This document shows positions 1-64,000 of a stretch of 64,000 nt of DNA, in pieces. This DNA is from Tubiluchus corallicola. Taxonomy: Eukaryota; Animalia; Priapulida. Position numbers and translations under genes: made by a program. Numbering within the stretch: position 1 is the first letter of the stretch; every line of letters starts with the position of its first letter. Below the pieces are notes generated by a model. That model was given only the letters and a program-made list of their open reading frames with translations, had not been told where the DNA came from and did not search any database. Location of the stretch: positions 248,001 to 312,000 of the forward strand of contig JAQGDQ010000042.1 in the NCBI GenBank assembly GCA_030141605.1, given 5' to 3'.

Positions 1-1514
1 AACTAGAAAAAGAAACCGTGTCCCGATATGTATAATACTGTTACCTGTATCGCGGATCTAACAGAACCCTATACAGTCATTTCTTCTTCTTGTTGTTGTT
101 TTGTTACACATCCAATTTGAGACATCGAACTTATACCATTGAATAACTCGGTAATTATAATTCCTGGATTCACGAAACTTGTGAGGGATAGACACCTGCG
201 ATAGGGCTCAGATCATGGATAAAAACTAGGATTATTTAAGAGCCCGAGATAGAAGCCAAAATGTGCAAAATGGGGCAAACTGCTCAGTTACACATGACTT
301 AACTACACTACACCAAACAAAGTCAAATGATAATGAGTCTCGAGGATCCTGTATACTAATCAGTCATACACGTTTGAACCGCTCTGGATCAAACGTAGTC
401 AACACGTTCATGTATGCGGATTTGGATCTGAATTCATTCCGCCCTGTTTATTCTTATTAGCTTGCAGCTCTCATACAAACATTGCGATGTTGCTTTTTAA
501 AAAGCTTGTAATTTGCGTAGAAACTTGCAAGTATTTTCGACGACAAGCAGCAATTGAATTTGTTTCAGTTAGTCAGTCAGAATGACGAATGTCTGCGCGG
601 TTTCGCTTCAATTTTCGCACGTGTTTCCCATGCAGAATCATTGGAGCGAACGGGAATTACTCAGAGAAGTGACAGAAAAAAATCTGCTTATTTGCCCTTC
701 AAACTTGACAAAAATCAAGCTACATATAACCAATAGATACGTGGCCTCTGCTTCTTAACAATTGGTATTCTCATCTTGATATGTCTTTGATGATTTATTG
801 TGCCTCCGCGAGAAATACTTCTGAGGGTATTTTGTCTTTTTTGCAGTTGATCCATAGCTCGATAGTACTGGCACATGCTTAGGGCATCCAATAGTGGGTG
901 GAGGGCAACCAATTAGACCCATCTGTATTTCGCATGGAGGTCTACCCTTTTCCACAGTTAGCATTTATCCCGTCCGGCCGAACCCACCATATTTTTATAC
1001 TGCATACACAATTGCAGAAAATTGTCTTGTTCAACTTGAAAAACTGTTGAAATTGACTTAGAGAATTGGATGGGCCAAGAACACTAAGAAATGCATACAC
1101 GTGGGAAATATAGCTTGATCGTTGAATGTCAACATGGTGATAAGTGTCATCTATAAGAAATCATTTCTAAAAACAAGTTGTGCTTTGGGATGTCCTTGCC
1201 TGAGTCATTCTTTGAGAACATGACCGCTGAAACACCAACAAGACTGCTTAAGTTGCTTATTGCTTACTATCCGTATAATTAACATGAAGAAATAGGTTGT
1301 ATGTCGTAAATTTGATGATTAGGTTATCAATTAGAACTAAATAATAGCGCAATTGTTTTAATTGCTTAGATTTTAAATTATTTTTACTGTAAAGCTCCAG
1401 AAATTTGTACCTCTTAACAATATGATCTTGCAATTACTAATGTACAGTTGCATACGTATGATATAAAAGTCGTTATGCAGAAAACTATGTTAATAAACAA
1501 CAACATTAATAATT

Positions 1515-1955
<441 letters not shown>

Positions 1956-2721
1956 GAACTGCGCATTTGTGGTCATTTACATACTGCTTATTTTTTATTT
2001 TGTTATTTTTATACTTTCGTGCTTCTCTTGTCAGTGTTATTTAAAATGTAGCATCGATGGATCATAGCAAAAAAAAATTCTAAAAGTATGTTAGTTAATG
2101 TGTCTGTCTCTGATGGACTGCCATTTACTGTATACACCAATGTGGGATTATGCTTACTTTAAATTTATTGTTTAGGTATTCCGAATTGCAATAAAACTTT
2201 TATCCTTTTTAAAAGAATAATTAAAGCACAAGATCTTCCTGAGCTTCTCTAGATTTAAAATATTCGTCCTCAATGCCCATAAAATATGTCGCCTTGTTGA
2301 GAAATAGCGGTATTTGCTCATAGAGAAGACCTAAAGTTTTGAATCCAAATTTCATTCGTAACTCGGCGTGACTTGAATAACATGAATCAAGTGTGGGCTG
2401 AAAACGTTAAACAGTAAATGAATAAAAATTATATTACAAACTTAAACGTTCCGCGTGTCTACATTTCTTTCCCTGTTCAACACAAACCGGTCGATCTCTT
2501 GGATATTTTAGCAGTTGTCTGTCGTTCTGGAGAGGTGCAACATTCTGCAGTTGCGTCTGCCTCCCCTAATCTTGCCCCTGCCATTATTAACAACGCTAAT
2601 TACATGATATTGTTATGCTGCCTGGATGGAATTAGACTGCATGATTTTATGAGCTCATATATCGACCTTAATACCTGCAGATGCGTCACATATACCTGTA
2701 TACTTGCATTTCACTACAAGC

Positions 2722-3313
<592 letters not shown>

Positions 3314-5350
3314 AGCCGTTGAATTAACTTTTTCTAAAAACGTATTTTCCATGAGAGACAATCTATGTAAGTTTAATGTTTCGAATGTCTCGTTCGTCGA
3401 CATTCAGCTATAATAACGACTAAATGCTGTATTTTTTCGCCTTCTTCTGTGACAGCAGTCTCATCCACTTTTAATCGAATTGTCCTCACTCGTTGTTGAA
3501 CTAAGTGTACCAATTTTCTCTAATCTGCAAATGATGGTACGAACTATTTCTGCTAGTCAGTTTTTTGTAAATGAAAATTAACAGTCTTGCGCGTTTGGCT
3601 CCATTCTGTCCCTTCCAAACTGCATCAAATCGTATTACTTGCAGACAAAAGCCATAAACCTTTTTACGTTTTGCCAACATAATATTACATGTGATTTTTC
3701 CCTTTAAGAGCTGGCGAGTAGAAACTCGTTAAAACGAATATTACAGGACCTCTTGCGTATGTAATATGTTCCATTGTAAGCTTGCAGTTTTTGTTCGTGA
3801 TACAAGTGATAAAAAAGCAATAAGATCTCAACAAAGATGCGCAAAGATAAAGAGTTTCTGGGTAATAAAAGTGCAAAAATGTTCAAACAATATGTCACAT
3901 TATACTACGTAAATAAGTGAATAAATAACACTTGTTGCAGTAAATCTGTTGTATTTTTGTTTAAATTTGTTCAGTATTTCGACATTAAGCCATCTTCGAA
4001 AATGTAACCAAAAATTACAACATGCACTCTCTAGATTCAGAAATAGATGATGCCAAATTCTATTTAAATTACTTTCTTCTAAATGAGCTTTCCCCTGTCA
4101 CATTAAAATTTAAGGTATCCGAAGAGGAGATAAGAAGGCTTTCCCTAATCTTTCTGTTAAGTGTGTCTTTGCACATTCTAATTAATTTAAGAGCGATAGC
4201 AGCTTTTAACAGGGATTTTGCATGGTTACTGGTACAATTTTTCCAAGAAGAGTTTAAACATGTAGTATCAAACTGTGATCATTATAAAAATGTTGTACAG
4301 TTGCGTAGTTGACACCCGATTAAACAAGACCCGCAAATAGTACTTTCAGATACTCCATGTTGTAATTTTTGGCTACACTCTTGAAGAGGACGCAATGTTG
4401 AAGTATTAAATAAATTTAAATAAAAAATACACCAGATTCACTGCAACAAGTGTAGTTTATTCAGCTAGTTACGTCGCATGCGAACACGACTTGATGTGAA
4501 CAATGTATTAGGTCCCATAATTAGACAGGTCGCCTAAAAACGGTCATTACATTTTCATGAATGTTCCAGAAATTTATTTAGTCAGTAATTTTATATCCTT
4601 TCTTAACAACACGCAACGTCATGGCGAATACTGTTAAAGATCAATCTCTTTGCCGTTACTCTTTTCAAAAAAGAAAAACTCTTTCTGCAGCCTGACAAGG
4701 ATATGGCACTTCTTTTGATTTGCTAGAGTGTCCTGTCGTATTGAGATTTTATGGACTGTTGGTGCAATGTAAATCCGTTTTTGACTGTCAAGCTCAAGTT
4801 TCAGTATCCATCCTTCTCAATTGAGATTTGTTGAGTGATGTACGTGAAAATGCCACAAATAAGTTGCGTTGCGAAGCCATTCCTTGTGATGAACGCCACA
4901 AATTCGCCATAAAAGCATTTTATAAGTTGTTGCTTTGTCAGTCTTGTCGCCTGAACTATGTAATGCATTCGCCTAATTTGAGCTCTGCGATCAACAAACG
5001 TACCTGATGTGCTACTTCCCCTTTTGAAATTTCAATGTTAGAGTTTTGCTGTAATAAAGTGTATAGTTTAGCTGACTTAAATGCAAACATGTGCAAAAAA
5101 GATTCGGAAATTTCCGTACAGAATATCGACCGTGATGCTACTACAGTTTTACACTAGTAAAAAATTGCGAAATTTATAAGATAATGGTCTTATGGTTACA
5201 ACGCCAACCCACTTGAGTCTTAAAACTTGCTAATTCCAACATATAGTCTTTAGCTTAAACAACAAAAATTCTGAGACATTTCACATTTTCTAATGCATTT
5301 TCAAACCAACTCATAAGTAACACAGATTTTGCGGTTTGGTAGGGCAGTTT

Positions 5351-5750
5351 GGGGCCACCATACACAACGATATCGAATTTAGGGTAGATGGGTGGCAGGT
5401 GCATTATAATGCAGGGTAGGTAGCTGATATAGTCATGACATCGTCACTTGGCTTCACTTACCTGACTCAGTGAATTGGGGATGCCACCGCCAATGTCAGT
5501 TGAATCCACTGATGGTTTTCCGTTCCCGTACAAGTGATGTTGTTGCCTGTCCTTGGAAGGAGAAAGAATAAAATGTACAAAAAGCTACATTGGTATGATA
5601 TCGATATCAACATTAGGGGTAGGTAGATCGTGGGGATATGATAACGCCATTATAACGCAAGGTAGGTAGGTCCTCAAAATTGGCCTGAAATTTGATATCG
5701 TTATATGGATGTGTGGATATTATATTGGATACCATTATGTTGATGGCCCC
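5351..5750. mobile_element. MITE-like element, possibly PIF/Harbinger-type
   Basis: Imperfect TIRs ggggccaccatac... and ...atgttgatggcccc, followed by taa. Confidence 0.4.
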
Positions 5751-6484
5751 TAACATAAAGATTCTCTTTCCCTAAGATTGTGATTAAACTTATTTGGCAA
5801 AGGAAACAGTAGGCGCTCTAGCTTGCCAGCAAAAATTAGCAGCAGTAGATTTCTCAATACCAATGTTCAATGCAGATAAAGGAGCTTTATTACGGCTGCA
5901 CATCATCAAATTATGCTTAACCTATTAGTGGTACATTTTATTAAAAAGAAAACTAATCTTTATTAGCATTAGGCATTATAGTTAATTGCTATTTTATTGC
6001 TCTATTTTTTCTATTTAATATGTACTAATACTAATTAGGTTTTACTAATAAGATTTTAATACAACTTTTTGCTAATAGTTTGGGGTTATTAATTGTCGGT
6101 TACTAACTTATTTCTCAAAACATTCCATATTTTTGGCAATCTCTGCAAATGTAAGTGTCCTTTTATTTTCGTATACTCTTTAATTGATTCTCTCTAATGA
6201 ATATGATTTTTATATCAGTTTATTATGCTAATTTTATGGCTCATTTTGTTCTTTACCTGCCTTTTTAAAGTAGGAACTGTATTTTTCAATGCACAAGGGA
6301 AACTTTATAAAGAACAAAAAGTTATATTAATGGACTTTTGTGCTGGTTCCTCGTTTTACGCAGTAAACTACTAAGATCTTTCAACGTGCAACTGCTAAAA
6401 ACCAGAATCTTATTGATAAGAAATTGCTGAAAGTTTAGCTGCTATAAACGACTAGCATTCTGAAGGACACTGCGTATGTATTTG

Positions 6485-6635
6485 GAAGGATGACTCATCG
6501 CACGCGATGACGTCACGGTAGCCCAGTAGACGCGCACGGCAGAGAAATTCAATTACATTCCTACGGCTTCGTTTGCGTCCGTCGAGGGCGTCGCATTGAA
6601 CAGGACGTCCCGATAAAAAAGAACGCAAAGCCGAA
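6485..6635. promoter_or_regulatory. CpG-rich patch with adjacent AP-1 (TGACTCA 6491-6497) and CRE (TGACGTCA 6508-6515) sites; candidate promoter or enhancer
   Basis: Two perfect bZIP consensus sites 10 nt apart in a locally CpG-dense stretch of an AT-rich background. Confidence 0.4.
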
Positions 6636-8620
6636 AAAAGAAAAGCTCTAATATATAGAACATTGATACAGTTAGTATAGTGTGAATGCGTGTTCAACTT
6701 ACTTATGCAAAGTCTGGAGAAATTAAAACTATTACCTTGAATTCTGACAGCTTCTGAGCTGCATATTGGCATCCTTTAAATAGATTCCCACGAGCAAAAT
6801 GTTGCATCTTTCTATTAAACATTAACGACAAGATAGCTGTAAAAATGTTTCAGCTTTTGACGACATTGGCTGACAATACTTTGTGTGTCTTAATGACTTA
6901 TTTGCGATTCAAGTTCATAACGAATTCTTGTTTCAATCTCTACAAAAAATTATATAAACGAAACATTTTATTGTTCCAGTTTGTCAGTGATGCTTAATTT
7001 TTTTATAATATGGACGCCTGGCAATATTTTTGATTAAAACGAATTTCTTTCTATACAGTATAAGTAGTTGTACGAAACAGATTAATACATACAGTTAACT
7101 GATCTAGTTATACAAAGGCAATTAGCCGTGAAAGTTTGAATAGAGTCTTTTTTCCATCGTACTTTAGTTCTTCGGTGTTTTCGTTTTTTAACGGGATTAC
7201 AAATATGAACTGAGCACTAAACTAATTTACATACAGGTATAAATCCGCTGAATTGAATTCAAGAACATTTACATTAATAAAATTAATTTCATTCAGATGC
7301 TAAATTAAAAACATAAATTCGCCAGTGACATATTATTATGAAATTATAACTCAGTTTTCAGCATGGTTCGAATAACGCTTATAACGCTTTAGAACACCTC
7401 GATTATTCGTATATATTATATATGTATGTGTGTACGTGTGCGTGTACGTGAATGTGTGAGGCTGAATTATCACATAACCACTACTGACTGCTTGATATGC
7501 ATGCCTTAAGGCAACTTATAGTCACAATTAGATGTACGTGAGGCAATAATGTTTGCGGGTTCGTAGTAGATAAAGAGTAGATAGATCATGGTGCTTAAAG
7601 ACGTTAAAATTGAACTAAAGCCCACAAAACATTTGCTGTAAATATATGTAAAGATGCCGTTAATTACAATCCACGTGTAATCTAGTTCGTGTGTTTTAGT
7701 GGGATTCAGTGCAAAAGATATTTTTACCTGCCAGCGGCTGATCCAAAAGAATCGTCTGGCTGATTTACAACTCTAGCAGGGTGGACATGATTTGGTGGAC
7801 AGTGACCTCGGTCAAAGAGTCAAGGACACAGACATCGGTCTGTTTTTCGATCATCGTTCAATTCTTTCTAGCTTTTTTTAAATATAGTCGCCGCAAGGCT
7901 GTGTGAGAATGCTAGAGTTTCCTTAGAGCTTCCACTGGCGGACTGTTAATGTCTTAAAACTGTGGAAATATTTACTGTTGCCAAAACGTACTTCACAGTT
8001 GTTTAGCTTTTTAGTTCTGCTTCTTTTTATTCGTGTGTTTTTGGATTGGTTTCTGGTACGATTTAATATCTTTTTGCCTCGGTTTGGTATGATTTAATTG
8101 ACTTTATTGCTATGTAAGTTTTTCACATCATAGTATAGTTTATACAAGAATATAAACTGGCTAATCAGGCTTAAGGCACTTTTTACACAATTCAGCACTC
8201 AGCAACCTGAATTCCAGCAATCAACGAAAAACCTTTGATGTGTCATCAATTATCAAGACTAATTACGTAGCGTAAGGTAGAGGTGCAAATAAGTCGCCCA
8301 TAGACAGTATTTTTGGCTGTTACGTCCATCCACTCACTGGTCAGGTTCAACATTGTTTAACTTCAGCAAAACCACTCGCCATTGTAAAAAAAACATTAAA
8401 CTGTCTCTAGATATTTTATGACATTTTAGGTATTGAAATCAATAGAAGAGACACAGTCTTGTCCACAGATAACTGATTGGACTTTTCATTGCTCGTGTTT
8501 ATATAGTCTTCGTATTATTGGCAGTTTTGGGAAATTTAGTAAATTTAGGAAATTTAAGGCGAAACAATAAGTTTTGTTTTTTCCACATGCTTGACGTAAA
8601 AAAGTACACTGCATTTTTAA

Positions 8621-9144
8621 AACGGAACAGGATCCAACGTTAAACTGTAGCTCGAAATAATCTAATCACATATAAAAAACTGAAAATTGAAAAATTGAAA
8701 ATTCTGACCACCGAAGTTTATATTTCACGTTCGCGCCCTAGCAGGAATTTCGCCATTCACTAATTAGATGGAAAGCGTCTGCGCCTCGGAAACGCGTTGA
8801 TAAAAAATAAGCGATGACTTCTCAATTCACTACTGTGATGAAATCTTGATGATCTTTAAATATAAAGTAGCCGAATTTTTGTGTATGACAGTCAATGTTG
8901 TACAGAAGTACTGTATTTCAATTTTCGCTTTCGCAAGTACGTGCAACATGCTTTTGGGATGTTCCCACTTTTACGTTCAGTTCAGTTCTAACGTCATCGC
9001 TTGTTTGTGCTTCAGTCTGTTAATTAAATTTTTAAGCTATCGTTTAACTATCAGAAACACTATAGTGTTATTACAGGTCTTAAAATGATTACTTTTTACC
9101 GCATTTTGAAACAAAGTAGCATGTAAAAAATCCTCCTGTTTGCT
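8621..9144 (+). mobile_element. Kolobok-like MITE, diverged copy
   Basis: Preceded by ttaa; internal blocks (ttcaattttcgctttcgc, actttttaccgca, tcctgttt) shared with 51527-52130 and 57200-57647. Confidence 0.6.
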
Positions 9145-11429
9145 TTAGTGTCCTTAGACGTGTTTTCTAGTTAGTTTGGGGTATTTAACTTTGATTCTGA
9201 ACTAGGACGTATTGATGTGCTGACCTGTTTTATACATTTACAAATCAGCTGGGTAGAATTATTAAATATTTAGCTGGGGATGCAACGTTTTTTCTTGAGC
9301 AACTTTGATTATATGCATATATTTTCGTATTATAGAACTTACTGATCCGTGATGCAAATTGCCATTAACATTGCGCGCTAGATGAGTGACATTTCGTCCC
9401 AATCAAAAGCTTAAAGTGGAATCCAATCTCCAGACTAGCGTTGTGCAATATTATTTGCATCCATATTCACTGCCCGCTGCCTGTTTGATGTCTATCTATG
9501 TAACACTAGTACCACTTAACAGTCTTACATATTCCAGTGCAGTACCGCCATTGTGCAAAGTTGTAACAGAGAAACGATATTACATCATTGTGCAAAGATT
9601 CTAAAACAGCTTGGTTGCCATAGTGACCGGCTCTTTGCAAGAGAAACTGAGTAAAGATACTAAGCGTTTTAAGTGCGATGAGCGCCAGTGAAACCATTTT
9701 ATCTGCTTTTTGTCACAACTTCCACGCTTTTCCCATCGAATCTTGAGCAAACTTAGCCAAGCAAGCAGTTAATTAACCTACTCTACAGGAACTTCAATAC
9801 GAAGGCGTGAATTAATAACGTAATTCATGCATATCGGTGTGTAGCCATGACACACACTGAAACACTTAACGTGCCATCATGTTATGACCACCTTACCAAA
9901 TGTTCTGTTACGAAAAGCTCATGATAAGCATTTTATAATGAAATCTAGTTGGATTAGTAAGCTGGTAAACATTCTTGACGTGCTGACACACTGGTACAGT
10001 GAATAGCAGAATGTGTTTTTGGATATGATATCGTGATCAACAAGTTTCTATTGTTGGGATTAACTGGGTCATTTTTAGCAAATATATCGTAACCGATTCT
10101 TGATAAAGTACACACTGATTACTGAAACAAATTTTGCAACTAATGGCTGACTAAAATCCGCAAATGTAATTACATATCTTGTCAACGTATTTACAAATTT
10201 TAATAGAAATGTGTTTCAGTACCTGGCAATGAAATAACCATGAAAAAATTAATATTGGGAATTGTGAGTCTTATTCTTTTTAGATATTAACACATTATTT
10301 CTCGTTTTCGTAAGAAATATCATTCCGTTGCTGCAGTTTTAAGTTTTAAACAACGAAATTGTTTGCCTTACCCTCAATTTGTTCCTAGTCCTCTGTCAGA
10401 CTGTGGGGTTGTTAAAAAAACATTACGCCTAAGGAGGAAAGTAATGGTGAAGTATTGTGACTGTGATGAGGGGAAGAGAGGGGGTTAAGTCTTGTGTTAA
10501 GTAACCTTCCAGTTGTTTTTTGCTGCGTATATGTGCTTACACAAGCTAGGGCAAAAGTCACTCGCAAAAAATTAAAAAATTCTAAATAAAAAAATTAAGT
10601 AAGCAAAAAGTTAACTTTATTTTAATTGTAATGTTAATATTATTAATGTAATGTGATGAAACTACTTTCTAGTAGTATAATTAGCATATCTTATCCTCAG
10701 CTAAACTGGCCAGTAAAATAGCAAGAATGTGTGCTTCTGTTATCAAGCTGAAATGCTGTACGTACCTGCTATCTGTTGGACTAAACCAAAATCTAAAATG
10801 AATGATGAAATATACAAGAAACCAATAGCAGGCTATACACTTCCACTTGTTTAAATAACTTTTTTGCATGTGTCACAGTAAATTATGTACATGTGACAAA
10901 AAATGTCAGAAGTATGAAATACCCGTTTTCTTGGGTAATTTTTTAGCCAGCAACAACAACAATGCCTACCATTCAGTTTCAGAAGTCAACAGCGAACCAT
11001 AAGTGTTCTGTGAAGCTGTTATAATACTTGCCATCTAGTGCTAGTCACGTAACAAAAACTTCGGTGGTTCAAATAACACGTCCAGTCCAAAAACTTTCTT
11101 AGTGGAAAAAACAGATGGCGTTAGGCATTTTGGGGGAAGTCTTACATGGCGTGACAAAGTAGATAATAAAAAATTATCAAAGAAGCCTTATGTAATATTT
11201 GAATGAGTAAGATCAACTGTTAAATCTGTTATTAAAAGTACATCGTTATCGTCATAATCATCACCATCATTATCATCATCGTCATCTTAGTCAATTTTTA
11301 TTAGTGCAGTGAACTAGCTTCTTTCTTCAATATCGTCGTCGTCATTATCATCAGCTCCTTCTTGTTCTTCTTGTCATTTTCGGCATCACATTCTTCTCCT
11401 TCTTGTTCTTCTTCTACTGCTCCTGCTAC

Positions 11430-12124
<695 letters not shown>

Positions 12125-12614
12125 AGAAGGCGGGGCACAGTGCCTCATTTTAAATACATTCAAATACCATACGGGTTTTGAAAACAGTATGCTTTGCTGA
12201 ACTCGGACTGTATTTTAGTCACGCGAATTTTTGTCCCAGTCCGGAACGCTAATAAAATTTATGTTATACACTATCCAGGTTCGGAAATCGGTTTAAAACG
12301 TTTTCTGCATATAGCGTGCGGGATCGATTTGCCTGGTTTTGTTCTCAGAATCACTTTGTCTTTACCTGATTCAACGCCATAACAAAATCGTTCATTTACG
12401 AAATCGAAACAAACAGTTAGACGGTATAATATTTTAATTCGAGCTATAATTCGAAATCTGTCTAACACCGCGTACTTGTGATTTTTAACCTCGGGTCTGC
12501 TTGATGGACAAATCTTTTGTTATACTATGTATTTCAGCCTGGTTTGTTTTACCTTAGTTATAGTTTTTTAATATACTGAATGCAAAGAAACACCTGTCTA
12601 TGAAGTTACTCGCT

Positions 12615-13065
12615 AGGCACAGCATTTAAAACCACATCGAGTTTTCATCTCCCTGGCATAGCATTAAAAACCACATAGAGTTTTCGTAATTCCGGCCAGG
12701 ATTAAAAAGCACATTTAACGTTTTAAAAACATTGAGTTTTGTCTTCCTGGGCATAAAATTTGAAAACCACATCAAACTTTTGTCTTCGTGAGCATGGTAT
12801 TATTGTAGGTTTGGGCTGTCATTTTAGCATTTAAAAACCATAGCTAGTTTCTTTTTCTTTCGGACCTAATTATATTTCATTCACAACCATATCATTCATA
12901 TTTCTAAGTGTTACATTTAAAAGCCTCAGTATTTTCACCTTTCCAGGCACAATATTGGAAAACCACGTCAAAGTTTTGTAATCTCAGGCATAACATTTAA
13001 AAGTAACTTCGAGATTTCATCTTTCCATGCATAACATTTAATAACATATCCAAGTTTCATCTTTT
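12615..13065 (+). repeat. Degenerate minisatellite, ~40-nt unit (ggcatagcatttaaaaaccacatcgagttttcatcttcc-like), about 10 copies
   Basis: Recurrent catttaaaaaccac...gttttc/gtcttcc blocks. Confidence 0.7.
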
Positions 13066-13189
13066 TAGTTTAGTAACTCAAGTAAACTGATTATCTTGTC
13101 TTAACTAATTCTTCATGATCAGAATTTGCAATTTTTATTACTCATATAAAACTCAGAACAGAACAGAATAACTAAACCCCAAAAAATCT

Positions 13190-13336
13190 GGAAAGGAGTT
13201 TACAATCTCCCACACAATTTAAATACACTAACCCAAACCAACCCAAACCCCACCCTAATCCTAACCTAACCCAACACTAATCCTAACCCTTAACCAACCC
13301 TAACCTCAAACCTAATCCTAACCCCAATCCTAACCC
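13190..13336 (+). repeat. Dispersed repeat with telomere-like (CCTAA/CCCTAA)n tail
   Basis: Head ggaaaggagtttacaatctcccacacaatttaaatac recurs at ~25379, ~39729-39809 (minus) and ~59799. Confidence 0.7.
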
Positions 13337-14117
13337 GCTTTAGGAACTTATTTCTAGCGTGTGATTCTGACTTGTTTATGAACACAAAACATGGAAAACG
13401 CAAACTATATTCAACAATTTTTATTTTTTATAAAAAAAGAACAGATGATTATTATAGCGTCAGATTCTGCCGTTGAAGTATTTAAAACAAATGTTTGCAA
13501 AAGTGACGGATCCTTATTTTGTCGCATCAGCTGCCTTTAAGCAAATAAGTGTTGTATGCAGATTCTGTCTTGAAAATAATTAGTTCATAAGAATGTTATA
13601 CTGGCTGCTGTCAGCGGGTACTTCAGTTCATTCACATAAATTAATTTAGAAAGTAACAGCATACAGACGAAACTCCAGGGAGTAATAACGCTAGTTTTGT
13701 TGAGAAAATTGGCGGATGACCACTACTGTTCCTTGAAGTTCTGAGAAATAAGGCATAGAATGCTTCTAAGCAACATAGATTCTTTGTTTAGTTAATTGTT
13801 TACGTACCCTGTTGGCACAGTCTTAGTATATAGCCCCTTTCTTTTAGATCTGTGTCAGCTGGTAGCAAAGAGAGACGAAACGTAACGAAGTTTATTTATT
13901 CAGTTTAACACTGAAAATCTCTTGGAAAATGTGTGATGTATTCATATTTTTATTTCTATTATTTGTTGTAGCTTAGTTGAAATCTGAGTGTGACTTCATG
14001 TATTTTTAAACTTTAACGACACAACTGAGTTGCGTACAGCGAAGTCAATAAAGCATGATTACATAGAAATCGGTGACACCATTTCGCTGCTTCACTACAC
14101 CTATAAATCGGTTTTAG

Positions 14118-14314
14118 ATGACAAGTACATTAGAGGAGTTTGAGAGTTGTTTAGAATCGAAACAAGATCACTTGAAATTCAGCTCAGGCAGATGCAAGCC
14201 CAAATTAACCAGCAGCTTCCAGCGATGCGCCACCGATTCCGTAACCATGGCGACGCCTACTGGGAAACATTATTTCCGGATAGAGCATTTATTGAAAATG
14301 GCAGTATCATTTCG
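14118..14314 (+). other. Candidate upstream exon (5' UTR, uORF or alternative N-terminus of Nav; may belong to another gene)
   Basis: gttttag/ acceptor and TCG/GTAAGA donor bracket a GC-richer segment with two overlapping open frames. Confidence 0.45.
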
Positions 14315-17300
14315 GTAAGACTTCTACTCGCTTGCTGTGGCTGGAATACAGTACAATGTGTTTTGTGCGTTTAGATGTTTCCAGAAAATGACGTGCGTCT
14401 TTGTAATCAGATGAGCTTTTCGTCTTTGCATTCAAAAGATTTTTCGTTAATGAGAGATCACTGGATACAACCTGGCTTCGTTGAAGCCGTATGTCATTGA
14501 CTCTCCCTGCCTCAGGTAATGTCTGGTTTGTTCGCATAGCACTTTGCGGTGAGACTAAATATAACAACAAATAATTACGCCGAGTTATATTTATAACAGG
14601 TATACAAAGTCTATGTCTGGATTTTGGAGTGAATCAAGTGTATATTTGTTATAGAGGATAAAAAAGTGTGTACATCAAACTTACATCATACACCGTACTT
14701 ATCTTTAGACTATTCTATCTTTAGCTTTTTGGGCAAATTGGTCGGAAGACTGATGACCAGCCATTTGAGCGAATTTGGAATAATAATTAATTAAGTGATA
14801 ATGGAATCTTCAAGAAGGTTTTACAAGCGGATACATTAGAGGTTAATATTTTTAATACATTTTTAGCTTCAGCAATGCAGTCTTGTCTACTTGTTGTGCT
14901 TTTAATGTATATTTGATATGGGGGATGTATGAAAGCTATAATATTAGGGCTCCTAAGAGGTATTTACGTATAAAAAAGTGTGACTACATACATAAATACA
15001 ATGCGCACATCACAAGAGCTGGATTCCCTAAAGGTTATGTGAAATCACCTCTTAATTTAATTTTTCTATTAGAGCAATGCTCAGTGAAATTTTGATTATG
15101 TTCAGTCTAAACACAATTGCTCCACGTGTTTACGAGAAGCCTAATAGACTGTAGCTAACAGCTGTGAATTTGACTAGTACTAGGCGACTAGGAAATAGCC
15201 TTACTGTTTGCAGGTAATGAACATTATATCCAATAGTGCCTACCTTTGCAATAAGTCTACCAGAAGTTATTACAATAAAACTGCATGTAAGAGACTGGAA
15301 ATAATTTCTTGACTTCGACAAAACAATTTTTAAACCTCTTTAATAATAGTTGATTGTCAACACAAAAACCACGCTGATGCTGAACGTCAAGATCGTCATT
15401 TAATATATCGCTTAAGTTAAAACCAAAGCATTTCCAGGCCCATCAGCTTTAAAAGCAAATTCAATATCACATTAAGTCAGATTTGCTACCGCAGATTTAC
15501 CCTTTAGTAACGGTTAGGGTAGTGATCCAGTGTTAGGTGGCGCTATTGGCGCGTTTCTTGCGGCTGCCTTAATTTTATGTGTTCCAGACGCTAGGATTCA
15601 AAAGACTGGGCTGACATTACCGAATTGTACCGCCAGTATCTGTGTCTTACGCTGACACATTTTTATTTCGCAGACCGATCAATACTAATGATTTACCGAT
15701 AAGCGCACGTTTGCCAACTCAACAAATAGAGGCAATTATTGAATATAAATAGCTTCGACTGTCATTGGGCAAAATTGCTCACCGAAGGAGCATACAGAAT
15801 ATAATGACGTATAATCTGTTAGGGGTGGCTGATTTAAGGAGCAATATAATATTAAAATTCATATCTAGCCACCACGTCATATAAGATGATGGGCCTGTCT
15901 GTCGTGGTAAATACTAAATAGTTAGTTCAGAGGATTTCAGGAAGGGATTGCAGTTTTCGGCGGTCATAATTGTGATAATTATTATATCATTTTCTCAAAG
16001 AATTTTCGTTGGACAAGAAAAAGGATGCTGTGCAGTAACTTATTCTCTCTCGCTCACCTCAGAAAGTCAAAGTAATAATGAGTGCCATTCTAATATTTTA
16101 CACAAGTTAGTGATTTGTTCAAAAATGCTGCATAAGCGTAATAACTACTGAAGCATATAACATACACGGCGAGACTTTGGTCTTCCTTGTCTTGAGTCGG
16201 TTTTGGGTTCGAGTCCCAGTGAAGTAGAATTTTTCCAACTTTTCTAATTCAGTATTACTTTTATAGGCTTTCACTAGGTGTTACCTGTGTGTCATTCTCG
16301 AAGCAATTAACCATTATACTGTACTTTGAAAATAAAAGCTTTTGACATTGATTCGTAGAACGTTAAAATGTTGACAGGAATTAATTGCGGTTTCAACAGA
16401 TTAATAAATGTAATCAATTATTGCCGAGTTAAGTGATTAGGTTAATTTAAACAGCCTGAAAGTGATTATGTGCCAGATTGATTAATAATTTTACTCTAAC
16501 GTAACTAGGTGCTGTACGACATCCCGTAATTCTGCGTCTACACCGTTTAGCCTTTCAGTAGAAGAGTACAGTAAACGTGTTTGCAATGTGAAACCAAAAC
16601 AAGAGAAAACAAGTAGGCCTAATTAATACGATGAGAAACAATTGTAAGCTACTCTAAAGCCTCAAACATACTAATGTCTATCATTAGTATCTGTTCAACA
16701 GTCATTGCATCTCTTGAAAATGCAGTGTCCGGAATATAATTTCTTGTGTTGTTGAGGCATACAGACTTAAGTGGCGTTTACCTAGCATCTGGAATGCGTA
16801 TGCGTTATGCATTATTCCACTGCGGAATAGCAGCGGAACAAAAAAAAAACAATAGGAAATAACTGCAGAAAAAATACGCATACCACAAGTCTGATAAATG
16901 AGTGCATTGGAAACAATATAAACCGATATTAAATAGTCCACACCCCCATAACGAATACGTATTCCGGATGCTAGGTAAACACCACTTTATGCTGATAGAT
17001 ATCCGAATTTTTAAATCTGCAATATCTGTAAAAGCCTTTTGTCTGTTTTTGCTCCGCAACATATGTAAAGTTAGTAAAGATTGTTAAAAAGCTGTCATAA
17101 TTACGAATTGGCTATAGTAAAAGAATGAATCTTTGATTTTTGTTTTCTACTATGTCCACAGCGCACGCGCAGCAGTGGACTCCCACGCACGGGGATGTTA
17201 AATCAGCTACAAGATTCTGAATCATACAGCTATACTCAGCGAAGAAATCCACGGCTAATCCGTCTTGAGTAGTTTACTAATTAGAAAATTCCCACTTGAT

Positions 17301-17818
17301 GTATGATCGCTTATTACCAAGCAAAAGAATAATAGCAGAGGCAGCATTTGAATAATAAGTCTCGGCTTCCCTTCTTATAAGCGGCGTGTGTGTGCTCGTC
17401 CCCAAACAAATTAGTCGATTCAGGATGCAAAGCGCAAATATTGGTCAAGCGCTTAGCCTGAAGTTTTGCCACATACTCACTCTGAACTGTATTTGCTTAT
17501 ATTGACAGCGAGGCACACCAACAGATATGTATCGAACACTGCAATATAACATTTGAGTTTTCTCGTTAAGTAGCAGCTTATTCTGTCCTGAAACCACTAA
17601 CACAGATAAACCAAATGAAGACGAAAATAGATGATAAATCTGTACAAGATACATAGTAATATACGGTAAAAATGTTGTAAATAGATTGTTAAACAACTAA
17701 TACATTTTTAACATTAACTTATCTGTCTTTAAAATTATTGGATGCACGTAAATTATGTTTGTTAATTAGACACATTGTTATCAGTTTTGTAGTAATGGTA
17801 TGTCTCTTATTTGTTATA

Positions 17819-18397
17819 CAGTGTTCCCTCACTTATCGCTGGTGTTCTGTTCCATGCCCACCCGCGATAAGCGAATTTCCGTGAAGTAGGGACGCTATAC
17901 TTATTTTAGTAGTTATACATTATTTTAAGTCTTTATAAACCCTCCCCACACTCTTATACATAAATGTTCATAAAAATGTTTTAAACTCTTAAACCTAGAT
18001 ACGTGATTTTAAAAATTTGATGTGGTACTCACCATTGAAGATACGTCCTACAGCGTGGCGCAAGTACTACATTTCGTTTTTGGTGTGTATTCATCCGCCG
18101 AATAAATACACTATTTACTGTAACTGGTAACTTTTTATGATTTATAATATTCTTTTAATGTTAGAATGAATATTTTTACTATATTTTTATACATTTTCTG
18201 ATTTTTTATGCAAAATTCATCAAATCTATACATTACTGTACAATACGTACTACGCATATGCAAAAATACTTTAGACGGTACTAAAAACCCGCGAAACAAC
18301 GAAAATACCGCGATAAATATTTTACATTAATATTTTTGAAAACCAGCGAAATAGCGAGTCCGCGATAAACGTACCGCGAAGTAGCGAGGGTACACTG
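17819..18397. mobile_element. Tc1/mariner-superfamily (Tigger/pogo-like) MITE
   Basis: TA|CAGTGTTCCCTCACTTATCGC ... GCGAAGTAGCGAGGGTACACTG|CA imperfect TIRs; subterminal ccgcgataa repeats. Confidence 0.75.
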
Positions 18398-20254
18398 CAT
18401 TTTTCATGTAATTTCTTTGGTTTGAGCAATAAACTCTATAAACTACATATAGATGTTACTACTGCACTTCATTGGTATCAGGTGTAAAAGAAGCCACAAC
18501 TTGTTCGGTTTGTAAAGGAAATTGAAAACTCCTTTCAAGAATATTTTCGGAATCCATTCGTTTTTCGCAGAGCTTTAGAAAGTTAATCTGACTGACTGTC
18601 TTTGCTACAATTCTCTTTTTTCTTTCTGATCATGTTACCTTTACCCGTTTACCTTCGTCGTTTTTTGACAACGTAATTTTTGTTGCTATTGTCTGATTTA
18701 TATTTGTCCATTTTGCTACAGTGTTTCTTAACTTTGTCTTTATTTCTTTCGCCTTTTTATTTTCGTGTTTCTACTGTTGTCCTTTTATTTTGCCTTTTTG
18801 TGGCTCCGTCTTTTAGGACCAATCCGTTATCTGGCCCGGCCATTTTCATGGTCCTAAATAAGACCGAGGGAAATTGACATTTGCTGTTGTTCTTATCTAT
18901 CCAATCACAGTCACATTTATTGTCATCTCTCCATCTATATAGTGGAATACATTCTTAGTTTTAGTATTCGTTCTTTTTTGTTGCCCTAATTGTAACTGCC
19001 CTTTCGCTATATTTCGTGTTCGTTTGGCTTTAAACTTATTTTGTTGCTATGGCAACAGCAAATTTCAGCACGTCTATGTCTCTAGAGGCTATAATTCCAA
19101 TAGTCTTTGTGGACAATAAAATTTAAATTTCCGTCCGCGAAATTTGCTGATGCGTATCAACATGCAACCTGTGGCTCGTTGGTAAGCACAAATTGTATCT
19201 CCAGGATCTAGCAAAGGTCTATGCGAGAACAAGAGTACAACAGATACAGGTTCAGATTCATGCTTTCACATGAAGTCTCTATGGACAAAAATTTAAGTTG
19301 ACTGATCTTGTGCTTTCTTTGACTTTTATTCTTCTGAAGCAAAGAACAACAGGTTTCCAGCTTTTGGCCAGTCCAATCTCTGGCCCAATTTTGGTGATTA
19401 TAGACTCATCCGTTCTGCTTTTATTGTACGGACAAATAGACACACACACACACGTTATAGTGTATAGACAGCTACTGACACTTATAATAAATTGATAAGT
19501 AATAATTTCACAGTGACTGTAGACCTATATTTATATCTAGGCTTTTTAAGCATTGGAACAAATGGCTATATGTTGTAAGCCATTAATTCTAAATTGTAAA
19601 TAGTGTAAATAATTAATTAACTGTATTTAATTGTGAAATACTGCTAATCGACAATTGCTATATTGGTTTGTTGCTGTTTGATTGTTAATTATGATTTGTT
19701 GTATTGTTTTGTTATATTGACTTTGTTCGGAAATAAAAGTATTCAGTCAAATCAATCAATCAATATTATGTCCTGCCCACGCTCCGACTACCACCAGCGT
19801 TGATAATGAAAAGCCGAGTAAAAGTGGGCTCTATTATGGTCGAAAATCTATTTAATTCAAAATGATGATACCAATAGTTTCAGAGTTAACACTTATGGGA
19901 CTTCACAAATGCATGGAATCTAGTCAACTTTTTACCTGAATTTAGGTGGCACTCATAAATTGCTCGTCTCTGTACTACTAAGTTTAAATTAAGAAAATTT
20001 ATTCTAAAAGGAAAATGTGTAACGTGTGTGTAAAGTGTAACAATAGTAGAGACACGATAGCTAAGATTAGTCGTAGTCAGATGTTTCTGCAAAACATGTA
20101 ATTACAACTGATTTGTTTCTGAGGCTGCTGTATTTCAATGCATACAACCAACTCAACTGTTATTGTTGATAACAATAAAGAACTACCATGCTGTTACCAC
20201 CAATTCTGTTGTGTTGGTTGTTTCTAATTACAAAATTTTATTTCTGCATTATAA

Positions 20255-20594
20255 TTAATATCAATTATTATTGTTCATTTATGGCATCTTTGGTCCTTTG
20301 TGTTAGCATATGTACCTGTAGTTTATATAACCAGTATGTCACAGGACTCATTAGGGCCACAGACTTAATAGTTAACATCTTACTACTCGTTAATATTTTG
20401 CTTTAGCAATGTGTCAAGTTGTCATTTAATATCAATTATTATTGTTCATTTATGGCATATTTGGTCCTTTGTGCTAGCATATGTACCTGTAGTTTATATA
20501 ACCAGTATGTCACAGGACTCATTAGGGCCACAGACTTAATAGTTAACATCTTACTACTCGTTAATATTTTGCTTTAGCAATGTGTCAAGTTGTC
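20255..20594 (+). repeat. Tandem duplication, 171-nt period, 2 copies
   Basis: 20255-20423 versus 20426-20594, only 2 mismatches seen. Confidence 0.95.
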
Positions 20595-21408
20595 GGCTGA
20601 GGAGTAATATGACGCTTCAGTAAACGTTAAAGTCTATAATATGCATATTGCAGTGCGCGGCAAAGAAAATTTTATGGTCGTTTTATTATCCTATATGCAG
20701 CTTGAATATGGCGGCAGTTATAAACGAAAAATTCTGAAATCAATAGAAATATCTACCAAAGTAATCCTGCAGTGAACATTGCGTGTGAACGAGTAGACAA
20801 AATATTACAGTATTCACTAGATCAGATCAACAACTACTGCACCAAAAGTTTAGAATTCTGATTACATAACGGGAGCTTTAATGATCACGTCAGACTCCCA
20901 CCCTCCAGTGAATAGTGCGTCAGAATTGATGTAAGACTCATCTTGGAAAATTCCTTCGTGCATACCAGCACTATTATACTGTTTCTGTTTTTTCTTTATT
21001 TCAGAATTCGTCGACATGCATAATTCAATGAAAATTGCTCAAGGTGAAAGATGGTCTTTATGACGGATATTCCGCTCAGCTTTTCTGCATCAGTATTACA
21101 ATGACATGTATTCTTCTTCATTTGCTATATGGTAGGTAATAATATATATATAGTGCCATCACCATAATAATTGTCTCAACTGCTCAACTCGCTCTTTTCC
21201 AGTTGAAAATAAGTTTAAAAAATAAGTTAAAAAAACTTAAAACAATTACATAATTTATTAATTATTATATAATTATAATGTCCAAGCTGCTGTGACATTA
21301 GTGTCAGCTGTCTGTTCTTGTCCTATGATAGTCTATTTTTAGTTTTGACAAATGATCTGAGTTTCTATGTACAACTGTTTTAAGAACTTACGAAATGTTT
21401 GAATACCT

Positions 21409-21414
<6 letters not shown>

Positions 21415-21455
<41 letters not shown>
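21415..21455. repeat. (CT)n microsatellite
   Basis: Directly visible. Confidence 0.95.
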
Positions 21456-21458
<3 letters not shown>

Positions 21459-24400
21459 CACATTCAAAAAATAAAATAAGGACTGTCACTGATCCAACAT
21501 AAGTGCTTTTTGGCGAATCTACAACATTATACTGTTTTTGCATCCCAGACACGTCTAATTAAACCGAATCCAAGCTTTCTAAAAATTACAACAGATAGCA
21601 GCATTTTGGTAATGTAGCAAATATCCCTTTATCGCATTTCAAAACTGTTCCTGTTACAAAAATTTCTTTTAGTTTTTCGTCAATAAGGCCATTTTCACGG
21701 TTCAACTTTTCAGGCTGTGTTTTGGAAGCTAGACCTTCAACAGGTTTTTTTCAAATTTACCGACGTAAGAAAAATAATTAATTGTTAAAATGTCTGCCCG
21801 AAAAAATTTATAAATGAGGTCTGCTTAACCGCGAAGTTGTTATTGTTCTCGTTCTTTTTTAATAAATATAATATTATTATTATCCGTAGCCCAATCCGTA
21901 GACCAGCCGTGCATAAGTTACTTCCATGTATGAGTAAACACTGTATGGGTAAACACTGTGAGTTTACCAGGAAACTCTGGTGCTTCAGCACTGCAACGTT
22001 TGCGTTAAGACGACGTGCTCATTGCTCATTGCTCATTGTTAACGATGAATTTATGCGTAATAAGTAGCCAAAATATCTTCACTTAAGCAAACTGAAGTTC
22101 TTGTTTGCCACAAGTACTATAGTATGAAAACTATAGTATAATTCACTTGAATTATGTCCCATAGACCTACGGAAGCAAAATGTTACTACGCAAACGTGCT
22201 GCTTGATTGAACTATATTGCCAATACAATTTCGCATTTGATAGAACATAATAGTTTAATGTTTATAGTTTATAATGTTTAACTAAATAATATGCACTTGC
22301 TTACAAAGATTAAATTTTATTACTCCTTTCGTGCAGGTATTGTTCACATCTGTTTACATAAGTTGGTTATGATACCGCGTTAAATTATAGCAGTTTAACA
22401 GAGAGACAGGTAGCCTACACTTGTACAAAAATTTGCACGCGAATGGTTGCATACTGAAAAATGAGATTTACAATCCAATTGTTCTGCACCCACAGACTGC
22501 CCTATACTGATGTTATTTTACCCATTGGAATTTACCGCTCTGCTCTCATTTCTCTTTTCTCTCTTTTTTTCATTTTCTCTTTATGTTGCGATAACGTAAA
22601 ATTTTTGAATAAAGAAGAAATTTATCGAGCTACGTCGCAGCTAACAAGATATTCCAGCATATTCCATCAGCGCTGTATATATGAAAATTAATGGGAAAGT
22701 CAACGAAACGCTGACAAATAGCTAACTGATACATTGATATAGCAAAAGCCGCGTTGCGATTATGCGTTAATAAATGACCACTGATCTAAATTTGACAAAC
22801 GAATGAATACGGCTTGAGAAGCTGTGGACTTGCAATATAAGGCCATCTAAATGGATGTCAGAAAGACTTGATTCTCCGTAATAAGAACGCCTTGTTAATA
22901 ATGAAATGACGAAAGACTGAATTAAGTCAAATCCAAATCCGCGAATGCCGCATTATTCACTTGATTACACCCGGTCCTGTGCGGTTTACACATATGTGAC
23001 TAAACAGTTTGGCTTTATTTTCAAATTTTGGCTTCCATGTCAGGCCCTTAGGTGTCTGTCCTGCAAGTTTTGTGACTATAGTTAAGGTACCATAGTTTTA
23101 GAGATATTCTGTGTTACGACTCGGACTGACTGATGTCTTGATCAAGGTCACCGTCCATGATCTTATATATATATAAGTTTGTATATCAATGTAAAAATTG
23201 TAATGTAATCGATATAATTGTATTTGTAATTGAGCCTTTGCTTATATATATATTTATATATACATATACATATATGTTTTAGCTGTTTTAGCTCATTTAC
23301 TATAATCACACGTTAACAAGAAATGCAGTAACTAATTTACATGATCATTTACAAATATGCTGTTTACTAAGTTTTGCACTAAATAATTTAATAACATTTC
23401 ATCTGAATTAATACAGAGTTACTAAAAATTCATCCTGCATTAAACTTCGAAATGTTTATAATGTCTCTATGTCTCATACACAAAGCTGATTAACAGCTCC
23501 CAGAGGTAAGACATGTACAAAAACGTGCCTTTTAATTGCATCAACCAGTGGACGTTCAAACACTAGGTGATAAGATGTTTGACTAGTTTCTCTGCATTCC
23601 CTAAATTGCTATGGACATGATCTAATCAGTACTAAAAGTCTTCAAAATTCCCATGCCCTAATAAAAAACTAATGCTAAATGTTTGTCAGGCTGCGGAAAT
23701 GGAATAAATTTGACAGTTCCATTCCATAGACGACTTTTATTGAATACCTGAGTCACATGTGCCAATGGCATCTTTTAACCATGATTATAACCAGAAAAAT
23801 AGCATAGAATTAGCTTACATTACATTGATGTATAATATAAGTTTTGACCACATTTGAATTAATTTTGACTGTGAAGATGAGGTCTATAAAAACTGGCCAA
23901 AAAAGAAAACATTTTGTTTTGTCCTTATTTAAAGTTAATCAAATAGTTGTTTTTATCTAACTTGCAAAGCCATAAACTAAACTAAACCGCGTATTTTCTT
24001 GATTACAAAACGGTATAATCAGCAACTCATAGACGTAAGCGTTGTGCATTTCTTCTTATAAACGAAACTACAATATATTTTCCACTAATTCATTTGCAAT
24101 TTCAATTGACAATAATAAAATCTAGAACCAGGCCAATATTTCTCCCGCAAACTAATGAAAAGTTGAGCATTTTTCATAACAGCATTAGACGGAGCTGTAG
24201 CTAAATGTTCCGAACGTACCTGCGTTAATTAAGCTCTGCAGGGGTGCGAAATAACTTGCACGCTGATAGGGCAGTCAACGAAAATGATTGACATTATGTT
24301 AGACGCCAATTAATTGCTTGTTTCGCTTCTATCTGATGCCAAAATACTGTCGTCCTCGGCTTACTTGTAGTTATCTGTACTACCTCATTTGCTAATTTCT

Positions 24401-26786
24401 TGAAACATATCTGTAATGTAAAAAATAAAAAGACAAAAAGAAGGGGAGAGAGCACTACCCTTGTCTTGAGATAGACCAATTTTACAGTTATGTGCTCCAG
24501 AAATATAATTTTCTACTCTAATATTTAGGTGTCTGCTGCATAAATAGTTTTTAATTACTTTTTCAATTTTCCAATGGCATTTACATGATACAATTTATAC
24601 AATAAACCGTCTAACAAGGCGTTTTAGAATAATCTTTGAAAGCAAAACAAATAGAGTTTTTCGTGTATTAAAGCCCCTTGCCCTGGTGTCTATGTATGTT
24701 TCGTGACTCTAGAGCTCCGCATTTACGAGTTAACATGAATTAAATGTTAATTCCTGAGAAAACGTGACGCGTAACATATATAACAAGAAGAAATCGGCAT
24801 GCGTAGTGGCTCTCTTAGATCGCGCTTCTCGTGGATAAGCGAATAAAAACTCTGCATGTAAGACACTGAAAAAGATCTCATTTTACTAATCACCATGACT
24901 CTGTGGCAGCATTATTTATTCTTTTCTATATTTGAAGGGCAAATACTTGCGCAAGTTCTGGGTTGCAGAGATTGTCTCTCTTGTAATTATTGTCAACACA
25001 CTTTATCAATGTTTCAGCATTAGTGGGCGCTGGTACAGCAATTGATGATGGAGATCTGTACAAACTCGGTTCCGTAATCCGGAATATATTGTCTAATCCG
25101 GAGCTGAATCACTCTAGTTAAGCAACAGAAGCCGCTTGGGGTGCTTAGTACATTAACAGCATCACAATGCGGTGAAAGGCAGTTTAATGCGATGACTGCT
25201 TTCAATGCACGATTATTTCCACTCATTGTGATAATAGTTACAAATATCTATTGTTAGTCCTCTGGGGGCTAAACCAATCACGTTATTAGGAGTGCTAGTA
25301 ATTTTGTTCACAGGAAAATTCATGTTATTCACTGAGTTCTTTACAGCACTTTGAAGTCGATGATACTAAAAAATTATCGGAAGGAGTCCTACGAGAATTA
25401 CAGTTCCCCACGCAATTTAGATACCCTAATCCTAACCATAATCCACTTCACGAACGAAATTCTTGTGTGTGGGAAATTATAAACGTTAGCCAATTCTTCT
25501 CATAGTTCTACAGAAATTATTAAATTTTATCATAATAATATAATTTTAGTAATAATTTATTAATGTAAACAAGACGAGAAAACAAACTGGAAATTAGTAG
25601 TAATACTAAGGAAAATACGTTCTCACTCAATCTATGTCGAATAATTATTATAATTGTTATTTTTCGAGACTAAAGTAAACAGTCAGACTAAGACTCAACA
25701 ATGAGCAAAGAAACTTCAGAATGACAATATTAGGCCTCTCAATACTGAAGAATGTAACTTTTCGGTCTGGCTTCTTTACTCGCGTACATGCGTTGTCTGT
25801 CATTCTTTCAAGCGCTATAGTAACATGGAAGACGACAATGCGCTAAATGTTATGTCTAGGCGAATTTTCGGCCTGCTGATAAAATTTAATAGATTACTGA
25901 ATTAACTAAGTAATTAATAAAAATAAAAAGATCTGCAAGTAGGAATGGCTTATTACATTTTTTTCCATTTTCGCATTCACATAGCGTTATAAAATTTTAT
26001 GATGTTATCAAACTTGAAAAATCTATTTTTGGGACATCAACTTGAAGACACTGATGTCGCTTTGTCATGGTAACACACCATATGGTGTGTGTGTGTCAAA
26101 TGACAACCAATGTTTTATTGTTTACAGTATTTGAAACTCGGCTTATCTGATGATATGAGTGGTTGCTGTTAGTTCGAAGTTAAACTCGAATCTGTCTTAA
26201 TTTGACTAAATATAAATAATACATTAAGTCGTCATACCTTAACGCTGCTTATGCATTATTTGGAGACGACTCTGTTGATGAAAAATGATGTTAGATGATA
26301 GCATGTCGAACCTGAGTACTGAACATTGTTAGGGTATCTTTTTGACTCCTTTTGAAATACAAGTGTTTATACTTCTTTCCAAGAATTTTAGGACAAATGC
26401 ACGGCAAGTTCTTATAAGATTGACATATGTGGCATGCTGTAGCTTCTAGGTGTGCTATCATAAGATCATCGTTATAGTATTCAAATAAGAAACAAATCTT
26501 GCTTTCCTAGTTACAGGGCAGCGCAGGACTGTAAGCTCCCTGCAAAAACTAAAGATATAAATTGGAACAATTAAAATTTTGTAACTTGCTCCAAAACGTC
26601 AAGACGTCTTCAGAGTCAAGACGTAATGTCTAACTTATAACACTTAACTAGTTTTTCAGTATTCTAGCCAGATTTGGATTTTTTGATTTCTAGAATTTTG
26701 CACTAATAATCATAACTGCTGTATTTTTTCTTTTAGTTGCTGTATGTCTGTAGTGGGATTTAATTTACGCGTTTTAGTGCCTAAAT

Positions 26787-27026
26787 ATGGGGCTAGACGA
26801 GGACAGCATCGAATCTGGGCCTTTCCACCTGCTCACCGATGCATCTCTTGTGGAAATGCAGCGGAGAGTTGCGGAGGCCAAAGCGCAGGAAGAGGCTCAC
26901 AAGCAACGGAAAGCTGAGAAAAGTCATCCACCATCACATCTAGAGGAAACTGGTTCTGTGCCTTCTACTACAAATGTTGAGGAGGTAGCAGCTGAGCTAG
27001 AAGAAGAAGAAGAAGAGCAACGAAAG
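26787..27026 (+). CDS. para: Nav coding exon 1 (N-terminus [30 protein letters not shown]...); alternative donor would extend it to 27077
   Basis: Nav-type start FxxxTxxSLxxxxxR. Acceptors ttttag at 26736 or 26777. Phase-0 donors AAG/GTGGAC (27027) and CAT/GTATGC (27078). Confidence 0.85.
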
Positions 27027-30000
27027 GTGGACCCACTCATCGACTACTATCGTGACTACCGCATCGACATTCAGCATGTATGCATGTTGCATGGCTTTCT
27101 TAACTGCATGATTGAATGAAGCTAATGGAGTAAAGGCTGAATACGTAGAATATATAAGCCAATCTCCAAAATGTCAATGATAGATTAAAAATGATTTTTT
27201 TATAATATGATTGTCATTTTACATGAATCAACGCAAGATTCTTGAGTCACATGAGAGTTTCCTTCTGGCTACACCATTACACCGATAATAACCGCCTTAC
27301 TTTCAAAATTAATAATTAATTAAGATACATGCGGATTCAGATATTTTATAAGGTGGTGGCGCTCATGTGAGAACGCCTCTAGTTGTAGTGAAGGCACAGG
27401 GCAGCCGCGTTCTTTTGTAAGTTGTACATTAAGGTTTCCGCTTTGTTTTGATAGCAGCGGCAAATTAGAAGTTTACGTAAAGGTCGGTTATTATTTTTGT
27501 ACATTTATACATAGTAGTAATCGTTAGGTGTACGTCTTTTTAATTGTTGTTAATAAATTGTCTATTTTTGGCTAAAAATGGCGAGCTAGTTCGAAATGTT
27601 GAACGCAATGGCAGTTTACAAAATCTTCACCGGTGTTGTGTATAGACACAGTAGGCCTAGGCGCTCACAGTAACATGATTGCTGTCTAAAGCTGCCTCTG
27701 ACATCGGTAATATTTGCACAGTGAAGCACATTCATAGAAACTACAGCCTACCTCCATTAGCTACAGGCAGTGCATGCGTTTCAATGTTGAAATTATCGTT
27801 TTATAGTTTTATAACTGGTGAATATTGTAGTCTATAATTGGCAAAAATTTACCTGTGGAGCTATTAGAAACACGTACATTCACATTCGTTTTATAAAGTA
27901 GGTAACAGGTGTGCCCAAAAAGAGTCAATTCACTGGCGATTTTCTCATTTGTTAGAGGAGTTTAAAAATGCAACATACTGAAAGGTTCTGGAATTCCACC
28001 CCTGGCTTAGTGAATCTTTACCATTTTTTGTAATGTAATTATAAATTACCAGTTATAAGTTTATCATTTTCATGACTTACATGACCAATCTTCACTTAAT
28101 ATATGTTAGTATCTTGAATAATTTAATTAATTTACATTTTTATGACCTAATCACTGTGGTGACCAGTAATAAAGTCACAGGAAAACTCCCACAATTAATA
28201 TTGGCTAGGGCTAGGGATGTGGATATTTCTTTTTTCTTGTGACTTTTTTCTGTGACTTTTACCTGTGACTTTTTTACCTGGATTCGTCACTGGAGCCATT
28301 CTTTTTGAGCCCAAACTCAAAACTTTGCTGCAACATTTTCAAAAAAAGAATAAAATGCTATATACAAGAAATTTGTCACTGCAGATATTGTTATAGAAAA
28401 ATATTTGTGTATGTGTCTGAGTGCTGTTTGGCTGAAAGGATAAGATTAATTTTAGCAATTTTTTTAAGTTTTAAGATCGGCATAGATGATTTGTTGTCAT
28501 TTCACAAGGAAAGCCGTAATGCTAATCTGTTGCCAGTTTTGGTTATCTCAGTTTAGGCTTGTGGTTATTTATTTTCTCAACTGCTTTGTTATAGAACTTG
28601 TTTTTTAGACAGCTATTTCAATCATGCTGTTACGGAGCTAGTGTGTAACTCCTTAGTGTTGCAAGAAACTGAAGAAACAAGCGAAATACAACAGATGCGA
28701 TTTAGTTGATACCTGAGGAATTACAGTGTGTGTTTACTGCAACATAAATGTATTTTGGCACATTCTTGTGCAATTTTGTGGTAATGGATATGGTAAGATA
28801 ACAAATATGTCAAAAGTTTTATAAATCATGAATAAACATGCAGAACATTGTGGCTCGTAGTAGTAGGGGCTTATGTGTTACATAATTTCATTAGATGCTA
28901 AAAATTATGCGGGAATTCATTATTTTCTTACGTGTACATTGTATAATTAAGATGGAATGCAAGTACAGTGACAGTGCATGACTTTATGTACGTATGCTGT
29001 GGAGGCTATAGCGTATCATTATACCTATTTATGCATTTTTGTTAATAGTATATACCATGTTGTTTACTAATGCTTATTCTTTATCAGAAATTGAAGTCAT
29101 AAGTATATATTGCAGCTCGTTCAACAAGAATTCACTTGTAATAGTGGTTTAGGGCCATTTTCACTTACTGGACTGGTGAGTAGTACTTCTAGAGCAATAA
29201 GGAATATAAAAACGTTACTTGATATATGTGGCTGCATACTAACTGTTAAGTCCCTATCTTCTGATAAGCATAGCGACACTGCTAATTTACAGGTATAATA
29301 GAGTAAATATGATGTAAGTGTTATAACCTGTACATAGTCACATGTGATGTTTTGTTGTATGCATCGGCCGAGAACTGCATTGGTTCTAATGGCATGTTTA
29401 TAATTGAATGCTTGATATTGCGATTGTAAAATGTTTGCAACTGACCAACAGTCTTTATATAAGCACGTGTTTTCAACATTAGTAAGCTAGCCTTGTTCAG
29501 TGCTGCTTTATTTTATGTTTATGGCTAGTATTACTTTTCAGTTTTTTAAAGCATCATGCAAAAACATTTCAAGACTTTAGCTGAGGCTGTAATAATTTTA
29601 ATTGTGAGATGTTTGGTTTTGTTAGGTAGAGTGTACCAACTAAGAAAGGGAATCATGAATCTAAACAAGTATTTATACTTGATTGAGTAGATGCAAGATT
29701 ACTATGCATGAAACTGTATTGGTTCTACGTGAGAGTTTTTCAGGGACTTGTGTTGCATGTGTTTCTTGTATGTTGTATGTTAACTTAATACATTACTATT
29801 CATCAGTGCTGTACATTGAATATGCGTACGTAGAAAACTAGTAGATGTCTCCTTTATTTACTTTATTTGTTTACAAAAAAATATTAGATGGTAAAATGTC
29901 AATGAGCACTTTACATATTTCTAGTTGCTATAATATAGCATAAAAATGTTTATGTCAAACTAAATGAGTACGTGTTTAAGAATTTTCAGGCAGAATTATA

Positions 30001-33000
30001 ATCATTCAGAAACACTATCTATACATAGAAGCAATCAAAAAATTTAGCATCGTTTAAGCATATATGTAACTTGCAAACAAGCTGTATCTGGATTGCCAGT
30101 AATAGGCCAGCTATAACTAGTACATTTTCTCATATCCAACCAGTGAATTAACACATTACCATATTTTGCAAATATAGAAAAACAGAAAACCTGACAAAGA
30201 TTTGGTAGCTGGAAATAAACTGCCACCTGCATTAGAGAATCGTATTCCAGAAGAATGGTTCGGGAGACCTGTAGAAGAAATAGACGAATACTATTCTGCA
30301 GAATATGTAAGTGTCATGCAATTATATATATATATATATATATACATTTTTGTACCAATATTTTTAATATTACGCGTGTATTAATTATTGGCAGGTTTTG
30401 AAAAAAGTACAAGTTGAGCATAATTATACAATTTATATCTGTGTCAGTTTTTAACAGGTACATCTTAAATTTTTCTAATTGCTTCTAAAACTTGGTTTGT
30501 TTATTTTTTTCATTTTTACAGACATTTGTTGTGATAAACAAGGACAAAGCCATATTCAGGTTCAGTGCCAGTGAAGCGCTTTTTCTTCTTGGTCCTTTAA
30601 ATCTCTTACGAAGGGCTGCCATTTGTGTTCTAGTCCATCCATATCCTTTTTATTTTTATTGCTAATTTGTAATTATTAGTTTGTTATATTAGTTCAACTT
30701 TGTTGTGCATGATTTTGAAATGTAAAATTACTTCAATGAAGAGTTAAAGTACTTTGTTCCCTATTCTCCTATGCAAAAAAATGGGAGTCATTAGTCTTTG
30801 AGTCGATGTCGACGTAAAAATGGAAGCAGTTTACAACTGCAAGCAGTTAGAACACATAAGCAGTTGGATTATGTACAGTCAACTGGGGAACAAGTTTTTA
30901 TGAAACAGTTGGTGACCTTGCTTGAAGAAGAATAGCCTGTGCTTAATGCTTAGGTTCAGCTAGTACAACACCTAAATTCGTGATCTCGGGACACAAAATG
31001 GCTAACCTAATGCTCGACCACGTGATTAGATACTAAATTACGGCTGGCTAGACCTAGGAAAGAAGCCAGTCAGTACTGTTTGAGTGCCATGTACCTCAAA
31101 ATATCCTAACAGAAGTGGGATTCGAACTCAGAACCTCAAGTTACTCAGCCAACGTGGTTTTATCTTTGATTGGGTCAAATATCAATTACAAGTAAGTTCA
31201 AAGTCAAAATTGAAAGGTACATATCAACTGTAAAGAGGTGGTAACCAAACTTGGTTTAGCATCAGATGTGGGCAGCTTTTATGAATTATTTGCAGTAATC
31301 AGTGATTTTGAATGGATTTTCAAGGACAAAGGTTGATTGCAACTTGAAAACTCTAGAGAGGTGAACAAGCAGGTTAGGTAGCGTTAGTACAATAATACTA
31401 GACTGAAACCAAATCATAGCTGGGTAGTTGAAATAGTGATGTTGAGTACCCAGGTGGCCAGAGGGTATTAGGTCAGATACAACTCACAAATTATAAGAAG
31501 TTAGGTAAGCAAAACTGTTAAATTTTAGCACAGCATCAGACTGCAACTGGTAACAAGTTAGTTGGTCAGTTAGTCAACAAACTGTGAAGAATAGACAACC
31601 TAGGAACCAAATCGGGAAACTGCTTAAGGGAGCTGGTGGAAAGATGCTATCTCAAGTCACAATATTGTATTTCGTTTGGTTGTGTTGTTTCATTGAGGTC
31701 CAAGACCACTCCACTTGCTAGTTGTGGAAATGTAACGGAAACATTTCTTAATACATTTTCCTTGTGGTTAATAATATACCTTTTTAATAGTTAACATGTA
31801 ACAAACCTTCTGGCACAATGCACTGAGAACATATGGAACAGATACTCAGAATGTTTGTTTATAAAAATTATTCAAAACATACATGTATATTTTTTGTTAA
31901 AAATATCAAAAGAGATCCCTTTTCTATTACCGTTGCCTTTTGACATGCTTGACATTTAGCACTTTCAATGCCTATTACAATTTCATTTATCATAAAAAGT
32001 AAACAGCTTTTATTAAAAGCTGTAAGATATAAAATGTTAAAAGGTATGTCACATTCTTTCGGCTGCAGCCTACAGTCATCTTCAGTGATAGATTACACAA
32101 ACAAACAACTAGTTTTATGTAGGAAGAGCCTACGGTAGAGAAATTCAGTAATTATGTATTGACAATGAAGCCAAATATGCAGTGAATTAACAGACCTATA
32201 GAAGAGAAAGAAATACAGTAAAAGTATAGCTAGGTGTTTGTAAACAAAGTTTAGGGAATTTAACTACCTTGGGCATTTAGAGAAGGCTTGTTAGGGTACA
32301 TAGATAAACTGTTTTTAATTAATAGATCCCAGTTATATGTAGCTGATTTGTTGTTAATTTCATTTATGAAAAATAATTTTGGTAAAATATCTTTCACTAT
32401 ATATTTCTTTCCAAGGTTAAGAATTTAAAGCTAAATTATTACATTGCCGTTTCTCGATATCGCGACTAATACAAGTTAGCTGAATTTTCCAATTCGTTGT
32501 CTATTTAATGGCAAAGCTCTCGTCGTCTCAAATAAATCTTGATGTAACACCTGCTCTCTACAGATATTACCTTGTGAACATTGCAAGGGCATTCAGTCAG
32601 CACAGAACTTGAGCTGATTTAAGGGCAGCATAGCTTGGTAAACTGACTTAAAAAGCTCAATACTTTTATTAGTGAGAACTTTCACTGTCTCAATTAGCTG
32701 TGTGTCTGTCTATCTGCATGCCTGCTTTTACTGAGTTGTAAAGGAATATGCAATGAATTATTCGTTTAATTGAGTGCTTTAGATGAATCCATATTTAGCT
32801 GTATGTAAACTCTATACAGCAAGAGTAAGTGTGACACTCTAGTGTTTTGTGTAGCTTTTAGGTTGATCATTTGGTTTTAAGTTAATTATAATTTTGTTTA
32901 GTGTCTCCGAAATAGGAAATAGAAAATATTTTCGGTGGAGAATGGTAAATCCAGGTATTTTTGTCTAGTTGAAAACTAAACCGGTCTACAATCATTTGTG

Positions 33001-36000
33001 TTGCATAGTTGGTATGCTTACTCTAATCTTCTAATTTTTTTTTCGTAATCATATTCTACATTGACTAAATAATTCTGATCTTCTTGATATTAGTTCATGC
33101 TATTTTGTAAGCAGTACTGATGTAAATAAACCTGTTTAATTAGTATACTAGCACTCGAAGCATACTGAAATAGTTAAATGTGTTCACGAGATGCATCATT
33201 TGTTATAGCCAGTTGAAATTATTAGTGTATTTTCAAATGATCTGAATTTTGGGTGTGTCAAATTTGCCTGAACTTGTAATGCAATTAAGATGTTTACTGC
33301 AAGTTTATTGATTTTCTTTAACCTCGACTTTACATTGTTTAGTTTAATCATCATGATTACAATTCTAGTCAATTGCATATTTATGACGTTACAGTCTACA
33401 CCAGAATCAGCTGAGTAAGTATTTTATTTCTTATATTTTTAATCAGTCTAGAAAAATCAGTCTTTCACCAGCTATTTTATTTGCATTTACACCATCAAAA
33501 AGACTTACAAGCATTAATCAGCAAATATGGTTAGCATAAACCAGAAGTAGGGATGTTAGCAATAACGATACGTATCGATAATTATGGAATATCGTATCGA
33601 TATGAAAACTTTGTTTTTATCATTATCGTGTCGATATTATTCTAAGAATATAGTTATCGTATTGAATTTGGCACATATTGTTGCTTATCGCCAATTGCTT
33701 TACTTTTTTTTTCTATTTATTGGTGGATAAAAGTGGATAAAAGAATTATTTCAAATTATGAGCTTGTTAGATGCCGAATCAGTTTCTTGTATTTTTGCCT
33801 TTCAGTAACGGCTACCTTTATTCTGAATCATAATGACAAAGTATAGAGATCCTTTTATACACTTTGATACTGACTTCGCATAGATTAATATTTTTATAGC
33901 AGTAATATGTTTATCTGTCGCAGCTTACTTATTTATGAATCATTATGACAAACAAACGTGTGTTTCATAGCTAGCAGCCATTTAAGTATACAGCACTAAA
34001 TGCACTGAAGCACTTAATAATTTTATTTATTAATGATACATTTTCTGTTGTTGAAGAAGTTGTCTAACTTCAGTATCGTTTTTATCATTCGAAATAGTTT
34101 ATCCTTTTTGTATAGTTGGAAGAAAGTATCGTATCGTATCGTTATTTTATCGCCAAATGTGTATCGTTTAACATCCCTACCAGAAGAAAAAATTTATAAT
34201 ATCTGAGATGAAGAACATTAGTAATCAGCAGCTTTTCTACCTTCTTCTTCTCTTCTAAAGTCGAATGTAGAGACATCTCACAAAAATGCACAGACATAAA
34301 AGTGAACATTAAAACGTGAACACCAACAAACGTAACCAGAATAACTAGGAGTACGAAAATAGAAAAAGTAGAGCAACTGATCAACTAATCTCAACACTAG
34401 GTTTTTGTGATTATTCTCATTGCATAGACTATAAAAAGTATTTGACAGAAAGAAACTAAGGATTAATCGTTAAATATCTCATCTTGTGTTTCAAAAACCC
34501 CAGGGCCAGGGCCAGATTATCCTAATAGCCATAGGCTAATATAGGCTGCAGGCTAGGGCTCTTTAAGCTTAGGAGGCCCTCGACTTTGGTAACATGCATT
34601 AAAAAATGTTTTTTCGTGTGTTAATTTGGTTTACAATAAATAGTAAAATAGTGGTATTTTTTAAAGAATATTTTTATTGACATTTGCAGTAAGTTTACTA
34701 CAAGCTATGTAAGTGTCGCTAAATTATATCACAAGTAAAAAATATTCAAGACGGGTGCTGGCAGCTCAAAAGGGTGGCTCCATCTGAAGGATCCCATAAT
34801 TTCATTAGCCTTGGGCCTCAAAAGGTCATAATCCAGCCAACCCTGCCCAAGGCTTTCATTTAAATGTATTTGGTTATATATACTTAAATGCAACACTTTA
34901 TTATTTTAGTTTTGTAGTTATAGATGTTTCCTGTGACTACCTTTCACAATTGCATTTGTAATTATGTTATTTTTGTATACATCATATATATATATATATG
35001 TCCTACTGTAAAAATAATTGGTGTTCTAATTTTATTATGATGATGCAAATTTCCCACTAAATAAGTGAAGCTTTTTCATTTTATTTTTTGTCATTTCTAG
35101 ATATGTTTTCACTGGGATCTACACATTTGAAATGGTAGTGAAACTTTTATCCAGGGGCTTTATAATGACTCATTTCACATATCTACGTGATGCATGGAAC
35201 TGGTTAGATTTTGGTGTTATATCATTAGCGTAAGTACTTTGAATTATTATTTTTGTAAATCGTTATTTTCTATTTACTTTAATATAAATTTTTCAGTTTG
35301 AAGAAATTTGCTGTTAAATTTGAAATGTCGAATTTATTTGTTTACACATAAGTATGCAGCTGGTAAGTATACTGTTGTGTAAATTAAAAAAATATTAGCC
35401 TTTTTTGAAACTTTATTGCTTTAAGTTTTTTCTTATCTTTTTTCAGTTATCTAACACTAGTAGTGTCAAATTTAGGAAATTTAACTGCTTTGCGAACGTT
35501 TCGAGTTCTACGGGCACTTAAAACTGTAGCAGTATTACCTGGTAAGTGATTACCCAAAAATTGGGACTTAGAATTTATGTTTTCCCACTAACTATATTAA
35601 TACATTCCTAGTGATAAGGTACTTGTAAATGAAGTGATATAACAGTCATATGAAGTAATAAAATAAGTGTACATTACGAATGATATTAGCAAATATCACA
35701 CTGGAAAATATTTCATCTAGGTAAGGTAATGGTATTATGATTTTGTGTCACTGTGTGACCCATTTTTTGGCATCGCCTAATTTTAAAACTACAAATAATG
35801 AGTGTAGCTAGTTTGTTTAGATAAGTTGTATTGGAAAACTTGAAACTAATAGCTTGACACTATAAGAACTATAACAATATGCAAATTCATATAAAGAAGA
35901 AACAAAGCATAAAAAAATTAAAGATTTAAAAAGGGAATAATAAATAAGAAAAATCATGCATAGGTTTTTGAGCAGCAAAGTGCATATATTACATTAAGTA

Positions 36001-39000
36001 TTACATTATATTACAAAGTGCATTAAGCATATACATCAACATTCTCAATTTAGAGTGAAAAAGCAAATTAAATATCTTACTGATAGTTTTCTAATTATTA
36101 GGTGTCCTTGAAGAAATTACACATTGTGTTGTTATTGGCTCAGTTAAAAGATGCCCAGGCCGTGCTTGTTTGAAGCATTTGGCTGTTTTCTAACTGTTCA
36201 GCACTGTTATTGATCTGCGACTAAATGCCGAGCGAATCCAGAATCATTCGACGTAACAACGAATATCGGCAGAGTAACAATTCTGAAATGTTGATCTACT
36301 GATGTGGTGACATCCGAGTCACTGAGTTAAAAATTTGTCATTGCTTCTAGTGAATAATTTCAATTTGTGTAAACGGGAACGTCTCATTTCCCGTGATTAA
36401 GTACTGCCTGCATCTGCCCTTTGTGATGGATTACGAAGATTAAAGGAAAAAAGCTACGCATTTTATCAACCACAGCTATTATGCTGTTTTGCAGTTTTGC
36501 ATTTATAAATTTCATTTTTGCAGTATTCTGTCACTCTCAAAGATAATGACAAAGATTCATCTGCATTTTTCTTTCTTTTGATGCTGTTTTTGTAAAGCTT
36601 TGATTTTTCTGTTGTATATGTTTGCCAGATTTCAATTCTATTAATGAAGTTTTATAAACATGGTCATTTAAGATATGATTCTGCATGATAACATATCCCT
36701 TTTATAGGGTGTTTTAAAAGTCCTTCATTATTTTTAAAAATTTATTAAAAATTACTAGCAAACAGCCTTTTCACAGTTACACTGACTGAAGTTGATCATA
36801 AAAAGGCTTAGTGAGCCTAACAACGTTATCTGAACCAACATCGCATTTGTTTACACTTGACATTGCCTTGCAGGCCCTGCTGTTGTAATAGTAACAGTTT
36901 CTGGCATTAATTTTTGCTTAAATTAATTCATTTTACTTGGATTGCTGCTAGTGCTAAATGTTTTCGAATACGAATAACATATTAGTGTTAAAACTATAAA
37001 CTTGTAGTATGATAAAATGGCCACGTGTGTCACCCGTTTCACCTAAAGTAGTTACGTACATAAGGTCATGTGACTATTGTAGTTAAGTAAGATGCACTTG
37101 CACATAGCTAAACCCATGAAAAGGCTTATTACAACGGGGCAAATGACAATGATGGCTGAGATTCGCGCGAACTTTAGTGACGTCAAATTTGCTTATCTAT
37201 ATACAGCTGTGCAACAATTTTACACCACTGCTGTAGAGTCAGCATAGTAGCAAAAGAAAACAGCACAAAACTTCAAATGTAGATAAAAAAATTCTCAATT
37301 ATTGCATAAGAGTTACTCGTAGATGAACGTAACTGGTTGATTAGCTGAATTAATGAGATAGTTATAATATATTTATCAATACTTATTATTTATGTGTCTG
37401 AACAAATTAAATGTTAAATTATATATTCAAATATATCAAGTATCAAATGTAAGACATACTTTTTTCATTAATTATACAAGTTCCACTTAACAGCAGTGTT
37501 TACGTAAATTTATACTGACAACAGGAGGCACTAGAAGCAGAGGGGCAGCAGAAGCAGCCATTCGTACCCTGCTGGAATGGTGACTTAAAGTGCCCTAAAA
37601 ATAGCTGTTAAAAATATAGGCTAAACCATAGTGAGAAATATAAGCGGCACTAATAGTAATGAATAATGATAATTATTATCCAAAAGTATTTTTTTAGTTT
37701 TGTGAGCATTATTATTTTAGTACCACAAGATACATGATGTCCATAATTATGTTCATGTTGGTAACTGCTGCAACAAACAGCTCTTTCCTGGAAAGTCATG
37801 ATTTGTCATTTCTCAATAGGTTTGACCTCTTTGTTGCTATTCAATGACGCTGCTTCTGCCCCCTAAATTTATTTCTAGCATTCTTCAGCTTTTACCTAAC
37901 TGTACTAAACCATGTGCATCAGTGATAATTGAAATTAGTGTTTATAAAAATTTATTATAATCCCCAAACACTACTATTACTATTTCTATTCTCTTTCTTT
38001 TATTAGGCCTTAAAACAATCGTTGGTGCTTTACTGGAATCTGTGAAGAGGTTAAGAGATGTCATAATTCTTACACTGTTTGTGCTTTCTGTATTTGCCTT
38101 GATTGGTCTTCAAATATACATGGGTACTCTCAGGCAAAAGTGTGTGCTCATCGCTAGTGAAGAGGATGGTGGCGGGCCTAACATGACAACTGAGGAGTAT
38201 AACAGTTGGATTTTCGACCAAAGTAAGTATAGCTAGGGACGTTACATGATACAAATTTTGTGATATGGTACGATACTTTTTTCCAACAATACGATAATGA
38301 TAAACTATTTTTAGACGATACGATACGATAAATTATTTCAAGCGATAAAATGATACTGAAGTTAGGTAATTTATGCAACAACAGAAAAATGTATTATTAT
38401 TCATTAAAATTATTAAGTGGTTCAGTGCATTCAGTGCTGTATACTTTATGGTTGCTAGTTTATGAAACAAGTTTGTTTGTCGCAATGATTCATAAATAAG
38501 TAAGCTGCGACAGATAAATATGTTTCTGCGATAAAAATGTTTATCTATGCAAGCTGCACATGACCAGGAAAGCGACACTAAAAATACGCTATGGTGCATT
38601 TTATATCCGCGCGTCAATATCAGAGTATACCAAGGGGTCGCTATACTTTGTCGCTATAACTCGAAAGCGAAAGTACAAGAAAATGATTCGGCATCTGACA
38701 AGTTTATAATTTTAAATAATTATTTTTATCCACGTCTTCGCGTAATTACTGTAAATTAATAGAAAAAAAAGTGAAGCAATTTTATAAAGATGAGCGATAC
38801 GCAATGATACGTGCCAAATTCAATACCATAATGATATTCCCAGAATATTATTGACATGATAACGGTAAAAACAAGTTTTTCATATCGATACGATAATTAG
38901 TGATGCATATCGTTATCATTAACATCTCTAAGTGTAACTACTTATTTTGAGTACGTTTGTGTTAGTGAGTAGCCTCGTACACAACCAACTGTAAAAAAAG

Positions 39001-42000
39001 TTAATGCAGAAATAAAATTAGTGTTAAATGAGCATGCTAATTAAAAACATCGACTTCTTTATAAAATGTTTGCCCTTAAAACGCCATAGCTAAAATTTAG
39101 CAGACTAAATCATATGTGGCGGCCAACTACTTATCTTGCAATCTTTGTGAGACATAGTGAATTTTGGCAAATAACACTATTTCACTAATGTTTCTTATTT
39201 TGCATGCCAATATTTTGTTTAACAGAAAGGCACATGAAGTAACACACTGATTGTGTTTGTTTGTTTTTAATACCTTAAACTGTTAACATATGTATGTAAA
39301 AGCACATGCGATTAAAGTTGACTAATAGTTAGTTAGTAGCAGAGTTTTGTAATACTTCAGCCTTTTTACTTTTTTTGTTATACACCTAAGGTTTTCTGTT
39401 TGCAGCACACTGGTACAGTCCAACAGGAGATAACCTCACATTCCTCGTATGTGGAAACGGCTCTGCTGGGTAAGACTTGATTCTATAATAATTAACCTGC
39501 AGTGCAATATTAATGTGTTTACCACCTAGTTCATTTTAGTTGTAAAGCCTATGCTTTTTAAAAGTAAAAAATTCAATTATACTCAACAGTAAACTGTTTG
39601 AGTTTGCTTCAATGAATCTCTGTAATAGAAGTGTGCTTGCTACAGAGACTGGCTAAGTTGGCTTGGACAAGCAATTTTAGCCTACAGTTTACAATTTCCT
39701 CACGTACAAAAAATTAGTTTGCAAAGTCGATTAGGATTAGAATTGGGGTTAGGATTGGTGTTAGGGTTAGAGTATTTAAATTGTGCGGGGAATTGTAAAG
39801 TCATTCCCAAATTTAAATTTTGAAGTAGCCGTGCATTGTATTTAATTTGCTAGTAGATTACTAAAAAAGTTCTTTATGATGAGAAACTGATGATTTATCC
39901 TTTCCTCATTTATGACTCATCATTATGAACTTCAAGAATTAAAAAGTTACATCTGTTTTATTTTCTAGGCAATGTCCAGACAGTTATATGTGCTTGGAGA
40001 ATATTGGCGATAATCCCAATTTTGGTTACACAAGCTTTGATAACTTTTATTATGCACTTCTTTCTGCCTTTCGTTTAATGACTCAGGATTATTGGGAGAA
40101 TCTTTACCAACTGGTACGTACATTTTTGGGCATATTAAGTTCCTCGTGGTTTATCGTGTTGCCAATATTGTCATAATAGGTACTGTGTATTGAAATTTGG
40201 TAACGTATAAGTATGAGAATAGGAAGATTTTTTTATTACTTATTATTATTTCACATTTATATCAGTACGTGACAAGTACCATAGAACAGTAAATAACACT
40301 GAATTAAAAATCACTATTTAGCAATACTACAAGACAAATAAAATAAATATTTGCACAAAGAACAGAGGATTAGTAAGATAAAAATGTAAAAAAAGGATAG
40401 TAAGTCTATATTCCGAATGGGTTATAATGACATCAGTATTAAGAGAAAAACTGCATATTACTTTATTGTTTGAATTTAGAACCTGCTATTGAAGGCTAAA
40501 AGTATTTTTACATAAAATCACTTTAAAATGATTACAGCTATTCTATGCACATATTCTTGATGCTGTTGTGTCCTACAGTAAGCTACAAATTTCGTCAGTG
40601 CAAAATAGTAGGCCACTTTTAATGTTCTAATAATACCAAGATTACTGTACCAAGAGTATGTTCTTTGATTGAGCTTTTTTCCATTTTATTTTATTTGATT
40701 TTATTTTAATCATCTTCTGTTATTCTTTAAATTACCACCACATGGCTCAGGTGTTTACTAACATTGATTACAAGTACTAATAATTTTCCGTTCAGATACT
40801 GCGTGCCAATGGTCCAATACACATTGTCTTCTTTCTAATGGTTATCTTCCTTGGTTCTTACTATCTTGTCAACCTGATTTTGGCTGTTGTTGCCATGTCA
40901 TATGATGAGCAACAGAAACAAGATCAAGCTGATGCAGAAGAAGCTGCCTTTCAAAGACAGGTAATTAGTTCATTTATTGATTGCTTAATTGGTTTTGGAC
41001 TCTTGAATTGTGTAAATACAGTTTTAACTTGCAGATGTTTTGAGTGATTGTTTTCATTATTGCTCATGCATTGATTTGTGAGTTTTCAAATGTCTTACAT
41101 TTTCTAGTCATATACTTCTTTTTTCTTTATCACATTTTTCAACTTTTTTCAAGCACATCAAACTTATATTGCTTTCAACATTTACTTTTTTTCATCATTT
41201 TGCTTTATACCTAGGAAGTTGCGGTAAGGTAACCAAGTTGGGATCATACAAACAACCATTCTCGATCTATTCCCACTTTATAGCTGAATTTAAACATTGT
41301 ATAGATTAGCTCTTGTGTGTAGTGAGGAACCGTGAATATAGCTGCATGTGGCTGTATAAACTGTAACGTGGTAGAGCATGTAAGCTATGGTAATTCACAA
41401 TTTCGCAATCCCAACTATTAAGCTCTGCTCTAGTAACATCTAAATGAATTCCCTGACACTTTTTCTTCTTTCTACTTATCTGTTTTCTCTCTTGTTAAGT
41501 GACAAGTAGTAGGTAGTTACTGTAGCAGCTGCTAGTAATGCAATGCTTTTAAAGAGTTAGTCAGCATGCCATATTGGCATGTAAGTGTTCAAGGTATTAC
41601 ATGGTAATTAAATGTGATTCACACTCATCTCTAGAGCTATTAGAAATAACATTTTGTGGAAAAGATGTACAATTTGTGTGTTTCGACATCTTACGTAAAA
41701 GACAACATTTGTCAAGTTTCAGCTTTATTATGTTCACAGTTATTGCATTTTCTTGCTCTTATTAATGCTTGTGATCTGTTACACAATCTTAAACGTCCTC
41801 ATGTTCATATTTTTGCAACATGCCAAAAGCAAACAGTTTCTAATACAAGCAGCTATAACTGTGCAAAGAAATTAAAAAAACTAAATAAAATAAAATTTTG
41901 TTTCTTTTCTGAATCGTCTTGTTCCGTACTGAATTTTGGTTGTTTCAGTTGTAATGTGAATTCATAAAAAGGTGAAAAGGTGCATAAGAGATTCGTTAAC

Positions 42001-42560
42001 CTACATCACTTAGCTGTTGCACTACTATTATATTTCACCTCGCAGGAAGAGGAGGACAGGAGACAGAGAGAAGAGGATGCCAAACACGAACAAGAGAAGC
42101 ATGAGCCATCTGTTAAGAAATCTCCGTCGGACTTCTCGTATGGGAGTTATGACTTGTTCGTTGGTCAAGATGGTCAGAAGTCAGGTGGTGATCCGGAGGA
42201 GAGGAAAGACAAGGCCAGTGTCAGCAATAAATCGCAAGACAATGAGTCTGGTGATAAGCTCAGCATCACTCAACAACCCAATGGTGCTGGTCGCAAGGTA
42301 AGATGCTGCATATCAGTGCAGTCGTAACAAAAATTTAATTGTGCCTTAACCAAACCATGATATTTTCAATCAGTTATCCAGTCAGATGTCGGGGAGTTTA
42401 AAAACTGTTACTCACACACACACACACACATATGTGTGTGTGTGAGTAACAGTTTTGTTATATATGTTTGATAAAATTTTTATATGTTTGAAAAATTCAT
42501 TAGTTGGATCATTTTGCTACAAAATAAATGCTGATGTGCACACATATACATGTGTGTGTG

Positions 42561-42592
<32 letters not shown>

Positions 42593-45500
42593 TGCGTGTG
42601 TGCGTGCGTGTACATCAGCATTTATTTTGTAGCAAAATGATTCAACTAATGAATTTCAAACATTAAAAATTTCTTTGTCCCTGGTTTCTAATTGTACTTG
42701 ATGGCTTCACAGGACTTTGATCGCTATTGTCCCTCTTAAATTCAACCTTTAAGACATTTGGAAATTACTGCCAGACTGCAAGTGTTATTTGTGTCCATAT
42801 TACAAAAAAATACGAAGTATTTTCTTTAGCACCAATTATCATTTCAGTTTAACTATGACAACAGTATAATGGCCTTTATGTGATTTACATTTATAAAGTG
42901 TGTGGCCAAATTCACCCGACTGAACTAGTCCAAGAATGATCTCTTACTACATTCACAACAGAGCTCTTGTTTCTGACATCACTGGTTGTGAATTTCTAAC
43001 TACAATTTGATTCCTGTATAATGAGCATTAAAGACCTTTCCATTCAGGGCATATAGAAAGACTCGCATTTGCGAAAACTGGCTCTTCTTAGACATACATT
43101 TAGGAATAGTATTGCCAGTTTGTGTGAAGTTCAACAAAAGAGTTGACATGTTTCTTGTAGAACAGATTGTGCAGACAGATGTGACTTGCATGCTTCAACT
43201 GTTTGTATTTACAACTATACTGTTTATTTATCATCAAAATAAATTAATAGTTAGTATAGTTATTTCAGTGTTATAACTAAAAATAATGGTGACATTGTTT
43301 TATGGCGATGAGTAGGTTTTAACATTTAAAACAATGACAGTTGATATTTATTAACTTTACTCAGTCTACTCTTCTATGTCTTTTGCACCTTACCTGCATG
43401 TGAACCAAACAAAATGTTGAGAGAAAATCAAAGTGTAATTGATAAATAAATCACCTATCTCACGCGTAAATTTGTTTGGTCGATCACGTATTTATTTAAT
43501 ACAAAAATTTTCATTTGATTACACAAAAAATGTTACTCCTTTTTCAGTTGATTGGCAAAAGTAATATTTAACTGTCACAACAATGGTACTAAGTTTCTAA
43601 CCTACACTTTTCTTATGTTAAATCTATGTGTAACTAATTCAGTTTCTACAAGTTTGACTAGGATTTTTCTATATAGTAATTGCAGCAACCATTTCTGTCT
43701 GTCATAGTGCTTCTGTGGCTTGTGAATACTTTGCCTGTGTAGGTAGCAAATTGTCTTTATCAACTATAAAACATCGAAAGATCTATGAAATTGCATATTT
43801 CATTTATCCTGAGTGGTTCTGTGTAATGTTAGTTAAGCATAGATAACAAAAGAAGTACGGCTAATGTAACAGGAACATGCATGTAGAATTACTGGAGGCT
43901 CGGCCACATTTCTGCTTCAGACTTCAGTTTTATATAATTTATTGTACTTTCAGTTTTTCTTCAGGTTGCTGTGCATCATCGGACCTCAGTTTTGTCACGC
44001 TGAACTGAACACAATCGGCATGTGTGCCATTTTGCATGTTGAGCATGGCATCGTTACTCACTTTTTTACGTATCTTGTTACTCGTTTGCAGTTTCTGTCA
44101 CTTGTATTGTGACCCATTTGTGTCAATTTTTTTGTTGCTTTGCATAACCGCTGGTTTTTATTTCAGGCAACGTTGTCCTTTTCTAACTTACAAATTTAAC
44201 ACATGACAGATGTACTTTTCAGAAAATTCGGTTTGTAAACAATCTGGCTTTAACCCTCTCTGATCGGTGTGTCGATCTCTTTCAGACAAGTGCTACGCCC
44301 GGATCACCCTACAATCGGCGTGGCAGCAAATCGAGTCAGTTTGCCTGGCGTAACGGAAGGCGTGCCACTGATCGTCAGCCTCTTGTTGTGACGTCATTCA
44401 TTGATGCTGTAGACTTTCCGTATGCCGATGCATCAGCTACCGTCACTCCAACTTCAGAAGTTTTCTATGATTCGTCTTTGCCAAAAATCCACACACCTCT
44501 TAGTCATACAGATTCTTTGACTGTCCCTCAAACACGAACATCACCGCCGCCTAATCACTCTTTGTTCAATGGCCGGTTAGTGTACGATCATCATGGTGAT
44601 AATAGGTTGGACTCCCTATCAGCATACTCTCGCAACATAGGGATGCATCCGCTCATACCCGACGTTGGTGCTGTGAAAGACAAAAAGAACAATGTAAGAA
44701 CCGCTCAAACCAAGGAAAATGAACTTATAGAGCTAAAGTACTTGTTTCCCACTGAAGTGAGTAACAATCCCAGGCAGTCAGATCAAATATTGTTAGGCTG
44801 GTTCTCGGAACATTGCACAACGGTTCTCTTTGCCGTTTGTGTAGCATACCATGTCTGTTTAAATGTCTAGTATCCAATCTGCCTCTATCTCTGGCCTCTC
44901 TTTCTCTCGCAGATATACCCATCTTTGCTGCACAGACTAGTTTCCACGAATGGCATATTCTAAATAGAGCCTTATATTCTTCTTACTTTACTCAACACTT
45001 TAATTATGATTTCAGGATTCTTTTCACGCTTTGCTGAAAAGCACTAACTGTGTCAATTCTATTATCATATAATATCAGCAGCACTTTAGCTGTTTACATT
45101 CATTACTATTGGGTACTGAAACTTAAGCATGCATGTGTTGAACACAAAATCATTCCGCTGTTAGACTAATCTGTTTTGTGTGAAAAACCTGCAAACATCT
45201 GCCACCATTTGTTGCATTTAAGAAGGTAAATTTCATTGCCTACAAGATTCAGCTCTGCACCCTTGTGCTACGTGTGTTGTTTATCACTCCTCCTGTATTA
45301 GAATTGTTTGTGTTTGCTGTTTATAGGCCGAGCTCTCCGAGAACCAGCTTACCATATTTGGTCTGGCTAATTTAATTCTCATTGCTTTTTTGTCGTCGTG
45401 GCTAGCCTAGACGTCTCTGCGCATTCTCTTTCTCTGCATGCATAAGTTCATTTTCTGTCAAAAGTTGTACTTCTTTACTAGTAGGTGGTGTCAGTGTAGC

Positions 45501-48500
45501 ATAGTCTTTTGGGGGTGTGGAGTGTATTTTTTTCCTCCTTACATAATGTGCCACAGCCACCTTTTCAAATGTGCAATATTGTTTCTCTTCTTGTTTGTTT
45601 CTTACCGATTAACTGCTGTAAATTTTCTTGGACAATATATGAAATATTATTGCATCTTTAATTTTAAACTGCTACAGCTCACTTCGTGTGTGTAACACGT
45701 GTTAAGGAAATTCTTGAACTGTGATTTGAGTAGAAACTAGTTTTTCTGCTAGAATAAGTACAACGATACTAAGTATCCAAGAGGAAAAGTACATAAGTGC
45801 TGATTGCTTAAAATATCATTCGTAAAAAGGTGACACTATACTAAAACAAATTTAGCCTAATTATTTAATTTGTAGCATCTCAGTTTTACAGAATGGGCTA
45901 GTTAAGTAATTATTTTAAGTAAATTCTGTTAGTCTAATTATTCTGTAGTTGGCATTGCTGTTAAATAATGTATACTCTTCTACCTGTATTATTATTGATA
46001 GTAAATATAGACTATAAAGCTGTTTGGTAAGGGCATTGTTGACTGGTAGAAGAATAATATATTATTTAAAATGTGAATGATTTTTTTGCCACTTGTAGGA
46101 CGGAAAATGGTGTTTTGATGAAAAGTATCGCTAACTAGTGCAATATTGTAGTTCTCAAAGATACTAAAAAACAGTTTTCCTAATTTACGTATATCTGGTT
46201 CAACAAAGTGTCCAAATGTCAAGTATTTTGTTTGATGCCAAGTTGTCAAGATGTTTGAATTGAAAATTATCTCAGCAAAGTTCATATTATATAGCAGTTT
46301 GGCTGAATTCCCAACATTTGTTGATATGGCCTCATTGTTATACTATAATATAAGCCTCGTAGGTATACTTTGCTACATGAGCCTGATAAGTGTGCTTCTC
46401 TATATAGGCATCATAAGTATTTATGTATTAAATATATAAACATGGATACTAATATACTAAAATTTATTAACTTAAGTGCAAAATTTGCAGATGTAGCATC
46501 AATGTGCCTGTAACAACTTAGTTAATTTTACAGTTTATTCAGCTAAATAGATTTTCCTTGTGTTTTGAACAGTTAAGGCTTTTATAGAATTTCATAGCCA
46601 CATTTATGCTTTTGTAATTCACTGTTTCTGATGGTTTTGTAAAACTTGTCGGACATCTCTTTAGATGCTTCTCGCAATCAAGGTGGCTTTGACACTATCA
46701 ACGTCTTTTTCCACTTGAAATTTATTTCAGTTTTTTTATTGCTGTGGTTTTACCTACGTGTGAGTGCAAAAATTATTATCAACAAATTTAATTTGTTTTT
46801 TAAATTCAAAAATTGTTAGCTCTATTGTTTTATTTGTACCCACCTCTAGGCGTAGTACTACTTTGAATTAAATTGCAATTACTGAAATAATTAAATATCT
46901 TATTAAGGTATCAGTATTTTTTCAAACTTTCGATACAACACAGAAAATAGTATTACATTTTATATCAAGTAATTGTAGAGCTGTTTTGCACATTATTCTA
47001 AGCAGATATTAATCTTGTACGTGCTCTTTAATTTGATTCAATTTAGGATTCATTCTTCAACACAAATTTTAATTTCTTCGATCGCGGCTGGCTTAAGCCA
47101 CGAACAGCCTCATGCGAACCTTCTCTCACGAGCACGCCTAGTCCGACACCTCCAGAAGCCAAAGGTAACTGCTATATTTATTTTTGTTATACCTTAGGAC
47201 CCATGTATGTCACAGAACAGCAGTAAGAACTCAGTAGGCAGTAGCAACTGTATTGTCTGTGGCAAAGATTAAATAGTAACACTGTTGTTATCGGATAGTT
47301 ATTTTCATTCAACGTTAATTACTGTTTATGATATACGTGCCTGCAAAAGTAGCAGACTGTGACTAAGATAGGTCCAAATAAGACATTTCTGCTGGTCTGG
47401 ATTTCAAATAAGAGATTGTCTTTGATAGCCAGCTAAAATTCTGGACCCTGCCGTAACTTTCAACATCAGTAGGCTGTGTGCTTACTGCTGGATCTTACCT
47501 TGCAATGTGCATAACTGTATTTAAATGTGTTTTTTGTGCATTAAAAGTTCAATTATGGTGTTCCCCAAGGGTGGGTATTAGACCTTATTCTTTTTCCACC
47601 ATTTTTTCAATGACCTATCACACTCTACTCACTATACTTGCAGTTTATGCTCACGCTACTATTATGCATAGTACTTAGCACTATAGCCCGTTAGACAAAG
47701 AGATCTTGAATTATTTTTAATCTGCAACCAAGATTGGCTTGCTACTGTAAAGAAAACAAACCTTGTGTTTTTTGCCACACAATATGCGTGTCTTTTTCTT
47801 ATATTCGTTTGCTTAACTTTGCCTTTAATCATTCTGATCTTAAATGTGAGCAGTATCTCACAGAAGTGGCCAAGAATTGCCAAGAAAAAAGTAAGATGTC
47901 AAATGATGCTTGAAAATATGATATTTTCAAGCATCATTTGGCATCTCTTGGCCGCTTCTGTGTAATATAATGTAACATACTCTGAAAGTCACCTGTTCAA
48001 CCTCTGCAGCTACATCTGGACTGGTGCCTCAGCCTCTTACCTTCATTCACTTGACACATTGGAATACAGTACTGTTAATCCAGTCTGGTTTGACTTGTTT
48101 ATCAATAGTCTGTTGCTACATAAAGTTTTATATTGCTGCTTTTGTAAAAGATACTGCCAGGATCTCTCCATTTGGGTTCCTCAACACCAACAGATGCTCA
48201 TAGTAATCATTTTGTTGCTGCTTATCAAGAATTTTTATTCTGTACATTCTTAGTTCCTGGAAAGCTGTTTATAAAACCAGCTTTTTTTCTTGCATTTCCT
48301 ATCCATGGAATGCTTTGCTTAAGTTGTTTCCTGCAACTTCACTTGCTTTCAGATAATTGATAAACGTCAACAAATATTGTCTGCCCATATCAAAGTAGTT
48401 GTTAGAATTCTAGTTTATTTAGTTTTTAACCTCAACCCTTACCTTTGATTACAACTAATGTCAGGGCCAGTTTTAAACTAATTAGACATATATGAGCATC

Positions 48501-51500
48501 CAGTACACAAAGTTTCTGTGAAGTCAGTGAAACTATTCCTCATATAGCTATGTTGCAATGTTTTTTGCTGATCGTTTGTTTATTTGTTTTGTAATTTCAG
48601 TTCATCATCGCCATTTGCTTTTCTAAAAAAGGTAATTGGCAAGCCCAATGTGCGATTAGCTAGATCATCTGTTTACTAATTTGTGGACGATATTCAAGCC
48701 CTTAACACGGAAAGAGCTCTCTCAACACGTTAAACTCATTTTTAATATATCATTGTGGCTAATTTTGTGCGAAGCATAAAACATCTGTCTTTAGCTTTTT
48801 TACGGTGAAGTGACCACTAATAATTTTCTAATTTGGCTTCCTAGTGCCAGCCATGCTAACTTTATTTGGAGCAAATTGTAAGGATAAAGTAAAAGTTGTT
48901 AACGACATTGTACAGTTAACCACTGTGAAAAATCAAAATGAGCATATGAGTTGTCACTACAACATTATGTATTATATTCAACTTAAGAAAAGGAAAAGCA
49001 CAAAATACATATTTTTGGAATTTTTAATTCAACATTTAAGCTTTTTACATGTGCTTTTGAGCTTGAAAATCACACGTGAAAATCTCACATGTGGAAAAGC
49101 TGTGAAATTTTGGATCTTCTTTTAAAAATGATTATGTGGACTATCATTGGTCATATTACAGAACCTCCACACCGTCGCGAGGAAACTCCTGATGCAGAAG
49201 AGGAGGAAGGCAAATGGAAACGGGTTGCTATGCATTACTGCTGGGATTACATTATGGGCTGGGAGTGCTCGCCCTGTTTTAGTAAAACTCAGTACATCGT
49301 TGGTTTATTTGTGCTAGATCCTTTCGTTGACTTATTCATTACTGTTTGTATTGTCGTCAACACATTGTTCATGGCGCTGGATTACCATGGGAAGTCTCCT
49401 GCTTTGGATCAAACTCTTTCAAATGGAAACAAAGTAAGTTGTATTTTAACATCTTTTTTAAAAACTTCTTTTTTATAGTGAAATGCTTTTTTTGAAAATC
49501 TGCTAGCAGCTGCCAAGAAAGTCAAAAAAATATTAAAATCACAAAAAACGAAATTGAGCAAAAACACTTCACAAAATACGTATTGTTATGGTGATACATG
49601 CTGTTACAGTTTTGCATGTGAACAAAAGCACATGGTTAGTAATGAGATAAAGGTTCAGGAAAAACCAATTTGGGAATTCACTGACCTATTGCAAATTCTA
49701 ATTATGCATTATACACCCATCATTTTTGGACTGTTTAACCATTATTGCCTCCACCCAAGCAAGCATTCTTTCAAAATAAGGCACATAATTTTGCAAAAAA
49801 ATGCAGCCCAGAACTAAGTCTCATTTCTATGATGGATCACTGACTTTCAATTACGATCGATGATCGACTAATGATTGATTATAATATTTTGTAGAGTTGG
49901 GTCAGTGTATAACATTATGTTAGGACATTAACTGCCTGTTGTTTCACTCCTGCGTCTCAATGGGGGAAGTCAGTATGAATGTAACCAAGCAGCCTGTGCT
50001 ATGCACAGATATCCCATATTGAACAGTGCTCTAAGCCGCGCTGCTTCATTGTTAACCATCTGCAATTTCTTTTACTAAGTAACTGTTCTATTTGTATATA
50101 AGCTATCACACTTATTTATTAAAGTATTTTATTAACTACATATGTTGCTATTGACACTGCAACTAAACGGCGGAAACGGGTGGCAAAGTGTGCAAAATCT
50201 TGCACTTATTGTGTTAAGCAATCATCAATTATGTTAATTTATGATCGAGCGCTTGCTGAATGTGACAGCCGACTGACTTTCGATAAAATTGATTAATCGA
50301 AACAGCATTAGTAGCAACATGTGTAACTGTTTCTCTGTTAATTTATTAAAACTGAAAACTATGCAAGTGGCAGTTTTATATTTAGGTAGATACTAAACTA
50401 AATTGAAAAGCAGAAGACAATGTTCAACTTCCGTAAAATTACAAAATGAGATCTGGCAAAACTATGTCGGCAAAATAGTTTGAAGAAACAGAAGCTAGAC
50501 CAGAAGACTGTGAAAGACCAAAAGCTATGTTTTTTGGGTTTTTGTTTTTTGTTTCTCTATTAAGAGGTCCTTTTATTTCTGTTTCAGTTTTTTACTGCCG
50601 TGTTTGCTGCTGAGTGCTTTCTAAAGATCATAGCTATGAGTCCAAAATATTATGTGCAGGATCCTTGGAACTGCTTCGATGGTGTCATTGTTGCTCTTAG
50701 TTTAGCTGAATTAGGATTAGCAAATGTCTCTGGTCTTTCTGTTTTGAGATCATTTCGATTGGTGAGTGTTTCTTCTGATAATTTTCTCTTAGGTGCCTCT
50801 TTTTCTAGTTAGAAGTTTGACGTTGTTAAGTGTAGAATACTATTACGTTCCTTCTAAAAGATTGCAAAACACAGGAAGTAGAAATAGAACTTTTTCAAAG
50901 ATTGTTCGCTGAATTATCAAGTAACCTAAGTCTGTTGTCTTCCTTATCTGAACTTTAGTGTAAATGACTTTCGAAATTGATATTTTTAGCACTAAATTGC
51001 TGATTTGTTTTTCAGCTACGGGTATTTAAGTTAGCAAAGTCATGGCCTACCCTCAACTTACTATTTAGCATTATGGGCAGCTCACTAGGTGCATTAGCCA
51101 ATCTCACTTTTATTCTTGGTATTGTTATCTTCATCTTTGCGGTTGTTGGAATGCAGTTATTTGGACAGTATTACACTTACGTAAGTTTGCTTTAAATAGA
51201 TTTTCAGTAAGCCTTCTAGCTCTGATCCTAAAGGATAAATTTTCATACCAGCAAAAAAGATTTTTATCATTCAAAACTCACAATTTTGCTTTTCTAAAAT
51301 AAAAAACAAATTTGTGGTTAAGGGGAGGGGCAGATGCATGTTGACCCTTTATTTTTCTTCATTTAAAGAAATTTTTGAAGCATTTTGCTAATTATTGCTA
51401 TTGTTAGAGATACATTCACAGTGTGCCACTCAAATTTGAACTCAAAATTGAAGAAGTTTAAAGTCGCTGAAATATCATAAGCTTGTAATTGCATTCTGCT

Positions 51501-54500
51501 GAATTAGTATAAACACAAAAATTTAAAGGGAAACCGGACCTAATCTTAAACTGTAGATCAAAACAATCTTCTCTTTAAAATATTGAAAGGGAACATACTA
51601 TTTTTTCAAGAATTACTTGAAAGAATTATTATCATACAAATGCAATTTCGCGTTCGTGTCACTAATTCTTCTCTGTTACATGCATTTTGCAATTCGTTAG
51701 TTAGATGGGCACTAGGACCTACATTTCAGAAATGTGTTGCACAAAAGCAGGTACTGCGCCTCTCAGTTTAGAAGTTCATGAGGTAGTGCACACGTTGAAG
51801 AGCTTATACGTGAGCACTGTGGCAAATTTGAAATTTGAATTTGAAACCTAAAATTTGCCGAGTTTTAATATATCACAATGAATCTCTTACAGTAGCAATG
51901 TAGTTCAATTTTCGCTTTCGCTAACACATGCAACACACTCATAGAATGTTTGTGCTGTTGAAAATTATATTCATTTGCGATGTCATCACTAGTTAGGATC
52001 GCCCGCCATTAATTACATTTTTAATTTTTCATTTAATTATCAAAAATGTTTTTGTACTATTGTTGGTGTTAAAATGTATACTTTTTACCGCACTTAAAAA
52101 TGGGGCAAGTAAAAATCATCCTGTTTTCCTTTAATGTTACTAGTACTAATGCATAGAAAATAATACTTGCTTTTCAGAATGTACAATTTAGGTAAACTTG
52201 TTACCGCAGATTCAAGTTGTTTTAAGGAAGTTAGTACTTTGCAAATTGGAGATTTAAATTTTATAGCTTATGTGTTAAGTTTATGTTTTAGGTGTGGTTG
52301 GATGCACGTCTTTTCTTTCAAAACTGTTGAATTTTTTTCAGCAAAATTTTGTAGAAATTCAAGGTCGTCCAGAAGAACCAAGGTGGCACTTCAAAGATTT
52401 CCTTCATTCGTTTATGATCGTTTTTCGAGTCCTGTGTGGTGAGTGGATAGAATCCATGTGGGACTGCATGTGTGTGGCTGGGTGGCCTTGCGTCCCATTC
52501 TTCCTCTTAGTCGTCGTTCTTGGCAATCTAGTAGTAAGTGAACATAACAATTGCATCTATTTTGAAGTTAATATAAGTATATTAATATTATATTAATATA
52601 ATATTATAATTACTCTTACTGTATCAGCAACTGTTCTATTATCACAGTTTAGCATAATATGAAATGCAAGCTTGAATTTTTAGTAATCAAACTTATCAAA
52701 CTGATATTTATACAAAGCATATTACAATCTTATTTTACCTACCTTAAAACTTACAAGTATTTTCTTCTTCATTGTGACTAACTTCAGGAGAGCACTATTC
52801 ATTTATACCATGTAATAAGCCTTTTCACAGTTCCTGCGATTGATGATGATCATGAAAATGTCAAAGGTTAATTGAACCAAACGCATATGTGTACACTTGA
52901 CAATGCCTTGCAGCCCATGCTATTGTAATAGTAACTTTTAACAACTAACTAGAACCTTGCCTAGTTCATTTTTCTTGTTCCCAAGCAAGGTCCTGCTAGT
53001 AAATCACTCTACACACAGACTAGTGCATAATTAAGTAAAGTCCACATAAAACAACAGGAAGTCACTGAACCGATGCAGCAGACAGCTTCTCTTTACCCAC
53101 ATGTCACGTGGTGGTTACCCACAAGACACGTCACTGGGGTTCACTTAACCTTTGACTGCACGTGCACATAGCGAAACTGTGAAAAGGCTTAATACAACTT
53201 AATCCCTCCTTTGTTGTTTTTTATTCTAGGTTCTCAACTTGTTTCTTGCCTTGCTGTTGAGCTCATTTTCTGGAGATACATTTACGCAAGAACCAGATTC
53301 AGAACCAAATAAACTTCAGGAAGCTATAGACAGGATAAAAAGGTAACGTAAGTCAAGCAGTGTTGCAAAGTTGAAATGTTTTAGCTAGAGTTCTAATATT
53401 AAACAGCAAATACATTACATTACGTTACAGTACATTATCATTAAACGTTTTTGGTGCCCCAGAAAACAGTTTATCAGTTGCATAATACGTAAATTTACCA
53501 GTAAGCTAAGCCTAAAGCACTACATTCGAAACAATAAAGTGTTTACTCTCACAACCTAAAAGAGATCTCATTAAAAACTAAAGTCATAAAAATTCAAAAT
53601 AAAGTCATAAGTACAGATATTTGTGGCTATAATTTAAAAGTGTTTGCAAGCAAATGGGTTTTTGGAGTCTTTTTAAAGGTAGTTAAAGGATACTGTGTCA
53701 ATAGACAGTAATGGTTTGAAAGTTTATAAAAAATGCTACCTTTTTGTACTAAATTTAAGAAAAAATTGTCGTTTAATGTTTGATGCTTATTGTCCGCTCC
53801 CGAAATCTTTTACTATCTACATCTACAATTGTATTTTAAAAATAATAGTAATTAAAATAAAAAAATAAATCAGTGTTTTACATATGGTCCATTTTGATTT
53901 TTTTCTTACTGTGTTCATTTTGCGTTATGCGCAGACATCTATGCTTAAAATGATGTTGACATTGGTTGTTGAGTTAGATCAGTGTGGAGTCTGATCTAAA
54001 CGGTTTTAAAAGTATTCCGATTTAGAGCAAGACTGTCAAAGTGCTGTACTAAGCACATTCACAATTCAATTCAATTTACCTTTTATTTCAGCATTCAAAT
54101 TGCCATATAATACACTAAAAAGATAAATTACTATAAATACACAAACACCCAAAATACTAACTCTACTAATTATCTGCAACAACAAAAAATATTGAAAGCT
54201 ACCCACACCAAATAAGAGGGATGTCCATAAATAAAAAAATTCTGAAGTATGTCGAACATAAGATTCCAAATACATTGTTCTTGCAGGATGTAGATTGCAC
54301 ATAAAATTTCAGTATCGTGTAAATCTTATCTACATGCATATCTGCCAAATGTATTTTACTACATAAAGAGTGATATCAAAAAGGAAAATAGCTGCAAGTT
54401 CTTATTTTTCAAGATTGACACATCCCTAGTTTAAATTATCAGTAATGTTGATATTAGCTTTCTTACCTCGTTATGTGAATAATTACAATCAAGTAAAAAT

Positions 54501-57500
54501 ATACAATGAAGAATGAATAGTAAGAATGGAGACAGAATTCAAACCACTGTCTTGTTTTGTTTTTAGGTTTATAGCATTTGGTAAAGCTTGGATGCTGAAA
54601 TCAATCAAAGAAAACACAAAACCTAGATCACATGACCACAAAGTAGCTGCTGTAAAAGCTGGTAAACATTAGATAGTTAAAAATTGCCAAACATTAAATC
54701 ATAGTAAAAGCAGTCTTGCCATTAGATGCCTGTCTTAAATCTAATTAATCTATCCCTCATGGTTCTGTGATAGAGAAATGATTTTGTTTATCAATTAAGC
54801 TGGCTGAATTTTTAGCACTCTGTATGACTACCATTTATAACTAGCATTTGAGAATTGGAAATGTGTACTTGTTCTTCATTTTCTTAGTCCCCACTATTTC
54901 ACATCGCTTTTGTGAATTGAAAAAATGACCTAGCATTCTTAATGTGTACTTTCAGTGTACAAATATTTTATTTAATTATTGTCAATGGACTAAATGGGAA
55001 AGAGAGCCAGGTTATGACTTTTTTGTGTCCCTTCAGGTTTAGCCACCCCCAAACTTGCCGGCACCCCGTCTTGAATAAACTTATTTCAAATTCTTTAAAT
55101 TAGCTAGAATAGCTATCTTTTGTTTGTCAGTAAGAAATACCACCATTTTACTATTTATCTAAAACCAAATTTCACTACAACGATAGTGAAAAAAGCAGAT
55201 TTTTTAACCAAATGTTATTAAAGCTTGAGGGGCCCTAGGCTGCAGCCTATTCTAGCCTTTAGGATGACCCAGCTCTGACTGGGAATGGAATCAAGACATG
55301 TTTCAAACATTTTATATCACTTTTGTAGAGGGTTGTCCTACTTTACTTGTTGTTGACTGTTTTTTGACAAATAATTGTGTATCTTTCAGTTGTAGCTGCA
55401 GGTAACCGAATAGACAGTATAGCTTGTGAAGTACTAGCTGACGGAGAAGTTAGATTGAAAACCCAAAATAATAAAGATGTAGAACGAGGCAGGGATGAAT
55501 TAGATAATCTACCTAACAACATAAAGAAAGGTGGGTTAAACGAGATATTCTGCACAATTTTTGTAAAAAAAATTAGTTCCCACGTTTAATTTTTTTTACG
55601 ATTGTTAAATGTTGAAACAAAAAACTTATCTGACAGAATGAAAACAGAAAACTGAATTTGTTTGGTTGGTGAGCCATAAAGATTGAATTAGGACCTGTTG
55701 TATCAAAAGTATTTTCGTCTTGTATCAAAAGTAAGTAAGTAAGTAAAGATATTTTATTTTTATAAGAAACTTTCCATTCTCCATGTGTACTTTACAATAA
55801 TTAGTATAAATTGAGAACCAAACAAGCAAATTTACATTTCAATTTAAAATACAGCTGCTGATAAATACAATTCATCAAATAAAAACTTTAACCAAGACAG
55901 AGCCTTGGGTATAAAATGTGAATAAAACAGAGAAAAATTTTTGTGTTAAATAAATTTAAAATGAAATTGAAACAAAAAAAAGCTGTAAAAGATAAAATAT
56001 TAATGGTGATCTGCATTTAAAACACTTCTATTGGTAAAAGTATTAGTTGCCCTTTTTTCTTTAATTTTAAAAAAGGTCTGTCATTCATATCCAGGCTATG
56101 TCCCAACTTTTTATAATTCTGTTGACTAACTGTTTCATAATTTCATAGTTCGGTATTTGTTTAGTTATTTCGGAGAAATTTGGTTTAAAATTTGCTATGA
56201 TTCCAATTGTGACATTTCACTTGTATTGCATAATTCACATATGCCGTTGTAATATTATAACACTGTGCATACAAAATACTCTGTACCTCAATTTTTGCAC
56301 CTGTTATTGAACTTAATATTCACTGATACCATTTTATTAACACTAGAAGGACCAAAAAAGTTTACTACTTAGAAGAAGAACGTGCATGCGTCAGTTGACC
56401 CAATCATAGTTTTTATTCCTATATAAAAATAAAACTGGCAGTTATCAGTCAGATTTCATTGAAATTCAATAATACATCAGAAAATTAATTGCATTCTTGT
56501 TTTATTAAAGCAGTTTATACAGTACAAATATAATGACTCATCTAATGGCTGAATTCGCAGTGCTTCGAGAACCTGCATTGAGGCAAGCCGTCTGATGGCC
56601 ATCCTGAGTGCAATCAGTCAAGAAAGTATAGACCACAACTTTTTGCTGATTTACACTCGCATTGACTTCTACGATCTCAGTACATTGTGACGATTTACAG
56701 TATGATGTACAATATGTATTGGCATCAATTGATGCAGATGGTCCTTCTAGGTAGCCAATTTTTAAAAAAAGGTTGAAGTAACATTTCAAACCTGAAGTTC
56801 TGTGCAATAGTAGTTAGCACTAAACTACGAAGCTAAACTAGGTAAACTAACAGAAAATAGGAACATATCCTCCAGAGATTCCAGACATACACACACAAAA
56901 AATTACATCAATTGACGCACCCAGTCCTAATGCTAAAGACGTAAATCTGAAGTTAGTCAATGATGTGTAACGTACAATGAAGTAGTCTTTTTAAGATCAC
57001 ACTTTAGCTTTTCTTGTTCCAGAAGGTTGGCCAGTCAATAACGTCAATGCAACATGTGTGCAATTAAATGAAAAGAAAGCTGTGATAACTACACAACCTG
57101 AGCTACCCAAAGACCTTGAAAAGGTATTTGTTTAGTTCTGCACAGTTACATACATTTCGCCATTTGCTAGTTAGACGGACACTATATATATATATATATA
57201 TATTGCTTGCATTTTGAAAATGCGTTGCACAAAAAACACTTGCTGTACCTCTTATTTCAGTGGGGTTCATTTGTGATGTATTGTACAAGTTTGAAATTTG
57301 TGATGTACTGTACAAGCTCAGGCGTGAGCACTGTGATAAATATGAAATTCGAATTTTTGTCTTAAAATTTGCCGAGTTTTAGTACAGCACACTGAATCTC
57401 TTACAGTACCACTGTACTTCGATCTTCGCTTTCGCAAACATGAGCAGCACGCTCGTGGAATGTTTGCGCTGTTGAAAATTATTTTCGGTTGTGATATCAT

Positions 57501-60500
57501 CAGTAATTGAGCTTGTCTGCCTTTAATTAAGATTTTAAAGTATTATTTAATTATAAGAAACACTTCTGCAGTATTATTGGTGTTAAAATGTATACTTTTT
57601 ACCATAGTAAAAACGGGGTAGGATATGAAAAATCATTCTGTGTTCCCTTAACAGATTGTAATTATTAATGCTAGCATCTCCTTTCTTTTTCTAGGGTGAT
57701 GGGCCTGTGGCTAACAGTCAAGACATTGCTATGGCTGATGACAATAAAAGCCTTAAGTCAAAATCAAACTCGTGCCAATCAAAAGAGGAACTGGAAGGTA
57801 GTCAAGAGCACCTCCATTCTCCTGCTCCCTCTCCTAGCATTGGTTCCATGGAGAAGACTGACAAAGAGTCGATCATCAGCGGAGAAGCTGGAGAGGGTGA
57901 GGAAGAGGAAGACGAGGAAGAAGAAGCTGAACCAGAAGATTGCTTTCCACCCAGCTGTGTTGCCAGGTAAACAGACATACTAAAAATGAAGTATGATATC
58001 AGAATGGTTATAAAAAGACAATTTCTTACAAGAACCTTTTCAAGTTATATTCTTATATATATTATATATTATGCGTTTTATATGTTATATGTTTTACTAA
58101 TACACCATTTAATCTGCACAGAACAGAGTCGGTTTGTGTCAAAGTGGTTCAGTAAGGGCAAGCTCTTGTTAGTGTGTGAATGTTTTAGGCTTCAATAATT
58201 TTCTTGGGGTATGGCAAAAACTGCCCAAAATTCTGCCACAGTTTGTATCTATGCACCGTAGTTGCCCAATGCAGAGGAATAACACAGAAGAGATAAAAGC
58301 CCATTTATTGTCTGATAATTTGATAGGCTTGGCAGTTGGCAGAGAGCGGTAGGTGCAATTATTTGTATTAGTATTTGGTTTGACACATTTGGTGTTTGCT
58401 TTTAACCACAACTAGCCATTTTTATCTGTAAAATTTATATCTGTGCTGTATATATGTTTTGTCATGGTTTCATATTTTATACTTTCTTGTAAATATTTTT
58501 AATATTTTTTAATAAAGATTATGTATTAAACTAAACTAATCTAAACTATGACTTGGCAGTAAATCAGGCTCACAAAATCCAGACTCCAGTTTAGAAAACA
58601 AGCACCCTGCTACTTTGGCTATTCCTGCAATGCATCCAGTTCATGTAGTATTGCATAAACTGCAAAAAGGTACCAACGTGCCATCTACACTACAAAAGAT
58701 CTGTGTCTTTACTAAGACTGTTTGTTTTCATTTCACGAAAGTTGATTCGTTTTTATCTGGGAGTTTTTTATGTTTGTTGTGCATTTTTGTTTGTTAGCCA
58801 GGCATATACGGTTGAGAATGTTGATTAAGATACCTACATGTTTAGATTGAGATGTTACTGAGGTCCTGTGTGTTGTGGTTTTCTCGTGATTGTATAGTGT
58901 TGACTGAGTTAACACAAGTAAAACTCTTAATGGCTGAAGTCAACAGAAACAACTTGAATTACAGGTCTGAGTCTCACCGTTTTGTTTATTCCAAACATCT
59001 GGGTTGCGATACTCCAAAACTAAGGTACACAAATGGTTATGGTTCCTGTATGCCAGATATGTCAAACCACAGAAGCAGTTTAGAAGTCTCTGCTCGCCTC
59101 CTTTCTTGAGCATGTTGAGTGTTAGTATTTCGCTCTCTGCCTCACCTCTTGTTTTTTGAAAAACAGCTACAATGCATCACTAACTCCAGGAAGCAGAGAA
59201 AAACTCGGTGAATGTTTCCTGCAATTGTGATGCTTAGCACCAGCCCTCGTTAGGAACAAGGAATTATTCTCACAGGAAAAAGCTTGAATACAAAATTGAA
59301 ATATACCAGGTTGTAGAAAAAAAATCAATAACCCTATAATATGGAGAACGACTTCATCATATATGTGAATTAATGTATTGGTTTCGTTTTACCATTTTTT
59401 TAGATGATTCTGAAAACTCTATTGATACCAACCAGCAATAAGAAAATAGACTTTAAAGTTTTGTGTAATATGAATATCAGCAAACTTCTTTTACAAATGT
59501 TGTTACTTGAAGATCATAGTGTTGAGTAGAGAAACTGCTTCACTGTGTTTGTGTAAAACTACTTTCATGGAATTTTTGCAGGTCAGCTTGTTGTCAGGTA
59601 GATATGGAAAAGCCGGGATGGGCTAGATGGTGGAAACTTAGGAAGCGAATGAATTGGTTGTGTGAACACAAATACTTCGAAACTTTCATCATAGTTTGCA
59701 TTTTGTTTAGCAGCTCGGCACTGGTACACACATTTTTTCTTTTACCCTTTGCAGTGTTTTGTCTGGTCCCTTCTCTGTTCACTTTAATTAAATATATTGG
59801 AAGGAGTCTACAATTCCCTACACAATTTAAATATCCTAACCCTAATCCTAATACATTTTATTGTATATTTCAGAACATTATTTAACAATTTCTGATAAAA
59901 ATAAGGGATAAGGACTAATCTGCAAATTTTTTACTTTTCTGAAGTATTTTTGTATCTTTATTTACTATACATTACTTTTTCAACAACTCATAAGACTTTG
60001 CAGAGTTTACTGTAATTGAAGTGAGAATAGGATTAAAATAACTGATTTATATCTAAATTAAAATTTCAGGCAATAGAAGACATCTACCTTCGTGAACGAC
60101 CAGGACTAGCACTATTTCTTTACATTGCCGACAAATTCTTCACAATTGTTTTTGCTTTGGAAATGTTTATCAAATGGTTTGCTTTCGGTTTTTCCAAATA
60201 TTTCACTGACGCTTGGTGTTGGTTAGACTTCTGTATAGTAACGGTGAGTTCATTGTACAGTAGGCACTTTTTATTAGACTCACGGTTAATAGATTTATTC
60301 ACTTAATTGACTCAAGAACACCTGGACGGGCCTATTCAAATGTACATAAAAACCGCCGGTGATTGGCTTAGATTACTCCTCATAATTCACTCAATATTTT
60401 CCTTCACATACTTAAAATAAGATACTTGTGTGTACCCAAAGAACTTTTGCTGCTTTAATGTCATCTTTGCATCGATTTTGTGCACTATAATATACGTAGA

Positions 60501-62956
60501 AACAGTCACATGAAATACAGCTTTGTTTGTAAGTAGGTACAGTATTTTTATCATACGAGCTAATATGCTAGGGTAGCGGTTTTGCTTTGAATCTGTCACC
60601 CATTTATCGGCTGCAATTAACCTCATTGTTTCTGGAAGCTAAACACTTAATCACTTGCCCAGCAGTTTGCTTTTGAAGCTCCTGCTGCTTTCCACAGGGT
60701 CATTACCAACTACAGCTCAAGCCCTAGGTGTTTTGTGTGAATATGTGCAGCCTACAGTAACAGATTTTCAATGTTTTTATCCCTATGAGAATTTCGTAAA
60801 CTAACAGCTTCATGAATAAACGAAGCAACCGACTGTGCATGTATTGTAATTTTTAATGGTAATGATCAGGTTTTTGCAATTTTTTTCTTCTTCGTTAATT
60901 CACTTATATAAATTACACTTCTTAAATAATAGCACATAGGTAATTTTGACATTAATTCATTTCTAAAATTCATTTAAAGCCTTTGCAATGCATCCTAGAC
61001 TGATGAGTGATGACTCATACTTGTTTAGTAGTAATATACCAAATCCTTCGGCTAATTGACTCAGTCGGCTAGTTGGGTCAAAACACTTCCATCCCAAAGT
61101 GAGTCTATTGAGCTGCGCCTACTGTTTATTATTTAAAATCGAAATGTTTTGTTGAAGTAAGTTTATTTTTTAATTATTACATGAGTTCATCAAACAGTAA
61201 TTTTTCCCATAAGTTTTATGTTTATAGCTGGTTGAGCTCAAACTTAATTTATGCAATAATGAATACTCAAAAGTTGAAGCATATGTATACGTAGAGACTC
61301 AAATGTGCTTAGTGGAGCGCACTGCCTCGGTGTTATAAGTTGAACAAATCCACAGTTATTTGCATGTAGTTCAGTGAGTAAAATGGTTTTGCAACAGAAA
61401 AAGCTTAAAAGTAGGAATGAATGAACTTCATTTGCACTTTTTACAAAGTAATAATGTACAAATAAATAGTAAAAAGTTAAAAGTGCTGGAGCAATCAGTG
61501 CTAACAAGGCACAAAAAAACTGATGCACAAAATCACAATTACTTTCAACTTTACCACAACAACATAGGAGCCCCTACAGGTTAGTATAATAAAAGCGTGG
61601 ATCATCTAAAACTTTATCAAATTAACCGATAAGCAGAAAAAAACACTTGGGTGATAATTTATAAATCAGCCATACAGATAAACCATATAAATTGTTAGTG
61701 ACTATTGTAAAATAAATATTTACAAATTGTATGAGCATTGTATGCTCTTCTGCATTGCAGCACAAGTTTACCTTCAGAAAGGAATCCTTGAAAACAGTTG
61801 GTCATTCATAGCCTTAATATTGTGGCACACAATTGATGAATGTTGCTCTCTATGCATCCATAACAATATAATGCCTTTTCTAAATCCTTTACTGTATAAA
61901 AAAATAATGAAAAACATTGCCATCATTAATTAAGTTTTAGTGCAGTTGGATGAAGTGTTTCAGTGCCTGTTATTGTACAAATTATCTCAGTTTTTTAACT
62001 TTTAAAGGAGAAGACCATCATTCGTTAAGGTCTATGGGTTAAGTATTTAACATTTTCCTATGTTTTTAACCATTTCCTTCCACAGAATATAAAACTCATT
62101 CAATTCTATTGTTTCACCATGTTTTTTTTGTCAAAATTGAAAAAATGAAACGTTGCAGTCTCTCATTAGGTAGAAAACTCGTGCTTACCACAGTCATTCA
62201 AAAGGAATCCACACTGCAGGAAAATATCATTCTTCTTGTTAACTTATAGTATTTAATATTTATTCTTCTCTTTAATTCATTCACAGATTTTTCATTGATT
62301 GATTGTGCTGTTCATCGCTTTTTAGGTAAAGAATATTTTGTGAAATTCAAAGTGTTTTAAAACCGTAATGATACATTGAAATGCCTTATTCATGCATTTA
62401 GTGTGTTCTGTGATTGAGCTCTTTGGAATGTCATTAAAATGGAATCTACTAAGATAATACCACACTCTAGATAGAATAGGAAACTGCACAAAAGGTTTTC
62501 TATTCTCGGGAAAAGGTTTATTGTTTTAATAATTTTGTCATGTTCACTGCTTTCTCTGCTTTTTTATTGAAGACATATTCTTCTTCCTGAAGGCAATTAA
62601 CTCATGGTTCTCTGACTGAGCAAACCATTCACATTTTCTAGATATCGTTCGTTAATATCATCGCTGAAATACTCGGGGCAGGCAACATCTCGGCGTTCCG
62701 GTCGATGAGGACATTGCGTGCCCTGCGTCCGCTTCGAGCGGTGTCTCGGTGGGATGGAATGAAGGTACGGCATGGTGGACAAATTTTTCATTAAACATCT
62801 TTTATTTTAGTTGTTTTTTGAATTTTTTTACAGATATCTTTTATTAATCTCCTCGCTGAAGGTTTAGGTCTTGGTAACATTGCTGCCTTTCGCTCAATGA
62901 GGACGCTACGCGCCCTTCGTCCTTTACGTGCTGTTTCACGTTGGGAAGGAATGAAG
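26787..62956 (+). CDS. para: Voltage-gated sodium channel alpha subunit (Nav1/para-like), multi-exon gene, 3'-partial (N-terminus through DIII S4)
   Basis: Exons join in phase (4125 nt = 1375 codons using the short exon-1 donor, exon 47047-47164 and one DIII S3-S4 exon). Hallmark motifs: [100 protein letters not shown]. The DI-DII linker has para-like [10 protein letters not shown] and DRQPLVV...PYAD. The DIII K of DEKA lies outside the window. Confidence 0.96.
27074..27110 (+). promoter_or_regulatory. Rbfox-type splicing element cluster: TGCATG x3 plus GCATG
   Basis: TGCATG at 27081, 27088 and 27105 and GCATG at 27074, at the distal exon-1 donor. Confidence 0.55.
30178..30306 (+). CDS. para: Nav exon 2 ([16 protein letters not shown]...[15 protein letters not shown])
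   Basis: tag/ acceptor, TAT/GTAAGT donor, 129 nt phase 0-0; conserved PDxxLxxGxxLP and PxEEIDxYY motifs. Confidence 0.92.
30522..30640 (+). CDS. para: Nav exon 3 ([40 protein letters not shown])
   Basis: cag/ acceptor after a T-tract; ends at U12 donor /ATATCCTTT; conserved TFVVxxK and FRFSA motifs. Confidence 0.95.
30641..33333 (+). other. U12-type (minor spliceosome) AT-AC intron
   Basis: 5' ATATCCTTT; branch-point-like TTCTTTAAC at 33314-33322; 3' end TTTAC. Joining restores the CC|A Pro codon and the DI S1 frame. Confidence 0.93.
31040..31160 (-). mobile_element. Possible tRNA-derived SINE head fragment
   Basis: B-box-like GTTCGAATCCC on the minus strand (~31118-31128); a similar GGTTCGAGTCCC sits on the plus strand at ~16206. 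No complete cloverleaf seen. Confidence 0.3.
33334..33414 (+). CDS. para: Nav exon 4, DI S1 ([27 protein letters not shown])
   Basis: Follows the AC acceptor; donor GA/GTAAGT; 81 nt phase 2-2; TILxNCxFM motif. Confidence 0.94.
33548..34179 (+). mobile_element. hAT-like MITE, copy 1
   Basis: TIR TAGGGATGTTA...TAACATCCCTA; flanking direct repeat ccagaag (7-8 nt TSD); subterminal tatcg repeats. Confidence 0.8.
34507..34818 (+). mobile_element. Short hAT-like MITE (cagggccagatta... termini); inverted relative copy at ~55002-55277
   Basis: Shared ggctaatataggctgcaggctagggc and aaggtcataatccagcc blocks in reverse complement. Confidence 0.5.
35101..35229 (+). CDS. para: Nav exon 5, DI S2-S3 ([20 protein letters not shown]...[16 protein letters not shown])
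   Basis: ctag/ acceptor, GC/GTAAGT donor, 129 nt. Confidence 0.96.
35447..35541 (+). CDS. para: Nav exon 6, DI S3-S4 ([32 protein letters not shown])
   Basis: cag/ acceptor, G/GTAAGT donor, 95 nt; S4 with R/K at every third residue. Confidence 0.96.
36764..37126 (+). mobile_element. MITE with agccttttcacagtt TIRs, copy 1
   Basis: TIR-bounded; internal tacacttgacattgccttgcag and tgtaatagtaac shared with 52816-53191. Confidence 0.7.
38007..38222 (+). CDS. para: Nav exon 7, DI S4-S5 linker and S5 ([22 protein letters not shown]...LRQKCV...)
   Basis: tag/ acceptor, A/GTAAGT donor, 216 nt phase 1-1. Confidence 0.96.
38234..38930 (-). mobile_element. hAT-like MITE, copy 2, inverted relative to copy 1
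   Basis: TAGGGACGTTA...TAACATCTCTA; TSD agtatagc/agtgtaac (6/8); internal sequence is the reverse complement of 33548-34179. Confidence 0.78.
39406..39469 (+). CDS. para: Nav exon 8, DI extracellular loop ([21 protein letters not shown])
   Basis: tgcag/ acceptor, GG/GTAAGA donor, 64 nt; CGNxSxG motif. Confidence 0.92.
39969..40113 (+). CDS. para: Nav exon 9, DI pore loop ([10 protein letters not shown]...[10 protein letters not shown]...[15 protein letters not shown])
   Basis: ctag/ acceptor, CTG/GTACGT donor; selectivity-filter Asp codon at 40087-40089. Confidence 0.97.
40796..40960 (+). CDS. para: Nav exon 10, DI S6 ([40 protein letters not shown]...)
   Basis: ttcag/ acceptor, CAG/GTAATT donor, 165 nt phase 0-0. 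Confidence 0.96.
41215..41223 (+). CDS. para: Candidate 9-nt microexon (EVA) in the DI-DII linker
   Basis: Long pyrimidine tract with TGC, then ctag/GAAGTTGCG/GTAAGG; symmetric phase 0, matching the flanking exons. Confidence 0.6.
42046..42297 (+). CDS. para: Nav exon 11, DI-DII linker ([10 protein letters not shown]...[19 protein letters not shown]...GRK)
   Basis: cgcag/ acceptor, AAG/GTAAGA donor, 252 nt; resembles the arthropod para KSPxxxSxxSYELFVG motif. Confidence 0.92.
42401..42456. repeat. Near-perfect inverted repeat (hairpin 1) centred on a CA/TG microsatellite
   Basis: aaaactgttactcacacaca... / ...tgtgtgtgagtaacagtttt. Confidence 0.92.
42484..42663. repeat. Inverted repeat (hairpin 2), ~57-nt arms around a (TG)n(TGCG)n loop
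   Basis: Arms differ only by a 2-nt indel and two G:T positions. Confidence 0.92.
44286..44693 (+). CDS. para: Nav exon 12, DI-DII linker ([25 protein letters not shown]...DRQPLVV...FPYAD...KDKKNN)
   Basis: ttcag/ acceptor, AAT/GTAAGA donor, 408 nt phase 0-0; PKA-type RRGS site. Confidence 0.9.
47047..47164 (+). CDS. para: Probable DI-DII linker exon ([39 protein letters not shown]), phase 0 to 1
   Basis: tttag/ acceptor, AAG/GTAACT donor, 118 nt. A 0-to-1 phase exon is required between 44693 and 49162. Confidence 0.62.
49162..49433 (+). CDS. para: Nav exon, DII S1 (...WECSPCF...[24 protein letters not shown]...GNK)
   Basis: acag/ acceptor phase 1, AAA/GTAAGT donor. Confidence 0.95.
50588..50761 (+). 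CDS. para: Nav exon, DII S2-S4 start ([19 protein letters not shown]...WNCFD...[10 protein letters not shown])
   Basis: ttcag/ acceptor, TTG/GTGAGT donor, 174 nt. Confidence 0.96.
51016..51180 (+). CDS. para: Nav exon, DII S4-S5 ([55 protein letters not shown])
   Basis: ttcag/ acceptor, TAC/GTAAGT donor, 165 nt. Confidence 0.96.
51527..52130 (+). mobile_element. Kolobok-like MITE, intact ends
   Basis: TTAA|AGGGAAACCGGA ... TCCTGTTTTCCT|TTAA: TTAA TSD with purine-purine termini. Confidence 0.72.
52342..52533 (+). CDS. para: Nav exon, DII pore and S6 start ([30 protein letters not shown]...GNLV)
   Basis: ttcag/ acceptor, GTA/GTAAGT donor; selectivity-filter Glu codon at 52441-52443. Confidence 0.97.
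52816..53191 (+). mobile_element. MITE with taagccttttcacagtt TIRs, copy 2
   Basis: 17-nt perfect TIR (taagccttttcacagtt / aactgtgaaaaggctta). Confidence 0.75.
53230..53342 (+). CDS. para: Nav exon, DII S6 end ([16 protein letters not shown]...[14 protein letters not shown])
   Basis: ctag/ acceptor, AG/GTAACG donor, 113 nt. Confidence 0.96.
54567..54661 (+). CDS. para: Nav exon, DII-DIII linker ([31 protein letters not shown])
   Basis: ttttag/ acceptor phase 2, G/GTAAAC donor phase 1; continues the RIxRF motif. Confidence 0.85.
55390..55530 (+). CDS. para: Nav exon, DII-DIII linker ([24 protein letters not shown]...NNIKK), symmetric phase 1, possibly optional
   Basis: ttcag/ acceptor, AAG/GTGGGT donor, 141 nt open frame. 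Confidence 0.75.
56341..56932. mobile_element. Possible piggyBac-like MITE
   Basis: ttaa|cactagaaggacc left end; subterminal gcgtcagttgac / tcaattgacgc inverted pair; degenerate right end. Confidence 0.35.
57023..57123 (+). CDS. para: Nav exon, DII-DIII linker ([34 protein letters not shown]), phase 1 to 0
   Basis: ttccag/ acceptor (NAGNAG cag aag), AAG/GTATTT donor; supplies the phase shift needed before 57695. Confidence 0.8.
57200..57647 (+). mobile_element. Kolobok-like MITE, 5'-truncated copy
   Basis: Strong similarity to 51700-52130; ends ttctgtgttccc|ttaa. Confidence 0.65.
57695..57966 (+). CDS. para: Nav exon, DII-DIII linker end (GDGPVANS...[18 protein letters not shown])
   Basis: ctag/ acceptor, AG/GTAAAC donor; conserved PEDCFPxxC motif. 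Confidence 0.92.
59582..59723 (+). CDS. para: Nav exon, DIII S1 (SACCQVD...WWKLRK...[20 protein letters not shown])
   Basis: tgcag/ acceptor phase 2, CTG/GTACAC donor. Confidence 0.94.
60070..60243 (+). CDS. para: Nav exon, DIII S2-S3 (AIEDIYL...[16 protein letters not shown]...[15 protein letters not shown])
   Basis: ttcag/ acceptor, ACG/GTGAGT donor, 174 nt. Confidence 0.96.
62287..62325 (+). other. Candidate stop-containing (poison) exon, or relic third copy of the DIII S3-S4 exon
   Basis: Pyrimidine tract + tcacag/ATT TTT CAT TGA...TTTAG/GTAAAG. A shifted frame reads ISLID, like the start of the two functional copies. Confidence 0.4.
62642..62764 (+). CDS. para: Mutually exclusive DIII S3-S4 exon A ([41 protein letters not shown])
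   Basis: ctag/ acceptor, AAG/GTACGG donor, 123 nt phase 0-0. Confidence 0.95.
62834..62956 (+). CDS. para: Mutually exclusive DIII S3-S4 exon B ([41 protein letters not shown])
   Basis: tacag/ acceptor, AAG/GTAGGG donor, 123 nt; 34/41 aa identical to exon A and 69 nt downstream of it. Confidence 0.95.
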
Positions 62957-64000
62957 GTAGGGCTAGGTGTATAAGCTCTGACTATGCTTTGGAACAGCTT
63001 CCAGCTTTCGTCGTCATCGTTGTCATAGTTACTATGGCTTCTCCTCTGTTGCTCTAAACATGGTAGTGCTGCTAGAATAGAGGTGTTAGAAGAAGAAGAC
63101 TACACAAAGACTATCTCGTGGCTGGAATGTTTGTTGGTGTTGTTACACAGTAGAAGCAGTTTTACGCAAAACAACTTAGGCATTTAGGCAACATCGTTCT
63201 GCATATCTTGATAGACAGATTGACATGTGTTTCTTGAGCTATGTTCGGTGTGGTGCTTTACAATAGTTATTGCTGGGTGTCTGCAAATTGTCCGATGTCA
63301 GTTATCATAGTTCCATTTAGGGTATAAACAACTGATACAGAATCAGTAGTCTCTACCATGGTGTTAGAATGGCTTAACATGCATGATTGTACTTGTCTTC
63401 ACCATAACTGGTGAAACAGAGTGTTAGAGTTAGCTCAGATCTATTGTTTGCTTGTAAGATAAATCCAGAATTTACATGTATTCCTATTGCTAACCTTCAT
63501 GAAATAATGTCTTATAACATTATATCTAATGTTTAAATGCCAAGTAGAACTAACATGAGAGTTAATTAAAATTTTCGATATTTTTTGTGTTCTGTTTCTG
63601 TCGGTAACAAGTATAAATTTAAACTTTTTCTGCGACTGTCTTTTTCCGTACATAACTTGTAATTGTTTCTGAAATTTTATGCTTCACATGCTTTTATAGG
63701 AAACTTGATTAAATGCTACATTTTGGAAGCAACGAAATGCACCGAATTTCTCGCAAAATTTTAGCTACAATAAAGTCTGAAAACCCTTAATTCTGATCTT
63801 TAAGACATTTTCATCAGATTACAATGTAAACTATTCCTGGATTTATCTGTGTTTTAGTTGTCTGTCTGTGATGTGGTTCTGTGGTACACTGTCAAAAAAT
63901 ACAATGATCTTCAATTATGATTGCATCAGATTTGTCAGTAGTAATAATATATATGAACTGATAAAAATAATAACTTTTATTATCAAGTCTGAATTTCGGT

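What the first reader, a model, noticed from the sequence alone, without database searches (positions are those of the whole stretch)
62642..62956. Duplicated, mutually exclusive DIII S3-S4 voltage-sensor exons, with an N-glycosylation sequon in only one
Seen: two intact 123-nt phase-0 exons 69 nt apart, differing at 7 of 41 residues (V/I, I/L, I/L, I/G, A/L, S/A, D/E) with heavy synonymous divergence. Exon A has N-I-S in the extracellular S3-S4 loop; exon B has N-I-A. Exon A is strikingly GC/CpG-rich for this gene. Known: the same segment is alternatively encoded in insect para (exons k/l, affecting persistent current) and in vertebrate SCN8A (18A/18N). Inference: this non-model channel has a two-functional-isoform switch that may toggle glycosylation, gating or toxin binding. 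Whether the pair is orthologous to k/l or an independent duplication is open.
Basis: partly seen in the sequence, partly recalled or inferred. Interest (0 to 1): 0.78.

Follow-up and report, generated by a model that had tools for sequence, protein, structure and literature searches.

The report
Twin voltage-sensor exons in worm Nav1
The nerve sodium-channel gene of a non-arthropod invertebrate (likely a worm) carries two old, intact, side-by-side copies of one voltage-sensor exon, which are likely spliced one at a time into two channel forms predicted to differ slightly in gating, a switch already known at this exon in insects, while the proposed sugar on/off switch is likely not real.

Summary
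Observation confirmed. Two intact 123-nt phase-0 exons for Nav1 domain-III S3b-S4 lie 69 nt apart. They differ at 7 of 41 residues, synonymous sites are saturated (pS 0.78, pN 0.12), and DNA contigs span the pair. The gene is a protostome Nav1 outside the sampled arthropods, molluscs and Capitella/leech group; earlier notes on this genome say priapulid, which I did not show. Mutual exclusion is inferred (very short spacer with predicted branch points under 50 nt from the donor; tandem use would double S4). No RNA contig covers either exon. The glycan switch is weak: in a homolog model the Asn sits in a 7-residue loop, 3 residues before S4, against a reported 12-residue minimum. The Ser is the residue just before the S4 helix, and 23 of 102 homologous segments carry this sequon. 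Neither copy has the derived residues of arthropod exon l; the best tree makes A and B sisters, but k/l orthology is not rejected (p-AU 0.10). This exon is also duplicated in insects, crustaceans, a pseudoscorpion, fishes, a gecko and an unnamed annelid-like animal (also Ser upstream, none downstream). The scan found a similar pair before in a shark or ray. Verdict: new member of a known kind.

The parts
60070..60243 (+). Upstream constitutive exon, DIII S1 end to S3a (58 codons, phase 0), donor GTGAGT
   Evidence: Pfam Ion_trans E 9e-13; Nav1 hits. An RNA-like contig of run X6 joins the previous exon to it across a GT..AG intron but stops at 60206.
60244..62641 (+). 2398-nt intron; CTGAC branch-like motif 26 nt before exon A; T-poor acceptor (T fraction 0.35, tied lowest of 16 acceptors)
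62642..62764 (+). Exon A: DIII S3b, S3-S4 loop, S4 and start of the S4-S5 linker; CpG-rich; donor GTACGG
62684..62692 (+). N-I-S sequon of exon A; Ser17 is the residue just before the S4 helix in a homolog model
62765..62833 (+). 69-nt spacer intron; yUnAy branch candidates at +26 (62790) and +40 (62804); GCATG at 62770-62774; 2 in-frame stops
62834..62956 (+). Exon B: same segment; T-rich acceptor (0.76); donor GTAGGG; N-I-A at 62876-62884
26787..62956 (+). Host gene: protostome Nav1 alpha subunit, from the likely first coding exon to DIII S4; it continues beyond the window

Best explanation
The Nav1 gene holds two old, intact tandem copies of the domain-III S3b-S4 exon, which are likely spliced one at a time into two full-length channels predicted to differ in gating through S3 packing, loop and S4 helix-cap residues rather than through a glycan. 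Shown: the duplication, intact splice sites, an identical S4 charge set, and strong purifying selection on both copies. Inferred: (1) joining A to B is blocked because the branch point of the 69-nt spacer lies under 50 nt from A's donor, and a channel with two S3b-S4 units would not fold; (2) B, with the stronger acceptor, is the default and A the regulated form, possibly through the GCATG motif next to A's donor (a weak lead); (3) six changes in S3b and the loop, including I10G and S17A, plus D38E at the S4-S5 linker tune activation or persistent current as k/l do, but more mildly; (4) the duplication arose in this lineage, independently of arthropod k/l (about 65%).
For: Both copies are conserved as protein: pS 0.776 against pN 0.123, and no residue differs in positions 18-37. 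The spacer is the shortest gap between modelled exons (next shortest 215 nt). Its branch candidates are at +26 and +40, inside the <50 nt steric criterion of PMC5740500 and PMC7969005 (passages). The A and B donors match 4 of 6 consensus bases, while 11 of 13 correctly registered other donors match 5-6. The same exon is mutually exclusive with functional effects in Drosophila and cockroach (PMC4309913, PMC5014079, PMC3805903 passages). In the AlphaFold model of P0140, a homolog with the same exon length and N-I-S, S3 ends at exon position 10, the loop is 7 residues, the Asn is 3 residues before S4 and the Ser directly precedes the helix (pLDDT 72 for residues 81-90). The stated minimum for glycosylation is 12 residues (PMC3226467 passages). 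Neither copy has the l-type Q17, K20, T21 or Q38. The best exon trees join A and B.
Against: No transcript covers A or B: the one RNA-like run (X6, 13 million letters of contigs) has no piece on either exon at 85% or 80% likeness, so neither exclusion nor use of each exon is shown. The 50-nt rule comes from vertebrates; some invertebrates splice introns of about 60-70 nt (recalled), and this genome's intron sizes could not be surveyed. Both exons are multiples of 3, so frame shift cannot enforce exclusion. A+B support is nil to low (26/0; 58% of bootstrap trees), and k/l orthology is not rejected (p-AU 0.099; 0.07-0.12 singly). The structure model is of a homolog and has moderate confidence. 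The differences are conservative and may have little effect. The downstream exon lies outside the window, so further copies cannot be excluded.
Confidence: 0.6

Rival explanations
1. Glycan switch: exon A adds an N-glycan on the DIII voltage-sensor loop that exon B lacks, changing surface charge, trafficking or toxin access.
For: The sequon is in A only. An unnamed annelid-like reading frame, P0053, runs through two copies 22 codons apart with N-I-S first and N-I-G second. N15 and S/T17 co-occur a little more than expected (23 against 18.3; Fisher p 0.06, not corrected for kinship). S4 may be exposed to the lumen during biogenesis, which could relax the distance rule (recalled).
Against: 7-residue loop with the Asn 3 residues from S4 against a 12-residue minimum. 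Among 55 segments with N15, position 17 is G in 24, S in 20, T in 3, P in 3, Q in 2, A in 2, V in 1. S/T17 also occurs in 11 of 47 segments without N15, which fits a helix-cap role. 0 of 8 arthropod and fish tandem pairs have the sequon in either copy. Searches found no paper showing glycosylation at this loop position.
Confidence: 0.12
2. A and B are orthologues of arthropod k and l, inherited from an ecdysozoan ancestor; l gained its special residues later in arthropods, or the copies were partly homogenised.
For: Not rejected by AU tests. The pseudoscorpion pair shares P17/E38 upstream and Q17/Q38 downstream with insect k/l, so k/l looks at least as old as arthropods. A and B share N5 with k and l. 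Grouping the gene with arthropods is not rejected (p-AU 0.55), and earlier notes call this genome likely priapulid. Synonymous saturation allows great age.
Against: Log-likelihood is 12 units worse than the A+B tree. A and B differ at 7 positions against 11-15 for k/l, and at 1 against 5 in positions 18-41 of the four pancrustacean pairs. Neither has P17 or Q17. They share F3 and K41. The taxon is not established.
Confidence: 0.25
3. Only one exon is used to any extent and the other is a rarely spliced spare or decaying copy, or both are included together to give a non-conducting form, like G3 or 18N.
For: No RNA evidence for either exon. A has a weak acceptor and unusual codon use. Non-functional products at this site are known in cockroach, booklouse and mammals.
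Against: With synonymous sites saturated, a dead copy would have lost S4 or its frame; instead pN is 0.038 in codons 18-41 and both copies keep their splice sites.
Confidence: 0.08

Closest known systems
Drosophila para exons K/L (exon 25) and cockroach G1/G2/G3 (PMC4309913, PMC5014079: passages read)
   Same: Same 41-codon DIII S3-S4 exon in a Nav1, tandem, two coding copies.
   Different: K and L differ at 16 of 41 residues per the paper (11-15 in the four gene models I compared), including S4 and its end. A and B differ at 7, none in S4. Both resemble k or the single ancestral exon. No poison copy was seen. No function or regulator is known here.
Liposcelis bostrychophila exons 27A/B/C/D (PMC3805903: passages read)
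   Same: DIII S3-S4 cassette exons, one per transcript; 27B and 27D are a near-identical coding pair, showing repeat duplication.
   Different: Insect; four forms including a truncated one; shown by cDNA clones.
Vertebrate SCN8A/SCN1A 18A/18N (as described in PMC4309913) and two-copy gene models of Acipenser, Cyprinus, Crenichthys, Sphaerodactylus
   Same: Alternative exons at the same position.
   Different: 18N has a stop codon. The fish copies differ at 16-24 of 41 residues. Vertebrate sequences are a separate clade.
Unnamed annelid-like pair, P0053 (with P0080, P0138, P0155 for copy 1 and P0102, P0135, P0139 for copy 2)
   Same: Two coding copies about 66 nt apart, N-I-S upstream and no sequon downstream.
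   Different: Only 3 of 41 residues differ. Copy-to-copy orthology with A/B is rejected (p-AU 0.022), barring gene conversion. Inferred from a read-through protein; I did not have its DNA.

Membership tests
Nav1 voltage-gated sodium channel | Falls in the Nav1 clade rather than Nav2 | tested here: met
   SH-aLRT 99 for Nav1 and 99 for the protostome Nav1 group; 55-62% identity to protostome Nav1 against 39-48% to the five outgroup-side channels (Dreissena, P210, P186, P176, P187).
Nav1 voltage-gated sodium channel | DEKA selectivity filter | tested here: inconclusive
   D (DI) and E (DII) are present; the DIII and DIV pore loops lie beyond the window.
Tandem duplicated mutually exclusive exons | Adjacent homologous exons of equal length and phase with intact splice sites | tested here: met
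Tandem duplicated mutually exclusive exons | Both copies under protein-level constraint | tested here: met
   pS 0.776, pN 0.123
Tandem duplicated mutually exclusive exons | Each exon seen alone in transcripts, with joining reads absent | tested here: inconclusive
   No RNA contig on either exon; no RNA holder listed.
Arthropod k/l exon pair | Upstream copy with P17, downstream copy with Q17/K20/T21/Q38 | tested here: not met
   A has S17, D38; B has A17, E38; both have R20, S21.
Arthropod k/l exon pair | A groups with k and B with l | tested here: inconclusive
   Not in the best tree; not rejected, p-AU 0.099.
Arthropod k/l exon pair | Isoforms differ in persistent current and are controlled by Pasilla/Nova | not testable with these tools
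   6 YCAY in the 200 nt before A, a level reached by 12 of 189 background windows; needs electrophysiology.
SCN8A 18A/18N poison-exon switch | One copy carries an in-frame stop | tested here: not met
   Both copies are open.
Occupied N-glycosylation site | N-X-S/T sequon on the extracellular side | tested here: met
   Exon A positions 15-17.
Occupied N-glycosylation site | About 12 residues from the membrane on each side | tested here: not met
   5 residues after S3 and 3 before S4 in the homolog model; rule from PMC3226467.

The most novel reading that the evidence does not exclude
The DIII S3b-S4 exon is a duplication hotspot, doubled independently in arthropods, vertebrates, an annelid-like lineage and this likely priapulid. 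In the last two the copies converged on one layout: a spacer under 70 nt and a Ser upstream swapped for Ala or Gly downstream at the S4 helix cap. That single position (through the helix cap, or less likely a glycan) would be a convergently selected tuning knob of the domain-III voltage sensor.
Probability: 0.2. Interest if true: 0.62.

Novelty: new member of a known kind. Interest (0 to 1): 0.34.

Why it matters
It extends the best-studied splice switch of invertebrate sodium channels beyond arthropods. It also gives a nearly minimal natural pair (identical S4, 7 changes) for asking which S3b, loop or cap residues tune domain-III gating. If the animal is a priapulid, the pair bears on whether k/l is ancestral to Ecdysozoa or arose repeatedly; PMC5740500 says this kind of question needs more taxa. 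The kind of event is known and common in ion channels, and the glycan angle is probably a red herring.

Tried and rejected
RNA evidence: no RNA holder was listed. Run X6 (RNA by guess, same species label, about 93-98% alike in exons) shows spliced contigs for upstream exons but nothing on A or B; this says nothing for or against expression.

Genome: none is held, so the downstream exon, further copies, paralogues and intron sizes were not seen.

RNA structure: exon A folds with z -2.08 alone (7 of 200 shuffles as good) but z -0.97 with flanks (33 of 200); B with flanks gives z -1.63. None of the 25 longest of 38 inverted repeats in 60000-64000 looked like a docking/selector pair. Rejected as a mechanism. 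YCAY enrichment is not significant (12 of 189 windows). The GCATG in the spacer is expected 0.07 times by chance and was noticed after the fact, so it is only a lead.

Metagenome scan: of 209 matches the best 80 were returned. 0 of 80 loci (79 annelid-like, 1 k-type) hold two full copies; 68 have at least 300 nt and 32 at least 1000 nt on both sides.

Taxon: three trees and a count of 44 diagnostic columns (12 arthropod-like, 24 lophotrochozoan-like, 8 other; of 6 derived lophotrochozoan states only 1 shared, of 17 derived arthropod states 5) did not name the phylum. No priapulid Nav1 appeared by name in three homolog searches. The window's own joined isoforms were not folded; a homolog was used.

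Literature: the hNav1.8 glycan list (PMC11805909) and the Nav1.5 and toxin reviews (PMC7773603, PMC3399347) gave no test of an S3-S4 sequon. Ten searches showed no report of a DIII S3-S4 exon pair in a non-arthropod invertebrate Nav1. Oyster splicing is in the linkers (PMC5295241 passages). Copley 2004, Tan 2002 and Plummer 1997 were not seen, and no supplements were opened.
Full report
Observation. A (62642-62764) and B (62834-62956) are 123 nt, phase 0, open, and bounded by AG and GT. They differ at 7 of 41 residues and 36 of 123 bases, and 21 of 34 same-residue codons differ. pS is 0.776 and pN 0.123; over codons 18-41 pN is 0.038. The 69-nt spacer has two in-frame stops. DNA contigs span the pair (X1, X2; possibly the source sample), and a run from another study covers exon A and the spacer with one difference. 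Exon A's CpG count (14) is not reached by any of 350 sub-windows of 14 other exons. Its GC and GC3 are high against a codon null but matched by the first coding exon. I have no explanation for this; the folding signal vanishes when flanks are added.

Host gene. tblastn and splice-site reading give a Nav gene from about 26787 to beyond the window end. The exons match DIII S3-S4 of solved Nav channels. In trees of 687-789 columns it is a protostome Nav1 (SH-aLRT 97-99) outside the sampled arthropods, molluscs and the Capitella/leech group, about 60-64% identical to its nearest sampled relatives. Placing it with arthropods is not rejected (p-AU 0.55). Earlier notes on this genome call it likely priapulid; my trees allow that and do not show it.

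Are the exons alternatives? This was not observed. The only RNA-like run has spliced contigs for upstream exons and none on A or B. The inference rests on four things. Both copies are conserved as protein. Two S3b-S4 units in a row would break the topology (established channel architecture). The spacer is the shortest gap between modelled exons (next 215 nt), with branch candidates at +26 and +40, inside the under-50-nt steric limit used for vertebrates (PMC5740500, PMC7969005, passages). Both donors are weaker than 11 of 13 others (one further donor was mis-registered and left out). Frame shift cannot enforce exclusion, since both exons are multiples of three. B's acceptor is T-rich and A's T-poor, which suggests B is the default. 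A GCATG motif (Rbfox-type, recalled) lies at +6 to +10 of the spacer, but 0.07 such motifs are expected by chance. I put exclusive use of both at about 0.8.

What would change? Positions 18-37, including all S4 arginines, are identical. I folded P0140, a homolog with the same exon length and N-I-S (it matches Nav structures). Positions 4, 6, 7 and 10 fall in the S3 helix, 13 in a 7-residue loop, 17 directly before the S4 helix, and 38 at the start of the S4-S5 linker. The Asn is 5 residues after S3 and 3 before S4, whereas core glycosylation needs about 12 (PMC3226467, passages). The sequon is also ordinary: 23 of 102 distinct homologous segments have it, including octopus and amphioxus, and this gene has sequons in its DI and DII loops. 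Position 17 is mostly G or S whether or not Asn precedes it, as expected of a helix cap (interpretation). Against my reading: the Asn-Ser association has p 0.06, the model is moderate (pLDDT 72 there), S4 may insert late (recalled), and a second animal shows the same polarity. I give the glycan switch about 0.12 and favour a modest gating difference, by analogy with K/L (persistent current) and G1/G2 (amplitude, gating, deltamethrin sensitivity) (PMC4309913, PMC5014079, PMC3805903, passages).

Origin. Gene models that wrongly chain both copies show this exon duplicated in insects and a shrimp (7 named models), and in a pseudoscorpion, sturgeon, carp, a killifish and a gecko. The arthropod pairs share P17/E38 upstream and Q17/Q38 downstream; A and B have neither P17 nor any l-type residue. 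The best 41-column trees put A and B together without support. Forcing A with k and B with l costs 12 log units, p-AU 0.099, so it is disfavoured but not rejected. An unnamed annelid-like frame (P0053) reads through two copies 22 codons apart, N-I-S then N-I-G, 3 residues different; six other unnamed proteins carry one or the other copy. Copy-to-copy orthology with A/B is rejected (p-AU 0.022). 0 of 80 metagenome loci had two full copies, and oyster splicing lies elsewhere (PMC5295241). An independent duplication is my best reading (about 0.65).

Comparison and novelty. It works like para k/l. It is a candidate member of the tandem mutually exclusive exon class, with the transcript criterion untested. 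It is not filed as k/l (diagnostic residues absent) or as an 18N-type poison switch (no stop). Tandem exon duplication is known to be enriched and convergent in voltage-gated channels (PMC9741552, passages and section 16). Ten literature searches showed no report of this pair in a non-arthropod invertebrate; the library lacks most subscription papers and I opened no supplements. Other papers seen as passages only: PMC6259924, PMC3399347, PMC12772994, PMC11805909, PMC7773603. The scan noted a like pair in a cartilaginous fish and a four-way neighbour exon in another worm.

Verdict. A real, old, conserved exon pair; a new member of a known kind; the glycosylation claim is likely wrong. Interest 0.34.

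Noticed in passing
P0053 (with P0080, P0138, P0155, P0102, P0135, P0139): An unnamed annelid-like Nav1 has two tandem DIII S3-S4 exons about 66 nt apart, N-I-S then N-I-G; likely a separate duplication, and not found in my literature searches.
   Followed up: partly
window 30640-33333: AT-AC (U12-type) intron in domain I with an ATATCCTTT donor and a TTCTTTAAC branch; the minor intron known from Nav genes (recalled).
   Followed up: no
window 35478-35486 and 50723-50731: The DI (N-L-T) and DII (N-V-S) S3-S4 loops also carry sequons.
   Followed up: partly
window 62123-62352 and 63108-63269: Contigs of the more diverged run X5 match these intron stretches flanking the pair (35 and 8 differences); possible conserved splicing elements, or repeats.
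   Followed up: no
P0146 (Cordylochernes), P0147, P0148, P0154, P0158: The pseudoscorpion pair has k-like and l-like marks, suggesting k/l predates the chelicerate split. Sturgeon, carp, killifish and gecko models carry two coding copies of the same exon.
   Followed up: partly
L054 1269-1406: 62-nt tandem repeat of the 3' half of the S4 exon and its donor at a contig end; perhaps an assembly artefact.
   Followed up: no
window 51400-52300, 52800-53270, 57000-57940, 60250-61130: Very high contig depth marks high-copy repeats inside the Nav introns.
   Followed up: no
window 11305-12180: Long trinucleotide microsatellite giving a spurious low-complexity open frame.
   Followed up: no
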